From: Planctomycetota bacterium
Lineage (GTDB): Bacteria; Planctomycetota; UBA11346
Direction of reading: 5' to 3'
Assembly (NCBI GenBank): GCA_038231435.1
Contig: JBBRLJ010000003.1
Coordinates: 32,001 to 96,000 of the forward strand
Length of the DNA stretch: 64,000 nt
Positions 1 through 64,000 of this stretch are shown here, piece after piece. The notes beneath the pieces were generated by a model. That model made no database searches. It saw nothing but the letters and a program-made list of their open reading frames with translations, and was not told where the DNA came from. The first letter of the stretch is position 1. Each line of letters opens with the position of its first letter. The translations under genes were made by a program, and so were the position numbers.

Positions 1-1
1 C

Positions 2-778
2 AAGCCAGGTTCGGACGTGCTGCTGGTATCGCAGGGGGCAGTCGCGAATCCGCTGGCGGCGGTCTGCCGCTACGGCGCCGGGCGGGTCTTGTGGATGGGC
101 ACCGATGAGACCTGGCGCTGGCGCGATCGGCTCGGCGACCGCGTGCATCAGGCCTTCTGGCTGCAGGCGGTGCGCTGGGGGCTCGGCAGCCGGCTGCGCG
201 GCAAGGATCCACGCCTGCAGGTGGCTGTCGACCGCATGCTCATCGAGCCCGGCGAAACCGTGGAACTGCGCGCTCGCGCGCGTACCTCTGCCGGCTTGGT
301 CGTCACCGAGCCACCGCAGGCCCACGTGCGCAAGATCGACGACGACGGCAAGCCCGTCCCGGGCAGTGAACAGACCCTGGCGTTACGCGCGCTTCCCGAT
401 GCCGAGGGCTTGTTCCACGCGGGTATCGCCAACCTCGGGGAAGGGCGATGGCAGTTGACCGTGAGCAGCGACCATCCCGAGCTGAGCGGATTGACCGAGG
501 TCCGCGATGTGCTGGTGCGCACGCGCGCCAGCCTCGAGGGCGTCGAACTTGCCGCCGATCCTGCGAACCTGGCGCGCCTCGCGGCGGCCGGCGGTTTCCA
601 TGCGAGCGGCATGCCCGAGGCAGCGGCGTTGGCCAAGGAGTTGGCCACGAACCTGGTGCCGACGATCACCCGCTCCCGTACCGTATGGCGTCTATGGGAC
701 GGTTACGGGGTGCTGGTAGCCGTGGTCGGCCTGCTGAGCCTCGAATGGCTGTGGCGCAAGCGTCAGGGACTGCCCTGA
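2..778 (+). CDS. C-terminal part of a large membrane protein (GATase1-like/Ig-like tail of the type found in planctomycete VWA-domain membrane proteins); truncated at window start
   Basis: Open frame from the window edge. Motifs YGAGRVLWMGTDETWRWR...FWLQAVRW, an Ig-like segment, and a terminal TM helix ending LEWLWRKRQGLP, a tail I associate with these proteins. Confidence 0.65.
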   Translation, partial: KPGSDVLLVSQGAVANPLAAVCRYGAGRVLWMGTDETWRWRDRLGDRVHQAFWLQAVRWGLGSRLRGKDPRLQVAVDRMLIEPGETVELRARARTSAGLVVTEPPQAHVRKIDDDGKPVPGSEQTLALRALPDAEGLFHAGIANLGEGRWQLTVSSDHPELSGLTEVRDVLVRTRASLEGVELAADPANLARLAAAGGFHASGMPEAAALAKELATNLVPTITRSRTVWRLWDGYGVLVAVVGLLSLEWLWRKRQGLP

Positions 779-1049
779 TCCAGCGTCTGCAGCCTGCCGC
801 CTCCATGTGGGCCGCAGTCATTCTCAGACTAGCCGGACAGCCCGCCCGAAAGTCAGCTACGCCGGGGCACGCTGACGCACGGCGCCACCAAGCGTAGCTC
901 GCCGCTGGCTCATCACGCATGTGAAGGATCGCCGTATTTCGCTGCCGATGCAGGTGTGGATCAGGGTAGAATGCGCCGCTGACACGGCCAGCTGCCACCA
1001 TCGCCACATACTGCTGCAGATCGGTTGCAGACGAACTCCGGAGGTTCCA

Positions 1050-2555
1050 ATGACACGCGCCCACCGCCTTCCCATCACCTGCTCACTGCTGGCAGCCCTC
1101 GGGCTGGCGGCTTCCGCCACGGCTGCTGATCGGGACCACGCTCAGATGTGCTCGATGGGTGCCTGCGATGATTCCGGCAGGCCATCCGCATCGAGCGCAT
1201 CGAGCGCATCGAGCGATTTCCGCGCCGCTCACATGAGTGATGGCAAGGACCGCACAGTCTCGGCCAAGGCGGACGTCACCAGTCCAGGAAATCGGGCGAC
1301 GGGGCGGCACGGTCATGCCGGGCCGGGCTACTCTGAGTCGGGTTACGCCGGAGATGCGGGCCACGCTGGAGATGAGGGCTACGCTGAAAATCGCACGGCC
1401 ATGACCGTTCACCCCCCTCTGACGCAGAGGGCCGCCAACATGCGCGACAACAAGGATGCCACCACCTCTGCCAAGGGTGCCGATGACTGGATCGCCGCCC
1501 GCCATGGCGCGGTCCACGAATCAGCCATGGTTGCCGATCTCGGTGAGTTTCGCGCAGCCAACATGGCTGATCACAAGACCAGCCTGGAGCCGAAGGCCGA
1601 GGCCAGGGGCGAGGAGACTGGGATCGGATCCAGCCGAGAGCGAGCAGCTGCGGGATGGCAGTCCGGCTTGGTACTGAACCCGGAATCCGTTTCGGAAGGT
1701 CCGATCACCGATGCATCCGCCACCGAGGCCCGGATCGCCACTGGTCCGGATTCGTCTGCGCCTGCGGCTCCAGCGACGAGGCACGAACAGGGACTCTGGA
1801 ACAGCGGACACGATGCCGACGTGAGCCAAGCGCCCGCGGCGGTCCAAGCGACCATCGCCCGCGAGGCGGCGGGCCGAGACCTCCATACGCTATCGGCCAA
1901 GGTCGAGAACGGACGGACGATCTACGACGCCCGTATCGCGCGACCTGGCGACGATGAACTCCGCCTGAAGGTCGCCGAGGATGGTTCCATCGTCTGGCGG
2001 AACGATCTGAAGGAGCAGGCCACGGCTCCGCTGATCCAGCCCACGGACACGAGCAGTGGATCGACGTCGACGACGGTGGCTCCCGCGGGGCCGATGAAGG
2101 CCGCGGATGAGCAGCAGGCGATCGGCCACGCCTCTGGCTCGGGGAGCTCCGGTTCCTCGACCGGTGCGGATCCCTCGCACTCGACTCCCGCCGATCAGTC
2201 GCGCCAGGATCCTTCGACCGCGCGCGCGAACGCCGAAGTGGATGAGGCGAAGATGAGTTCACTCGACACCAGCGACACCAGCGGCAATGGAGTCCACGAT
2301 GCCCATGCGGTGCCGGCCGCCACGGACACCGACGGCTGGTTGGGCTTGGGCTCGGGCAACCGCGTGGCCATCGAGGAGGTGCCGAAAGCGGTGAAGGATG
2401 CGATCCTGCGCGAAGCCGACGGCAAGGCGATCTCGCGCATCGACCGGGACAGCGAGCAGGGCAAGACCATCTACAAAGCGCGCATCCGCGTAAACGATGG
2501 CAAGGACTTGAAGCTCAAGTTCGCCGAGGACGGCACGGTCGTCTCGCGGAAGTAG
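1050..2555 (+). CDS. Secreted low-complexity protein with two PepSY-like domains
   Basis: ATG at 1050 follows GGAGG. Signal peptide MTRAHRLPITCSLLAALGLAASATAA. Two homologous segments: APAAVQATIAREAAG...ENGRTIYDARI...LKVAEDGSIV and VPKAVKDAILREADG...EQGKTIYKARI...LKFAEDGTVV. Confidence 0.7.
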   Translation: MTRAHRLPITCSLLAALGLAASATAADRDHAQMCSMGACDDSGRPSASSASSASSDFRAAHMSDGKDRTVSAKADVTSPGNRATGRHGHAGPGYSESGYAGDAGHAGDEGYAENRTAMTVHPPLTQRAANMRDNKDATTSAKGADDWIAARHGAVHESAMVADLGEFRAANMADHKTSLEPKAEARGEETGIGSSRERAAAGWQSGLVLNPESVSEGPITDASATEARIATGPDSSAPAAPATRHEQGLWNSGHDADVSQAPAAVQATIAREAAGRDLHTLSAKVENGRTIYDARIARPGDDELRLKVAEDGSIVWRNDLKEQATAPLIQPTDTSSGSTSTTVAPAGPMKAADEQQAIGHASGSGSSGSSTGADPSHSTPADQSRQDPSTARANAEVDEAKMSSLDTSDTSGNGVHDAHAVPAATDTDGWLGLGSGNRVAIEEVPKAVKDAILREADGKAISRIDRDSEQGKTIYKARIRVNDGKDLKLKFAEDGTVVSRK

Positions 2556-2560
2556 CTTTC

Positions 2561-2690
2561 TGTTGGGGGGCTACGGCCCCCCAACATCACTGTCGGTTGG
2601 GGGGCTACGGCCCCCCAACATCGGCCTTCGGCCTGCCCCCCGGGAGGCGGGGAGAAGCAGGGTTTGGAGCAGGCACCTGGAGCGCTGCTC
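2561..2690. repeat. REP-like element, type A: two GTTGGGGGGC-TACG-GCCCCCCAAC hairpins plus downstream modules
   Basis: Perfect hairpins at 2561-2586 and 2596-2619. The same 24-mer recurs at 39927 and 58400. The downstream CTGCCCCCCGGGA and GGAGCAGGC...GCGCTGCTC modules are shared with the 39927 copy. It lies between convergent genes. Confidence 0.85.
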
Positions 2691-2700
2691 GGCGCGAAAG

Positions 2701-4203
2701 TCAGGTCAGGCCGAAATCGAAGAATCTGGCGGCGTTGCGGTAGCAGATGTCGGTGACCATGTTGCCGACCAGGTCGAGGTCGTCGGGGAGCAGGCCGGCC
2801 TCCATTTCGCGACCCAGTGTGGCGCAGAGGATGCGCCGGAAGTATTCATGGCGGGTGTAGCTGAGGAACGAGCGTGAATCGGTGAGCATGCCGACGAAGC
2901 GGCTGAGCAGGCCCATGTTCGAGAGTGCGTCGAGCTGGCGCTCCATGCCGTCTTTCTGGTCGAGGAACCACCAGCCGCTGCCGAACTGGATCTTGCCCGC
3001 GATGCCGCCGCCCTGGAAATTGCCGATCATGGTGGCGATCATCTCGTTATCGCGCGGATTGAGATTGTAGATGATGGTCTTCGCCAGCTGGTCGGTGCCA
3101 TCGAGCCGGTCGAGCAGGCGAGACAGCGGCTGGGCGTAGTTCGCGTCGCCGATCGAGTCATAGCCGTGGTCGGGACCGAGCGCGCGGAACATGCGCGAGT
3201 TGTTGTTGCGCATCGCGCCGATGTGGAACTGCTGCACCCAGCCCTTGGCGTGATCCATGAGCGCCCACTCGTGGAGCATCGCGGACTTGAAGCGCGCAGT
3301 CTCGTCGCGCGACGGCTGGTTCCCCGAGCGCGCTTTGGCGAAGATCGTTGCGATCTCCGACTCGGTGTACGGCTCGGCGTAGACCGTGTCCAAGCCGTGG
3401 TCGGACAGACGGCAGCCGTTCGCGTGGAAGAAATCGTGACGCGCGCGCAACGCGGCCATGTAGTCGGCGTGGGTGCGAATCGGGATCTTCGCCACAGCCG
3501 CGAGCCGATCGAGCCATTCGTTGAACATCGGCACCTGGTCCACCGCCATGCCCTTGTCCGGGCGCCAGGTGGGGCGGACCTGCACGCTGAAAGCGCGGTC
3601 GCGTGCGATCGCTTGGTGGTGCTCGAGCGAGTCGATCGGATCATCGGTGGTGCAGACGACGCGTACGTCCATGCGCTCCATGATGCCGCGCGCGCTGAAA
3701 CCCGGTCGGGCGAGCTGCTCGTTGCAGCGTTGCCAGACCGATGTCGCGGTGTCGGGGCCGAGCAGTACATCCGTCACCCCGAAGGGCCGCTTCAGCTCGA
3801 GATGGGTCCAGTGGTAGAGCGGATTGCGCAAGCACTTCGGCACGGTCTCGGCCCAGCTGCTGAACTTGTCGCGATCGCTGGCGTCGCCGGTGATGCGGCG
3901 TTCGGGGATGCCGTTGGCGCGCATCGCTCGCCACTTGTAATGGTCGCCCGCCAGCCAGATGGCGGTGAGATTCTCGAAACGCCGGTCGCTCGCGATCTGG
4001 TCGGGCGGCAGATGGCAATGATAGTCGATGATCGGCTGGCCTTCGGCGTACTCATGGTAGAGGCGTTGCGCACGGCGGTTCGGGAGCAGGAACTGCTGCG
4101 TGATGAACACATGCTTTTTGCCTGACTTCGCCAGGGTGCTCCCTGGGGTGGCTTTCCGTGGCCGTGGGCTGCGTCGGGCGGTTCTCGGTGCTGGGCGGGC
4201 CAT
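2701..4203 (-). CDS. uxaC: Glucuronate (uronate) isomerase
   Basis: Hallmark motifs PIIDYHCHL, WLAGDHYKWRAMR, NPLYHWTHLEL, CTTDDP, QFGSGWWFLD, GMLTDSRSFLSYTRHEYFRR. ATG at 4203 with an AGGAG ribosome-binding site. Confidence 0.97.
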   Translation of the reverse strand: MARPAPRTARRSPRPRKATPGSTLAKSGKKHVFITQQFLLPNRRAQRLYHEYAEGQPIIDYHCHLPPDQIASDRRFENLTAIWLAGDHYKWRAMRANGIPERRITGDASDRDKFSSWAETVPKCLRNPLYHWTHLELKRPFGVTDVLLGPDTATSVWQRCNEQLARPGFSARGIMERMDVRVVCTTDDPIDSLEHHQAIARDRAFSVQVRPTWRPDKGMAVDQVPMFNEWLDRLAAVAKIPIRTHADYMAALRARHDFFHANGCRLSDHGLDTVYAEPYTESEIATIFAKARSGNQPSRDETARFKSAMLHEWALMDHAKGWVQQFHIGAMRNNNSRMFRALGPDHGYDSIGDANYAQPLSRLLDRLDGTDQLAKTIIYNLNPRDNEMIATMIGNFQGGGIAGKIQFGSGWWFLDQKDGMERQLDALSNMGLLSRFVGMLTDSRSFLSYTRHEYFRRILCATLGREMEAGLLPDDLDLVGNMVTDICYRNAARFFDFGLT

Positions 4204-4358
4204 GGCGACTCCTTGCGGGGGATGCAAGGGTCGCTGCGGAACCGGCACAGACAAGGCCGTGCGGCGCGGTGCGGAGCGAGATTGGGTCTTTATTAAGCGA
4301 CCAGGGGCATAGCCTCTTCGCCTTCCCCTGGGGCGGGTCGCCGACGGGATGGAGCGGT

Positions 4359-6275
4359 ATGACCGAGTCTTTCGTGGCGGACGTGGTGGACGCGGTGGCT
4401 TCCGTCCCAGCCGCGGGACGCAGCGCGGTGCTGCCTTCGCCGATGCCAGTGGTCGCGCTGCCGCCAGCGGCCGGCGCGTCGGTCCAGGTGTTGAAAGTAG
4501 CCCCTCCTCTGCGGGCATGGTCCGCGGCGTGGTCATCCCACCTGACGCCCTTGGCTCTGGCCGGATTGATGTGGGCGGCGCTGCTCGGAGTCGGATTGGC
4601 GTTCAGGCCGGTGATGCCGATGGACGAGACGCGCTACCTGACCATCGCCTGGGAGATGTGGACGGGCGGCGACCATCTCGTGCCGCACCTGAATGGACAG
4701 CCGTACGCGCACAAGGGACCGCTGCTGTTCTGGCTGGTCAACGCGGCGTGGATGGTGACGGGCGTCTGCGACTGGTCGGCGCGACTGGTGTCGCCGCTGT
4801 TCGGCCTGGGCTGTCTGCTGCTCACCTCCCGCCTCGGCGCCATGCTGTGGCCCGACCTTCCTCACGTGCGGCGCTACGCTCCGTTGGTGCTCGCGGGCGG
4901 CGCCTTCTGGAGCGTGTTCTCCACCCTCACCTACTTCGACACGCTGGTCACGTTCTTCTCCTTGCTCGGAGCGTGCGGCATCGTCCAGGCATGGCGCGGC
5001 AACGCCTGGCTGGGCTGGCTCCAACTCGCGCCCGCCATTGGGCTCGGATTGCTGACGAAGGGGCCGGTCATCCTCGTGCACCTCGCGCCGATCGCCTTGT
5101 TGGCTCCCTGGTGGACGCGTGGCTCCGCGCAGGGCCAGCTGCGCGGAGCGCGCTGGCTGGCCGGAATCACGGCGTGCCTGGCGGTGGGCATAGCGATGGC
5201 CCTGGCGTGGGCGTTGCCCGCGGCGCGCGCGGGCGGTGCCGAATACGAGCATAGCATCTTCCTCGGACAGACCGCCGATCGAGTGGTGAGTTCGTTCGCC
5301 CATCCCCAGCCGTTCTACTGGTATCTGCTCGTGCTGCCGGTGATGCTGTTCCCTTGGGCGTTCTGGGTGCCGTTATGGCGCACCGCCGTGGTCGCATTGC
5401 GAGGCACGTGGTCGCGAGCGCCCGTGCCCGCACGCGACGCCGGCGTGATCGAGATGATGCGCGAGCCGGGAGTTCGCGCATGCCTGTGCTGGGTCGGATG
5501 CGTGCTGGGGATCCTGAGCCTGGTCAGCGGCAAGCTGCCGCATTACCTCATGCCGATCCTTCCCGCGTGCTCACTGCTGATGGCCCGCGCCCTACCCTTG
5601 TGCCGCATCGATCGGCCGCGCCTGGCTCAGCTACCGGTGGCCCTCACGCTCATGCTCGTCGGCGCGGTCGCCGCTGCTCTTGCGATCATCGATCCGCCCG
5701 CGTTTCCGGACTGGGTACACCGCATTCCGGCGTCCGCTGGCACCTCGCTGTTCGTGGTCGGCGGCGTGCTGCTGGTCTTCCGCTTCTCCGATCCGTTCGC
5801 CTGGGTGATCGCCGCCACGGTGGCGATGGCCGCCGTGGTGATGTCCGCGCACGCCACCACCAGCCGCGGCGTCCGCACCGCATACGATCTCGCGCCCATG
5901 GCCGAGCGCATCGCCGCCTGCGAACACGCGGGGATCAAGGTCTCGTTCCTCGGCCTCTACCATGGCGAGTACACCTACCTCGCACGCCTCGCCAAACCGT
6001 TGCCACGGATCGAATGGCGCGAGGCGCGCCGTTGGGTGTTCGCACACCCCGGGGAAGCTTTCGTCGCCGTCTACCGCGACGAAGCGATGACCGCGCTCGG
6101 CGACCCTTCGTTCATCCAGGATTTCCGCGGCAAGAATCGCGTCGGCCTGTGGTATGCCGACGAGGTACGCGCCAACGCTTTGGCGCACCCGCCTCTGGAT
6201 CTCGGGCCAGGCTACATCTTCGATCGCGACGCCGCCCTCGATACGGGCAGACGGACGGATGCCGAACAACCCTGA
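4359..6275 (+). CDS. ArnT/PMT-family (GT-C, GT83/GT39-like) membrane glycosyltransferase
   Basis: DETRY...AWEM, PHLNGQPYAHKGPLLFW, LTKGPV, HPQPFYWY, SGKLPHYLMP; many TM helices. ATG at 4359 follows GGAG. Confidence 0.88.
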   Translation: MTESFVADVVDAVASVPAAGRSAVLPSPMPVVALPPAAGASVQVLKVAPPLRAWSAAWSSHLTPLALAGLMWAALLGVGLAFRPVMPMDETRYLTIAWEMWTGGDHLVPHLNGQPYAHKGPLLFWLVNAAWMVTGVCDWSARLVSPLFGLGCLLLTSRLGAMLWPDLPHVRRYAPLVLAGGAFWSVFSTLTYFDTLVTFFSLLGACGIVQAWRGNAWLGWLQLAPAIGLGLLTKGPVILVHLAPIALLAPWWTRGSAQGQLRGARWLAGITACLAVGIAMALAWALPAARAGGAEYEHSIFLGQTADRVVSSFAHPQPFYWYLLVLPVMLFPWAFWVPLWRTAVVALRGTWSRAPVPARDAGVIEMMREPGVRACLCWVGCVLGILSLVSGKLPHYLMPILPACSLLMARALPLCRIDRPRLAQLPVALTLMLVGAVAAALAIIDPPAFPDWVHRIPASAGTSLFVVGGVLLVFRFSDPFAWVIAATVAMAAVVMSAHATTSRGVRTAYDLAPMAERIAACEHAGIKVSFLGLYHGEYTYLARLAKPLPRIEWREARRWVFAHPGEAFVAVYRDEAMTALGDPSFIQDFRGKNRVGLWYADEVRANALAHPPLDLGPGYIFDRDAALDTGRRTDAEQP

Positions 6276-8826
6276 GCTCGTACCGTCGCCGCGCCAACGC
6301 GGTTGGCTCCATTCGCATCTCCTTCCGCTGATCGCGGCGTGTTTTATCGTCTTAGCCGGCTTGTCCGGCTCCTATGACCTCGCCTTCAGCGACTGGGCGC
6401 GTTCGTGGACATCGGACGCCCGCCGGCCTGTCGACGAGCTGGTGGGAATGGTGCGGGTATTCGGCAAAGGAGAGGTGGCCATCGCGCTGGCGCTGATCGT
6501 CGGCGCGCTGGGCTGGCGCAAGCAAGCGCTGCAGATCCTGGTCGCACTCGCCGTGGTCTCGATCCTGGTGACCGCGGTCAAGCACGGAGTGATGCGCGAA
6601 CGGCCCAATCACAGCCATGGCTATTCGTTCCCCAGCGGGGACGCCGCCACCGTCGCCGCGCTGGTGGGTCCATTGATCGGCAGGAGCTGGCGGCTCGCGC
6701 CGATCATGATCGGATTGATGCTGGGAGTCTGCTACGGACGCATCCATCAAGGATACCATTATCCATCCGATGTATTCGCCGGCTGCGCGACCGGCATCTT
6801 CGCCGCAATCATCTCCGCATGGCTCGTCGCCCGGCTCTCGAAGCGAGCGCCCAGGCTTCCGCCAGCGCGCGCATGGCTCGCGTGCGCGCTCGCCTGGATC
6901 GTCGCCACGCTCACCGTCCAGGCCTGGGCTCGCGGCCATCACCAGCCGTCCGCTGGCGGCGACATGGACGCGTTCCTCTGCGTGTTCGGTCCACCACTGG
7001 CGTTGGCTCTGGCCGTGCGTTGGTCCGCCATTGCCCGCCTGCGATCGGGGCTCGGGCTGCGCAGCTGGACGGCGCCGCTGCTGATCGGAGCCGCGACACT
7101 CGTGACCCTGCTGTGGCTGAGCACACGCTCGAGCCTGTGGGACCGCGACGAGCCGCGTTTCGCGCGCGCCAGCGTCGAGATGGCCGCGTCAGGCGACTAC
7201 ATCGTACCCACCTACAATGGCGAGGAGCGCCTGCACAAGCCGGCTGGCATCTACTGGTTGATGTCGAGCTCGCTCCGCGCGTTCGGCGAAACCGAATTGG
7301 CTGCCCGCCTTCCCGCGGTGCTCGCCGCGCTCGCCATCGGTTGGCTGACGTGGTGGATCGGACGGCGCCTCACTAGCACTGCTGTCGGCTCCTGGGCCGC
7401 CGCCATCGTGGTCACATCGCCGCTCCTGGTGGTGTGTGGCAGCGCGGCGACGACCGATGGGGTATTGGTGATGTTCATCACTTCCGCGATGGCGCTGTTC
7501 GCGCATCAAATCACCTCCATGAACGCCGGTAGCGGCAGCAGCCGATCCGGCATGCTCATCCTGTTCGGATCAGCCGTGGGCTGCGCGCTGCTCGTCAAGG
7601 GACCGCTCGGAGCGGTGCCAGGGCTTGCCGTCGTGGCCACCGGGTTCCTCTCATGGGGGAAACCCGTGTTCACCGAACGGTTCACCGTCGGCTTCTGGAT
7701 TCGTTTCGCGGGAGCGATGGCCCTGGCGCTAGATCTGTTCCTGGCCTGGGGCATCCCCGCGTTCGAACGAACGGACGGCAGGTATTTCTCCGAGGGGATC
7801 GGCAGGCACGTGATCGGTCGCAGCTTGAGTCCGATGGAAAGCCATGGGGGCGCCTTCTGGAAATCCATCCCATACTACGTTCCGGTAGTGATCGCCGCGT
7901 TCTTCCCCTGGATAGGGTTGCTGCCGGGCGCGCTTTCGGCGTTGATCGCTGGCCGTTTGGGCCACGAGACCCGAGCCTTCCTGCTCGCATGGATGGTGCC
8001 GACTTTCGTGGTGATGAGCTGCGTCGCGACCAAACTGCCGCACTACATCCTACCGATCTTTCCCGCGCTCGCCCTCACCGTCGCCCTGCTGATGGCCGCG
8101 GCCCGCGACGGCAAGCTTTCACCGCGGGATTGGCGCTGGCTGCGCGTCGGCACTTGGCTGATGGTGACGATGGCAGTGGTGCTGGTCGTCGCTCTGCTCG
8201 CGGCACCTTGGCTGCGACTGATCCCCCTCGAGGCTCTTCCGGCGAAGGTGGCGAAGGGACTCTCCACCTTGCCGCCGCTGCCCAACCTGCTCGCTCCGCT
8301 CGCGGGCATCGCGCTGGTCATCGCGACCATCGCGGTGCTGGCTGGACGCGCGATCGCTCACCGCCGGCTGGACCGCGCCGGCGTGGCGATGGGAATCGGC
8401 ATGGCGCTGTTCGTGCTCGCGGCCGGCCTCGACGCCATGCCGCGTTTCGAGGAGCTCAAGCCCTCGAAGCCCCTGGCCCTGGCCATCCGCGCCGCGACCC
8501 CCGCCACGGTCCCGGTCAGCGTCGTCGACTACGACGAGGCGAGTCTGCACTTCTATCTCGGCCGTGGACCGGTCACGGCGATCGGAGCCGGCGAGGCCAC
8601 GGTGGCGTGGACGATGTCGCCGGGTCCAGGCGTGCTCGTGCTCACCCGCGAGGCGTTCGAGGCGCTCGGCCGGCTCGATGGAGTCACACTATCCAGCGCC
8701 AACGACTCGTTCCAGATCACCGATCGCGCGGCCGGCTCGCGCTCCCTGCGCGTCATCGGAGCCCAGGCGGGGTTGAACATCGCCAATGGCAAGTGGTGCG
8801 ATCTGATCGCGGTGGCGAAGGATTGA
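6259..8826 (+). CDS. Fusion of a PAP2 lipid-phosphate phosphatase domain and an ArnT-family glycosyltransferase
   Basis: N-terminal KHGVMRERP / SFPSGD / GRIHQGYHYPSDV (PAP2 C1-C3). Then WDRDEPRFA...EM, HKPAG, LVKGP, TKLPHYILP (ArnT). Start overlaps the upstream gene end. Confidence 0.85.
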   Translation: MPNNPELVPSPRQRGWLHSHLLPLIAACFIVLAGLSGSYDLAFSDWARSWTSDARRPVDELVGMVRVFGKGEVAIALALIVGALGWRKQALQILVALAVVSILVTAVKHGVMRERPNHSHGYSFPSGDAATVAALVGPLIGRSWRLAPIMIGLMLGVCYGRIHQGYHYPSDVFAGCATGIFAAIISAWLVARLSKRAPRLPPARAWLACALAWIVATLTVQAWARGHHQPSAGGDMDAFLCVFGPPLALALAVRWSAIARLRSGLGLRSWTAPLLIGAATLVTLLWLSTRSSLWDRDEPRFARASVEMAASGDYIVPTYNGEERLHKPAGIYWLMSSSLRAFGETELAARLPAVLAALAIGWLTWWIGRRLTSTAVGSWAAAIVVTSPLLVVCGSAATTDGVLVMFITSAMALFAHQITSMNAGSGSSRSGMLILFGSAVGCALLVKGPLGAVPGLAVVATGFLSWGKPVFTERFTVGFWIRFAGAMALALDLFLAWGIPAFERTDGRYFSEGIGRHVIGRSLSPMESHGGAFWKSIPYYVPVVIAAFFPWIGLLPGALSALIAGRLGHETRAFLLAWMVPTFVVMSCVATKLPHYILPIFPALALTVALLMAAARDGKLSPRDWRWLRVGTWLMVTMAVVLVVALLAAPWLRLIPLEALPAKVAKGLSTLPPLPNLLAPLAGIALVIATIAVLAGRAIAHRRLDRAGVAMGIGMALFVLAAGLDAMPRFEELKPSKPLALAIRAATPATVPVSVVDYDEASLHFYLGRGPVTAIGAGEATVAWTMSPGPGVLVLTREAFEALGRLDGVTLSSANDSFQITDRAAGSRSLRVIGAQAGLNIANGKWCDLIAVAKD

Positions 8827-8912
8827 CCAGAGCGTACGCACGCAGCGGCGGAACAGCGACGACGGGCGACGGCCCCTGACAGGCCGTCGCTCAGCTCAGC
8901 ATCTCAGCGCGT

Positions 8913-11900
8913 TCACTTGGCGGCCTTCAGCTGCGGTTCCAGCACCTTCTTCATGAATTCGTATTCCTCGGTGAAGGCCGGATCGTCCTTGAACTCGGTG
9001 GCCGCGACCTCGGCGACGTACAGCGCCTGCTTCGGCCCGCCGTTCAGTGCCGCCCGCCAGGCGATCCAGAAATACTTCGGCTTGTAGTTGACCTCCTCCT
9101 TCCAGATCGCGATCACCTGCTTGTACCAGTCCATCGGCAGGAAGCGCGCGGTGTCGCCCAGCCACTGCGCGGTGTCATCGCGCAGGCGCTTGTCGTTCTT
9201 CTCGACGACGAAGTGCAGGCGCTCGCGCACGATCTTGGGATCCTGGGCGACGAGCGCGGTGATCAGGCGGCCGAGGTGGTACTCGGACTCGATCTGCGGA
9301 TGCTCGATGTCGAGCTTCTTGCACGCGTCCATCGCCTCCTCGAGATGCTTGCCGAGAGCCGCGACTTCGGCCGGATCGAGCGCTGTCTTATCCTTCCCGA
9401 ACAGCTCGGTCAGGCGCGAGAACCAGAACGGCACCGAGATGCGGATCCACGGCAGATCGAGGTTCAGCTGCGCGAGGCCGCCGATGCGCTTGTCATGATC
9501 GTGCTCACCGCTCTTCGGTATCTCGGCGCCTTCGAGCAGGGCCAGGAAGCGGTCTTTCTGGTGGACGGTGCCGTCCTTGGCGGTGACCGATTCCTTGCCC
9601 AGGATGGCGGCGTAGTACTGGCCGGCCGAGGCGTAGCGCATCATCGCCTCGTCAGGCTCGTCGATGTCGCGGAAGGCGATGGTGTTCAGCCACAATTGGA
9701 CACTCTTCGCCAGCTCCTTCAGGGTCGGATCGTTCGGCAGCGCGTCCTGCCCGGCGCTCTTGAGCGTCGCGATGCCGACGGCCGAGAACATCTGGGTCAG
9801 GCGGCGAAGCTGCTGGAACTGGCCGGACTGCTCCCAGGCCTCCTTGCTGAACTCCGCGCTCTCGAGCCACTCACTGATGCGCTCGATGCGCGATGACATC
9901 GCCTTGAGCATGGTGTCCTTGACGGTGCGCAGGGCCAGATCGTCGAGGTGGCCGTTGAGTGCTGTGGCCAGCTCGACTCCGAGCTGCACCGCCGAAAGAC
10001 CGAGCTTGTCCTTCAGCGCCGGCAGCTGCTTGTCCAGGACGTCCAGGGTCTGCGCCCGCGCCTCGTCGAGCTTGCCGGCCTCGATCAGGTGCTGGATGAG
10101 CTCGACGTTCATGTACAGCTTGCTGGTCGGCTCGGCCTCGGGTGTCCGCTCGATCGCCCAGCGGTGGTACTGCGCGGCCAGGTCGTACTGGCCGGTGTAC
10201 GAATAGAGGCCAGAGAGCTCGCGGTAGTTGGCGTTGTCCTGGTCGCCGTCGGCGATCAGCTTGAGCATCTTGCTGATGCCGCGCTGGTAGGTCTGGAAAT
10301 GCCAGTCCTTCTGCACGTCGATCATCACCCGCGCGTATTCCGGCTCGGCGAAGATGCGGTAGCTCAGGCGCCAGGCCGAGCGGGTGTTCTCGCCTGAGAA
10401 GCGCAGCAAGAGGCCCAGCCCATTGGGATCGAAGGTTTCGCTCTCATCGAAATTCTTGTAGGCCTTCTCGAGCGCGTGTTTCAGGTCGGCGTCGACGAAC
10501 TCCATCGCCGGACCGGTCTGGAGGATGTAAACGTGCCACTGGCTGTCCTCCTTCTTGTCGGCCCATGCTAGCGCGGCGTGTTGCGGCAGGCTGATGACAT
10601 GCGCGGTGCGGCCTTGGCGCTCGGCGATCGCCTGGTAGAGCTCCGAGAGGTCGTCACAGTCGCCGCGAACCATGCCGCCAGTGGCGGTCGAGATGGTCTG
10701 GACGGACGTCTGGTGGATATCGCCCTTGTCGCGCTTGTTGCCGATCAGGTATGGGAAGCGGCTGTCTGGGCTGTCGTACACGTAGGTGAAGAGGAACTCG
10801 CCCACCAGATCGAGATGGGCTGGATCGGGCAGCGCCTGGGCGGCCTGGGTCAGGAACCGCTCGGCTTCCTCGGGCGAGCCGTTCTTCGGGGCGAGCAACT
10901 CGCCGCCCTCGCTCTCGATGCCGAGGATGTCGCCGTTTAATCCGACGAGCACGATGTTCGGCGGAATGAAATCGGCGACCACGTTCTTGGTCGCGCCCTT
11001 GCCGCGGCCAGGCACGTTCTTCCGCCATTCGTCCTTGTCCGCGATGAACGCGCCGCCGGCCTTCCAGGTGGCCAGCAGCTGGCCGCTGTGACTCTGATAG
11101 AGCCTGGCTCCGAGCGGGGACTTCGGCGTGGCGGCGGGGTCGGAGCCCGGTGGCAGGTCGATCACGACGTTCATGTCCGGGATCGAATGGTACATCGGCT
11201 GCGGCTGGGGCCGCATGACGGCGCTGCGCGCGGGAGTGGAGAGGATCCAACCGCCATAGCCAAATGCGTTGGTCACCTTGGCCAGCCGCATCGGCTTGCC
11301 TTCGCTCGTTCCTTCGAAGAGATCGGCTGGCTGGAAGCGCTCGGCTTCGGTGATCGCCGACTGCAGGCTCTCGATCTGCGCCTTGTGCTTCTCCGAGAAC
11401 ACGCCACCCAACCAGCCGAAACGCGACACGCGTCGCGCGAACGCGGGACTTACCTCGTCAAGGTCGATGTTGCCCTCGTCATTGCCCATGCGCTTGAGCA
11501 CGTCCTCGACGGTCTTGCGCCCCAGTTCGTCGAGGGGCGTGTTGGGCAGCTCCTTGACCAGGACCTGGACGGCGGCGGCGACCTTGGCCTTGTCCTCGCC
11601 GCGATCGGCTGGCTTGGCCGTGGACTTCTTGAGCACGCCCTCCTCGAGCACCAGCGCCGACGCCGAGCGCAGATGGTAGCCGGCGATGATGCTCTCGGCG
11701 AGCAGCAGGTCGGCAGCCTGGAGACCGGCTTCCTTGGCGTGCGCGATCAACTTTGGCAGCGCCGCGACGGCATCGACGCGGTTGTCCTCGAGCAGCTTGC
11801 GCGTCACTGGCAGGCGGCCGATGTCGGTCTCGAGCACCGGACGGTCGCTGAAGATCACCGGCGCGAATCGGTACGAGGCACCCTTGCCGTCCTCCCAGTA

Positions 11901-12134
11901 GACCTTGTCCTCGCGCTTGACCACGCTGGCCACCGAGGGCAGCTGGTTCAACAGCTGGTCGACACCGATGCCGGCGTCGGTGGCCGCGCCGGGAGTGGCT
12001 GGAGCCACCGGCGATACCGGTCCGGCGGGTTCCGGATTGGGGGCCTGCTCCACGGCGTGGGTCGATAGCGCCGAAAAGGCCGCGAGGAGCGTGGCGAGGA
12101 CAGCCGGCAAGATCTTCCGGGGCACGGTCTTCAT
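8913..12134 (-). CDS. Large secreted protein with a transglutaminase-like Cys motif and TPR/helical C-terminus, function unknown
   Basis: Signal peptide, strongly biased codon usage, GDCDD...LPQHAALAW motif, and TPR-like NYRELSGLYSYTGQYDLAAQYHRWAIERTP. Confidence 0.7.
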   Translation of the reverse strand: MKTVPRKILPAVLATLLAAFSALSTHAVEQAPNPEPAGPVSPVAPATPGAATDAGIGVDQLLNQLPSVASVVKREDKVYWEDGKGASYRFAPVIFSDRPVLETDIGRLPVTRKLLEDNRVDAVAALPKLIAHAKEAGLQAADLLLAESIIAGYHLRSASALVLEEGVLKKSTAKPADRGEDKAKVAAAVQVLVKELPNTPLDELGRKTVEDVLKRMGNDEGNIDLDEVSPAFARRVSRFGWLGGVFSEKHKAQIESLQSAITEAERFQPADLFEGTSEGKPMRLAKVTNAFGYGGWILSTPARSAVMRPQPQPMYHSIPDMNVVIDLPPGSDPAATPKSPLGARLYQSHSGQLLATWKAGGAFIADKDEWRKNVPGRGKGATKNVVADFIPPNIVLVGLNGDILGIESEGGELLAPKNGSPEEAERFLTQAAQALPDPAHLDLVGEFLFTYVYDSPDSRFPYLIGNKRDKGDIHQTSVQTISTATGGMVRGDCDDLSELYQAIAERQGRTAHVISLPQHAALAWADKKEDSQWHVYILQTGPAMEFVDADLKHALEKAYKNFDESETFDPNGLGLLLRFSGENTRSAWRLSYRIFAEPEYARVMIDVQKDWHFQTYQRGISKMLKLIADGDQDNANYRELSGLYSYTGQYDLAAQYHRWAIERTPEAEPTSKLYMNVELIQHLIEAGKLDEARAQTLDVLDKQLPALKDKLGLSAVQLGVELATALNGHLDDLALRTVKDTMLKAMSSRIERISEWLESAEFSKEAWEQSGQFQQLRRLTQMFSAVGIATLKSAGQDALPNDPTLKELAKSVQLWLNTIAFRDIDEPDEAMMRYASAGQYYAAILGKESVTAKDGTVHQKDRFLALLEGAEIPKSGEHDHDKRIGGLAQLNLDLPWIRISVPFWFSRLTELFGKDKTALDPAEVAALGKHLEEAMDACKKLDIEHPQIESEYHLGRLITALVAQDPKIVRERLHFVVEKNDKRLRDDTAQWLGDTARFLPMDWYKQVIAIWKEEVNYKPKYFWIAWRAALNGGPKQALYVAEVAATEFKDDPAFTEEYEFMKKVLEPQLKAAK

Positions 12135-12481
12135 GGCTTCTTCTTCGTATTCATGGCTGGAGGTACGAGGCTGTAAGGGTTACCGTCAGGCGTGGATGCG
12201 CTGACGATCGCTGCGGGTTGAGGCGGTCAAGACGCGCGCCTGGCAGCTTCGGCGACCCCGCTGCGACGGCATGGGTCCAACGTCCCCTCCTCTGGGTGGT
12301 TCGGAAGTCAGAAAGGGTGACGTCGCTGCCGGCAGAGGCTTTCATATGTGGCGAATGCCGCTATGAATGTCCTCCCCAAAAAATTCCCGACCAATCCCGA
12401 CAACATCCCGATCCAGGCCCCCGACGGCGATCCAGCTGTTCCAACAGCGCCATCAGCCCCAGATCGCAACCAGAGATCCCC

Positions 12482-14365
<1,884 letters not shown>

Positions 14366-14392
14366 TTCCGTCCGGCGCCGTTCCGGGGTTTC

Positions 14393-14428
14393 GCGATGGG
14401 AGGGCGCTCGAAAGCGCCCTCCCATCGC
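14393..14428 (+). terminator. Strong hairpin after typA (terminator or mRNA-stabilising stem)
   Basis: Perfect 16-bp stem GCGATGGGAGGGCGCT-CGAA-AGCGCCCTCCCATCGC; only a weak U tract follows. Confidence 0.6.
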
Positions 14429-14481
14429 TGTTCCGGGTGATGCCCGCTTTCCCGCGAGTCGCGGGCAGCGAAGCTGTAGCC

Positions 14482-15702
14482 ATGGCCACCTCGACGGCAC
14501 ACGTCCCGATGCGGGCGATCACCAAGGGGCCGCGCCACCATTGGTTCGGTTATTACGACAAATGGCAGATCAATCCCTCGGGCAGATACGTGCTCGGAAT
14601 GGCGGTCGATTTCGAGCACCGCTCGCCGCGCGCGGACGATGTCATCGAGATCGGCATGGTCGATCTGCGCGATGGCGACCGCTGGATCCGGTTGGGTGTC
14701 AGCCGTGCGTGGTCCTGGCAGCAGGGCTGCATGCTTCAGTGGCTCCCGGGATCGGCGAGCACGGTGGTGTGGAACGACCGCGTCGACGATCGTTTCGTCT
14801 GCCATGTCGTCGACGTCGCGGGAGAGGCCACTGGCGGCGCCGCCAGCGGTGGGAAGGCGGGGACCCGCCGCACGCTCCCCGCACCGATCTACGCGCTCAG
14901 CCCCGACGGACGCACCGCGGTATCGCCGGACTTCCGCCGCCTGAACGACACCCGCCCCGGCTACGGCTACGCCGGCCTGCCCGATCCGCGCCGCGACCTG
15001 GACGCGCCGACGGACACCGGCATCACCATCATGGACATGGCGACCGGCGCGCACCGACTGCTGATCCCGTTCTCGCGCGTCGCCGCCATGCCCTGCGCCC
15101 GCCACGACGTGGCCGGAAAGCATTGGTTCAACCACCTGCTCTTCAACCCCGACGGATCGCGCTTCATCTTCCTGAATCGTTGGCGGAACGCCCAGACCGG
15201 CGAGGGCTGGCGCACGCGCATGTTCACCGCCGCCGCCGACGGCAGCGACATCCGGCTGGTCGACGACTACGGCGGGGTCTCGCACTTCATCTGGCGCGAC
15301 CCGCGGCACATCCTCTCGTGGGCGTACGCCCGGCCCGAGGGCGATGGCTTCTTCCTCTACGACATCGACAGCGGCGGGGCGGAACTGGTCGACAAGGAGG
15401 CGATGCCGGTTGACGGTCACTGCACCTATCTGCCCGAAACATCGGCAAGCCCGCGATGGATCCTGAACGATTGCTATCCCGGCAAGGATCGGCTGCAGCG
15501 CATCTACATCTACCATGTCCCGAGCCGACGCCGGCTGCCGGTCGCCGATCTGCATGCGCCGCCTGGGTACGATGGCGAGTGGCGCTGCGACACCCATCCG
15601 CGCACCAGCCGCGACGGTGCCACGGTGGTGGTCGATTCCGCCCATGGCGGGAACGGACGGCAGCTGTATCTGCTCGACATCTCCGCGCTGCTCGAGTCCT
15701 GA
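14482..15702 (+). CDS. Beta-propeller protein (TolB-like / oligogalacturonate-lyase-like), no signal peptide
   Basis: Repeated blade motifs NPSGRY, SPDGRT, NPDGSRF, SRDGAT. Also HHWFGYYD, WSWQQG, WFNHLLF and C-terminal RCDTHPR. Confidence 0.65.
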   Translation: MATSTAHVPMRAITKGPRHHWFGYYDKWQINPSGRYVLGMAVDFEHRSPRADDVIEIGMVDLRDGDRWIRLGVSRAWSWQQGCMLQWLPGSASTVVWNDRVDDRFVCHVVDVAGEATGGAASGGKAGTRRTLPAPIYALSPDGRTAVSPDFRRLNDTRPGYGYAGLPDPRRDLDAPTDTGITIMDMATGAHRLLIPFSRVAAMPCARHDVAGKHWFNHLLFNPDGSRFIFLNRWRNAQTGEGWRTRMFTAAADGSDIRLVDDYGGVSHFIWRDPRHILSWAYARPEGDGFFLYDIDSGGAELVDKEAMPVDGHCTYLPETSASPRWILNDCYPGKDRLQRIYIYHVPSRRRLPVADLHAPPGYDGEWRCDTHPRTSRDGATVVVDSAHGGNGRQLYLLDISALLES

Positions 15703-15736
15703 ACGGCGCCGTCTGGCGCGCCGCGCCGACCCCGCG

Positions 15737-17089
15737 CTAGGGACCTTCGATCTTCACCACCAGGGCGGTGATGTCGTCGGCGAAGCCGTCGAGCGCATGC
15801 GCGCGCACGCCATCGATCATGCGCGTGATCACCGCAGCGGGGGCCTCATCCATCGCCATCAGCAGATCGCCCATGAATCGGCGGCGTCCGTATTCGCTTC
15901 CCGCCGGGTCAGCCGCCTCGAACAGGCCGTCTGTGAACTGCAGGAATGTGTCGCCGCCCTGCAGCTGCAACGTGTGCGGCTCGATGTTGGCGCGGAACAT
16001 TTCCCCTTTCATCAGGCCGATCGCCGGACCGGGCGTGCCCACCTGCATCAGGATCGATCGCCGGCGTGGATTCGCGAGCACGCCGGGGTGGTGGCCGGCG
16101 CAGACGCTGGTCATGACCTTGGTCTCGAGGTCGATGACCGCAGCGAACATGGTGATGAAGTACGAGGTATGCAGATCGTCGTGCACGTCGTCGTTGAAGC
16201 GACCCACGATCTCGGCGCAGGTGCCACCCTCGCGCACGGCGTGGCGGAGCGACTTGATGGTCGAAGCGACGATCATCGCCGCGCTGGTGTCGTGGCCGCT
16301 GACATCGCCCACCGCCAGGAACAGCGCAGACGTGCCTACCGGCACCAACTCGTAGAAGTCTCCGCCGACCAGGGAATGCGGCTCGTAATGCACGGCGATT
16401 GGAAAGCCCGGTATCTCGGGAATGCGCGGCAGCAGCTTCTCGATGACCGCCTTGGCGTGGGTCATGTCGATGACCGGCTCGGTCGAGACCGACGCAGGCG
16501 CGGACGCGGCCGGACGCGGCTCGGCGAGGGCGCTCGCGATCGGTGCGAAACAGCCGCTCGGAGAGACGGCTAGCGCGGCCTCCGTGACAAGGCGCGCCAG
16601 TTCAGCCTCGTCGAGCATCTCGAGCCTCGGCAGATGGGCATGCGCGAGCACCTGCGCCATCGAGCGCACGGTCGCCGCGTCCACCTTGCCGCCAGGAAGC
16701 GGGATGCCCCGGGTCCACCGGCCGTCGAACGGATTGAGCCATTGCCCATCCTTGCGGAAGATGCGCAGCCTGCCGTCCTTGGCGATCCTGCCCTTGAGCA
16801 GATGGGCCCAGCGGAACGCCTCGATCTCGGGCGCGGTGCGCAGCGCGAACTTCATCCACGGACGGTTCTGCAGCAGATGTTCGCGTCCCGGCGAACGGTC
16901 GCCGAAGGCAGCCTTGACCACCGTGCCGGTGAACGGATCGATCCAGTGTCCACGGTCCAAGGTCCACACCGAGAACAAGGGATCCTCGGCTAGCCATTCG
17001 TCCACACGACGTTCCTCGGCAATCGGGGACGCGCCGGACGCGGAGATGGTCGGAGGCGTCGGATGTCGTCGTGGCGGTGGGCGGTTCAT
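15737..17089 (-). CDS. PP2C/SpoIIE (RsbU-like) Ser/Thr phosphatase with an uncharacterised N-terminal domain
   Basis: VGGDFY, AVGDVSGH, FITMF, CAGH, FTDGLFEA and DDIT motifs. Confidence 0.88.
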   Translation of the reverse strand: MNRPPPRRHPTPPTISASGASPIAEERRVDEWLAEDPLFSVWTLDRGHWIDPFTGTVVKAAFGDRSPGREHLLQNRPWMKFALRTAPEIEAFRWAHLLKGRIAKDGRLRIFRKDGQWLNPFDGRWTRGIPLPGGKVDAATVRSMAQVLAHAHLPRLEMLDEAELARLVTEAALAVSPSGCFAPIASALAEPRPAASAPASVSTEPVIDMTHAKAVIEKLLPRIPEIPGFPIAVHYEPHSLVGGDFYELVPVGTSALFLAVGDVSGHDTSAAMIVASTIKSLRHAVREGGTCAEIVGRFNDDVHDDLHTSYFITMFAAVIDLETKVMTSVCAGHHPGVLANPRRRSILMQVGTPGPAIGLMKGEMFRANIEPHTLQLQGGDTFLQFTDGLFEAADPAGSEYGRRRFMGDLLMAMDEAPAAVITRMIDGVRAHALDGFADDITALVVKIEGP

Positions 17090-17218
17090 GGGGAGCCGGT
17101 AGCCGGCTATCCTAATGATACCATGGATTCGCAACGATATGCCCCCCATTCAACCCGCAGCGAACCGACCGGCGAGGCAAGGTTCGGGTAAACCCTGGGC
17201 CCGGATGTCCTCGTTCAA

Positions 17219-17498
17219 CCATGGCGAAGCCATCCGGCCGCCGAGCCCCGGTTTGCGTGAACAATGGGCGAAGCCCATCACGCAAACGTCGTGGCCGCCT
17301 GGCGGACAAGACGAAGGGCGACAAAGGCCGTGGGGGACCGGGGGCGGAGCCCCCGTGTATGCCATGGCGAAGCCATGCGGCCGCCGAGCCCTGATTTGCG
17401 TGAACAATGGGCGAAGCCCATCACGCAAACGTCGTGGCCGCCTGGCGGACAAGACGAAGGGCGACAAAGGCCGTGGGGGACCGGGGGCGGAGCCCCCG
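17219..17498. repeat. Tandem duplication of a 137-bp structured REP-like element (period 143 bp)
   Basis: Copies at 17219-17355 and 17362-17498 differ at 3 positions by my reading. The right end CGACAAAG.CCGTGGGGG.CCGGGGGC..AGCCCCCG is shared with 53781-53817. Confidence 0.92.
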
Positions 17499-17501
17499 CA
17501 A

Positions 17502-18326
17502 TCAATGCCGACGTCTGAAAGCCTCAGGAGACTCCCCGACCAGCTGTTTGAACTGCGCCGAGAAGGCGTACGGGTTGGGGTATCCGAGTTCCTCGGCGAC
17601 CGCCTTGATCGGCAGGTCGCGCGTCTGCAGCAACGCCCGCGCGCGATCGATGCGCCTGCGGATGCGGTACTCGCCTGGGGACACGCCCATCAATTCGCGG
17701 AAGACCTTGCGGAAGCGCTCGTAGCTCATGCGCAGCTCCGTGGCGAGCGACTCGAGCGACAGGCGCGGGTCCTCGACCAGGCGGCGGCAGGCGCGATCGA
17801 TCAGAACGCGGTATGGATCGGAGCCATCGCGCGCCTGCTCGCGGGTGACCAGATCGACCAGCAGGTCGAGCAGCTTCACCAGATGCCGCGGCAATTCGCG
17901 CTCGTCGGCGTCGCGAATGCCGGCCACCAGACGGTTCAGATCATCGATCACCGCAAGATCGATTCCCGGCTGCTGCACTGGCCGGCGCGGATCGAGTACG
18001 CCGAGCTCGACCAAGGTGGCCGCCATGCTCGGCGTGACCACCATCCAGCATTCGGCCCAGTTGCAGCCTGCGTCGAACCTGACGGTGTGGCGGGTGCCGA
18101 GGAAGCGGTGGAAGATCGATCCGACGCGCAACGGCCATTCATTGCCCGCGTCGTCGCGGAAGGTGCCGCTGCCGCGCAGGCAGTACACCGCCGAGTATTC
18201 GTTCGGCTGCATCTGGTCCGCGTCGAGGATCCTGCCTGGCTTGACCAGGAATCCGCAGCCGATGCGCCCGGTGTTGCGCGACGGTCCCATGGTACGGTAG
18301 GCGGTGTCGTTGCGTAGCAACGCCAT
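17502..18326 (-). CDS. AraC-family transcriptional regulator
   Basis: N-terminal cupin-like region. C-terminal LATELRMSYERFRKVF...GVSPGEY...RARALL...IKAVAEELGYPNPYAFSAQFKQLVGESP. Start uncertain (alternative 18371). Confidence 0.9.
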   Translation of the reverse strand: MALLRNDTAYRTMGPSRNTGRIGCGFLVKPGRILDADQMQPNEYSAVYCLRGSGTFRDDAGNEWPLRVGSIFHRFLGTRHTVRFDAGCNWAECWMVVTPSMAATLVELGVLDPRRPVQQPGIDLAVIDDLNRLVAGIRDADERELPRHLVKLLDLLVDLVTREQARDGSDPYRVLIDRACRRLVEDPRLSLESLATELRMSYERFRKVFRELMGVSPGEYRIRRRIDRARALLQTRDLPIKAVAEELGYPNPYAFSAQFKQLVGESPEAFRRRH

Positions 18327-18456
18327 GGGCACCTGCGACTGCGACGATGGCGTGGCGCCGGCGCGGCTCATGCCCGCAGGGTATCCTCGAGCCGCCCGGC
18401 CACACCCCGGAAAGCGCCGCCCGTTGGCGCCAGCCCATGGGCGGGTACCGTGCCGC

Positions 18457-19251
18457 ATGAGCCGAGACACACCGGTGGCGAAGCGACGCGCGTCCGCCCG
18501 CTTCTTGTTCGCGCAGATCGGCGAGGCGCGCGCCGGAGCAACGGTCGAGAGCCACAGTCACCCGTTCTGGCAACTCGAATACCTGACCGCCGGGCGCGCC
18601 GTGGTCAGCCTCCGCGGCGGAGACGTCCCTCTCGCGCGCGGCTCGGTGTTGCTCATCCCTCCCGACGCCGAGCACGGTTTCGCGTACGCCGCCGCGGGCA
18701 CGGCGTGGCTGTCGATCAAGTTCTCGGCCGACGGCTTCGACGCTCGCGCCGCGGGCCTGGTGCGTACCGCCGAAGCCGTCCCCCTCGCGGATACCCTGCT
18801 TCAGTGGTGCGCGGATGGGGCGCCGGCCGCACATGCGCGCGAGCCGCTCGACCACCTGCTGAGTGCCATGCTCGAGCTGGGAGCGCGGCCAGCCCCGCGC
18901 AGCGAGCGCCAGCCCACGGTGGCGGAACGCGTGCGCGCGCTCATCGACGGCCACGAAGGCCAGGCCTGGACCGTCGCGGGCGTGGCACGCGCGCTGCGCT
19001 ATTCGCCCGGCCATTGCTCGGCGGCGTTTCGCGCCGAGAGCGGCCTGCCACTGAAGACCTACCTCGATCGTGCCCGCGCCGACCATGCCGCGCGCATGCT
19101 CACCTATTCGGATCTCGGCATCGGCGAGATCGCCGCGCTGATGGGCTTCGCCGATCCCTTCGTGTTCTCGCGCTTCTTCTCGCGCGTGCGGCGGCGTAGC
19201 CCCAGTGCGTTCCGCGCCCGGGCCCGCGGCGAGGCGCCGGCACACCGTTGA
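18457..19251 (+). CDS. AraC-family transcriptional regulator (divergent from the previous one)
   Basis: Cupin HSHPFWQLEY...IPPDAEH. HTH IGEIAALMGFADPFVFSRFFSR...SPSAFR. Confidence 0.9.
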   Translation: MSRDTPVAKRRASARFLFAQIGEARAGATVESHSHPFWQLEYLTAGRAVVSLRGGDVPLARGSVLLIPPDAEHGFAYAAAGTAWLSIKFSADGFDARAAGLVRTAEAVPLADTLLQWCADGAPAAHAREPLDHLLSAMLELGARPAPRSERQPTVAERVRALIDGHEGQAWTVAGVARALRYSPGHCSAAFRAESGLPLKTYLDRARADHAARMLTYSDLGIGEIAALMGFADPFVFSRFFSRVRRRSPSAFRARARGEAPAHR

Positions 19252-19323
19252 AATCGACATGCGCTCCGTCGATCATGCCATGGGCGATCGACGCCGACGC
19301 TCATGCTGGCGGTCGAGGCACCC

Positions 19324-21183
19324 ATGACCGCCAGCTCCGCCAACCGCTCGTCTTCTTCTCCTTCTTCTTCAAAAGCGGCTCTCACCCCGAGCGGGCCAGG
19401 AAGAAGCTTACCCGCCTGGAAGCTTCCCTACGCCCGCCTGCTCGAGCGCTGGTGCCGCGCGCTGCTCGCGCACCAGGTGCACGGCATGGGTCCGGGTCTG
19501 GACGGCGGCCTGCTCTGCCCGGCATGCGCGCGCGTGCATGGCCGCTGCGCCGATGCCGTGCATCCACTGCTGTGCCAGGCGTGGATCAGCGGGGACATGC
19601 GCTATCGCGACGCCGCCATCGCCTTGCTCGACTGGTCACAGGCGGTGAGCGGCGACGACGGCAGCTGGACCAACGAGATCAGCGGGCACGAGTGGAAGGG
19701 CATCACGGTCTTCAGCGTGATCGCGCTGGGCGAGGCGCTCCGCCATCATGGCGATCTGCTCAACAGGCCGACCTGCGCGCGATGGCGCGAGCGCCTGCGT
19801 CGCGGCGCCGACTACGTCCACGCCAACCTGACCATTGCCACCGGCAACATCAATTACCCGGTCGCCGCCGCGGCGGCGTTGGCAGTCTGCAGCGCGGTGC
19901 TTGGCGAGGCGCGCTACGCCAACCGCGCACGCGAACTGGCAGCTTCGTGCATGGAATTCTTCACCGCGCACGACTCCATCCCCTGGGGCGAGGGCTCCAA
20001 ACAGCCGTCGCCACGCGGCCTGCGCGCGGTCGACCTGGGCTACAACGTCGAGGAGACGCTGCCGAACCTGGGATTGTACGCATCGATCCTCGGTGACAGC
20101 GCCGTCCTCGATGTGGTCGAACGTTCATGGCGCGTCCACCTCGAATTCATGCTGCCGGACGGCGGCTGGGATGACAGCTGGGGGACGCGCCTGGCGAAAT
20201 GGACCTGGTGGGGCAGCCGCACCTCCGATGGTTGCGCGGGCGGACTGTTGTTGTTCGCCAATCACGACGCGACATTCGCCGAGGCGGCGGCGCGCAATCT
20301 TGCGCTGCTCGAGCGCTGCACCCACGACGGCCTCCTCTACGGAGGCCCGCACCATCACGCGCGCGGTTTCGCCCCATGCATCCACCACACCTTCTGCCAC
20401 GCGCGCTCGATCGCCGCGGCGCTCGATCTCGGCGTCGATCCTGCAGCGAACCGGATCTCTGCCCCCGCCCAAGGCGTGCGCTCGTACCCTGATCTAGCGA
20501 CCTGGATCGTCCGCCGCGGCCCGTGGCGGGCGACCCTGACCGCGAGCGACACGATGAATCCCGATGTGCTGAGCAGTCATCCGAGCGGAGGATCGTTGTC
20601 GCTGCTGTGGCACGAGCGCACCGGGCCGCTGCTGTGCGCGAGCATGGCGGAGTTCCGCCTGGTCGAGCCGAGCAACATGCAGACCGCGCGGCGCGCGAGC
20701 GACATGGCGACAGCGACGCCACGACTGGAATGCGACATCGACGGCACCGTCTATCGCACGGACCTCGACATCCAGGCCGAGGTGGCGGTCGTCGACGAGC
20801 GCACGCTTGAGGTACGTGCTCGCCTGGTCGATTCCAGGCATGCCGATCCAGCAACGGGCCCGCTGCGTGCCGTCACGACCTACCGATTCTCGGCCGAGGC
20901 TTTAGAGATCGACGTGCGCGCCGATGCGAGCTACGCCGCGCACGTCCGACTGGTGTTGCCCGTGGTCTCGCTCGCCGACGAGCCCCTGCGAGCGATCGCG
21001 GGCGGCATCGAGCTGGTCAAGCCTGGCGCCGTGGTCACCGTTTCTGCCATCAACGCCGACGGCGACGCAGCTCCTCAGCCACTCCCCGCCGGTCGGGTCT
21101 TCAACCAGGTTCCCGGTTTCGAGGCCGTGCCACTGTCCTACGGGGTCGGTCGAGGGCTGCGATTGCGCCTTTCGGTGCGATGA
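19324..21183 (+). CDS. Conserved hypothetical protein, predicted alpha/alpha barrel plus beta-sandwich (heparinase/lyase-like architecture)
   Basis: Long ORF with helical N-half (CPACARVHGRC, NINY, VDLGYNVEE, DDSWGTR..KWTWWGSRTSDG, CIHHTFCHA) and beta-rich C-half. The fold is inferred. Confidence 0.6.
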   Translation: MTASSANRSSSSPSSSKAALTPSGPGRSLPAWKLPYARLLERWCRALLAHQVHGMGPGLDGGLLCPACARVHGRCADAVHPLLCQAWISGDMRYRDAAIALLDWSQAVSGDDGSWTNEISGHEWKGITVFSVIALGEALRHHGDLLNRPTCARWRERLRRGADYVHANLTIATGNINYPVAAAAALAVCSAVLGEARYANRARELAASCMEFFTAHDSIPWGEGSKQPSPRGLRAVDLGYNVEETLPNLGLYASILGDSAVLDVVERSWRVHLEFMLPDGGWDDSWGTRLAKWTWWGSRTSDGCAGGLLLFANHDATFAEAAARNLALLERCTHDGLLYGGPHHHARGFAPCIHHTFCHARSIAAALDLGVDPAANRISAPAQGVRSYPDLATWIVRRGPWRATLTASDTMNPDVLSSHPSGGSLSLLWHERTGPLLCASMAEFRLVEPSNMQTARRASDMATATPRLECDIDGTVYRTDLDIQAEVAVVDERTLEVRARLVDSRHADPATGPLRAVTTYRFSAEALEIDVRADASYAAHVRLVLPVVSLADEPLRAIAGGIELVKPGAVVTVSAINADGDAAPQPLPAGRVFNQVPGFEAVPLSYGVGRGLRLRLSVR

Positions 21184-21185
21184 TC

Positions 21186-21280
21186 ATGACCATATTTGAC
21201 ATCATAAAGACCAGCTCGGGTATGTAATGCTGGATTCATCGATTAAGATGCCATTCATCTGCCGAAGCATATGACCATAT
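21186..21280. promoter_or_regulatory. AT-rich promoter region with a direct repeat ATGACCATAT (21186-21195, 21271-21280) and TTGACA at 21196
   Basis: Locally AT-rich intergenic stretch in high-GC DNA, with an exact 10-bp repeat. No -10 box at canonical spacing from the TTGACA. Confidence 0.45.
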
Positions 21281-21338
21281 CCACTGTGTGGCGAACGAAC
21301 TTTTCGCGACGCGGTCCGGACGCCGGCCCAGGAGCCAC

Positions 21339-22178
21339 ATGACCAACGCGACCGCTACCTCCGCCAAGCCCCTGACCGACGCCCAGACCAAGCACTTCGC
21401 CGAGCGCGGCTACCTGGTGCTCGACGGCTTCATCCCGCAGCCTCTCAACGACCTGCTCAAGCGCGAGATCGACACCTGGCTCGCCGCCGCCAAGGGCGAC
21501 GACGACCGCTACGCGACGCCGACGGGCGAGGCGCCTAAGCGTCCTCTGCAGATCGAACTGCCGGAGCACGGCAAGCTCGTCAGCCATCCGCCCCTGATGG
21601 ACATCATGGAGCAGCTGATGGGGCCGGGCTTCGGCTACCATCACCTCCACACCGCGCGCCACGACGCCGGCTGCGACGGCGTGAACTGGCACCACGACTA
21701 CGAGCAATACCCGCAGGCCAACCGTTCGCACCTGATGACGCACGTCTTCTACTACCTCAATGGGCTCGACGGCACCGTCGGCGATCTGCTCGCGCTGCCG
21801 GGGACGCAGAACCTGGTGATGGAGCGCAACGCCTACTCGGTGTGCGGTACCGGCACGCTCCCCGGCGAGATGGTGTTCGACAACCTCTCGCCCGGTTCGG
21901 CGGTGATCGTCCACTCGGCATTGCTGCACGCCCGTCGCGCCAAGCCGGGGGGCGAGGGCAAGGCGCGCTACTTCATCGACTGCTCGTACTGCCAAGCTGG
22001 CACCGCCTGGCCGGCGTCATGGAACTACAAACAGCAGTTCGCGCGCGCGCGCGAACTCGGCCTCGATCGCGGCGGCCGATACGCCCATCTCTTCGACGAA
22101 GCAACCTTCTTCGATCCGCAGAAGGGCATGGAGAAATTGCGCGCGATCAACAAGGGCAGCCTGGTGCAACGACTCTAG
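21339..22178 (+). CDS. PhyH-family Fe(II)/2-oxoglutarate dioxygenase
   Basis: LTDAQTKHFAERGYLVL, WHHD (HxD) and distal LLHARR. GGAG ribosome-binding site. Confidence 0.85.
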   Translation: MTNATATSAKPLTDAQTKHFAERGYLVLDGFIPQPLNDLLKREIDTWLAAAKGDDDRYATPTGEAPKRPLQIELPEHGKLVSHPPLMDIMEQLMGPGFGYHHLHTARHDAGCDGVNWHHDYEQYPQANRSHLMTHVFYYLNGLDGTVGDLLALPGTQNLVMERNAYSVCGTGTLPGEMVFDNLSPGSAVIVHSALLHARRAKPGGEGKARYFIDCSYCQAGTAWPASWNYKQQFARARELGLDRGGRYAHLFDEATFFDPQKGMEKLRAINKGSLVQRL

Positions 22179-22318
22179 GAGCACCACTGGTGCAGGCTCT
22201 AATAGGACTCTAAATACGTTTTAATACAGTGCTTTAGTGACTTCGGCACGATCCGCGCGATGCCGGCGCGGCTGGACGCGCGGCCCTGACGAAGCACTAT
22301 CAGGGCTGGAGAGCCGAC

Positions 22319-23122
22319 ATGCAACTCACGCAGGAGCAACGAACCAGCTTCATCAGCGACGGTTACGTGTGCGTGCCGGGCGCGGTCCCACGCGCGCAGG
22401 TCGACGCGGTGGTGCGCGCCATCAACCACGATATCGGCAAAGGCATTGATCCGGCGATGCTGCCGACGTACCGCGTCCAGAGCTACTGCCCGTCGCTGGT
22501 GTCGACTCCGCTGGTGACTGGGCTGTTCAACGATTCGCCAGCGATGGCACTGTTCCAATCCGCGCTCGGCGCGGGCCGGGTGAAGCCGGTCACTGGTTCG
22601 CAGATCGCCTTGCGCTTCCCCGGCAGCGCCAATCCGCCGATCAACCCGCCTATCAACTCGCCCAAGCTCAACCCGCCGCACGTCGACGGCATCTCCAACG
22701 CCGAAGGCACCAACGGCGTGCCCAAGGGCAGCATTGCCAACTTCACCGCGCTCGCCTGCATCCTGCTGAGCGATCTACCCGAGCCGCTGTCGGGCAATTT
22801 CATGGTCTGGCCTGGTACCCACCGCAGCAACGCCGCGCATCTGCGCGTGCATGGCTCGCGGGCGCTCTTGCACGGCATGCCGAATACCAACTTGCCCGAG
22901 CCGGTGCAGATCACTGGCCGCGCCGGAGACCTGATCATAGCTCATTACCTGCTGGGCCACAGCGTGGCTCCGCACCTCTCGCCGCACATCCGCTACGCCT
23001 GCTTCTTCCGCGTCGAAACCATCGATCACGAGGAGACGCGCGAAGCGTCGCTCACCGACGAATGGCTCGAGTGGCACGGATTGCGCGACCTCCATTGCAG
23101 GGGCTTAGCCCCTACGGCCTGA
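22319..23122 (+). CDS. PhyH-family Fe(II)/2-oxoglutarate dioxygenase
   Basis: LTQEQRTSFISDGYV, PHVDG, GNFMVWPGTH, AGDLIIAHYLLGH...R. Confidence 0.87.
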   Translation: MQLTQEQRTSFISDGYVCVPGAVPRAQVDAVVRAINHDIGKGIDPAMLPTYRVQSYCPSLVSTPLVTGLFNDSPAMALFQSALGAGRVKPVTGSQIALRFPGSANPPINPPINSPKLNPPHVDGISNAEGTNGVPKGSIANFTALACILLSDLPEPLSGNFMVWPGTHRSNAAHLRVHGSRALLHGMPNTNLPEPVQITGRAGDLIIAHYLLGHSVAPHLSPHIRYACFFRVETIDHEETREASLTDEWLEWHGLRDLHCRGLAPTA

Positions 23123-23172
23123 CGGCCTACCCCACGGGCTTGGTCGTGGAGCGACGGGGCCCCGGGGTAGGC
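23098..23172. repeat. REP-like element, type B (GTAG-footed hairpins on the minus strand), overlapping the end of the second phyH gene
   Basis: CAGGGGCTTAGCCCCTACGGCCT...GCCTACCCCACGGG closely matches 53671-53710. GCCTACCCC pairs with GGGGTAGGC at 23164-23172. Confidence 0.75.
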
Positions 23173-23234
23173 ATGTCAGATGATGGGCGACGTCGTCCGT
23201 GCATTGGGGTCTGCGAGAGAACTCCCGGAATTAC

Positions 23235-24029
23235 TCAGCTGGGACGGACAGTGCTCGGAGCGCTGCCGTGGCGGGCGCGCCAGGCGCGCGTGAGATCCGC
23301 GCGACGCGCGAATCCCGCCTGCTCCGCCGCCTCGGCGACGCTCGCGCCTTCGTCCAGCAGGTGGCGCGCCATGCCCAGGCGCAGCTGCAGGATCATCTGC
23401 TTGGGCGAGGCACGGAAGAACGCCTTGAACACCGCGTGCGCCTGGCTGGGGCCGAGCCCGCTGGCCGCGAGGATGCGGCGCGTCGTCAATCCTGGCGTCA
23501 TCGGCCACAACGCCGCAGTCATGCGATCGAGCGCTGGATTCGGATAACTCATGGTCGCGAGGCGTTCGGCCGCCAGGCCACGGCACAGCCGCCGCCCCAA
23601 CTCCCGGCGATCGTCCGCCGACGAGCTGCGGGTAAGGCGCTCGCACCAGCCATGGTACGGCTGCAGCGGTGCGCGGCCCCAGACCCGCACGCCGTCGCCG
23701 CGCACCTCGAAGTCGGTCACGTCGCTCACCGCGCCGATGTCGATGTACTGCGCCTTCGCCCGCAGCGGCGCGTGGCGGTGGCGCGTCGCCGGAGGGATCG
23801 CCAACGCCTCACCGGCGAGCAGGTCGTGGCTGCCCTGGGGGCCGCCCTCGATGCGCACCGCGCCCGCGAGGCAGACGACCACCGTCGGGATGTGATGGAG
23901 ATGATCGCCGACGTCGCGTGGGCAGGAACGCGCGACCCAGCGGTCGGCGCGCCCGAGGCTCTCGCCCGCAGCTGCCAACCGTGCCATCGCCCGCGCCAGA
24001 TCCGGGTCATGCAACGAAGTGGCCGCCAT
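23235..24029 (-). CDS. AraC-family transcriptional regulator
   Basis: Cupin HLHHIPTVV...IPPATRH. HTH ARHLLDEGASVAEAAEQAGFARRADLTRAWR...APS. Confidence 0.85.
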   Translation of the reverse strand: MAATSLHDPDLARAMARLAAAGESLGRADRWVARSCPRDVGDHLHHIPTVVVCLAGAVRIEGGPQGSHDLLAGEALAIPPATRHRHAPLRAKAQYIDIGAVSDVTDFEVRGDGVRVWGRAPLQPYHGWCERLTRSSSADDRRELGRRLCRGLAAERLATMSYPNPALDRMTAALWPMTPGLTTRRILAASGLGPSQAHAVFKAFFRASPKQMILQLRLGMARHLLDEGASVAEAAEQAGFARRADLTRAWRARHGSAPSTVRPS

Positions 24030-24151
24030 GCGGGCAGCATAGGACCATAACCTACGGTCTCAATCGCAGTTCGTGTACCCAGGATCGCGAGAGGACCGGC
24101 CTCCGCCCACTCCCGGTGCGTAAGCATTGGGGCAACCAGCCGGAGCTTGCC

Positions 24152-25015
24152 GTGATCACCATCCCGATCTCCCCGGACGAACGCCTCGCCGGAACCATCT
24201 CGGACACCCACCTGTGCGAAGCCGTCGCGGCGATGCGCGAGGATGGCGCGGTGGTGCTCGAGGGCGCGGTGGATCCCGTGCACGTCGCTGGCTTGCGCGA
24301 GCGGATGCTCGCCGACGTCGAGCGCGTGCTGGCGCGCACGGACGTGCCGTACAATTTCAACCGCGGCAACGTGCAGCAGTCTCCACCGCGCGCGGCGCGC
24401 TGGCTGTTCCGTGACGTGCTCTGCAACGAGCAGGCGATCGCCGTGACCCGCGCACTGCTCGGCCCGGGGCCCACCAACAACTTCTACAGCGGCAACACCG
24501 CCTTGCCGCACTCGAGCGAGCGCCAGCCGGTGCACGTCGATGGCGGGCATCTGTGGCCAGCCGATGCCGGATACACCCCGCCGAACGGCATCGTGGTCAA
24601 TCTGCCGCTGGTGGACATGGATGCCGGCAACGGTTCGACCGAACTCTGGCTCGGGTCGCATCGCGACCTCACCATGCATGTGTCCATGGATCTGCCGGTT
24701 CCAGCTGCCGCCATCGCCCAGCGCCGCGCGCACTGCCCGCCGCTGCAACCGCGTGTCGTGGCCGGAAGCCTGCTGCTGCGCGATCTCCGCCTGTGGCACG
24801 CGGGCATGCCGAACCCGAGCGCGTCGCCACGGCCGATGATCGCGATGATCCATTGGGCATCGTGGTGGCGGAATCAGGACGTGCTCGAGTTCCCGACAGA
24901 TGCCGAGCTGATCCTCGCTCATGGGGAATTGCGCACGAACGCCCGCTTCGTCGCGGGCGCGATCGACCACACGCTCCTGGACCATGCCTATGCATTCACT
25001 GGATCCGACGTCTAG
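24152..25015 (+). CDS. PhyH-family Fe(II)/2-oxoglutarate dioxygenase
   Basis: GTG start after GGAG. Motifs QPVHVDG, NGSTELWLGSH, GSLLLRDLRLWHAG..N...PRPM. Confidence 0.87.
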   Translation: MITIPISPDERLAGTISDTHLCEAVAAMREDGAVVLEGAVDPVHVAGLRERMLADVERVLARTDVPYNFNRGNVQQSPPRAARWLFRDVLCNEQAIAVTRALLGPGPTNNFYSGNTALPHSSERQPVHVDGGHLWPADAGYTPPNGIVVNLPLVDMDAGNGSTELWLGSHRDLTMHVSMDLPVPAAAIAQRRAHCPPLQPRVVAGSLLLRDLRLWHAGMPNPSASPRPMIAMIHWASWWRNQDVLEFPTDAELILAHGELRTNARFVAGAIDHTLLDHAYAFTGSDV

Positions 25016-25135
25016 ACGTCCAGTGGATCAGGCGGCTTGGTGCGCCACGGCCTCGCCAAGGAATCCTGGGCACCCGGGCTACCAAGCACCCGGCCGCTTC
25101 TTCCATACCACGCTCCTGCGGGTACGACGAGCAGC

Positions 25136-27436
25136 ATGCCGACACGTCGCCTGGTCATCTCGTGTTGCCTCGCGGTCTCGGCATGGTCGCTCGCCCCGCA
25201 GGCCGGGGCTCAGGACGACATGCGCCTGCGGGCGATCCGTGCGGCATCAGGCGAGGATGCAGGGATCGGCGCCGGCCGCGTGGCTCCGGCGCCGGCGCGC
25301 TCCAGCGGGTTCGCCAACCTGCTGCCGCCCGCGCCCTCGATCACCGGCGTCACCGCCACGCCAGCGGGCGCCGTCGGCCAGTTCACCAAGCTGGAGCTGA
25401 CCGTCGCGATGACCAATGCCGCCGGGACGTACGATCCGGATCCGGCGCACGCCGCGGGCGTCGACCTGAGCGGAACATTCATCGGCTCGGCCGGCGGATC
25501 CGCGCCACAGGTCATTCCCGGATTCTTCGACGGCACCGCGTGGAAGATCCGTTTCGCGCCCGACCAGCCGGGCGCCTGGACCTATCGCATCGATGTCACG
25601 ACCGCCGGAGGGTCCGCCGCCTTCACCACCGGCTCGTTCGCGTGCACGATATCCTCGGGCCATGGGTGGTTGCGCGCGTCGGGCACGCGCCTGGTCTTCA
25701 ACGACGGCACCGGCTTCATCGGCAATGGCCACAACAGTGGTTGGCAGACCGATGCTGAGACTCCGCCGCTCGCGCAGATGGCAGCTGGTGTCGAGAACCT
25801 GCTGAGCTTCTGGCTGGTACAGCCGTGGGCCTCGACCGATCCCGCGAGCGGCGGCAACTACAATCCGACGCGCGCGCCGATCGAGAACGCCTTCCACGGA
25901 CTCGGCAACTACGAGCAGCCGTCGTGCCAGTACATCGATGGCGTCGTGCAGCGCGCCGAGGCGGCCGGCGTCTATCTGCTGCCTTCGATCTGGGCGCATG
26001 ACCAGCTGCATACGCCCACCACCCCAGTGGCCGACGGCTGGCCCTCCTCCTGGGACAACAATCCCTACCAGACGATTTGCGCTCCGGCCGCGTTCTTCAC
26101 CCTGACCAGCGGCAGCGTGGACACGCCGCAGTGGACCTATCAGAAGAATTTCTACCGCTACCTCATCGCGCGCTGGGGCTACAGCACCGCGATCGCGGGC
26201 TGGGTCGCGGTGGTCGAGGCGGAAGGCACGACGGCGGGCGCGGCGAGCATGTCGCAGGCGTCCACGTGGAGCGCCGCCGTGAACAGCTGGTTCGCGGCCA
26301 TCGATCCGTTCCGGGGACCCGCGTCGACCTATCCCATGGGCATCAGCCGCAGCGACGGCTCCGCATCGGCGCTGACCTGGACGACCGGCTGCGGCCTGCG
26401 CGCGTACGATTCGTACCAGTCGAAGAACAGCGACACCGCCATCGGTGCAACGATCGCGACCCAGACCCGCACCATGCGTGGCGGCGGCGCGCCGGTCCTC
26501 CACAGCGAGTTCGGCGGCGATGTCTCGGGCGGCGCGAACCAGCCAGCGCATCTGCATGCAGGCTTGTGGGCGGGGCTCGCGGCCGGGTCCGCCATGACGC
26601 CGCTGTTGTGGACCGACGGCGGATCGTACCCCCTGCTGACCGATGCGACCTCGGGCGCGGCCATGCGCGACGAGTACGCGCGCCTGGCGCAGTTCGGCGC
26701 CACGATCCCCTGGGCCGCCGGTCCAGGCGTGGCCGAATCCGCGCTGACCATCAGCGGCGGAGCGACCTACGCAGCCTGGGGCATGCAGCTGGGCGATCGC
26801 GGCTGGGCCTGGATCCAGAATTCCGCCGGCACCATCTCGCCCCAGACCCTGACCGCGGCGGGGTGCTCGCCCGGCACCTACCGCGTCGCCTGGCACGATC
26901 CGTGGAGCGCCAGCGGCATCCCGATGGCCGTGGTCGCCCCCGTGGTGGTGGGCGGTGGCGGCATCCTGTCGGTCGGTGTTCCCGCCCACGCGCGCCGCGA
27001 CATCGCCTGCCGCTTCTGGCGCAATGCCGCACCCACCGCGAGTGCCCAGGCGGTCGCGATCGCGGGAGCCACCGCGATCACGCTCGCCGGCGCAGATGCG
27101 GATGGGGATGCGCTCGCCTTCGTCATCGCGACGCCTCCCGCCCACGGGACGCTCACCGGGACGCCTCCGTCCGTGACCTATGTGCCCGGCAGCGATTACG
27201 CCGGCAGCGATGTCTTCACCTTCACCACGGGCGACGGCCTGGCCTCGTCGGCGCCCGCCACCGTCACCCTCTCAACGGCGGCCGCGGCGACCTCGGGAAG
27301 CGGCGGCACCGCTCCGGGCATCGGTGGTGGTGGTGGTGGTGGTGGTGGCTGTGGCCTCGGTGGTCTGTTCGGCCTGGTCACGGTCCTGGCGCTCTTCGCG
27401 AGTCGCCGGGGCACGGGGCCCAGACCCCGTTCCTGA
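25136..27436 (+). CDS. Secreted, surface-anchored putative glycoside hydrolase: DUF5060-like Ig domain, clan GH-A-like barrel, Big_9/cadherin-like domain, Gly-Cys C-terminal sorting signal
   Basis: Signal peptide; PGFFDGTAWKIRFAPDQPGAWTY; RYLIARWGYS; candidate catalytic Glu in VVEAE and HSEFGG; NAAPTA...DADGDALAF...PAHGTL...GSDVFTF; tail G9-CGLGG, TM helix, RR. Confidence 0.72.
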   Translation: MPTRRLVISCCLAVSAWSLAPQAGAQDDMRLRAIRAASGEDAGIGAGRVAPAPARSSGFANLLPPAPSITGVTATPAGAVGQFTKLELTVAMTNAAGTYDPDPAHAAGVDLSGTFIGSAGGSAPQVIPGFFDGTAWKIRFAPDQPGAWTYRIDVTTAGGSAAFTTGSFACTISSGHGWLRASGTRLVFNDGTGFIGNGHNSGWQTDAETPPLAQMAAGVENLLSFWLVQPWASTDPASGGNYNPTRAPIENAFHGLGNYEQPSCQYIDGVVQRAEAAGVYLLPSIWAHDQLHTPTTPVADGWPSSWDNNPYQTICAPAAFFTLTSGSVDTPQWTYQKNFYRYLIARWGYSTAIAGWVAVVEAEGTTAGAASMSQASTWSAAVNSWFAAIDPFRGPASTYPMGISRSDGSASALTWTTGCGLRAYDSYQSKNSDTAIGATIATQTRTMRGGGAPVLHSEFGGDVSGGANQPAHLHAGLWAGLAAGSAMTPLLWTDGGSYPLLTDATSGAAMRDEYARLAQFGATIPWAAGPGVAESALTISGGATYAAWGMQLGDRGWAWIQNSAGTISPQTLTAAGCSPGTYRVAWHDPWSASGIPMAVVAPVVVGGGGILSVGVPAHARRDIACRFWRNAAPTASAQAVAIAGATAITLAGADADGDALAFVIATPPAHGTLTGTPPSVTYVPGSDYAGSDVFTFTTGDGLASSAPATVTLSTAAAATSGSGGTAPGIGGGGGGGGGCGLGGLFGLVTVLALFASRRGTGPRPRS

Positions 27437-27570
27437 CTCCCTGACCGGCCGAACTCAGCGCGCCGGGCCGGCTTCGGATCAGCGCGCGACTTTCCCCTGT
27501 CGCATGCCGTAGCATATGGAACGGCTTCCGCTTACGCCGTCACAGGCTCGTCCTGGCGGCGTTTCCGCAC

Positions 27571-30500
27571 ATGCCCACTCCGCCAGTCCCCGCACCAGCC
27601 GACCCGAACCTGCCGATGCGCGGTCCGCTGACCACCTCGTTCATGCTCCATTGCGGGGTGTTCCTGGCGATCAACGCCCTGGCTTGGGCCAACGTGCGCA
27701 GCGTCCAACGTCAATCCGACGCCTTCATCGAGCACATCGCCAAGAAGGAGCGGCGCGACGCCGAACAGGCGCGCAAGGAGCAGGCTGACGCCGCCAAGGA
27801 CGCCGCGAAAAGCCAGCTCGCCATGGAGATGGCCGACATCATCGCGGCCGACGTGCGCTCACCGGATCTCGACCGCATCATGGCCATGACCACCGACGGG
27901 ATCTCGGACCTGTTCCAGGACCAGGACGGCGGAGCCGCCGACTACGATCAGGACCGGCTCGCAGCCCTCGATCGCGTCCAGGCCAATGCCGACCAGCTGC
28001 TGCGCGAGGCGCTGGTAGCGCAGGTGCGGCAGTACATCCGCGACCAGGTCGCTCCCGAGATCAAGGAGCGCATCGCGCACGAACTCAAGAACCAGACCGG
28101 TGGCGAGCTCGAGAAGACATTTGCGGGCAAGCTCCGCGAGGACAAGGCCAAGCGCCTGCACGAAGACGCCGGTGCTTTGCGCAAGCAGGCCGAGGAGCTC
28201 GGCCAGGAGCGCCGCGAGCTCGAACAGGCGCGCGGTGAGGCGGAACGTGGCGAGGCCAAACCGGCGGGCGAGCGCGCTGGCAAGGCGCGCGACGCCTTGG
28301 GCAAGACCGAGCAGGCCGTCGCGGCGAGCGCCGCGGCGGCCGCCCACGATGATCCGAGCCTGGCCAAGGACGCGGAAGCGGCCAAGGATTCCACCGCCGA
28401 GCGCGCCGCCGTCGATCAGGCCAGCGCGTCCGCTCCCGGCGAAAAGACCACAGCCGTCGCCGACCTCGCCGCCGCCGGCCAAGCGATCGAGCAGCGCGCC
28501 CAGGCACTGGGGAAACTGGCCCAGCAACTCGACGAGCATGCCAACAACCAACCGGGTTTCGACGGCCTCGAGCGGCGTATCGCCGCTGCCGCCAAGGACC
28601 AGGTCGACACCGCGCTGCGCGACCAGGTGGCGCGCGAGGTCACCGACAAGGCGATCCCCGAGGCAACCGACAAGATCATGCAGGCGGTGGGCAAGGACCT
28701 GGGGCAGCTCGGCATCAAGCAGGAGGAATTCGCCGGACTGCTCAAGCAGGATATCGCCAAGGCGCTCTCCGAGGGTCTCGGCGCACCCGACGCGTCAGCG
28801 GCCTGGTTGCGCACCGAGCAGGCGGTGGGGCTCGACGCCAGCCGTGGCATCGACGCCGCGCGTGACGCGGTATCCACAGCGGCCGAGAAGCTCGCGGCGC
28901 TGGCCCAGCGACAGGATGCGATCAAGGCCGTGGCGGATCACCCGATCAATGCCCAGGCGCCGCAGGAATCCGCTCTCGCCGACGATATCGCCACTGCCGA
29001 ACGCTCGGCGAAGGACGCGCTGACGACGACGCGCGAGGATTCCCTGGCCAGCGAGGCCGAGGTCGATCGCGGCCTCGAGCAGCTGCGCCACCATTCCTCC
29101 AGCGACCTCGCGGCGCATGCGGCGGCGGCGAGCAGGAACGGTAACGTCAGCGACGCCGCGCGCTTCATGGACGACACCGCGCGCACGCTGCGCGAATCGG
29201 CCGCCAAGCTCACGGAAGTCGCCGGCGCGCTCGATCGCGAGATCGCCGCGCGCGACGCGGCGGCGAAGGATCTGGCGGCGAAGATGGGACCGCTCGCGGC
29301 CAAATCCATGACCGGATCCCTGGACACGGGCGCGACGCAGAGCGCCGATGCGCTGGCAGCAGCCGGCAAGCAGGTGGTGTCGGCGAGCGCGAACCGCAGC
29401 GTCGACACCGCCGTCGGCCAATTCCAGGCCGGCAACGTCCTCGGCAACGCCGGGCGGCTCGCCCAGCTCAAGCAGCTGATGGAATCGGTGGCGCAAGCGA
29501 AGAAGAACGCCGCCGAGGGTCGCACCGGCGGCTCGCCCACCCTGTTCGGGGCGCCCGCGGGCGGCATGCGTGGCAAGGGCGTGGCCAAGGCGGCGCTGGT
29601 GCGCTTCAATCGCGACGCGTACGAAGCCTTCGTGAAAGACCTGCGCAGCCGCACCAATCCCGGCAACGCCTATGCGCCGGTCGCCGAAGTCACCGGGATC
29701 GACAGCGTCGCCGAGCCCGAAAGCGGCCCTTTCCCCGCCGTGGTCTACGCTCCCGCCAAGGACCAGGCTAAGGGCCAGGCGACCGACGCCGCCAATAGCC
29801 AAAAGAGCCCCACGAGCCCCAAGCCGCCCGAACGGAAGGTCGAGGAGCCCACCTACAAGCACGTCGCCTTCGGCTGCGCAGCAATGGTCGAGCATCCTAT
29901 CGTCATCGATGGCGATCTCGGCGATTGGGGCGAGCTCACCCATCCGATGGCGATGCAGTACGGCGTGCAGGACGCGAACGCCAGGATCGAGAACGGCACC
30001 AAGGTCTACATGCGCTGGTCGAACGACGGCCTTTATCTAGGATACGTCGTCCATGACGACGGCGGCGTTCAGCAGCCGTCGGCAAAGACGCCGTACATGG
30101 GCGACTGCCTCGAGTTCTTCATCGACATGGAGAACGGCCGCCGCGGAGCGATGGCGCAGAGCCAGTTCTCTCACCAGTTCATCTTCACGCCTTTCGGCTG
30201 CGCCGAGGAGGCGCGCGTCACGTTCTCCGAGATCGGCCGCAGCTTCCGTGGCCTGTCGCAATTCCAGCCGTATCCGGACACCGAGCGCAAGCGCGGCTGG
30301 TCCGCCGCCAAGCAGATCGCCGGTGGCTACAGCGTCGAATGCTTCGTGAAACGCCAGGCCCTGTCCAAGCCGGTGCTGGTGCCCGGCGCCTACCTGGCCA
30401 TCAACTTCTCGGTGAACATCGACGCCCAGGAAGCCCACCAGACGCAATGGTCGGCCTCGAAGGCGATCAACAGCTGGGACAAGCCGGACACCTGGGGCGA

Positions 30501-30933
30501 CGTGCTGCTCCTCGGCGCAGACGCCTCGGTGCGAGCGCTGACCCTCGACGCCAAGCCACTCGAGCGCGTCATCCCCGGGCAGGCGGTGATGGTCGAGATC
30601 ACCGACCCTGACATGGACCTGGATCCCGCGCACGAAGACCGCGTCATGGCCACGGTCGGCGTGAAGGATGCGGTGGACCAGGTGATGATGGTGCTCAAGG
30701 AGACCGGGCCCGACACCGGCGTGTTCCGTGGTTCACTCAACACCCAGCTCTATCTCGACGAAGCCAGGAAGAACACCGTCAGCATCCGACCCGGAGACGT
30801 TCTCGAGATCGGCTACGACGATCCGCGCGCCGCCTATGGCGAGCAGCACCGGCGTGTGGCCGCGGATCTGCCCGTCGCGCACCCGGTCATCACCTTGTCG
30901 CTGCGCCAGACTCCGGCACCCTCACCCCAATAA
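27571..30933 (+). CDS. TonB/TolA-like membrane-anchored protein with a long helical stalk, a CBM9-like (DOMON-like) domain and a C-terminal Ig-like domain
   Basis: Single N-terminal TM with SFMLH (SxxxH). About 650 aa of Ala/Glu/Lys/Gln-rich helix. IDGDLGDW...WSNDGLY...GDCLEFFID...GYSVE...WDKPDTWG. Then DPDMDLD...LKETGPDTGVFRG. Directly upstream of exbB/exbD. Confidence 0.72.
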   Translation: MPTPPVPAPADPNLPMRGPLTTSFMLHCGVFLAINALAWANVRSVQRQSDAFIEHIAKKERRDAEQARKEQADAAKDAAKSQLAMEMADIIAADVRSPDLDRIMAMTTDGISDLFQDQDGGAADYDQDRLAALDRVQANADQLLREALVAQVRQYIRDQVAPEIKERIAHELKNQTGGELEKTFAGKLREDKAKRLHEDAGALRKQAEELGQERRELEQARGEAERGEAKPAGERAGKARDALGKTEQAVAASAAAAAHDDPSLAKDAEAAKDSTAERAAVDQASASAPGEKTTAVADLAAAGQAIEQRAQALGKLAQQLDEHANNQPGFDGLERRIAAAAKDQVDTALRDQVAREVTDKAIPEATDKIMQAVGKDLGQLGIKQEEFAGLLKQDIAKALSEGLGAPDASAAWLRTEQAVGLDASRGIDAARDAVSTAAEKLAALAQRQDAIKAVADHPINAQAPQESALADDIATAERSAKDALTTTREDSLASEAEVDRGLEQLRHHSSSDLAAHAAAASRNGNVSDAARFMDDTARTLRESAAKLTEVAGALDREIAARDAAAKDLAAKMGPLAAKSMTGSLDTGATQSADALAAAGKQVVSASANRSVDTAVGQFQAGNVLGNAGRLAQLKQLMESVAQAKKNAAEGRTGGSPTLFGAPAGGMRGKGVAKAALVRFNRDAYEAFVKDLRSRTNPGNAYAPVAEVTGIDSVAEPESGPFPAVVYAPAKDQAKGQATDAANSQKSPTSPKPPERKVEEPTYKHVAFGCAAMVEHPIVIDGDLGDWGELTHPMAMQYGVQDANARIENGTKVYMRWSNDGLYLGYVVHDDGGVQQPSAKTPYMGDCLEFFIDMENGRRGAMAQSQFSHQFIFTPFGCAEEARVTFSEIGRSFRGLSQFQPYPDTERKRGWSAAKQIAGGYSVECFVKRQALSKPVLVPGAYLAINFSVNIDAQEAHQTQWSASKAINSWDKPDTWGDVLLLGADASVRALTLDAKPLERVIPGQAVMVEITDPDMDLDPAHEDRVMATVGVKDAVDQVMMVLKETGPDTGVFRGSLNTQLYLDEARKNTVSIRPGDVLEIGYDDPRAAYGEQHRRVAADLPVAHPVITLSLRQTPAPSPQ

Positions 30934-31022
30934 CCAGCACGCGACCTCCGACCATCCGGGCCACTGCCCAGCCAGGCTCTCAGCCAAATCCCAGCCAGAC
31001 TCTCGAAGAAGGATCATTCCAG

Positions 31023-31913
31023 ATGCGAATCACCATGCGATCGATCACGCGCCTCGTCGCCATGCTCGTGCTCACCGCCCTCGTCGGCGGCGCGAGCCGC
31101 GCGGCCGACGCTCCGGCTGCGGCGGTTCCCGCCCCGGTCTCCACTCATACTGCGGACGCCACGGCTGCCACAGCCTCCAGGGCTCCGGCTTCGACCAAGG
31201 CGGCTGAAGTCAGCGAAGGCAAGGGCGACCCCGGATTCAACGTGGTGGGCGAGGTCTTCTCGTGGGGCATGACGCCGCTGTGGATCTGCTCGTTCATTCT
31301 CGTCGCGATGGTGATCGAGCGCACGCGCTCGCTCAAGCCCGAGCGCGTGCTCGATCCGAAGATGGTCGACGAGGTCGCCACCCTGGTCGGCGACCTGAAG
31401 CTGACCGAAGCGCAGAGCCGAGCCGAGAGCTCGGGCACGGTGATCGGCAAGGCCTGGGCCCAGGGCCTGCACGAATTCTCGCTCGGTGGCGTGCCGTTCG
31501 CCGAGGCGCTGACCAACTCAACGGTCCTCGCCTTCAAGCCACTGAAACGCAACCTCCAGGGCATCGCCACCATCGGCGTGATCTGCCCGCTGTTCGGCCT
31601 GCTCGGCACCATCGTGGGCATGATCATCACCTTCACCCACATCTCCGCGGCGGGCGGCGCCAACAAGTCGGCGATCGCCGGCGGCATCGCCTTCGCGCTG
31701 GTCAAGACCGCCGGTGGCCTGGTGGTGGCGATCCCGGCGATCGTCGCTGGGCGTTACTTCCAGGGCCGTCTCGGCGGCTTCGCGGTGCAGGCCGAGGCGG
31801 CGATCAACCGCATCAACTACCGCCACAGCCATGGCCTGTCGCTGTCGCGCAAGGGCGGCTCCGATGCCGCCGAGCCGGCGCCGGTGTCGTTGGCGATGGC
31901 TGGGAGGATCTGA
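31023..31913 (+). CDS. exbB: MotA/TolQ/ExbB proton-channel subunit with a signal-peptide-like N-terminal extension
   Basis: IATIGVICPLFGLLGTIVGMI...IAGGIAFALVKTAGGLVVAIPA. Start may be 31035. Confidence 0.9.
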   Translation: MRITMRSITRLVAMLVLTALVGGASRAADAPAAAVPAPVSTHTADATAATASRAPASTKAAEVSEGKGDPGFNVVGEVFSWGMTPLWICSFILVAMVIERTRSLKPERVLDPKMVDEVATLVGDLKLTEAQSRAESSGTVIGKAWAQGLHEFSLGGVPFAEALTNSTVLAFKPLKRNLQGIATIGVICPLFGLLGTIVGMIITFTHISAAGGANKSAIAGGIAFALVKTAGGLVVAIPAIVAGRYFQGRLGGFAVQAEAAINRINYRHSHGLSLSRKGGSDAAEPAPVSLAMAGRI

Positions 31914-31914
31914 C

Positions 31915-32325
31915 GTGCAGAAGAGCCTGACCTCCGAGCTCGAGGAATACGACGATCGCGCGGATCTCATCCCGATGATCGACTGCGTATTCCTGATGCT
32001 GCTGTTCTTCGTCGTGACCGCGACCTTCTCTGACCAGAACCTCTTCCAGGTCGAGCTGCCGAAGGCAGAGCAGGCAGAGGTGCGCGACACCACCGACGCC
32101 ACGGTGGTATGCATCTCGAAGAACGGCAATTTCGCGCTTGGCCAGGACTACGTGGCCGACGACGCCTTGATGGCGACGCTACGCGCGCAGCTCGCCGAGC
32201 GCAAATCGAAGACCCTGGTCATCCAGGGCGACAAGGGATGCCCATACGAGAAGGTGGTGATGGCCGTCGATGCCGCGCACGCACTCGGCGTCAACGAGTT
32301 GTGCCTGGCGGTCGCGCAGCAGTGA
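31915..32325 (+). CDS. exbD: ExbD/TolR biopolymer transport subunit
   Basis: GTG start after GGGAGGA. DLIPMIDCVFLMLLFFVV carries the conserved TM Asp; also VELPKA and LVIQGDK..PYEKVV..VD. Confidence 0.9.
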   Translation: MQKSLTSELEEYDDRADLIPMIDCVFLMLLFFVVTATFSDQNLFQVELPKAEQAEVRDTTDATVVCISKNGNFALGQDYVADDALMATLRAQLAERKSKTLVIQGDKGCPYEKVVMAVDAAHALGVNELCLAVAQQ

Positions 32326-32378
32326 GCGGCTGAGCTTTCACGGCGGCCTTCCGCCGCGAACCGAGGACACGCCGCCTC

Positions 32379-33329
32379 TCAGCCGAGCGCGCGCACGGTC
32401 TTCCCGGGCACGATCGCGCATGCCGGGATCGCGGGCAGCTTCGCCACGCCGGCCAATGCTTTCGCGGCGATCGCCGCGAGCTCACGGAACGGATACGCCA
32501 GCGTGGTGATTCCGGGATAAAGCCCAGTGAAGGTGGGGCTCGCGTCCACGCCGAGCACCGACACATCGACCGGCACCGACATGCCAGTATCGCCGAGGGC
32601 GCGGATCACGGACAACGCCTGCCAGTCGTTGAGGCAGAAGAACGCGGTCGCGCGCCCGTCGCGGGCCATGGCGGCGATCAGCCCGTCGTCGGGACCATGG
32701 ATGACCGTAGCCTCGAGTCCGGATTCGATCATGGCCGAGCGGTAGCCCGCCTCGCGCGCGACGATGCCGTGCGCGCGACGGTGGTATGAGAGATGGACGA
32801 TGCGCCGATGGCCGAGGCCGAGCAGATGGAAGGTCGCGGTACGCCCCGTTTCGTGCTCGTCGGGCGATAGGAAACGCACACTCGGCCCGAGGCAGGGCGC
32901 GACGAACGAGACCACCGGCAATGCTCCGTCGAGCTCCGAGCGCAGGCGGATCCCCTCGGCCGGCGGCACCACGACCACTCCGGCGGCGCGGCGCGCGGCG
33001 AAGTCGCCCAGCGCCTCGTGGAATTCGCGCTCGTTGTCCACCTGCGCCAACAGCAGGCGTAGGCCGGAGGGCGCCACCGCCTTGCGCACCTCGTTCATGA
33101 GATCGAGGAAGAATGGACTGTCGATCGCCGGCACCAGCGCACCGATGGTGCGGCTCGTGCCGCGCATCACCTCGAGCACCGCTGGATTGGGCCGGTAGCC
33201 GTGGCGTTCGGCCATCGCCAGGATCCGGCCGCGGGTCACGGTGCTGATTCCGGGCCGATCGTGCATGGCGCGATCCACCGTACCCTGCGAGACACCGCAC
33301 AGGCGCGCCAGCTCCAGCGACGAGATCAT
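32379..33329 (-). CDS. LacI-family transcriptional regulator
   Basis: ELARLCGVSQGTVDRAMH...GYRPN HTH; FCLND..A, VPVDVSVLGVD, ITT. ATGA overlap with the GH116 gene. Confidence 0.92.
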   Translation of the reverse strand: MISSLELARLCGVSQGTVDRAMHDRPGISTVTRGRILAMAERHGYRPNPAVLEVMRGTSRTIGALVPAIDSPFFLDLMNEVRKAVAPSGLRLLLAQVDNEREFHEALGDFAARRAAGVVVVPPAEGIRLRSELDGALPVVSFVAPCLGPSVRFLSPDEHETGRTATFHLLGLGHRRIVHLSYHRRAHGIVAREAGYRSAMIESGLEATVIHGPDDGLIAAMARDGRATAFFCLNDWQALSVIRALGDTGMSVPVDVSVLGVDASPTFTGLYPGITTLAYPFRELAAIAAKALAGVAKLPAIPACAIVPGKTVRALG

Positions 33330-35950
33330 CGGCGTACGGACGGCGCCCGCACGGACCCGGATCCCCGTTTCGCCGGCGCACGCGTGGCGCGCACCGGCAC
33401 CACGACAGCCAGCGACTGGCCCGCGCGCAAGCGCTTGGTGGGCGCGAACGCCGCCTCGCCTACGTCCGCGAGGACGATCCTGGCGAGGCCCAGTTCTCCG
33501 TGCAGCACCCGCAGCGTCACCGTGATCCCACGACCCGAACGCTTCTGCGAGCAGGTGCCCCAGGCGTCGCCGGTGGACCAGAAATCGCGCGTGCCTGAGG
33601 GCGCCGCGCGGAAGGTCATCGCGCCCTCGACCGCCGAATAGTGGAACCCGGTCAGCGCCAGCACGCCCGCCCACGCCACCATCGCCCGCGCGTAGTGGTG
33701 GCCGCATTCGGCCTCGTCGAAGGGGCTGCGCCGTGCGCCGTCGTAGCGCGCGCGCACCGCGGCGATGCATTCGAGGCCCTCGTCCGCCAGGCCTTCCTGG
33801 ATCATCCCCACGGCGGCGGTGTGCTCGAAGCCGGTCATCACCTCGTTGTAATACGGAAACGGCCGCTTCGGACGCCGGCCGCGCGGGTACGTCGCCATCA
33901 GCAGCGCGTGCTCGTCGCTCAGGGCGAAGGAGCGCAGATGGTTGAAATGGCCGTACAGGCCGCGCTTGAAGTTGTGGCGATGGATGCTCGCCAGGGTCTT
34001 GGCGATCTTCCTGCGGTCACCCAGGTAGCCGAGCCCGCAGATGTGCGCCTGCATCTGGCCGACCAGCTGATCGACCAAGCACCCGGATCCGAGCTGCAGA
34101 TCGGGGGACATGCTGCCGCCCGCCCCCATGTTGTGGCGCAGGCCCTTGGCGATGGCGGTCTCCGGCATGGGCCGGATCTCGTGCTCGTAATATTCACCGT
34201 TGAAGAGATTGGCATCGGTCCAGGCGCTGCCGCGCTCGAAGAGCGCGCGACACTCGTCGGCGAAGGCGCTGTCACCGAGATGGCGGGCCATGTCCTCGCA
34301 CGCGCGCAGCGCGCCGAGATACCAGAACTCCATCTGCGGATTCGGCCCGTAATATTCCACGTCCATGGTGTTGTGCTGGCAGCCCTCCATCACCCCGTCG
34401 CGATCGGCATCCCAGCCGCCAGGGATCCAGCAGAACTCGAGGGCCTTGCGCACCCTCGGCCAGTGCGCGCGCAGGAAGCGCTCGTCGCCGCACAGCCGCC
34501 AATCGCGATGGAAGCGCATGATCGAGCCCATCTGCCCATCGGCGGCGGCGATGCCGAATTCCTGCGCGCGCGCGATCGGCAGGTTGACGCGGAAGCTCAT
34601 GTGCCCGTCGTCGCGGGTCATGTGGCCGAATTCCACCTCGCGCATCGAACGGGTCAGCTCGCCGAAGAGGAAGGCCGTGCACTGCTCGTAATTCCACACG
34701 TGGGTGCACGAGCCATTGCAGCATCCCGAGGTGTCGCCACAGCCCTCCCAGCCATAGAACCGCCCATCCGGCGTTCTGAAGCAGGTCTGCGAACGCAGCG
34801 TGCTGACGTTGTAGAGCGCAGCCTCCTTCACCACCTCAGGCAGATCACTGGCGCAGAAGGCGCGCACGAAGCCGAGGGTGCGCTCCTCGAGTCGCGGCAG
34901 CTCGCGCACCGTCCGGGTGACCACCTCCCAGGCGTCGCGGTAGACGGTGGTGTAGTGATTGCCGATCCAGTTCGGATTGGCGCACGACTGACCGGGCGCG
35001 CATCCGGCTGGTCCGCAGGCACCGGCCGGAACCACCAGCGGCTTGCCGTCGGCTCCCTGCGCCGGGCTCCAGGTCATGCGATTGGGGAAATGCCAGGAGA
35101 TCAGGAAGGTCACCTCGCGCTCCGAACGCGCGGGCACGGTGACGGCGACGGCGAGCGAACCGAGCTGGCTGTCGACACCGCCGCCGTCGCGCTGCTCGAG
35201 CTGGCCATCGGCGCTGAAATCATCCCAGAAATCGAGCATGGAATCGCCCCAGCTGAGGTTCGCCCAGCCAGTGCGGTGGCTGGCGGAGCCCGCGGTAGGC
35301 GTCGACAACGCCATGGTGCCCCACTGTTCGGCCGCGCGATCCACGCCATCGGAGCGCATGAACACGCCGCGCACGCCGTCTCCAGCGCGGTATTCGTTCA
35401 CGCTTCCTTTCTGTTTGGCGACGTTGGTCTCGTAGCCGACGATGTTCTCCATGGTGCCGCACACCGAGGCGCGCACCGGCTTGGCCGAGCGGTTGCGCAA
35501 CACGAAGCGGATGACCGCCATGGGTATGCTGCTGGCCTCGACGTCGCCCGGGACCAGGGGATTGAAGGCCTGCATGGTCACCGAGAGCGGGACGTCAGCA
35601 TCCGACAGTTCGACCTGGCCGAATGGATACGCGGCGAGGAACCGGCAATCGCGGAAGCGGGGCAGGCCGTGGTTCGGCACGGTACTGCCGAATCCCCCCT
35701 CGAACGGGGGCTGCAGCGCGCCCTCGAGCGCGCGCGTCACCGCCGGGCCGCCAGACGGTTTCGCCCACAGGGCGAAGAAGCAATGCCGTGGGGTGTAGCC
35801 CTTGGCGGGCTTGTTCATGACCTCCCAATCGCGCAGGTCCCCTCGGCCACCGAGCGAGACGGTGCCGGTGCCGATGCCGCCGAGCGGCAGGGCGATGCGG
35901 GCGAGATGGTCCGAGTCGTAGCGGGTGAGCACGGGCCAAGCACTGGGCAT
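33326..35950 (-). CDS. GH116 (GBA2-type) glycoside hydrolase
   Basis: IALPLGGIGTG, YPFGQV, AFNPLVPGD..SSIP, CTHVWNY, AADGQMG, DGVMEGCQHNTMDVE, GCLVDQLVGQ, EVMTGFE, ECGHHYARAM. Confidence 0.9.
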   Translation of the reverse strand: MPSAWPVLTRYDSDHLARIALPLGGIGTGTVSLGGRGDLRDWEVMNKPAKGYTPRHCFFALWAKPSGGPAVTRALEGALQPPFEGGFGSTVPNHGLPRFRDCRFLAAYPFGQVELSDADVPLSVTMQAFNPLVPGDVEASSIPMAVIRFVLRNRSAKPVRASVCGTMENIVGYETNVAKQKGSVNEYRAGDGVRGVFMRSDGVDRAAEQWGTMALSTPTAGSASHRTGWANLSWGDSMLDFWDDFSADGQLEQRDGGGVDSQLGSLAVAVTVPARSEREVTFLISWHFPNRMTWSPAQGADGKPLVVPAGACGPAGCAPGQSCANPNWIGNHYTTVYRDAWEVVTRTVRELPRLEERTLGFVRAFCASDLPEVVKEAALYNVSTLRSQTCFRTPDGRFYGWEGCGDTSGCCNGSCTHVWNYEQCTAFLFGELTRSMREVEFGHMTRDDGHMSFRVNLPIARAQEFGIAAADGQMGSIMRFHRDWRLCGDERFLRAHWPRVRKALEFCWIPGGWDADRDGVMEGCQHNTMDVEYYGPNPQMEFWYLGALRACEDMARHLGDSAFADECRALFERGSAWTDANLFNGEYYEHEIRPMPETAIAKGLRHNMGAGGSMSPDLQLGSGCLVDQLVGQMQAHICGLGYLGDRRKIAKTLASIHRHNFKRGLYGHFNHLRSFALSDEHALLMATYPRGRRPKRPFPYYNEVMTGFEHTAAVGMIQEGLADEGLECIAAVRARYDGARRSPFDEAECGHHYARAMVAWAGVLALTGFHYSAVEGAMTFRAAPSGTRDFWSTGDAWGTCSQKRSGRGITVTLRVLHGELGLARIVLADVGEAAFAPTKRLRAGQSLAVVVPVRATRAPAKRGSGSVRAPSVRR

Positions 35951-36032
35951 GGAGCCTCCGATCGTACCGTGTAGTTACACGATACGCCTTTTCAGTCAAT
36001 CCTTAGCTGGGCTCCTGCTGCTGGCGCCAGCA

Positions 36033-36563
36033 TCACGGCACGAACTTCAACGACCCCGGATGCTCCCAGACGGCCACGATCAGGCCCATGATCACCAGGC
36101 AGACGAGCTGGTAGGAGCTGTCGATCGCCCACAGCCAGAACGGCTTGCCGTGGAATGCGTAGGTGGTGCCCATGGTGGTGGCGATGAAGGCCAGCCAGAT
36201 ACCGCACGCGAACAGCGGGCCGTCGAGCACGCCGAGGAAGCCGATGAACTTGTGCACGGCGAGCATGCCCGCGGCCATCGCCAGCAGGGAGATGAAGCTG
36301 ATGGTCATGGGCTTGGCGGGATTGCCCAGTTCCTCGGGCTTGCGGCCGCCGAGGCGCAGCCAGGGCTTCCCGAACAGGAAGCGCGAATACCACAACCAGC
36401 CGAGGTTGAAGGCGATGAACGCGCCCACCGGGATGGTCCAGAAGTTCAGCTGCTTCCATTCGTCCCAGGCGCCGCCGCCGTGGGCCATCGGCTCGGCATC
36501 TCCGGCCGCGTCGGACGCGGCCGAGGCCAGCGCGTTCAGGATGTCCGTGGCGAGATCGAGCAT
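36033..36563 (-). CDS. DUF1761-like small membrane protein
   Basis: LNFW...AF.LGWLWYSRFLFGKPW...G pattern, four TM helices, KPFWLWAIDSSYQL. Confidence 0.75.
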   Translation of the reverse strand: MLDLATDILNALASAASDAAGDAEPMAHGGGAWDEWKQLNFWTIPVGAFIAFNLGWLWYSRFLFGKPWLRLGGRKPEELGNPAKPMTISFISLLAMAAGMLAVHKFIGFLGVLDGPLFACGIWLAFIATTMGTTYAFHGKPFWLWAIDSSYQLVCLVIMGLIVAVWEHPGSLKFVP

Positions 36564-36577
36564 GGCGGCTCCAGGGT

Positions 36578-36823
36578 TCAGCAGCAGCGCGGACGCTTTC
36601 CGCGGCGATCGAAGTACTGTCGGTAGAATTCACGGCGATCCAGCAGCGCGTGCCCATCCTTGAGAGAATGGCCGTGATCACGATGTTCGGCGAGATAGCG
36701 CTCGTAGGCATCGTCGCCCGACCATTCGCGCAGCCTCGATCGGCAGATAGCCCAGCAACGCGCCATGTGGCCCAGTACAGGGCCGAGGATCCGGCGGATG
36801 GACATGGGGATGGCGCCGGCCAT
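36578..36823 (-). CDS. CstA-associated small protein (YbdD/YjiX family), Cys-Cys C-terminus
   Basis: GDDAYERYLAEH...EFY...RCC-stop. TGATG coupling to the cstA stop codon. Confidence 0.85.
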   Translation of the reverse strand: MAGAIPMSIRRILGPVLGHMARCWAICRSRLREWSGDDAYERYLAEHRDHGHSLKDGHALLDRREFYRQYFDRRGKRPRCC

Positions 36824-38952
36824 CACGCCTCCCGCAATTCGGCTTCGGACGGCTGCGGCTCGGGAGCTCTCGGCGAGGATCCGAGTAGCCGACCGCCAGT
36901 GAGGAAGGCCAAGCATTCGCGGATGGTGTCGACCAGCACTACCAGGATGGCGACCATGAAGACGGCGCATAGCGCGCCGTCGACGCGATTGTTGAAAGCC
37001 TTCTTGCGCAGGTCGCTCAGCTGCTGCCCCAGCGCCGTCGCGGCGGCAGGATCCGCTGGGGCGGGCGCGGCCGCTAGCGTCGCGATTTGCGCGTCGGTGC
37101 CGCGGGCGAGCTCGAGGAAGTTCACCGCCTTGTCCGATGATGCCAGCTTCTGCCAGCCGGCGGTCTCGGTCACGACCACCAACCACAGCAGTGGGATGAT
37201 GGTCACGAAGGCGAAGCGCGCCTTGCCCATCTTGACGATGATGGTCGTGCCCACGCACAGGGCGATCGCCGCCAGCACCTGATTGGCTATCCCGAAGACT
37301 GGCCACAACGTGTAGATGCCGCCGAGCTTGTCGTAGACGCCGGTCAGCAGGAAATATCCCCAGCTCATGGCGACGACGAAGCTCGCGATCCAGGCCGCGG
37401 GTTGCCATGAGACATTGCCGAAACGTTTCCAGACGTGGCCCACCAGATCCTGGAGGATGAAGCGGCCCACGCGGGTACCGGCGTCGATGGTCGTGAGGAT
37501 GAACAGCGCCTCGAACATGATCGCGAAGTGGTACCAGTGCTTCATCGCATCGGGGCCGGGAATGATGTTCGAGAAGATCCGCGCCATGCCCACTGCCAGG
37601 CACGGAGCCCCGCCTGCCCGCGATAGGATGGATTTCTCACCGACCTCGTCGGCGAGTCCCTGCAAGGCTTCCGGAGTGATGGCGAAGTTCCACTTCGAGA
37701 TGGTGGCCGCCGCCGAGGCCACGTCTGTGCCGATCTTGCCCGCGGGAGAATTCATCGCGAAGTAGGCTCCCGGTTCGAGCGCGCAGGCTGCGATCAGCGC
37801 AAGCACAGCGACGAAGCTCTCCATCAGCATCGACCCGTAGGCGATGGGGCGGGCGTGGCTCTCGCGCGCGAGCAGCTTCGGGGTGGTGCCGCTCGAGACC
37901 AGCGCGTGGAATCCGGAGATCGCGCCGCAGGCGATGGTGATGAATGCGAACGGGAACATCGTGCCAGCCGATACCGGCCCGTTGCCGTGGGCGAACGGGC
38001 CGCCATCGGCGAACTGGGTTACCAGCTTGGGCATCAGCAGCGGTGGCATGACGATGAAGATGCCCGCAGCGAGCAGGAAGACGGTGCCCACCTTGATGAA
38101 GGCCGACAGGTAGTCGCGCGGCGCGAGCAGCAGCCACACCGGCAGCACCGAGGCGGTGAAACCGTAGCCGATGATGAGCTTGGCCAGCGTGTCGCGCGAC
38201 AGGCTGAAGATCTGGCTCAGCTTGGGGTCGTCGTTGGCGTATTTCCCGGCCCACAGGGACGCGATCACCAGCACCAGCCCGATGAGGCTGGCCTCGAGCA
38301 CTCTGCCGGGACGGATCCAGCGCATCCACACGCCCATCAGCAGCGCGATCGGGATGGTCAGTCCGACCGACACCACGCCCCACGGGCTGTCGGCCAGGGC
38401 GTTGACCACCACCATCGCCAGAACCGCGGTGAGGATGATGATGATCGCGAACACCCCGAAGAGCGCCATCCAGCCGCCGACCGGCCCGATCTCTTCGCGC
38501 GCCATCTGGCCCAGCGATTTGCCGTCGCGGCGCATGCTGCCGCAAAGGATGACGCAGTCCTGGGCCGCGCCGCCTAGCACCACGCCGACGATGATCCACA
38601 GCGCCCCGGGCAGGTAGCCGAACTGCGCGGCCAGGATCGGCCCCACCAATGGGCCCGCTCCGGCGATGGCCGCAAAGTGGTGGCCGAACACCACCCATTT
38701 GTTGGTCGGCACGTAGTCGTGGCCGTCGTCGAGCCGCACCGCCGGAGTCGGGCGCGCGTCGTCGAGAGCGAAGATGCGGTTGGCGATGATGCGGCTGTAG
38801 AAGCGGTAGCCGATGGCGTACGTGCACAGCGCGGCGGTGAGCAGCCAGGCGGCACTGACGGTCTCGCCGCGATGCAGGGCGAGCACGGCGAACGCCCAGG
38901 CGCCCGCCGCAGATACCGCGCCCCAGCCCAGGATCGACCATATCCGTCGCAT
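36823..38952 (-). CDS. cstA: Carbon starvation protein A family peptide/pyruvate transporter
   Basis: DGHDYVPTNKWVVFGHHFAAIAGAGPLVGP, WLLLAPRDYLS, ITIACGAISGFH, FEALFILTTIDAGTRVGR, LWPVFGIANQ. Confidence 0.95.
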   Translation of the reverse strand: MRRIWSILGWGAVSAAGAWAFAVLALHRGETVSAAWLLTAALCTYAIGYRFYSRIIANRIFALDDARPTPAVRLDDGHDYVPTNKWVVFGHHFAAIAGAGPLVGPILAAQFGYLPGALWIIVGVVLGGAAQDCVILCGSMRRDGKSLGQMAREEIGPVGGWMALFGVFAIIIILTAVLAMVVVNALADSPWGVVSVGLTIPIALLMGVWMRWIRPGRVLEASLIGLVLVIASLWAGKYANDDPKLSQIFSLSRDTLAKLIIGYGFTASVLPVWLLLAPRDYLSAFIKVGTVFLLAAGIFIVMPPLLMPKLVTQFADGGPFAHGNGPVSAGTMFPFAFITIACGAISGFHALVSSGTTPKLLARESHARPIAYGSMLMESFVAVLALIAACALEPGAYFAMNSPAGKIGTDVASAAATISKWNFAITPEALQGLADEVGEKSILSRAGGAPCLAVGMARIFSNIIPGPDAMKHWYHFAIMFEALFILTTIDAGTRVGRFILQDLVGHVWKRFGNVSWQPAAWIASFVVAMSWGYFLLTGVYDKLGGIYTLWPVFGIANQVLAAIALCVGTTIIVKMGKARFAFVTIIPLLWLVVVTETAGWQKLASSDKAVNFLELARGTDAQIATLAAAPAPADPAAATALGQQLSDLRKKAFNNRVDGALCAVFMVAILVVLVDTIRECLAFLTGGRLLGSSPRAPEPQPSEAELREA

Positions 38953-39060
38953 GCGCCCCTCTTTAGCGGCGGGAGCGGGCTTGGCTACTACCGCAACTGG
39001 GCGCATCGCCTGCCCCAGCCCCCGCTAGGAGCGGGCGGGGGTGCTGGTATTCTCCCAGCC

Positions 39061-39927
39061 ATGGCTTGGGTGGAGCTCATCCCGGGCAAGCGCTTCGAGG
39101 AGGTCGTGAGGCCGGTCGGCCTGGGCGCCTTCCCCTACCGCGTGACCTTCGAGCGCCTGCATGCGGTCGAATGCAAGCTCACCCACACCGTCCGCCGGCA
39201 TCGCCACGGCAACTACGAGATCATGCTGATCGTGGGCGGGTCGTACGTCTGCACCATCAACGACCAGCGCTGCACCCTGCACCGCAACGGCGTCGCGGTG
39301 CTCAAGCCCGGAGACTGGCACGAGGACCTGTGCTCATCGCCGGTCGAGTTCATGAGCCTGACGCTGAAGGTCCAGCCCGGCCCCGACGCGACCACCTCGG
39401 CCTCTGTGTTCTCGGACGCGATCCCGCCCGCGGCCCAGGCCTTCGCCACCGCTGGGCACCTGCATGCGATCGCGGCGCGCATGCGCGCCGAGGGCGGACA
39501 CGCGGATCCGTTCTCGCCGCCGCTCCTGGACGCGCTCGCCTTCGAGTTCATCTGCGCCCTGCTGCGCTCGATGCCGAGCGCGTACATCAATCCCAAGCTG
39601 CTCGACGAGAATCCCCACCACGCATTCGCCACCGCGCTGTTGACGCTCTTCGATCGCAGCCTCGGCTCGCCGCTCGGGCTGGGCGACATGGCCAAGCATC
39701 TGGCGATGAGCGAGCGCTCGCTGAGCGCGCGCTGCCGCGCCGCGTTCAAGACCTCGCCCACGCGGTTGTTCGTGCGCTTCAAGATGGAGCGTGCGCGTAC
39801 GCTGCTCATGCAGACTGATACGCCGATCAAGGAGATCAGCCGTTACCTGGGCTTCGAGAATCCGTACCACTTCTCGACCGTCTACAAACGCGTGCACGGC
39901 TTTTCGCCCGCGCACCACCGCTGTTAG
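39061..39927 (+). CDS. AraC-family transcriptional regulator
   Basis: Cupin HRHGNYE...KPGDWH. HTH IKEISRYLGFENPYHFSTVYKRVHGFSP. Confidence 0.9.
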   Translation: MAWVELIPGKRFEEVVRPVGLGAFPYRVTFERLHAVECKLTHTVRRHRHGNYEIMLIVGGSYVCTINDQRCTLHRNGVAVLKPGDWHEDLCSSPVEFMSLTLKVQPGPDATTSASVFSDAIPPAAQAFATAGHLHAIAARMRAEGGHADPFSPPLLDALAFEFICALLRSMPSAYINPKLLDENPHHAFATALLTLFDRSLGSPLGLGDMAKHLAMSERSLSARCRAAFKTSPTRLFVRFKMERARTLLMQTDTPIKEISRYLGFENPYHFSTVYKRVHGFSPAHHRC

Positions 39928-40046
39928 TTGGGGGGCTACGGCCCCCCAACATCGCGCTGCCCCTACCGACCGGGGCCTTACGCCGCGCTGCCCCCCGGGA
40001 AGGAACGGCCAGTGGGATTTGGGAGCAGGCGCCGGTGGCGCTGCTC
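39927..40046. repeat. REP-like element, type A
   Basis: Exact GTTGGGGGGCTACGGCCCCCCAACATC starting on the last base of the TAG stop, then CTGCCCCCCGGGA and a GAGCAGGCGCC...GGCGCTGCTC hairpin as at 2633-2690. Confidence 0.85.
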
Positions 40047-40092
40047 GTTACGGCGCGCGCTCACGTGGAGAGTGCATTGACAAGCGATCAGG

Positions 40093-41895
40093 TTATTTGC
40101 CGGAGAGGGCCAGGGGCTTCTTGAAATAGGTGGTGGCGCGGGAGCGGAAGTAGCCGCCGTCGTCGTCGGCGTTGAGGGACTTGAGGCCCTTCGCGCCGGC
40201 CGGATTGGTGATGCCGTCCTTGCAGGCGTCGTCGGGAAAGGTCGAGTCGCCCATGGTGCCGCCGAAGAGGTAGCCGATGACGCCGGCCGAAGCCCACTCG
40301 GCGAGGTGGTGGTTCGACGGATAGCCTTCGAGGAAATACGGCGCGGTGGTGTCCTGGAAGTGCCCGGGGGTGTTGTCGCACGCGGCCATGATGGTGTTGC
40401 CGTACGGAAGCTGCCAGAGCATGATCGGCAGCTTGGTGATGCGGTGGATGTCCTCGCACCAGGCGCGGAACGAGGCGAAGGCGGCTTCGGACTGGTAGGC
40501 GTCGGCGCCGGCCGTCTTGTGGAAGACCTTCCAGCCGGCGTCGCGGTCGCTGGTGTCGGCGAAGACCAGATCCCACTGGCCGCACTTCATGCAGAAATCG
40601 GCCGAGGCCTGTCCGGTGGGATTGCCCCACTTCGAACCATGCCAGGCCAGCAGCACGTTGGGCGCGAGCTTGTCGCGCAGCATCGCGATCGCCTTGCCGA
40701 GATCGGCGGCGGTGTCGCCGAGCTTGGCGAAATCGGCGATGCCGGTCGAACGCACCATGACGCGCACCTGGGTCGGGTCGTTGGGCTTGAAGATCGGATC
40801 GATCTGCATGTAGCCCCACATGTCCGGCTCGACGTGCAGGATCGCCGGTTTCTTGACTTCGGCGGCCTTGGTGAAGAACAGCGCGAGTCCTTCGAAGTAC
40901 GCCTTCATGGTCTCGGGCGTCTCGCAATTGCGCTTGTTCTGTGCGGCCTCGCTGCCGGTGCCGGCGCCGGGCGAGGACTGCATCATCTGGTACCAGGTGA
41001 AGACCGGGATCATGCCCAGCTTCTCGGACTCGTGGCAATAGTTGCTGACGAAGGATCCCGCGGGCTGATCCCAATCCTTCCAGGTCCTGCCGACGTTGGC
41101 GCCGCCTGAGAGGTACTGGTAGCGCATGTCCCAGGGCATTCCCTGCTGCGCCGTGGCCACGACCCACTTGTCGTACGGAGCGCTGGAGACGCCGAGCATG
41201 ACTGCGCGCTTCCCCAGCCGACGCAGCACCGCCGCGGTCGAGGCATCCGCGCGCGCAGTCGGTTCAGGTCCGGCGACGGGCGCAGCGGTGGCCTCCTTCA
41301 CCGGCGCGGCTTCGGCCTGCATGCGTTTCAGCTCAGCTTGGGCGGCCAGATACGATCCATCGGAGGAGAGGCTGGGATCGAGCTCGAGCGCGCGATGCAG
41401 ACGCGTGTCGGCCTCGGGCAGCAGGGATCGAGCCAGGCAATAGCGGCCGAGCTTGAGCTGCGACCGGGCATCGTCCGCTGGCAGATACGCGACGCCGAGA
41501 TGGAGGCCGAGCGCGGGATCCATCTTGCGCCAGCCCGCCCACGCGAGCGTCATGTCAGGGCCATTGGTGATCGCGACGCCGAGCATCTTCTCGTCGGCGG
41601 ACGCGACACGTCCCTGCGCGCGAGCGCCATCGACCAGCACCGTCACCCATTCCCGCTTTCCGGCGGCCACCGAGGCGATGACCAGCTTCTGGACCGTCGC
41701 ATCCAGCGCGTCCGCCTCATCGACCGTGACGCGATCGCTCGCAACCGGCGCGACGACCACGGCCGGAGGCTCGGCGCTCGGTGGCGGCGCCGTGCGACCC
41801 TCCTGCGCCGTAAGCGCCGGGGCCAGGCACACGAGCAGTGCGGCGGCCAGACCAAGCGACCGGTGGACCAAGGCACGAGGAAATACGATTTTCAT
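40093..41895 (-). CDS. Secreted protein: N-terminal beta/TPR-like module plus putative glycoside hydrolase barrel
   Basis: Signal peptide ending ALTA. Aromatic and acidic motifs RYQYLSGG, PVFTWYQM, ILHVEPDMWGY, DTSDRDAG, LWQLPYGN, DDDGG. Family not assignable by eye. Start may be 41907. Confidence 0.62.
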   Translation of the reverse strand: MKIVFPRALVHRSLGLAAALLVCLAPALTAQEGRTAPPPSAEPPAVVVAPVASDRVTVDEADALDATVQKLVIASVAAGKREWVTVLVDGARAQGRVASADEKMLGVAITNGPDMTLAWAGWRKMDPALGLHLGVAYLPADDARSQLKLGRYCLARSLLPEADTRLHRALELDPSLSSDGSYLAAQAELKRMQAEAAPVKEATAAPVAGPEPTARADASTAAVLRRLGKRAVMLGVSSAPYDKWVVATAQQGMPWDMRYQYLSGGANVGRTWKDWDQPAGSFVSNYCHESEKLGMIPVFTWYQMMQSSPGAGTGSEAAQNKRNCETPETMKAYFEGLALFFTKAAEVKKPAILHVEPDMWGYMQIDPIFKPNDPTQVRVMVRSTGIADFAKLGDTAADLGKAIAMLRDKLAPNVLLAWHGSKWGNPTGQASADFCMKCGQWDLVFADTSDRDAGWKVFHKTAGADAYQSEAAFASFRAWCEDIHRITKLPIMLWQLPYGNTIMAACDNTPGHFQDTTAPYFLEGYPSNHHLAEWASAGVIGYLFGGTMGDSTFPDDACKDGITNPAGAKGLKSLNADDDGGYFRSRATTYFKKPLALSGK

Positions 41896-42065
41896 GCGGT
41901 GCGTCATGCAGAATCTATGCTGAACGCAGCATAGCGCCGCCGGTTCACCGCCAAGCGCCATCGATTTCGGCAGCCGCCGCTCACCCCATCGTGGACACAT
42001 CCACGCCAGCAGGCGCGGCATGCTGCCGGCGCGGCCTATCGGAGAGCGCGCCGACGCGGAGCCCG

Positions 42066-43598
42066 TCAGTGCGTGGTCGAAGCCGCGCCCGATGCCAGGC
42101 GCAGGCTGTCGACCCACACCGTCCCCAGTCCGAGACCGTCGATGCGGATCGCCGACACCGACGCGCCGCCGGGAATCGCCGCTCCGGATGACGAGATGAA
42201 ATCGGCGGCGCGCAGGTCGAGCCGCACCCAGCCGTTCTCGGTACCCACATCGGCCACGTTCGCCCTCCAGGCCTGGCCGTTTGCCTCCATCTGCACCACC
42301 ATGCCGCCAGCATGTTCGCTGCGCGCCCGCACACGCAGAACGAAATCGGCAGGAGCGATGAACAGCCACGGCTGCGAGCTCTTCGCGGCGACACTCAAGC
42401 TGGTGTCGGTAGCCGCCCCGGCGTCGTGCCCGGCCGCAGCCACCGAGGCGAGCGCCTTGCCGCCATCCGGCGCCGAAGCCATGGTGCCGCTGGTGACGAT
42501 CCAGGTTCCGCCTCCACCGCCGAAGCCGCAATCCCACAACACTCCGGTGCCGGCCGCGTCGGAGCGCTGGCCGAGCCAGAGCTCGCTCTTGGCGATGCTG
42601 GTCGGAGCGAGCGGCGCAGAGCCCTTGGCGATGACGCATTCCTGCAGCGTCGACACCGGACGCGAGCCAGCCGCATTGCCGACCTCGACGGTGCCGTCCT
42701 CCATGCGCACCAGCGTGCGCTCGGATTCCGCAGTGAGATCGAAACGCGTGCCGGTGATGCGCACGTCCGCGGAAGGAGTTTCGATGGTCAAGCGCGCCGC
42801 GGTTCCCGCGACATGTGACGCAGATTTGTCGACCGAGGCGAAGAGACGTCCGGCGGACACCGAGATCCTCGTCTGCTCGCGCAGGTCGCACTGCGTGCCT
42901 GGAGCGAGATCGAGGGTCGCGCCGAGGTTGAGTGACAGGCCGACACAGGTCTCGGGGGCGGAATCGCGGAGACCGCCGCTGTCGATGTGGTCGCCAGGGA
43001 GCAGCTGCTGGCCCATGCTCAACGGCTCGGAGGCGCCGTTGGGCCTGATCAGGCGTGGGAGCGGGGCGCCGTGGACGCGCGCGCCGAGGAATACCACGGT
43101 TGCGATCGGCGCATGGGGCGAGGCCGGCCCTTGGGCGACGTTGGATCCGGCGCCGGGTTTGGTCCCCTTCACGAGCATGGGGACCGACAGCGTGGCGATG
43201 AGCAGCGCGGCCGCGGCGGCCGCCGCCGTCCACCACCCGGCGGCGACACGGCGCGGACGCTCGTTCGACCGCTTCGGCTGCAGGGCAGGCGATGGCCGTG
43301 AGGGCGGAGCCAGCGCTGGGATGTCGCGTTCACTGGGCGAGACGTACGCGGCGATGCGCTCGCTCATCGATAGGTGCTTCACCGAATCGGCATTGCCCTG
43401 GGCGCGAGTGAGCTGGCGCAGCTGCTGCTCGAACCTGGTGGCGCTGGCGAAGCGCCGCGCGGCGCCGGCATCGGCGGCGAGCGTGCGATCGAGCTCCTCC
43501 CATTCGCCATCGTCGAGCGCGCGGTCGAGGTACTTGGCGATCAGCTCGCCGAGACGATCCTGGGCGAAGGCTTCTGGTGTCATGGCGTTCCGGTTCAT
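42066..43598 (-). CDS. FecR-domain anti-sigma factor with a C-terminal CBM-like jelly-roll domain
   Basis: N-terminal LIAKYLD..LDD.E..EL...L anti-sigma helix, a TM segment, FecR IETPSADVRITGTRF...GTVEV, and C-terminal WVRLDL...F...VWVDSLRL. ATGA overlap with the sigma gene. Confidence 0.8.
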   Translation of the reverse strand: MNRNAMTPEAFAQDRLGELIAKYLDRALDDGEWEELDRTLAADAGAARRFASATRFEQQLRQLTRAQGNADSVKHLSMSERIAAYVSPSERDIPALAPPSRPSPALQPKRSNERPRRVAAGWWTAAAAAAALLIATLSVPMLVKGTKPGAGSNVAQGPASPHAPIATVVFLGARVHGAPLPRLIRPNGASEPLSMGQQLLPGDHIDSGGLRDSAPETCVGLSLNLGATLDLAPGTQCDLREQTRISVSAGRLFASVDKSASHVAGTAARLTIETPSADVRITGTRFDLTAESERTLVRMEDGTVEVGNAAGSRPVSTLQECVIAKGSAPLAPTSIAKSELWLGQRSDAAGTGVLWDCGFGGGGGTWIVTSGTMASAPDGGKALASVAAAGHDAGAATDTSLSVAAKSSQPWLFIAPADFVLRVRARSEHAGGMVVQMEANGQAWRANVADVGTENGWVRLDLRAADFISSSGAAIPGGASVSAIRIDGLGLGTVWVDSLRLASGAASTTH

Positions 43599-44203
43599 GG
43601 CGTCGCCGCCCCTGGGCTCATGCGGTTGCGCACGCAGCGTTCGAGCGACGAGCGCAACCGCAGCAGGGCTTTGGTGACGGCCGCGAGGCTGCGCTCGCTG
43701 CGGGTGGCGACCTCTTCGAGGGGCAGGGATTCCTGATAGCGCAAATCGAGCAGCTTGCGCGAGGCGGGATCGAGCGAGCGCAGGCACAGCTGCAGCGCTT
43801 CGAGCTGCGGTGACCCTGGCGCCTCGACCTCTTCATAGGCGGCCGCGACCGACTCGATCGCCTCGGGCGAGAGCATGCGCCCGCCCTGGCGTTGGCGCTC
43901 GCGGTCTTTGAGGATCTTGCGCGCCGCGATGCCGCGCGCCCAGGCTCCGAACGAATGGCTCGGATCGTACTCGGCGAAGCGGCGCCACAGCACCAGCGAG
44001 ACCTCCTGCACGATGTCGTCGGCGCGATTCCAATCCTGCACCACCGACACCACGAAGGCCTGCAGGTCACCCTGGTGCTTGAGGAACATGCTGACGAACC
44101 GCTCCTGATCCGGGGCCTGTCCCGTCGAGGGGCCGACGCCCTGAACCGGAAGATCCGGATCGGTCCCGGATAAAGGACGGGGAAAAGGGATGGGGTCGGT
44201 CAT
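43595..44203 (-). CDS. ECF sigma-70 factor (Planctomycete/Verrucomicrobia type)
   Basis: ADDIVQEVSLVLWRRFAEYD...FGAWARGIA region 2; ALQLCLRSL...LLDLRY...L.RLR..LERCV region 4. Confidence 0.9.
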   Translation of the reverse strand: MTDPIPFPRPLSGTDPDLPVQGVGPSTGQAPDQERFVSMFLKHQGDLQAFVVSVVQDWNRADDIVQEVSLVLWRRFAEYDPSHSFGAWARGIAARKILKDRERQRQGGRMLSPEAIESVAAAYEEVEAPGSPQLEALQLCLRSLDPASRKLLDLRYQESLPLEEVATRSERSLAAVTKALLRLRSSLERCVRNRMSPGAATP

Positions 44204-44227
44204 AGGGTCGGGTCGGTCATAGGGTCG
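44194..44227. repeat. 17-bp tandem duplication spanning the sigma-factor start codon
   Basis: GGTCGGTCATAGGGTCG occurs twice, exact, at 44194-44210 and 44211-44227. Confidence 0.9.
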
Positions 44228-44582
44228 GGGCGTGCTGGTTCTTCCGCCACTCCTTCCCGACACGGGTCCGGGATCGGACATCATTCTGTGGACACAAACC
44301 CTTGCGCTAGCGACGCCTGCAACATATGGCGAGACCATGTCACCCGGTCACCCGGGCATCGCTGCACGGGCCGCGGGCGGAGGTGAACGAGGGGTTGCGC
44401 ACCCATCAGGTCCAAGCCCATGGCTGGCAAGGCTTACCAGAAGTCTACCACGAGAAGCGGGGTGCTGCGTCAGACATCTCGGCTGCCGACGCAGACATGG
44501 CCCGGGACGGGTCGGCGGACATATGATCACCCTCCCACCTCGACCCACCCCACCAGCGGCACTGCCGCACGGAGCACTTCAC

Positions 44583-45701
44583 ATGGCGGCCAAGACCCTG
44601 CGCATCGGACTCATCGGCACGGGCGGCATCATGCGCGGCGCGCACATGCCCGGCTGGCAACTGGCCAAGGACTGCCAGATCGTCGCCGCCTGCGACAGCA
44701 ACGGTGAGACCGCCGAGAAGTTCGCCAAGGACTTCAACGTCGCGCGCGTGTCCACCGACGCGCTCGAGATCGCGCAGGCGAAGGACGTCGACGTCGTCGA
44801 CATCTGCACGCCCAACCGCGCGCACACCCCGGCCGTGTTGGCCGCGCTCGCCGCCGGCAAGCACGTGATCTGCGAGAAGCCACTTGCGGTCACCACCGCA
44901 GAGGTCCGCGAGATGGCGGCGGCGGCGAAGAAGTCGGGCACCATCCTGATGACCGCCCAGCATTTCCGCTTCAGCCCGCGCGTGGTCGCGCTCAAGCGCT
45001 TCGTCGACGCCGGCTCGGTGGGCGAGGTCTACCACGCGCGCGTGCATGCGGTGCGCCGCAACTGGCTGCCCACCAGCCCGACCTTTATCGACGATGCGAT
45101 CAGCGGCGGCGGCCCGTGCATGGACATCGGCGTCCACGCCCTGGACACCGCGATGTACCTCATGGGTTTCCCCAAGCCGGTGCGCGTCTCGGGTACCACC
45201 ATGGTCAACTTCGCCAAGGGCGATGTGATCCCGGGCGCGTGGGGCGAGTGGGACCGCGCGCGCTTCACCGTCGAGGACTTCGCCTCGGGATTCGTCCACT
45301 TCGACAACGGCGCCACCATGGTCATCGAGGCGGCCTGGCTCCAGCACCAGAAGGAGAGCGAGGATTTCAGCGCTCGGCTCTTCGGTCGCAAGGCGAGCAT
45401 CAGCTGGCCGACCGGCGAGTATTCGAGCACCCTCAATCGCGCGCTGATCGACGGCGTGGTCGCCGAGGAGAACGGCCTGAAGGCCGCCCACAGCCAGGAG
45501 ATCCTCGCCTTCATCGACGCAATCCGCGCCGGCAAGCCGTCGCCGGTGCCGGTCGAACAGACCCTGTCGGTGATCTCGATCCTCGAGGGCATCGTCCAGT
45601 CCGGTAAGAGTGGGCGCGAGATCGTGCTCGGCTCGGCGCCGGCAGCCGCCTCCCATACCGCGACTAGCGCGACCACCACGGCCAAGGCCGGGAAGAAGTG
45701 A
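44583..45701 (+). CDS. Gfo/Idh/MocA-family NAD(P)-dependent oxidoreductase
   Basis: IGLIGTGGI, DICTPNRAH, GKHVICEKP, SGGGPCMDIGVH. Confidence 0.93.
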   Translation: MAAKTLRIGLIGTGGIMRGAHMPGWQLAKDCQIVAACDSNGETAEKFAKDFNVARVSTDALEIAQAKDVDVVDICTPNRAHTPAVLAALAAGKHVICEKPLAVTTAEVREMAAAAKKSGTILMTAQHFRFSPRVVALKRFVDAGSVGEVYHARVHAVRRNWLPTSPTFIDDAISGGGPCMDIGVHALDTAMYLMGFPKPVRVSGTTMVNFAKGDVIPGAWGEWDRARFTVEDFASGFVHFDNGATMVIEAAWLQHQKESEDFSARLFGRKASISWPTGEYSSTLNRALIDGVVAEENGLKAAHSQEILAFIDAIRAGKPSPVPVEQTLSVISILEGIVQSGKSGREIVLGSAPAAASHTATSATTTAKAGKK

Positions 45702-45703
45702 CC

Positions 45704-46747
45704 ATGAAACCCATCAACATCGCCATCCTCTCCACCGCCCACATCCACACCAAGGGCTTCATCGACAATCTCAAGAAGGGCGCCGATGGCCGCAAGGCCT
45801 ACGCGGTGTGGGACGACGTCGCCGATCGCGGCAAGCGCTACGCCGCCGATTGCGGCGCCACCTTCGTCGCCGACCTCGCCGCGCTGATCAAGGATCCGCA
45901 GGTCGACGGCTTCCTGATCTGCGCCGAGAATACCCGCCACCTGCGCCTGCTCGAGCAGGCGCTGCCATCGGGCAAGCCGGTATTCTGCGAGAAGCCACTG
46001 GTCACCAGCGTCGCGGATCTCGCGACGGTGCGCGAGCTCGTGGCCCGCTACAAGGCCACGCTGTTCTGCGGCTACTTCCAGCCCTTCGGCGGCATCATGC
46101 GCGCCATCGCGGCGAAGATCGCCGAAGGCGGCTTCGGCACCATCACCCATGTGCGCTTCCGCAACGCCCACCACGCCGCCTACGGACGGTGGTTCGACAA
46201 TCCGGATCTCGCCTGGTTCACCGATCCAGCGCTCGCCGGCGGTGGCGCGTTCATGGACATGGGCACGCACGCGATCCATCTGCTGCGCACGCTGTTCGGA
46301 CCGGTCGAGTCGGTGTGGGCGACGATCGCCAACCGCTGCGGCGCGTACCCGCAGGTCGACGACTTCGGCATCGCCCAGCTGCGCTTCGCACCATCGGCGT
46401 CATCCCCGAAAGGCATTCTCGGCACTGTCGAAGCGGGATGGATCCATCAGGGCGGTCCAGGGGGTCTCGAGATCCAGGGTTCGCAGCTCGCGTTGTGGGA
46501 TGCCGGCAAGGGCTACGTGTGGGGCAAGCCCGGACAGGATGCGACTCCGGTCACCGCGCTCCCCGATGCTCCCGCCTGCGTCGATCGCCTGATCGCTGCC
46601 ATCCAGGGCAAGATCGCCGCTCCTGACTTGGCGCGAGATCTCGAAGCGTGCATGGACGCGGTCGCGATCATGGAAGCGGCCTACACCGCGAACGCTACTG
46701 GGGCGTGGGCTCAGGTCGGCGCCAAAGCCAAGACTGCTCTTGGTTAG
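45704..46747 (+). CDS. Gfo/Idh/MocA-family oxidoreductase
   Basis: GKPVFCEKP, WFTDPALAGGGAFMDMGTH. Alternative GTG start at 45698. Confidence 0.9.
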   Translation: MKPINIAILSTAHIHTKGFIDNLKKGADGRKAYAVWDDVADRGKRYAADCGATFVADLAALIKDPQVDGFLICAENTRHLRLLEQALPSGKPVFCEKPLVTSVADLATVRELVARYKATLFCGYFQPFGGIMRAIAAKIAEGGFGTITHVRFRNAHHAAYGRWFDNPDLAWFTDPALAGGGAFMDMGTHAIHLLRTLFGPVESVWATIANRCGAYPQVDDFGIAQLRFAPSASSPKGILGTVEAGWIHQGGPGGLEIQGSQLALWDAGKGYVWGKPGQDATPVTALPDAPACVDRLIAAIQGKIAAPDLARDLEACMDAVAIMEAAYTANATGAWAQVGAKAKTALG

Positions 46748-46786
46748 GGGGTACGGAAGCCCAACTGGCCTCCGGCCTGCCCCCCA
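46743..46786. repeat. Degenerate REP-like element, type A
   Basis: GTTAGGGGGTACGGAAGCCCAAC-TGGCCTCCGGCCTGCCCCCC aligns with 2596-2641 and contains the TAG stop of the oxidoreductase. Confidence 0.6.
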
Positions 46787-46804
46787 GGCAGCAGGATGAA
46801 TCAC

Positions 46805-46844
46805 AATGAAAGAAGGCGCTCGGATCCGAGCGCCTTCTTTCATT
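46805..46844. terminator. Bidirectional terminator-like perfect 40-bp palindrome
   Basis: AATGAAAGAAGGCGCTCGGA|TCCGAGCGCCTTCTTTCATT between convergent genes, with T-rich ends on both strands. Confidence 0.8.
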
Positions 46845-49752
46845 ATTTGTCTTTGACGATTTCCAGGCCGGGGATCGCGCCCACCGGCGTGTAGTCGGTG
46901 ATGCGTTTGCATTCGGTCACGATCAGGCGCTTGAGCGGCGTGCCCTGCAGGCCCTCGAGCGACAGCAGGTTCGGACAGTTGCGCAGCTGCAGAGTCTTGA
47001 GCGGCATGCCGGCGAGAGCCGATAGATCCCCCTGCAGCGCATCGCACGAGGTGATCTCGAGCGAGCCGAGCTGGTTGCCCTGCAGACCGTTGAGCGACAC
47101 CACTCCGTCGCAGCGCATCATCACCAGGTGCTTCAAGCGCATGCCGGAAAGCGCCGAGAGGTCGCCCTTGAGCGACGAGCAGCGCGACAGATCGAGATCA
47201 CCGAGCGCCATGCCCTGGATCCCGTCGAGGCTGGGCAGGCGCTTGCAGCCCTCGAGCCCGAGACGCGTCAGCTTCAGCCCTTTCAGAGGCGCCAGGCTGG
47301 TGAGCGCTTCGCACAGGGTGAGATCGAGCTGCGTGAGCGGCATGCCCTGCACTCCGTCCAAACTGGAGATGCGCGAGCAGCGCAGCAAGCAGAGCTGCGT
47401 GAGCGGCATGCCCTTCAGCGCGAGGATGTTCGGCAGCTTGCGGCAATCGGTGAGATCGAGGGTGGTCAGGCGCATGCCTGCGATGCCGTCGAGCGCGGCG
47501 ATGCTCCGGCAACCCGCGAGGTGCAGCTCGGTCACGCCGATCGATTTGAGCGGAGACAGATCCTCGAGCGATTCGCAGTTGGTCAGATCCAGAGCCTCGA
47601 GCGGCAAGCCCTCGATACCCTTGAGGTCAGCGAGGCTGGTGCAGCCCCGCAGCGAGAGCACGTGCAACGGCGCACCCTTGAGCGCGGCCAGGCCGCCAGA
47701 AAGCCGGGTACAGCCTTCGCATTCGAGGCGCGAGACCGGCAGGCCGCGCAATCCGGCGAGATCCTTCATCGCCGGATCGACCTGCACGGCGAGCGTGTTG
47801 TCTCCGGCGTTCTCGACCAGGGCGATGAACTTGCGGTCGTGCAGGAGCGCGCGCGCGTTGATCGACACTGCCGGATCCAGGACCACCGGCTTGGGCTTGG
47901 CCGCCGGCTTGGGCTTGGGTGGCGCCGGCTTGGCCACTGGTGGTGGCTCGACCGGCGTCTCGACCACCGGCGGCGGATCGGGAATGCGCGCGACCGGCGG
48001 ACTCACCACCGGCGGACTCGCGACTGGCGGAGAGGCCACGGGCGCCACCGGCTCGGGATCCTTCGCCACCACTTTCGCAACCACCACAGTGGGCGGCGGA
48101 TCCGGCTCGACCGGCGCGGCCGGCTTGGGCTCTGGCTGCCTGACGGGATCGGGCCTGGCCTCGACCACCGGCTCGGGCCGCTTGACGGCAACCGGTTCCG
48201 GTGGAACGACTGGCTCGGGATCCGCGTACACCGGTTCAGGGCGCTTGATGGCAACTGGTTCTGGCGGCTTCACCTCGACCACCCGACCAGGAGGCGTCCG
48301 TTCGGGAGCCACGGCCGTGACGATCCCCGGAGAGGCCGGACCTGACGCGGAAACGCCGGCTTCGACCACCGCGCCACCCTCGTGGGCCTGATGCCGCCGC
48401 GCGCGATGGATGCCAAACGCCGAGAGCGCTGCGACCACGAGCAGCACCGCCACCAGCGCCAGCTTCGTGCGGCGCTTGGGCTGCGCCTGCTCGCCGCTCG
48501 CGGCGGCGGATCCGACGGGAGCGGACGCGGCCGCGCCGGACGATGGAGTCGCCTTGGCCTGCGCGCGTCCCGGCACGACGGTCGGCATGGTGGCCAGGTG
48601 ATGGTCGACGCCCGAGGCCGGCGATGTGGGGGCGGTGCCGACTCCCGAGGTGATCTGACGATTACCGCCAGGAGAAGCGATCCAGGTCGCCTGCGTGCCG
48701 GGCCGCGGCGGCGCATGCGCGTGCAGCGGATCGCGGCCGGTCAGCACACGCTCGATGTCCTCGATCATCGCCTCGGGATTGGCGTAGCGGCGATCACGAT
48801 CCTTGGCCATGGCGGTGAGGATGATCGCCGCGCATCCATCGGTGACTGCCGAGTGCAGCGAGCGCGGATCGGGAACCGCGTCGTTGATCACCTTGGCGAC
48901 CACGGCGAAGGCGCTGGCGCCCTTGAACGGGATGTCGCCGGTGACCAGCGCGAACATGCTCGCGCCGAGCGCATAGATGTCGGTGCGCAGATCGAGGGTC
49001 GCCTCGCCGCTGGCCTGCTCGGGAGACATGAACGCGGGCGTGCCCATGGCCGCGCCGGTCATGGTCATGCGGTCGTCGCCCGAGGTGGAGCGCGCCAGGC
49101 CGAGGTCCGCGAGCTTGGCGATGCCGTCCTCGGAGATGAAGATGTTGGCGGGCTTGATGTCGCGGTGGATCAGGCCGGCGCGCTTGAGCGCCATCAGGCC
49201 GCGGGCGCAATCGGCGATGATACGCAGCGCGCGCGCTTCATCGAGGCGGTTGCCGGTCTTCTTCGCGAGACCCGCCGCGTCGCCGCCGGTCATCAGCTCG
49301 AGCGCCATGTACAGCCAGCCGTCGGCCTGGCCGACATCGAAGCAGGTGATGACGTTGGGATGGTTCACCGCTCCGGCCGCGCGCGCCTCGCGCAGGAAGC
49401 GGTCGCAGAAGGCGGGATCGGACGCGTACTGCTTGGAGATGACCTTGAGCGCCACCTCGCGGTTCATCGACACCTGCAGCGCGCGGTAGACGGTGCCCAT
49501 GCCGCCTTGGCCGAGCTTGCCGACGATCTTGAAGCCACCGATGGCCTGGGGCTCGCCGGGGGCGGCCCCGCCAGCCAGGCTCTCGACGATGTGCTTGGTC
49601 AAGACGCCCTGCTGGATGAGCAGCGCGGTGGCCGGAGTCTCAGTGGTCCCCCTGCGCATGAACTCGTCGGCCATGGCCGCGGTGATCAGGCCCTTGTCCA
49701 CAGCCGCCTTCAGCACCCGCGATTCGATCTCGGTGGGATTGGACGGTTCCAT
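46843..49752 (-). CDS. Membrane Ser/Thr (Hanks-type) kinase with a Pro-rich linker and extracytoplasmic leucine-rich repeats
   Basis: LGQGGMGTVY, VALK, IHRDIKPAN, DLGLA, GTPAFMSPEQ; a TM helix; PEPV repeats; 13 Cys-containing 22-23 aa LRRs. Confidence 0.92.
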   Translation of the reverse strand: MEPSNPTEIESRVLKAAVDKGLITAAMADEFMRRGTTETPATALLIQQGVLTKHIVESLAGGAAPGEPQAIGGFKIVGKLGQGGMGTVYRALQVSMNREVALKVISKQYASDPAFCDRFLREARAAGAVNHPNVITCFDVGQADGWLYMALELMTGGDAAGLAKKTGNRLDEARALRIIADCARGLMALKRAGLIHRDIKPANIFISEDGIAKLADLGLARSTSGDDRMTMTGAAMGTPAFMSPEQASGEATLDLRTDIYALGASMFALVTGDIPFKGASAFAVVAKVINDAVPDPRSLHSAVTDGCAAIILTAMAKDRDRRYANPEAMIEDIERVLTGRDPLHAHAPPRPGTQATWIASPGGNRQITSGVGTAPTSPASGVDHHLATMPTVVPGRAQAKATPSSGAAASAPVGSAAASGEQAQPKRRTKLALVAVLLVVAALSAFGIHRARRHQAHEGGAVVEAGVSASGPASPGIVTAVAPERTPPGRVVEVKPPEPVAIKRPEPVYADPEPVVPPEPVAVKRPEPVVEARPDPVRQPEPKPAAPVEPDPPPTVVVAKVVAKDPEPVAPVASPPVASPPVVSPPVARIPDPPPVVETPVEPPPVAKPAPPKPKPAAKPKPVVLDPAVSINARALLHDRKFIALVENAGDNTLAVQVDPAMKDLAGLRGLPVSRLECEGCTRLSGGLAALKGAPLHVLSLRGCTSLADLKGIEGLPLEALDLTNCESLEDLSPLKSIGVTELHLAGCRSIAALDGIAGMRLTTLDLTDCRKLPNILALKGMPLTQLCLLRCSRISSLDGVQGMPLTQLDLTLCEALTSLAPLKGLKLTRLGLEGCKRLPSLDGIQGMALGDLDLSRCSSLKGDLSALSGMRLKHLVMMRCDGVVSLNGLQGNQLGSLEITSCDALQGDLSALAGMPLKTLQLRNCPNLLSLEGLQGTPLKRLIVTECKRITDYTPVGAIPGLEIVKDK

Positions 49753-49928
49753 GGGCAGCGTGAGTGTAACGGCGGCCTAGTGGAGGAAAACGACGTTTGG
49801 CACTACCGTCGCAACGACCTCGCGGGCAGCGGGCAGCGGAATGGGCGTGGCAGCGGCGTCCGGTAATGATTTCCGTGCCCAAACCCTGGGCCTACACTCC
49901 CTGCCCCGAGATCCCCGCCGAGACGGAC

Positions 49929-51476
49929 ATGACCAATACCTCTGCCCATAGCTCCTCCCATGGTTCGGCCCCCCTGCCCTTGGCCTCGCTGCCGGCCACG
50001 CTCGGTGCGCTCAAGGCCACCGGTTCCCGCCACGCCGCGCGCGGGGTGAAGGACGAATTGCGCGCCAACCTGGTGTCCGCGCTCTCGGCGGGTGACAGCG
50101 GCGAACGCCTCTTCCCCGGCCTGGTCGGATACGGCGACACGGTCATCCCCCAGGTCGTGAACGCCGTGCTCGCTGGCCACGACCTGCTGCTGCTGGGCCT
50201 GCGCGGTCAAGCCAAGACCCGCCTCGCGCGCGCCCTAGCGCGTTTCCTCGACGCCCAGGTCCCCGCGCTGGTGGGCGACCCCCTGCGTTCGCACCCCCTC
50301 GCGCCGGTCGGCGCGGTCGCCGAGGAGATCGTGCGCCGTGATGGCGACGGCGCGAAGGTCGTCTGGCTCACGCGCGACGAGCGCTACGGCGAGAAGTTGG
50401 CCACGCCCGACGTCTCGGTGGCCGATCTGATCGGCGACGTCGATCCCATCCGCGCCTCGCGCGAGGGCTACGACCTCGGCGATCTGCGCGCCGTGACCTT
50501 CGGCATCGTGCCCCGCACCAATCGCGGCATCTTCTGCATCAACGAACTGCCCGACCTCGCGCCGCGCATCCAGGTGGCGCTATTCAACATCCTCGAGGAG
50601 CAGGACGTGCAGGTGCGCGGCATCCCGCTGCGTCTGCCGCTCGACCTGATGCTGGTGTTCACCGCCAACCCTGAGGACTACACCTCGCGCGGGCAGATCA
50701 TCACGCCGCTCAAGGACCGCATTGGCGCGCAGGTGTTGACGCACTATCCCAAGACCCGCGACCAGGGCGTGGCGATCATGGACCAGGAGGCCCATACCGC
50801 GCGCACCGCCACGGTGGCTCCGGTCGTGGCGCCGCTGTTCCACCTGATCATCGAGGAGGCCGCGCGCGCCGCGCGCGCCAGCGAATTCGTGGACACCAAG
50901 AGCGGGGTCTCGGCCCGCCTCACCATCGCCGCGCTCGAGGCGCTCCACGCCAATGTGCTGCAGCGCGGCCTGCTCCTGAAGGAGGCCAAGCCGCACGCGC
51001 GCCTGGTCGACCTGCCGGCGACGCTCGCGGCGATGACCGGCAAGATCGAACTCGCGTACGAGGGCGAGCAGGAAGGCCCGCTGAAGGTCGGCTGGCATGT
51101 GCTCGGCGAAGCGATGAAGACGCTGTGGGCCGAGCGCCTGCCGCCGGTCATCAACGAGAAGGACGACGAGCGCGACAAGGGTCCCTTCAAGAACATCCTC
51201 GCCTGGTTCGCCGCCGGCAACGTGCTGAAGCTGTCGGACCGCTCCACCACCAAGGAGCACGAGGCCGCGCTCGCCGCGGTTCCGGATCTCGCGGCGCTCA
51301 CGGACAGGCTGCTCAAGCCGCAGCCCGAGGAGCGCGTGCTGTGGCAGGAGTTCATCGTCGAGGGGATGTTCCACGGCGGCGCCCTGGCGCGCGAGGACTC
51401 GGCTCGCGGCCTGGTCTATTCGGATCTGCTCGCGCATATGATGGGACGAGACGACAAGAAGCGGAGGCGTTCATGA
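49929..51476 (+). CDS. AAA+ ATPase, Mg-chelatase-subunit-I/MoxR-like
   Basis: Variant Walker A LLGLRGQAKT, EKLATPD, variant Walker B FCINELPDL, TANPEDYT.RG.IITPLKDR. Confidence 0.88.
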   Translation: MTNTSAHSSSHGSAPLPLASLPATLGALKATGSRHAARGVKDELRANLVSALSAGDSGERLFPGLVGYGDTVIPQVVNAVLAGHDLLLLGLRGQAKTRLARALARFLDAQVPALVGDPLRSHPLAPVGAVAEEIVRRDGDGAKVVWLTRDERYGEKLATPDVSVADLIGDVDPIRASREGYDLGDLRAVTFGIVPRTNRGIFCINELPDLAPRIQVALFNILEEQDVQVRGIPLRLPLDLMLVFTANPEDYTSRGQIITPLKDRIGAQVLTHYPKTRDQGVAIMDQEAHTARTATVAPVVAPLFHLIIEEAARAARASEFVDTKSGVSARLTIAALEALHANVLQRGLLLKEAKPHARLVDLPATLAAMTGKIELAYEGEQEGPLKVGWHVLGEAMKTLWAERLPPVINEKDDERDKGPFKNILAWFAAGNVLKLSDRSTTKEHEAALAAVPDLAALTDRLLKPQPEERVLWQEFIVEGMFHGGALAREDSARGLVYSDLLAHMMGRDDKKRRRS

Positions 51477-52027
51477 CCAGTCCAGCGAACGGTGCCACCA
51501 CCGGAGTCAGCACCGGAGTCAGCACGAAGGCGGATCACATCCGCGAACTCGAGCGCACGCGAGACGTGACCCTCCCCTACTTCACGATGAGCGAGGACGT
51601 CCTGTCGCGTTCGTACGCGCCGGGAAAATGGAACCTGCGCCAGTTCCTCCTCCACCTCGCCGATTGCGAAGGCGTATTCGTCGACCGCATGCGCCGCGTG
51701 TTGGCCGAGGACCGGCCGTTGCTGATGAAGTTCGATGAAAACCGTTGGGCGGGCCTGTTCCCCGAGCGCCGCTCGCTCGCCATCGCCGCCAACGCCTTCC
51801 GCGCATGCCGCGAGTCGGTGATCGAGTTGGCCAGACTCGCGCCGGCCGAGATCACGACCCGGGTCGGCGTCCATTCCGGCGAAGGCTTGCGCAGCTTCGC
51901 GCAGTTGCTCGAGAAGAGCTGGCAGCACAACGCCCACCACCTGACGCAGATCGAGGCGATCGTGGCCGGCAAGCCCTGGCAGCCGCGCGCCACGCCGTAC
52001 GCGATGCTTGCCGAACCGCGGACCTGA
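51473..52027 (+). CDS. DinB/YfiT-superfamily protein (paralog 1)
   Basis: YAPGKW..RQ.LLHLAD.E, FDENRW, C-terminal HNAHH metal ligands. ATGA overlap with the ATPase. Confidence 0.85.
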   Translation: MTSPANGATTGVSTGVSTKADHIRELERTRDVTLPYFTMSEDVLSRSYAPGKWNLRQFLLHLADCEGVFVDRMRRVLAEDRPLLMKFDENRWAGLFPERRSLAIAANAFRACRESVIELARLAPAEITTRVGVHSGEGLRSFAQLLEKSWQHNAHHLTQIEAIVAGKPWQPRATPYAMLAEPRT

Positions 52028-52039
52028 GCCGAGGCGACC

Positions 52040-52525
52040 ATGAGCGACATCTCCTTCATCGATCTCGAGGCCCTGCGCCGCACCCGCGACGCGACCCTGC
52101 CGTTCTTCACCAGCGACGCGGCCACCCTCGCCCGATCGTACGCTCCGGGCAAGTGGACGATGCGCCAGATGCTCCTGCACCTGGTCGACACCGAGACGGT
52201 GCTCTTCGAACGCATGCGGCGCGTGCTCGCTGATGAAAATCCACTGCTTATGGGCTTCGACGAGAATCGCTGGGTCGAGCACCTGCACTACGACCAGCGC
52301 TCGCTCGCGACCGCCGAAGCCCTGTACCGGGTGACTCGCGATTCCACCATCGAGCTCGCGCTCGCCACCACCCCAGCTGAGCGTGCCCGCGAAGGCGTGC
52401 ACAATGAGCAGGGCAAGCGCAGTTTCGCGCACTTCGCGGCCATGGTGCACGGCCACAACGCCCATCACCTCGAGCAGGTGCGCGCCATCGCCGCCGGTGC
52501 CTCGTGGTCACCTCGCCCCGCCTGA
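52040..52525 (+). CDS. DinB/YfiT-superfamily protein (paralog 2)
   Basis: Same motifs: YAPGKW, LLHLVDTE, FDENRW, GHNAHHL. Confidence 0.87.
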   Translation: MSDISFIDLEALRRTRDATLPFFTSDAATLARSYAPGKWTMRQMLLHLVDTETVLFERMRRVLADENPLLMGFDENRWVEHLHYDQRSLATAEALYRVTRDSTIELALATTPAERAREGVHNEQGKRSFAHFAAMVHGHNAHHLEQVRAIAAGASWSPRPA

Positions 52526-52587
52526 CCGCCATCACGTATCCGCTCCTTCTCAGCCACCGCATCGAGAGAATCAGGAAGAGGTGAGCC

Positions 52588-53664
52588 ATGCACTTCGAAT
52601 ACCGGCATCTGGACTGGCGCGAGCTCGCAAACCAGCTCAAGCGCGAGCAGCTCATCGATGAGCTGTTCCGCGAGCTGATGCTCGCCGCCAATGGCGAGGT
52701 CGAGCCGGCGCTGCGCTGGCTCGACTCGCCGCAGGGTCGGCGCATGCGCGATCAGCTGGGATTCTCGAAGGAGGATTTCGAGAAGCGACTGAAGGAGCGC
52801 AAGCTGATCACCGGCAAGTCGGGAGAGCGCAAGCTCACCGCCAAGGGGGAGCGCGATCTGCGCTCGTCGTGCCTCGAGAACGTCTTCGGGCGTCTCAAGA
52901 GCGGTGGCAAAGGTGAGCATGCCACCAAGCGTTCCGGCCGGACCGGAGACCCCACCGGCATCCTCAGGCAATGGCAGCCAGGAGACGAATCGCGCGACAT
53001 CGCCTATCGCGACAGCATGCTCGCGGCGCTGCGCCAAGGGCATGGGGGCCTCGAGGAAGGCGACCTGCTGATCGACGAGCGCGAGGACACCACCTCTGCC
53101 GCGACCGTCATGCTCATCGACGTATCGCACAGCATGACGCTCTACGGCGAGGACCGCATCACCCCCGCGAAGCGCGTGGCGATGGCATTCGCCGAGCTGC
53201 AGAAGCGCCGCTATCCCCGCGACAGTCTGAACATCCTGCTCTTCGGCGACGATGTCGAGGAGGTCCAGGTGGCGGACCTGCCCTACATCTCGAACGGGCC
53301 GTTCCACACCAACACCTGCGAGGCGTTGCGCCGGGCCGCCGAGATCCTGATCAAGAAGCACCAGCCCAACAAGCGCGTGGTGATGATCACCGACGGCAAA
53401 CCGTCGGCCCTGCTGGTGAAGGGCGAGCTGATGGTCAACAGCGCCGGGCTGGATCCAGAGATCGTCACGGCGACCCTCAAGCAGGGAGCGCGCTATCCGC
53501 GCCTGGGCATCGAGCTGACGGTGTTCATGGTCGCGACCGACGCCTATCTCGAACGCTTCATCGCCAAGCTCGTCGAAGTCAGCCGCGGGAGCGCCTTCCG
53601 CGCCTCGCTCGGCGACCTGGGCCAGCAGGTGCTGTCCCGCATCTTCGGCGAAAAAAGGGGCTGA
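52588..53664 (+). CDS. VWA-domain protein, likely partner of the AAA+ ATPase
   Basis: MIDAS motif DVSHS...TN...ITDGKP; LTAKGER segment. Confidence 0.88.
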   Translation: MHFEYRHLDWRELANQLKREQLIDELFRELMLAANGEVEPALRWLDSPQGRRMRDQLGFSKEDFEKRLKERKLITGKSGERKLTAKGERDLRSSCLENVFGRLKSGGKGEHATKRSGRTGDPTGILRQWQPGDESRDIAYRDSMLAALRQGHGGLEEGDLLIDEREDTTSAATVMLIDVSHSMTLYGEDRITPAKRVAMAFAELQKRRYPRDSLNILLFGDDVEEVQVADLPYISNGPFHTNTCEALRRAAEILIKKHQPNKRVVMITDGKPSALLVKGELMVNSAGLDPEIVTATLKQGARYPRLGIELTVFMVATDAYLERFIAKLVEVSRGSAFRASLGDLGQQVLSRIFGEKRG

Positions 53665-53670
53665 TTGTTT

Positions 53671-53818
53671 CAGGGGCTTCGCCCCTACGGCCTTCAGCCT
53701 ACCCCACGGGGCTTTGTCGGGGCTCGATTTCTACGGCTGAGCCTACGACATCGTCGTAGCGTAGCGGAGACATCGAGCCCCGACAAAGACCGTGGGGGCC
53801 CGGGGGCAAAGCCCCCGC
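53671..53818. repeat. REPIN/MITE-like long inverted-repeat element, type B
   Basis: Terminal hairpins GGGGC-TTC-GCCCC and GGGGGC-AAA-GCCCCC. Internal exact 17-bp inverted repeat CTTTGTCGGGGCTCGAT (53712-53728) / ATCGAGCCCCGACAAAG (53772-53788). It fills almost the whole gap between convergent stop codons. Confidence 0.85.
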
Positions 53819-56722
53819 TTACGAGTCGAGCACCTCACGCACCTTGCTGAGCAGAGCATGGGCCGAGAACGGTTTCTCGATCAGCACCACGCCGGGGGCG
53901 AGGATGCCCTTGTGGACGATCGCCTTGTCGGCGTAGCCGGACATGAACATCGAGCGCATGTCCGGTCGGCTAGAGGAGAGGCGGTCGACGACCTCGCGAC
54001 CGCTCATGCCGGGCATGATGACGTCGCAGACGGCCAGATGGATGATGCCCTGGTGCGACGACGCCAAGGCCAGCGCCTGGTCGCCGTCACGCGCCGCAAG
54101 CACCCGGTAGCCGCCGCGAGCCAGGGTCGATTTCGAGAACTCGAGCACGTCCGGATCGTCCTCGACCAGCAGAAGGGTCTCGTCGCCCACCGATCCGGTT
54201 GACGCGTCGCTGACGCTCGTGGTGCGATCGTCGCTCTCGTCGATGCGCGGCAGGTAGATCTCGAACGACGTCCCCTTGCCGGCCTCACTGTAGACCAGGA
54301 TGTTCCCGCCGCTCTGCTTGACGATGCCATAGACCGTCGCGAGACCCAGGCCGGTGCCCTTGCCCTGCTCCTTGGTGGTGAAGAAGGGCTCGAACATGTG
54401 CCCAAGCGTCTCCGTGCTCATCCCATGCCCGGTGTCGCGCACTGCCAACATCACCCATTTCCCGGGTTCGAGATCCGCGCGCGGCGGCGCGGCGACCGCC
54501 GATGGGGCCTCGAAATCGACGTTCGAGGTCTCGATGGAAAGCGTGCCGCCCTGCGACATGGCATCGCGCGCGTTCACCGTCAAATTCATGATTACCTGCT
54601 CGAACTGACCAGGGTCGGCACGCACCTTTCCCAACGTGGGAGAGAGCGACAGCAGTATGTCGATATCCTCGCTGATCAGCGGGCGCAGGAGCTTCTCCAT
54701 GTCGGCGATGATGCCGTTGAGGTCGAGGGTCTTCGGCTGAAGCACCTGGCGTCGGCTGAAGGCGAGCAGCTGGCGGGTGAGACCGGCGGCGCGCGTCGCC
54801 GCCTTGAGGATCTGCTCGGCACTGCGGCGCTGCGGGCTCGCCAGGTCCGGACTCTCGATCAGCATCTGACCGTAACCGGTGATGACCGTGAGCAGGTTGT
54901 TGAAATCGTGCGCGACGCCCCCAGCGAGCTGGCCGACCGCCTCCATCTTCTGCGATTGGCGCAGGCGTTCCTCTAGCTGCTTCTGCTCGGTGACGTCCTG
55001 CGCCATCGAGATGACACCGATGAACGCTCCGTCCGAGGTGTGCATCGCGTTGTTGATCCAGCGGCAATGGATGATGCGGCCGGATTTGGTGATGATCGGT
55101 TCCTCGCCGCTGATCACCAACTCGCCAGCGGCCAAGCGCTCGAACAGCGCCGTGACATGGGCGCGGCTCTCTGGGAAGACCAGCATCTCGAAGGAATTCC
55201 TGCCCAGGACCTCGCCACGCTGGTATCCGAACATGCGATCAGCCGCCGGATTCCAGGAGATCACGCGGAATTGAGCGTCGTGGACTATGCACGCCAACGG
55301 CAGGCGCTCGAGCTGCAGTTCGGTGCGCTCGTAGAGCTGCTCGCGTTCGCCCTCGAGGCGGCGCCGTGCCTCCTCGCCGCGCTTGCGCTCGCTGATGTCG
55401 CGGATGACTGCGACAGTGTGGAGATCGCCCTCTTGGGTGAAGGTCGAGATGTGCACCTCCATCTCGAATTCGCTGCCGTCCTTACGCAGGCCGATCGTCT
55501 CATACGTCGTGGCGCTGGGCTCCCCCTCCGAACGGCGTCGGATGCGGTCCGCGATCCCCGACCGCTCCGGTGGAGCAAGCAGGTCGACGATGGGCCGCCC
55601 GGCGATCTCGGCATCCCCGTAGCCGAACAATTTCAGGTAGGCTCGATTGGCGAACTGGTGGATTCCCGACTTGGACACGCCGACGGCGTCGATGGAGGAT
55701 TCGAAGATGGCGCGAAATTTCGACTCGCTCTCGCGCAGGGCGATCTCGGCGGCCTTGCGCCGGGTGATGTCGCGCATCACCACCTGGATGACGGTGGATG
55801 ATCCATCCATGGCGATGGCGTTCGAGGTGGCCTCGACATCGATCGGCGTGCCATCGACCCTGAGCAGGGCGCGTTCGGACATGGGATTGGCGATGCCAGT
55901 GGCGATCGTCTTCGCCACCCGCTCGCGGACCATGTGATGGTGCTGCGGCTGCACGAAATCCAGCATCGGTCGGCCGACCAGGTCCTCGATTGTCGCAGCT
56001 CCGAGCATGGCGGCGGCGGCGGTGTTGGCGAACACCAGGCGTTCGGAATCATGGGCAATGATCGCGTCCGGCGAGAGCTCCACCAGCTGGCGGTAGCGCG
56101 CCGCGCTGTCACGCATCTCCTGATCGATGCGCTTCTGCTCGGTGATGTCGGTGAGCACGGACAGCGCCGCCACCACCTTGCCGTCCCGCGAGATCGGGCC
56201 GATACGGATACGGTACCAGACGTGCGCGCCGTCCGGGCGTACCCATTCCTTCTCGTAGGTCGTCGCCTGGTTGTCGCGCAGCACCGATTCGTAGCGGGCC
56301 CGCGCGCCGGGTTGTTCGGAAGGCAGCACGTAGCGCAGAACGCTGTGGCCGAGGACATCTTCCCGACGCAACCCCACGGCCACGCGGTTGAGATGGGTGA
56401 CGACCAGATCGGGGCCGACGATGTAGATGATATCGGGCGCGTGCTCGACCAGGGTGCGCCAACGCTCCTCGGATTCGAGCCGTGCCTGGAGCGCCGCGGA
56501 TAGCTCTGCGGCATGACCGCGTTCGCTCGCGCGCAGCCGCCGGACCCTCTGCCAGGCGGTGCCCAACACCGCGGCTGCGATCAATCCCGCCGCGGCTGCC
56601 GCCCACGAGGCGATCTCGTCGCCCGCCACCGACCTGCCAGCGTCAGCGCAGGCGATACCCGGCACGCATGCGAGGATCAGCAGCGCGCGACCGACCTGCA
56701 TCAGACGCAAGGGAACGTCCAT
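53819..56722 (-). CDS. Hybrid sensor histidine kinase (N-terminal TM, 4 PAS, HisKA, HATPase, receiver; CckA-like)
   Basis: Four PAS/PAC units ending DIT/DIS/DVT; QKMEAVGQLAGGVAHDFNNLL; NARDAM; FEPFFTTK..GKGTGLGL; receiver LLVEDD...DVIMP...KP. Confidence 0.92.
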   Translation of the reverse strand: MDVPLRLMQVGRALLILACVPGIACADAGRSVAGDEIASWAAAAAGLIAAAVLGTAWQRVRRLRASERGHAAELSAALQARLESEERWRTLVEHAPDIIYIVGPDLVVTHLNRVAVGLRREDVLGHSVLRYVLPSEQPGARARYESVLRDNQATTYEKEWVRPDGAHVWYRIRIGPISRDGKVVAALSVLTDITEQKRIDQEMRDSAARYRQLVELSPDAIIAHDSERLVFANTAAAAMLGAATIEDLVGRPMLDFVQPQHHHMVRERVAKTIATGIANPMSERALLRVDGTPIDVEATSNAIAMDGSSTVIQVVMRDITRRKAAEIALRESESKFRAIFESSIDAVGVSKSGIHQFANRAYLKLFGYGDAEIAGRPIVDLLAPPERSGIADRIRRRSEGEPSATTYETIGLRKDGSEFEMEVHISTFTQEGDLHTVAVIRDISERKRGEEARRRLEGEREQLYERTELQLERLPLACIVHDAQFRVISWNPAADRMFGYQRGEVLGRNSFEMLVFPESRAHVTALFERLAAGELVISGEEPIITKSGRIIHCRWINNAMHTSDGAFIGVISMAQDVTEQKQLEERLRQSQKMEAVGQLAGGVAHDFNNLLTVITGYGQMLIESPDLASPQRRSAEQILKAATRAAGLTRQLLAFSRRQVLQPKTLDLNGIIADMEKLLRPLISEDIDILLSLSPTLGKVRADPGQFEQVIMNLTVNARDAMSQGGTLSIETSNVDFEAPSAVAAPPRADLEPGKWVMLAVRDTGHGMSTETLGHMFEPFFTTKEQGKGTGLGLATVYGIVKQSGGNILVYSEAGKGTSFEIYLPRIDESDDRTTSVSDASTGSVGDETLLLVEDDPDVLEFSKSTLARGGYRVLAARDGDQALALASSHQGIIHLAVCDVIMPGMSGREVVDRLSSSRPDMRSMFMSGYADKAIVHKGILAPGVVLIEKPFSAHALLSKVREVLDS

Positions 56723-56870
56723 GGCACGACGATACGCCCGGATCCGACCTACGGAAGTCGAGGAACTGAGGCCCTGTTGGATGTGCCTGCCGGCTCTACC
56801 GAAAGAAGTCGACTGAGTTCTGGCGGTGCCACCGAAGCTGCCGGCTGGGGTGCCCGGCTGCATCGGCAGG

Positions 56871-58289
<1,419 letters not shown>

Positions 58290-58397
58290 GTGATCCATCG
58301 GTGAAAAGTGCGCACCGACGGACGAATCAGGCGAAGCGCGGGTTGTGAGGAAGTCTCTAACGATACGGTAAAAACCATTATCTCAAGACAATACTCT

Positions 58398-58425
58398 TAG
58401 TTGGGGGGCTACGGCCCCCCAACTA
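58398..58425. repeat. REP-like hairpin, type A, overlapping the Omp85 gene stop codon
   Basis: TAGTTGGGGGGC-TACG-GCCCCCCAACTA, a 12-bp perfect stem. Confidence 0.85.
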
Positions 58426-60540
58426 GAAAGAAAAGCCGACGGCGAACAGGAACAGGTACGCGCCGAAATCCCGCGCCTTGCGCTTGGGATCATAGGCGAC
58501 GTCGAGGCGGACCGGGCCCACCGGGAGCTGGTAGCGGATGCCGGTGCCGATGCCCTGGCCGACAGTGCCGTCGAGATGCCAGGTCTCCTCGTCGACCTCG
58601 CCGATGTCGTAGAACACCGCGGTCCAGAAATGCCCCCTCATCTGCAGGCGCAGCTCCGCGGATGCCATCGCCGCGGTGAGACCGCCAGTGGCATGGCCTG
58701 CCGTGTCGCGCGGACTCAGCTCGCCCTGGTCGTACGAGCGCACCGAATTCTCTCCGCCCAAGGTGAGCCGTTCCTGGATCGGCAGCGTGCCCGCTGAATC
58801 GAGCACCTGGCGCGTGGTGTACCTGCCATCCAGGCCGAACACCACCCGTGGGCCGAAGCTGAGGAATCCCGCTGCCCCGCCACTGTATTCGACGAAATTC
58901 AGATCCGATCCGACGTACGGCGACGAATAGGCGAGACCCACGCTCGCGAGCACGCCGGTGGTGGGCATGACCACGCTGTCGCGGCAATCGAAGCGCAGGC
59001 CGTCGAAGATGCGCGCGCTGGACACGTAGCCGCTCTGCTCGACTCCGGGAAGCGGTGCACTGATGTTCGAGGCTCGGCTGGTCTCGTACGTGTAGCCGCC
59101 CTTCGTCGACCATTTCGCGTCGAAGCGGTGCTCGAGGCTGATGGTCGCGGTATAGGTGCTGCGATCGAAGGTCGGCTCGCGGCGGAACAGGTAGCCGCCG
59201 CCGAGATCCAGGACGTTGTTGGCGCCAACCAGGTAATCGTCGCGCAGGTGCGAGTCGCCGCCGTAGCTCTTCATGCTGACGGTCGGATGGACTTCCCAGT
59301 AGCGGCCCTGGCCGAACAGGTTGCGGTCGCGGTAGCGGATGCCACCGCGCAGCAATTCATAGCTGCCGAAGCCGGCCTCGAATTCGAGCGAACGCGCGCG
59401 CGCCTCCTTGAGGGTCAGCACCACATCGGCGACCCGGCTGTCTCCATGCGGGTCCTGGACGCGCTTCTCCCAGCGCACCGACGAGAACGCGCCACTGCGA
59501 TTGAGCAATCGAACGCCCCGATCCAGGCGATCGCGATCGATGGCCTTGCCATGGGTCAGTCCGAGGCGGCGGCGCACGAAGCCGGGCTTGGTGCGGTCGA
59601 GGCCGACCGGCAGCACCTCGCCGAGCACGTACTCGGGCCCGGGCTTGATGGAGAAAATCACGGTCACGGTCGCGGTGACATCGTCGATCTCGGCGTGGGC
59701 CGCGACCTCGGTGTCGAGATGGCCGCGATCGAGCAGCCAGGCGCGGATCTTGGCCGCGGCCAGGGATGGCGAGCGGACGTAGTACGGCTTGCCGATCAGT
59801 TCGGCGACCTCCTTCACCGGCTTGATGTCGGGCACGCGCATGCCGCTATCGGTGAGATCAGGATCGAGCTCGACCTTGGTGATGATGAAGCGCTTGCCTT
59901 CCTCGATCGGCACCACCGCAAAAGCACCGCGCAAATCGTTGGAGAACGACACCACCGGCTTCGCCACGTGGACCCGGTAGTAGCCATCGAGCAGATAGGC
60001 CATCTCCACGGCACCCGCGCACGAATCGATGTCGTGTTTGCGATACGGTGCATTCTGCAGATCGAAGAGCCCGATGCCCTGGGCCTTGAGCATGCCGCGC
60101 AGCCGCCGCTGGGTGAAATGCGCGGCCCCGGGGAAATACAGCCGCTGCAGGTAGGCGCGCGCACCTTCCTTGATCACGAACACCGCCGATTTGGGCTCGG
60201 CCTGCGACGGTAGCAGGCGGAAATCAACGCGGCCATGAGCGAATCCCTGTTCGCGCAACACCGCCTCCATGGAATACGCTGCGTCCGCAAGGGCTGCCTC
60301 TGTCGGATGGCGCTGGAAATCCTGCAGTTCGCGGCGCGCGGCTGCCGCGAGCTCGCTCTTGCCGACGTGGTGCAGGCCCTCATACGCCACCGGAAGTTTG
60401 TCCCCGTCATCGGCGCCTTCGGCGCGGAACAACCAGGCCGAGATCAGCAGCGCGATCACGAGACCTGCCGCGCGACTAGACGCCGCGACGACGATCGACC
60501 TGGTCATGCGCGCGCCCATGGACATGTGGCGTCGGTGCAT
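58423..60540 (-). CDS. tamA: Omp85-family (TamA/BamA-like) outer-membrane protein with POTRA domains
   Basis: POTRA-like repeats, RNLFG.G, GGENSVRSY (VRGF-like), G.GIRYQLPVGPVRLD, terminal aromatic GFSF. Coupled to the tamB-like gene by TGATG; the true start may be a downstream ATG. Confidence 0.8.
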   Translation of the reverse strand: MHRRHMSMGARMTRSIVVAASSRAAGLVIALLISAWLFRAEGADDGDKLPVAYEGLHHVGKSELAAAARRELQDFQRHPTEAALADAAYSMEAVLREQGFAHGRVDFRLLPSQAEPKSAVFVIKEGARAYLQRLYFPGAAHFTQRRLRGMLKAQGIGLFDLQNAPYRKHDIDSCAGAVEMAYLLDGYYRVHVAKPVVSFSNDLRGAFAVVPIEEGKRFIITKVELDPDLTDSGMRVPDIKPVKEVAELIGKPYYVRSPSLAAAKIRAWLLDRGHLDTEVAAHAEIDDVTATVTVIFSIKPGPEYVLGEVLPVGLDRTKPGFVRRRLGLTHGKAIDRDRLDRGVRLLNRSGAFSSVRWEKRVQDPHGDSRVADVVLTLKEARARSLEFEAGFGSYELLRGGIRYRDRNLFGQGRYWEVHPTVSMKSYGGDSHLRDDYLVGANNVLDLGGGYLFRREPTFDRSTYTATISLEHRFDAKWSTKGGYTYETSRASNISAPLPGVEQSGYVSSARIFDGLRFDCRDSVVMPTTGVLASVGLAYSSPYVGSDLNFVEYSGGAAGFLSFGPRVVFGLDGRYTTRQVLDSAGTLPIQERLTLGGENSVRSYDQGELSPRDTAGHATGGLTAAMASAELRLQMRGHFWTAVFYDIGEVDEETWHLDGTVGQGIGTGIRYQLPVGPVRLDVAYDPKRKARDFGAYLFLFAVGFSF

Positions 60541-63500
60541 CAATGGAAACTCAACCGCCAGACCAAGCCCAGATCGTAGCCGTCGAAGCGATCACGCTCG
60601 CCATGGAGGAAGTAATGCCGGCTGAGCTCGTACTCGGTGTCGATGGTCTCCTGGCCGGTCGTGCTCAGCTGCTGTCCGACGCTGATGTCGAGCCGATCGA
60701 GATCGAGAAGCCCCGGCTCCTTGTCGGGATCCCCGGGGCCGAAGAATTCGTGCCACACCTCCTTCGCCAGGTACTTGCCGACGATGGTGAGCTCGGTGCG
60801 CCCGGAGCCCTGCTCCTCGCGCTCGCGGCCAGTCAGCCCGGTGGTCAGCAGCAGCACGCCCTCGCTGGATGACAGCGGCGGATCCGAATCCACGGTCACC
60901 TCGACATCGGGTAGGTCGCCAGCCGCGTGGACGCGCAGGTCGTAGTTCTTCAAGCGCGCCTCTCCGTCGGCCTCGAGCCGCGGATTGTAAGGCGTATCGA
61001 CCGGGAAGACCAGGGTCGCGTTGGTTATATGAATGGTGGTGAACGGCATTTTCAACCGCGCCTCCTCGCACCACACGCGGCCGCGCGGGATCGGCGCCTC
61101 GCCGCTGCCGCCCAGATGCGCGTCGAGCGAGCAGATGCCGCGGAAGATGTTGTTGTGGATGCGCAGGCAATCGAGGCCGTGGATCTCTATATCGAATGCC
61201 AGCGTCGACAGAGGCGGATCGCGCAGGCTGAACAGCGTGATGCCGTCGTCCTTGGCGCGATGCCCTCCGCTGGGACGGATGCGCGACAGCAGCTCGATGG
61301 GCTTCGAGTACAATGCGTCGGTCGGCCGCATCGAACCGGACAGGGTCATGGCCTCGATCGGGCCATGCAGGTGGAGATCGCAGTCCGCGCGTAGGCGCAG
61401 ATATTGGTTCCGGGTGAGCAATACGTTCTGTCCGTTGAGGAAGAGATCGAAGGCCGGCCTGCTCCACTCCCCGACATCGACCGTGCCGGTGACGGTGATG
61501 GGCTCGAAGCCCATGCGCGCCGTCAGCTCGTCCACCAGGACGCGCGTTCCCTCCAAGCGCAGCCGACCCTTGCCCTCGGAGATGGCGGGCAGATCCGAGC
61601 GAACCTTGAGGCCCACGTCGTCGAGCACCAGCGTGCCGCCCCAGCGCGGCATGAACGGCCGGCCGGAGACCTGCAGGGTACCCGACATGCTGCCGGACAG
61701 GCGCACCAGGGCCGGCAACAGCACGGAGGCACGCGCCAGCTGTACGTTCCCGACGGTGACGTCGCCGGACAGCTCGTCGCTCGTGAGCGATTCGATGAAA
61801 GCGAGCGGGCGATCCGGATCGAATGCCGCGACGCCTCCGACATCGCTCGCGATCGCGAGTCCGCCGCTATCGCGGGCGCGGATCGACGAGCGCCATCCGC
61901 GCAGATCGGCGCGCATGTGCACGTCGATCTCGGCGATCTCGTCGGGCTGCGACTTCAGATCCTCGGCGAGCGGAGCGATGCGCACCAGCAGTTCACGGAT
62001 CGCGAGATCGATCTTCGCGCCAGTCTCGTCGAGATCCGCCGTCACCCCGATGCATCCCGTTTCCGGCAGGTGGAAGCGCGCGGGCGCCAGTCCGGGCAGC
62101 ACCGCGGCGAATGCGCGGGCGTGCATGCGTGGGTGGCCCGCTCCGGGCACCGCCCCCGTCATTCCGAGCCGCACCGGCAGCGAACCGGTGACGGATACAT
62201 CGAGCACGTGATCGAGACGCGCATCGCAGCGTCCCAGACGCAGCCCCTCGGCGTCCTGGAGCGCGTCGATAGACAGCTCGGCGTCGCGGTCAGCGATGCG
62301 CAGCCCGAGCGTGCGCAGCCGCAACGATCCCTCGGGGGTGGCGGCCGGCCCATTCATCGCCAGCGAGAAGCTGGCGCGGCCCTCGACCTTGGGAAAGCCG
62401 ACGGGCGCGAACGCGCCAGGATGGACGTTGATGCCACTCACCGTGAGATCGATGCGCTCGCCGAGATCGCAGGCGAGCTCCAATCTGCCGCCCTCGGTCT
62501 CGATCGTGCACGGATCGATGCGCCAATGGCCGAAGGGGCCCGGGCCAGGTATATGCGAGACCGTGGTGGTTTCGCGCAGGCGCAGCGAGGCATGGTCATT
62601 CCCGGCCTGCGACAGGGCGAGGCGCGATATCCGCGCGGCGACGCCGCCGTCGTCGTCGAGCGACACCTCCCCGAGCAGATCCAGGCGCACCGGCCCATCG
62701 AGCTCCAGGCGATGGATGCTCAGGCCCCCATCGCCGAGGCCTGCCTTGGCCTCGAGCCCGCCGAGCACGTGGCCAGCGATGCGCAGTTCGCTCGCCGACA
62801 CTTCGACATAGGCGTGCGCGTCCCGCATGATTTGTTTCATGCCCCCCGAGAACGTGCCACCCGCAAGGATGACGCCATGCGCCGCGCCCGACATCGCGAT
62901 CGGACTGCCGGCCAATCTCGCCGCCTCGGCCAGATCCAGGACGTCGAATTCCACCCGCAGCTGCTCGGCAGTTCGCACCACCACGTCCACAGCTCCGCTG
63001 GCCGAGATGGCTCCCGCCGCAGCGCGGACGCGGGCGTGCTCGAGCACCAGGTTAGGCCACGCCAGGGAACCGGACACATCCAGCTCGCTTATGGCGCGAC
63101 CGGCCAAGCGCAGATCATGGCCGTCGAGGGTCGCCGCGGCATGGGGATCTCCGAGGGTGCCTTCGACGCGGCCGCGACCCGAACAGGTTCCACCCCAGCC
63201 GTCGCCCAGTCCTGGAAGGGCCTTGTCGGCGAGGTCTATGCTCCAGCTCGCCGACAGCGTCGCCTCGCGCCAACGGCTCAGGCTCGGCGGCAGCGTTCCC
63301 GAACCGTCGACATGCGCGGCCACGCCGTCGCCGAGGACGCTCGCGGAGAACGCCGTCAGGACAGTTCCGCCGTCGCCATCGGCCGCCACGGTGATGGCGA
63401 GCGCGCCGCGCCCACGCAGTGCCGCCGGCACTTCGAGACCCAGGCCAGCGGCGGCGCCGGAGGCGTCCGGAACGCTCAGGCGCAGTCGGCGGACTCCGCT

Positions 63501-64000
63501 GGGCATCCAGCCCGCGCGCGGATCGAGGATGAGATCGGTGATCTCGGCCTGGACGACTGAAGACGCGAGATCCAGGTGGGCGAGCGCCAGGCCCGCCGGC
63601 GACCACGAACCGCTTGCCTCGAGGGTCTCGATGTCGAATCCGCGCCACACGGATCCACGCAGGCGGATCGATCCTTCCGCGCGCCAAGCCGCGTCGTCGC
63701 CGTCCATGCGCGCGTCGAGGCTGCCGCTGACCGTGCCCCGGCTCGGAGTCTCGACGAGTCGCGCCAGCCACGGCGGCACGGTTCTGAGATCGACCCCGTC
63801 GATCTCGGCGGACACGTGCGAACGGGACAGGTCGGCCGTGACCTCGCCTCCCGCGATGCCGATACGCGCGCGCAGGCGCGGTGCGCGGCCGAGCCCGTCG
63901 AGCACCAAGCTGCGCAAGTCGATCCCAGCGATCGTGCCCTCACCACGATCGCCTTCGATGGTGAAGGCGTCGCCATCGCGACTGACGCGCATGTGGACCG
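60540..64000 (-). CDS. tamB: TamB/AsmA-like translocation and assembly protein, C-terminal part; truncated at window end
   Basis: Long Gly-rich beta-taco-like sequence. C-terminal NPRL...SDPPLS...LL.TG and EYELSRHYFL...WRLSFH of the DUF490 type. Adjacent to the Omp85 gene. Confidence 0.8.
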   Translation of the reverse strand, partial: VHMRVSRDGDAFTIEGDRGEGTIAGIDLRSLVLDGLGRAPRLRARIGIAGGEVTADLSRSHVSAEIDGVDLRTVPPWLARLVETPSRGTVSGSLDARMDGDDAAWRAEGSIRLRGSVWRGFDIETLEASGSWSPAGLALAHLDLASSVVQAEITDLILDPRAGWMPSGVRRLRLSVPDASGAAAGLGLEVPAALRGRGALAITVAADGDGGTVLTAFSASVLGDGVAAHVDGSGTLPPSLSRWREATLSASWSIDLADKALPGLGDGWGGTCSGRGRVEGTLGDPHAAATLDGHDLRLAGRAISELDVSGSLAWPNLVLEHARVRAAAGAISASGAVDVVVRTAEQLRVEFDVLDLAEAARLAGSPIAMSGAAHGVILAGGTFSGGMKQIMRDAHAYVEVSASELRIAGHVLGGLEAKAGLGDGGLSIHRLELDGPVRLDLLGEVSLDDDGGVAARISRLALSQAGNDHASLRLRETTTVSHIPGPGPFGHWRIDPCTIETEGGRLELACDLGERIDLTVSGINVHPGAFAPVGFPKVEGRASFSLAMNGPAATPEGSLRLRTLGLRIADRDAELSIDALQDAEGLRLGRCDARLDHVLDVSVTGSLPVRLGMTGAVPGAGHPRMHARAFAAVLPGLAPARFHLPETGCIGVTADLDETGAKIDLAIRELLVRIAPLAEDLKSQPDEIAEIDVHMRADLRGWRSSIRARDSGGLAIASDVGGVAAFDPDRPLAFIESLTSDELSGDVTVGNVQLARASVLLPALVRLSGSMSGTLQVSGRPFMPRWGGTLVLDDVGLKVRSDLPAISEGKGRLRLEGTRVLVDELTARMGFEPITVTGTVDVGEWSRPAFDLFLNGQNVLLTRNQYLRLRADCDLHLHGPIEAMTLSGSMRPTDALYSKPIELLSRIRPSGGHRAKDDGITLFSLRDPPLSTLAFDIEIHGLDCLRIHNNIFRGICSLDAHLGGSGEAPIPRGRVWCEEARLKMPFTTIHITNATLVFPVDTPYNPRLEADGEARLKNYDLRVHAAGDLPDVEVTVDSDPPLSSSEGVLLLTTGLTGREREEQGSGRTELTIVGKYLAKEVWHEFFGPGDPDKEPGLLDLDRLDISVGQQLSTTGQETIDTEYELSRHYFLHGERDRFDGYDLGLVWRLSFH

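Follow-up and report, generated by a model that had tools for sequence, protein, structure and literature searches.

TonB and TolA are coupled to their ExbBD/TolQR motors through a membrane helix that carries an SxxxH motif, and to our knowledge all of the ExbBD/TolQR transducers that have been tested pull on proteins. In solved Ton/Tol motors, the transducer Ser and His touch two residues of TM1, one a Ser and the other a Trp (available portion of PMC12905483). The accessible text of Williams-Jones et al. 2025 (PMC12204202) proposes motor-driven transducers with a vWA head and predicts that there are more. In planctomycetes, large polysaccharides enter the periplasm by an unexplained mechanism (PMC5520146). 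The locus described here encodes a membrane-anchored arm with a CBM9-like head next to its own exbB and exbD genes. The complete reading of these genes, an ExbB/ExbD-driven transducer whose CBM9 head grips glycan, is given a probability of roughly 55%.

The window, a stretch of 64,000 nucleotides from a Planctomycetota genome assembly (G000; 5.2 Mb, 88% complete), contains three co-oriented genes on the forward strand, as the first-pass annotation had described. The arm gene (27571–30933; P0001) is an open reading frame of 1120 aa for the putative force transducer. It is followed by an exbB/tolQ-family gene (31023–31913; P0002, 296 aa, Pfam MotA_ExbB E = 3e-23) and, after a single base, by an exbD/tolR-family gene with a GTG start (31915–32325; 136 aa, Pfam ExbD E = 8.5e-26). 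The best NCBIfam scores for the two motor genes are to TolQ and TolR, below the cut-off. Contigs of public run X1 cover positions 26500–33400 with zero differing letters, although X1 is possibly the source of the same DNA; pieces of X2, a run from the same study, cover most of this region with one difference. Since these contigs match across the region, an assembly artefact was ruled out. Neighbors in the window were identified by Pfam as LacI, GH116 and a DUF5060 + Big_9 surface protein. The first two agree with the annotation, while its assignment of the surface protein as a glycoside hydrolase is plausible from a match to solved DUF5060 proteins.

The arm gene adjoins exbB in 42 of 44 loci, among them the one in the window and a second, paralogous one in G000 (contig C19), which bears out the proposed linkage of homologs to exbBD. 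A first set of 42 loci was reduced to 23 full family members by dropping 19 CBM9-only matches; exbB is adjacent in 22 of the 23, and the genome of the exception (L011) has a second copy with a motor. A second set, consisting of 27 further loci minus 5 duplicates, 1 Ig-only match and 2 contig-edge loci, has exbB adjacent in 18 of 19, with the exception (L085) being an arm without the Ser or the His. The loci may be considered in terms of three layouts. Type I, found in the window, is arm-exbB-exbD and type II is exbB-exbD-arm. Type III contains two exbD genes together with a conserved gene for a lipoprotein and one for a LamG protein of ~870 aa that is exported. Trees of the head and ExbB agree with a Mantel r of 0.82 over 37 pairs, a correlation inflated by shared ancestry. 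The ExbB partners of type II arms fall into two separate clades, which implies at least one motor swap.

Named carriers are labeled as Planctomycetota, Verrucomicrobiota (including the cultured Cerasicoccus maritimus, L026), Spirochaetota and one Anaerolineales bin. Across the phylum, the module is present in 24 of 401 genomes (E 1e-20, including two or three partial matches) and, being this rare, is not a general uptake route there, which counts against the preferred reading. Within the family, it occurs in 23 of 48 genomes with several copies in some. A 50%-cluster library contains 295 matching proteins at E 1e-30, including Ig-repeat proteins that are not family members.

The N-terminal membrane helix of the arm (27628–27690) is preceded by about 19 residues, and a basic residue ahead of it suggests an N-in/C-out topology. 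S23-x3-H27 lies at 27637–27651, where the first-pass annotation had placed it, and H27 is invariant in 22 of 22 aligned rows. The SxxxH motif was found in 92 of 101 arm homologs with a hydrophobic N-terminal segment; from 166 candidates, 135 had the C-terminal module, 110 of these had at least 450 residues before it, and 101 had the hydrophobic segment. The background frequency is 20 of 533 comparable open reading frames of G000, and those 20 include the query and four other arm-like proteins. A larger alignment of 91 arms was picked from His-bearing members and its 91/91 His is no independent count. Among these rows, the later positions of the SHLS motif are hydrophobic at position 34 (I/L/V/W/F) and variable at position 38 (A in 22/91). 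Separately, G000 encodes four further SxxxH proteins with Pro-rich linkers, three of which have weak matches to squalene-cyclase or pectic-lyase barrels. Three grounds for doubting the annotation's reading were examined, namely an unconserved Ser and His, homologs unlinked to exbBD and a cleaved signal peptide, and none of them refuted it.

The key transmembrane residues of the motor are present and conserved, in agreement with the annotation. In ExbB, S90 of TM1 and the pore residues T196 and T229 are invariant and P238 of TM3 is nearly so (22 rows); the membrane aspartate of ExbD, D23, is invariant in 21 rows. Counting against the preferred reading, the TM1 Trp at Ser+4 is absent from P0002 (V94) and from type I ExbB proteins, which mostly have a Trp three residues before the TM1 Ser. 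Type II ExbB proteins keep the Trp at Ser+4 in 12 of 13 rows. By analogy, the motor would have an ExbB5-ExbD2 stoichiometry, with the arm docked on ExbB TM1 and the head placed in the periplasm.

AlphaFold2 modeled the stalk (27691–29520) as helical with a mean pLDDT of 80.6 and a pTM of 0.58. A helix of residues 19–94 is predicted to run unbroken from the membrane into the stalk. Rather than a single rod, which was rejected, the model contains two four-helix bundles. The first (28141–28560, aa 191–330) is an optional insert, a gap in homologs P0019–P0022, P0024 and P0025, and mostly gapped in P0027; the second (28837–29241, aa 423–557) is unmatched in several homologs. Residues 45–650 are 23% Ala, followed by Asp, Leu, Glu, Gln, Arg, Gly and Lys. 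Thus, the helical, Ala-rich part of the annotation's Ala/Glu/Lys/Gln-rich stalk holds, with Asp and Leu ranking next. From the alignment and the model, positions 29521–29865 encode a Gly-rich hinge, a conserved helix FNRDAYEAFVKDLRSR (aa ~679–694) and a low-confidence Pro/Ser linker. Neither the continuous helix nor the 91 family members revealed a TonB-like, Pro-rich disordered linker after the membrane helix. The 60 residues that follow this helix contain a median of one proline (two or fewer in 76 of 91 members) and no recognized D-box, both of which count against the preferred reading. Since the arm is without a membrane-proximal linker of this kind, TonB-style pulling cannot simply be assumed.

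The head begins with a CBM9-like domain (29866–30516), which was identified by Pfam (CBM9_1, aa 786–982, E = 1.9e-10), and both the fold and the two-aromatic clamp are present. The clamp residues Y842 (30094) and W969 (30475) align with Trp71 and Trp175 of TmCBM9-2. Also conserved are D780, D845, E848, D852, N855, Q869 and E923, the acidic members of which we take to be the calcium and sugar ligands of TmCBM9-2. Over 91 aligned members, E848 is retained in 91, D852 in 90, D845 in 87, N855 in 85 and Q869, the equivalent of Gln96 as placed by eye, in 80. The annotation's CBM9-like assignment extends to the residues of the binding site. The first clamp position is aromatic in 83 of 91 members and both positions in 45. 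The second is Ser or Ala in 38 of 91, mostly type II, and neither is aromatic in 4 of 91; both observations count against the preferred reading. Type II heads have extra Tyr residues before W960. From these residues, the pocket looks functional and varied.

The closest structures are the CBM9 domains of T. maritima Xyn10A (1i82) and C. kristjanssonii CBM9.3 (7nwn), which have in common with the arm head the fold, the aromatic clamp (Tyr/Trp as in CkCBM9.3), the Gln96 equivalent and the acidic calcium-site residues. In the available text on CkCBM9.3, sugar is bound through the same Tyr/Trp pair and reducing ends are preferred (PMC8280721). The arm domain differs in being on a motor arm and not a xylanase, in having about 22–26% identity, and in an extra insert at aa ~875–905. 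An Ig-like domain follows (30526–30888), which contains the ETGPDTGVFRG motif noted earlier and matches an S-layer protein of N. maritimus (8c8k); giant surface proteins contain the same domain many times over, in tandem. A TonB or TolA C-terminal domain is absent, as the annotation held, with no Pfam or NCBIfam match in the 1120-aa arm and the C-terminal 350 aa positively assigned to the CBM9 and Ig folds.

Apart from the motor genes, no neighbor is conserved across layout types I–III. Within 6 kb of the module at 38 loci there are 263 open reading frames, of which 223 were scanned with Pfam, the omitted ones being mostly short or distal. No TonB-dependent receptor was found among the 223, and Tol-Pal-like matches were limited to an OmpA-domain gene 5.6 kb away (L009) and a PD40 protein (L029). 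A conserved tolB, pal, CpoB or TPR gene was not found beside the module. Nor was a conserved outer-membrane pore, and this missing entry route counts against the preferred reading. The annotation's statement that receptor, TolB and Pal are missing is correct for the locus; however, G000 encodes three TonB-dependent receptors and two TonB_C proteins elsewhere, one of the latter on contig C4 with its own exbB/exbD genes. As a result, "receptor-independent" is valid for the locus only. Glycoside hydrolases, lyases or carbohydrate esterases lie within 6 kb at 15 of 38 loci, compared with 4 of 15 random 12-kb windows drawn from G000 alone (Fisher p = 0.53), so the local sugar-enzyme context is no evidence.

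At the genome level, 12 carriers were compared with 12 of the listed non-carriers of the same family. Median GH2 counts are 7.5 and 3.5 (p = 0.001) and, among the matches listed, median sulfatase counts are 16 and 2 (p = 0.03), with both p values overstated because of incomplete genomes and the concentration of non-carriers in a few genera. TonB-dependent receptors are equal (median 4 and 3.5) and genome sizes similar. The link to genome content is confounded by genus, which counts against the preferred reading.

In the proposed mechanism, the ExbB/ExbD-family motor likely docks the SxxxH helix of the arm, proton flow through the motor would drive the periplasmic stalk, and the CBM9 head is predicted to grip a glycan. 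If the stalk helix continues unbroken out of the membrane, as predicted, force would be transmitted by a stiff lever and not by the wrap-and-pull linker of TonB; a predicted rigid stalk of this kind bears on how motor rotation becomes force. The likeliest job, though a little short of an even bet, is to capture chains of nutrient polysaccharide once they have reached the periplasm. Given that CBM9s prefer reducing ends, the head could hold a chain end, and the chain would be drawn in or kept in place for periplasmic hydrolases, with the outer-membrane pore encoded away from the locus. More doubtful is a receptor-independent polysaccharide winch, in which the arm would catch a glycan chain by its reducing end and reel it in through a passive pore of the outer membrane, with the substrate range set by interchangeable CBM9 pockets. 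If true, this would be the first Ton/Tol-family motor with an arm that holds its own cargo, and would help to explain how glycans are imported by PVC bacteria that specialize in polysaccharides and have few TonB-dependent receptors. An intact sugar-binding pocket on the arm suggests that the motor can act directly on glycans. For polysaccharide entry, the module is a concrete and testable candidate as its carriers are rich in sulfatases and hydrolases, have a median of about four TonB-dependent receptors, and include the cultured C. maritimus.

The glycan may instead belong to the cell. An ExbBD-driven arm could act as a Tol-like tether, or remodel the wide periplasm, by pulling on LPS, peptidoglycan, periplasmic glucan or the sugars of glycoproteins. 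This would account for the lack of substrate-specific neighbors and of a pore gene, and G000 does make peptidoglycan (mur genes, L123). The Ig domain has relatives in the repeats of S-layer and surface proteins, and the long helical stalk resembles domain II of proteobacterial TolA (available text of PMC12204202). This remains unlikely, however, as the patchy distribution within the family and the expansion of paralogs fit accessory nutrition better than a core envelope role, and carriers are the richer in hydrolases and sulfatases. Less likely again is a protein target, such as an unlinked outer-membrane pore, a lipoprotein or a surface enzyme, that is bound by the Ig domain or the CBM9 surface with sugar binding regulatory or vestigial. 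TonB and TolA both act on proteins, and many type II members retain only half of the clamp, yet the clamp and hydrogen-bonding residues are strongly kept at an overall identity of ~20%. The lipoprotein and LamG protein of type III loci are candidate partners, but homologs of them are absent from G000 and from the loci of types I and II.

The flow could also be reversed, with the arm not pulling but sensing or anchoring glycan and thereby gating or positioning the ExbBD channel, for signaling or gliding-type adhesion. A rigid helix from the membrane could carry a signal inward, and a gliding role is suggested for vWA-headed arms in the available text of PMC12204202. The arm has no cytoplasmic output domain, given how little precedes its membrane helix, and no conserved regulator or motility gene lies nearby, which makes this very improbable. 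That the arm is a membrane-anchored CBM protein of the ordinary kind, with a generic exbBD pair as its neighbor, is hardly credible. Such a pair might serve the TonB_C proteins and receptors encoded elsewhere in G000; however, the C4 TonB_C protein already has its own exbB/exbD, and the exbB linkage, SxxxH conservation and congruent trees all argue against this reading. Returning to the glycan-gripping transducer, the annotation's version is retained for the motif, the linkage, the missing TonB_C and the pocket residues, and is set aside or qualified for the sugar context, receptor independence beyond the locus, TonB-style pulling and, given PMC12204202 as available, priority of concept.

Compared to known systems, the arm is TonB/TolA-like at its membrane end and is neither by identity, as it lacks their C-domain, linker and partner genes. 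Like the Ton system (TonB-ExbB-ExbD), it has an ExbB/ExbD motor with the Asp, Thr and Pro residues, operon linkage, and a single N-terminal helix that carries Ser-x3-His from the SHLS motif. Unlike TonB, it has no TonB_C, Pro-rich linker, recognizable D-box or linked TonB-dependent receptor, and is four to five times longer with a CBM9 + Ig head. Tol-Pal (TolA-TolQ-TolR) shares the motor family and, in TolA, a long α-helical domain II; in contrast, the arm module has no TolA C-domain or conserved TolB, Pal or CpoB nearby, and is patchy instead of core. The Akkermansia MUL1 locus, also of a PVC bacterium, includes mul1A, a gene for mucin transport (PMC12570417, available portion). It presumably also contains ExbB/ExbD-like and vWA genes, and would differ in its protein families.

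The nearest precedent is the vWA-headed transducers, which, in the available text of PMC12204202, have in common with the arm an SxxxH helix, their own tolQR-like genes, a non-TonB head and occurrence in PVC bacteria. Membership in that family was rejected because the arm head is CBM9 + Ig and no TPR gene is conserved nearby. The stalk also differs, with about 600 helical residues compared with about 100 disordered residues and a motor box, and the module usually has one exbD (two in type III), unlike the vWA systems. That text makes no mention of a CBM head, and no CBM9-headed ExbBD/TolQR transducer was found in the literature searched. The annotation's view that the architecture is undescribed thus survives for the CBM9 head and yields to the vWA precedent for the concept. 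With its SxxxH helix, motor synteny and non-TonB head, the module fits the non-canonical transducer class already proposed there, and its novel part is the recognizable sugar-binding head, whose pocket makes the function of the arm directly testable.

The genome from which the window derives (G000) carries a second copy of the module on contig C19 (C19:26603-31011, corresponding to L001:8604-13012), with the type II gene order exbB-exbD-arm. In this second arm, the second aromatic of the CBM9 clamp is replaced by serine, and genes for GH38 and GH35 are found near the module. In the window, the arm gene is preceded by a gene for an exported 799 aa protein with DUF5060 and Big_9 domains (25037-27436), and a DUF5060 protein likewise sits ahead of the arm in locus L098. 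At the C-terminus of the window protein, a poly-Gly stretch is followed by CGLGG and then by a hydrophobic tail, an arrangement that resembles a C-terminal sorting signal.

One member of the arm family (L085:7368-10439) lacks both the serine and the histidine of the membrane helix, and motor genes are absent from its locus. It is possibly a decoupled arm that serves as a passive glycan-binding anchor. The arm genes of L019, L023, L024, L083, and L090 are split over different frames, probably as a result of sequencing errors in the assemblies. The type III operons (L092, L093, L094, and L095) contain an additional, second exbD, a conserved lipoprotein of 335-385 aa, and an exported protein of ~870 aa that ends with a LamG domain; homologs of the lipoprotein and the LamG-ended protein were not found in G000.

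Four further proteins of G000 possess an SxxxH membrane helix (L107:7290-8963, L108:7847-9382, L109:7790-9487, and L110:7593-9383, on contigs C3, C20, C22, and C40) and a Pro-rich linker. Their heads are helical barrels, with weak squalene-cyclase or pectic-lyase matches in three of the four. These proteins are likely another class of ExbBD arms, for which an exbB-exbD-exbD set on C47 is a possible motor. Contigs C5 and C36 hold two stand-alone exbD genes.

Repeated pairs of an AraC regulator and a PhyH-family dioxygenase occur in the window (17500-25000 and 38700-39900) and are also common in random G000 windows. Since G000 encodes selA, selB, and a selD-like gene on C10 (L113:2359-7103), some TGA codons are probably read as selenocysteine.

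A Pfam scan of the proteins with ETGxxTGVF repeats identified, among those scanned, no model specific to the Ig domain. This domain, which is that of the S-layer protein of the archaeon Nitrosopumilus, is repeated in the giant proteins P0036, P0050, P0119, and P0161, with 9-42 matched stretches.
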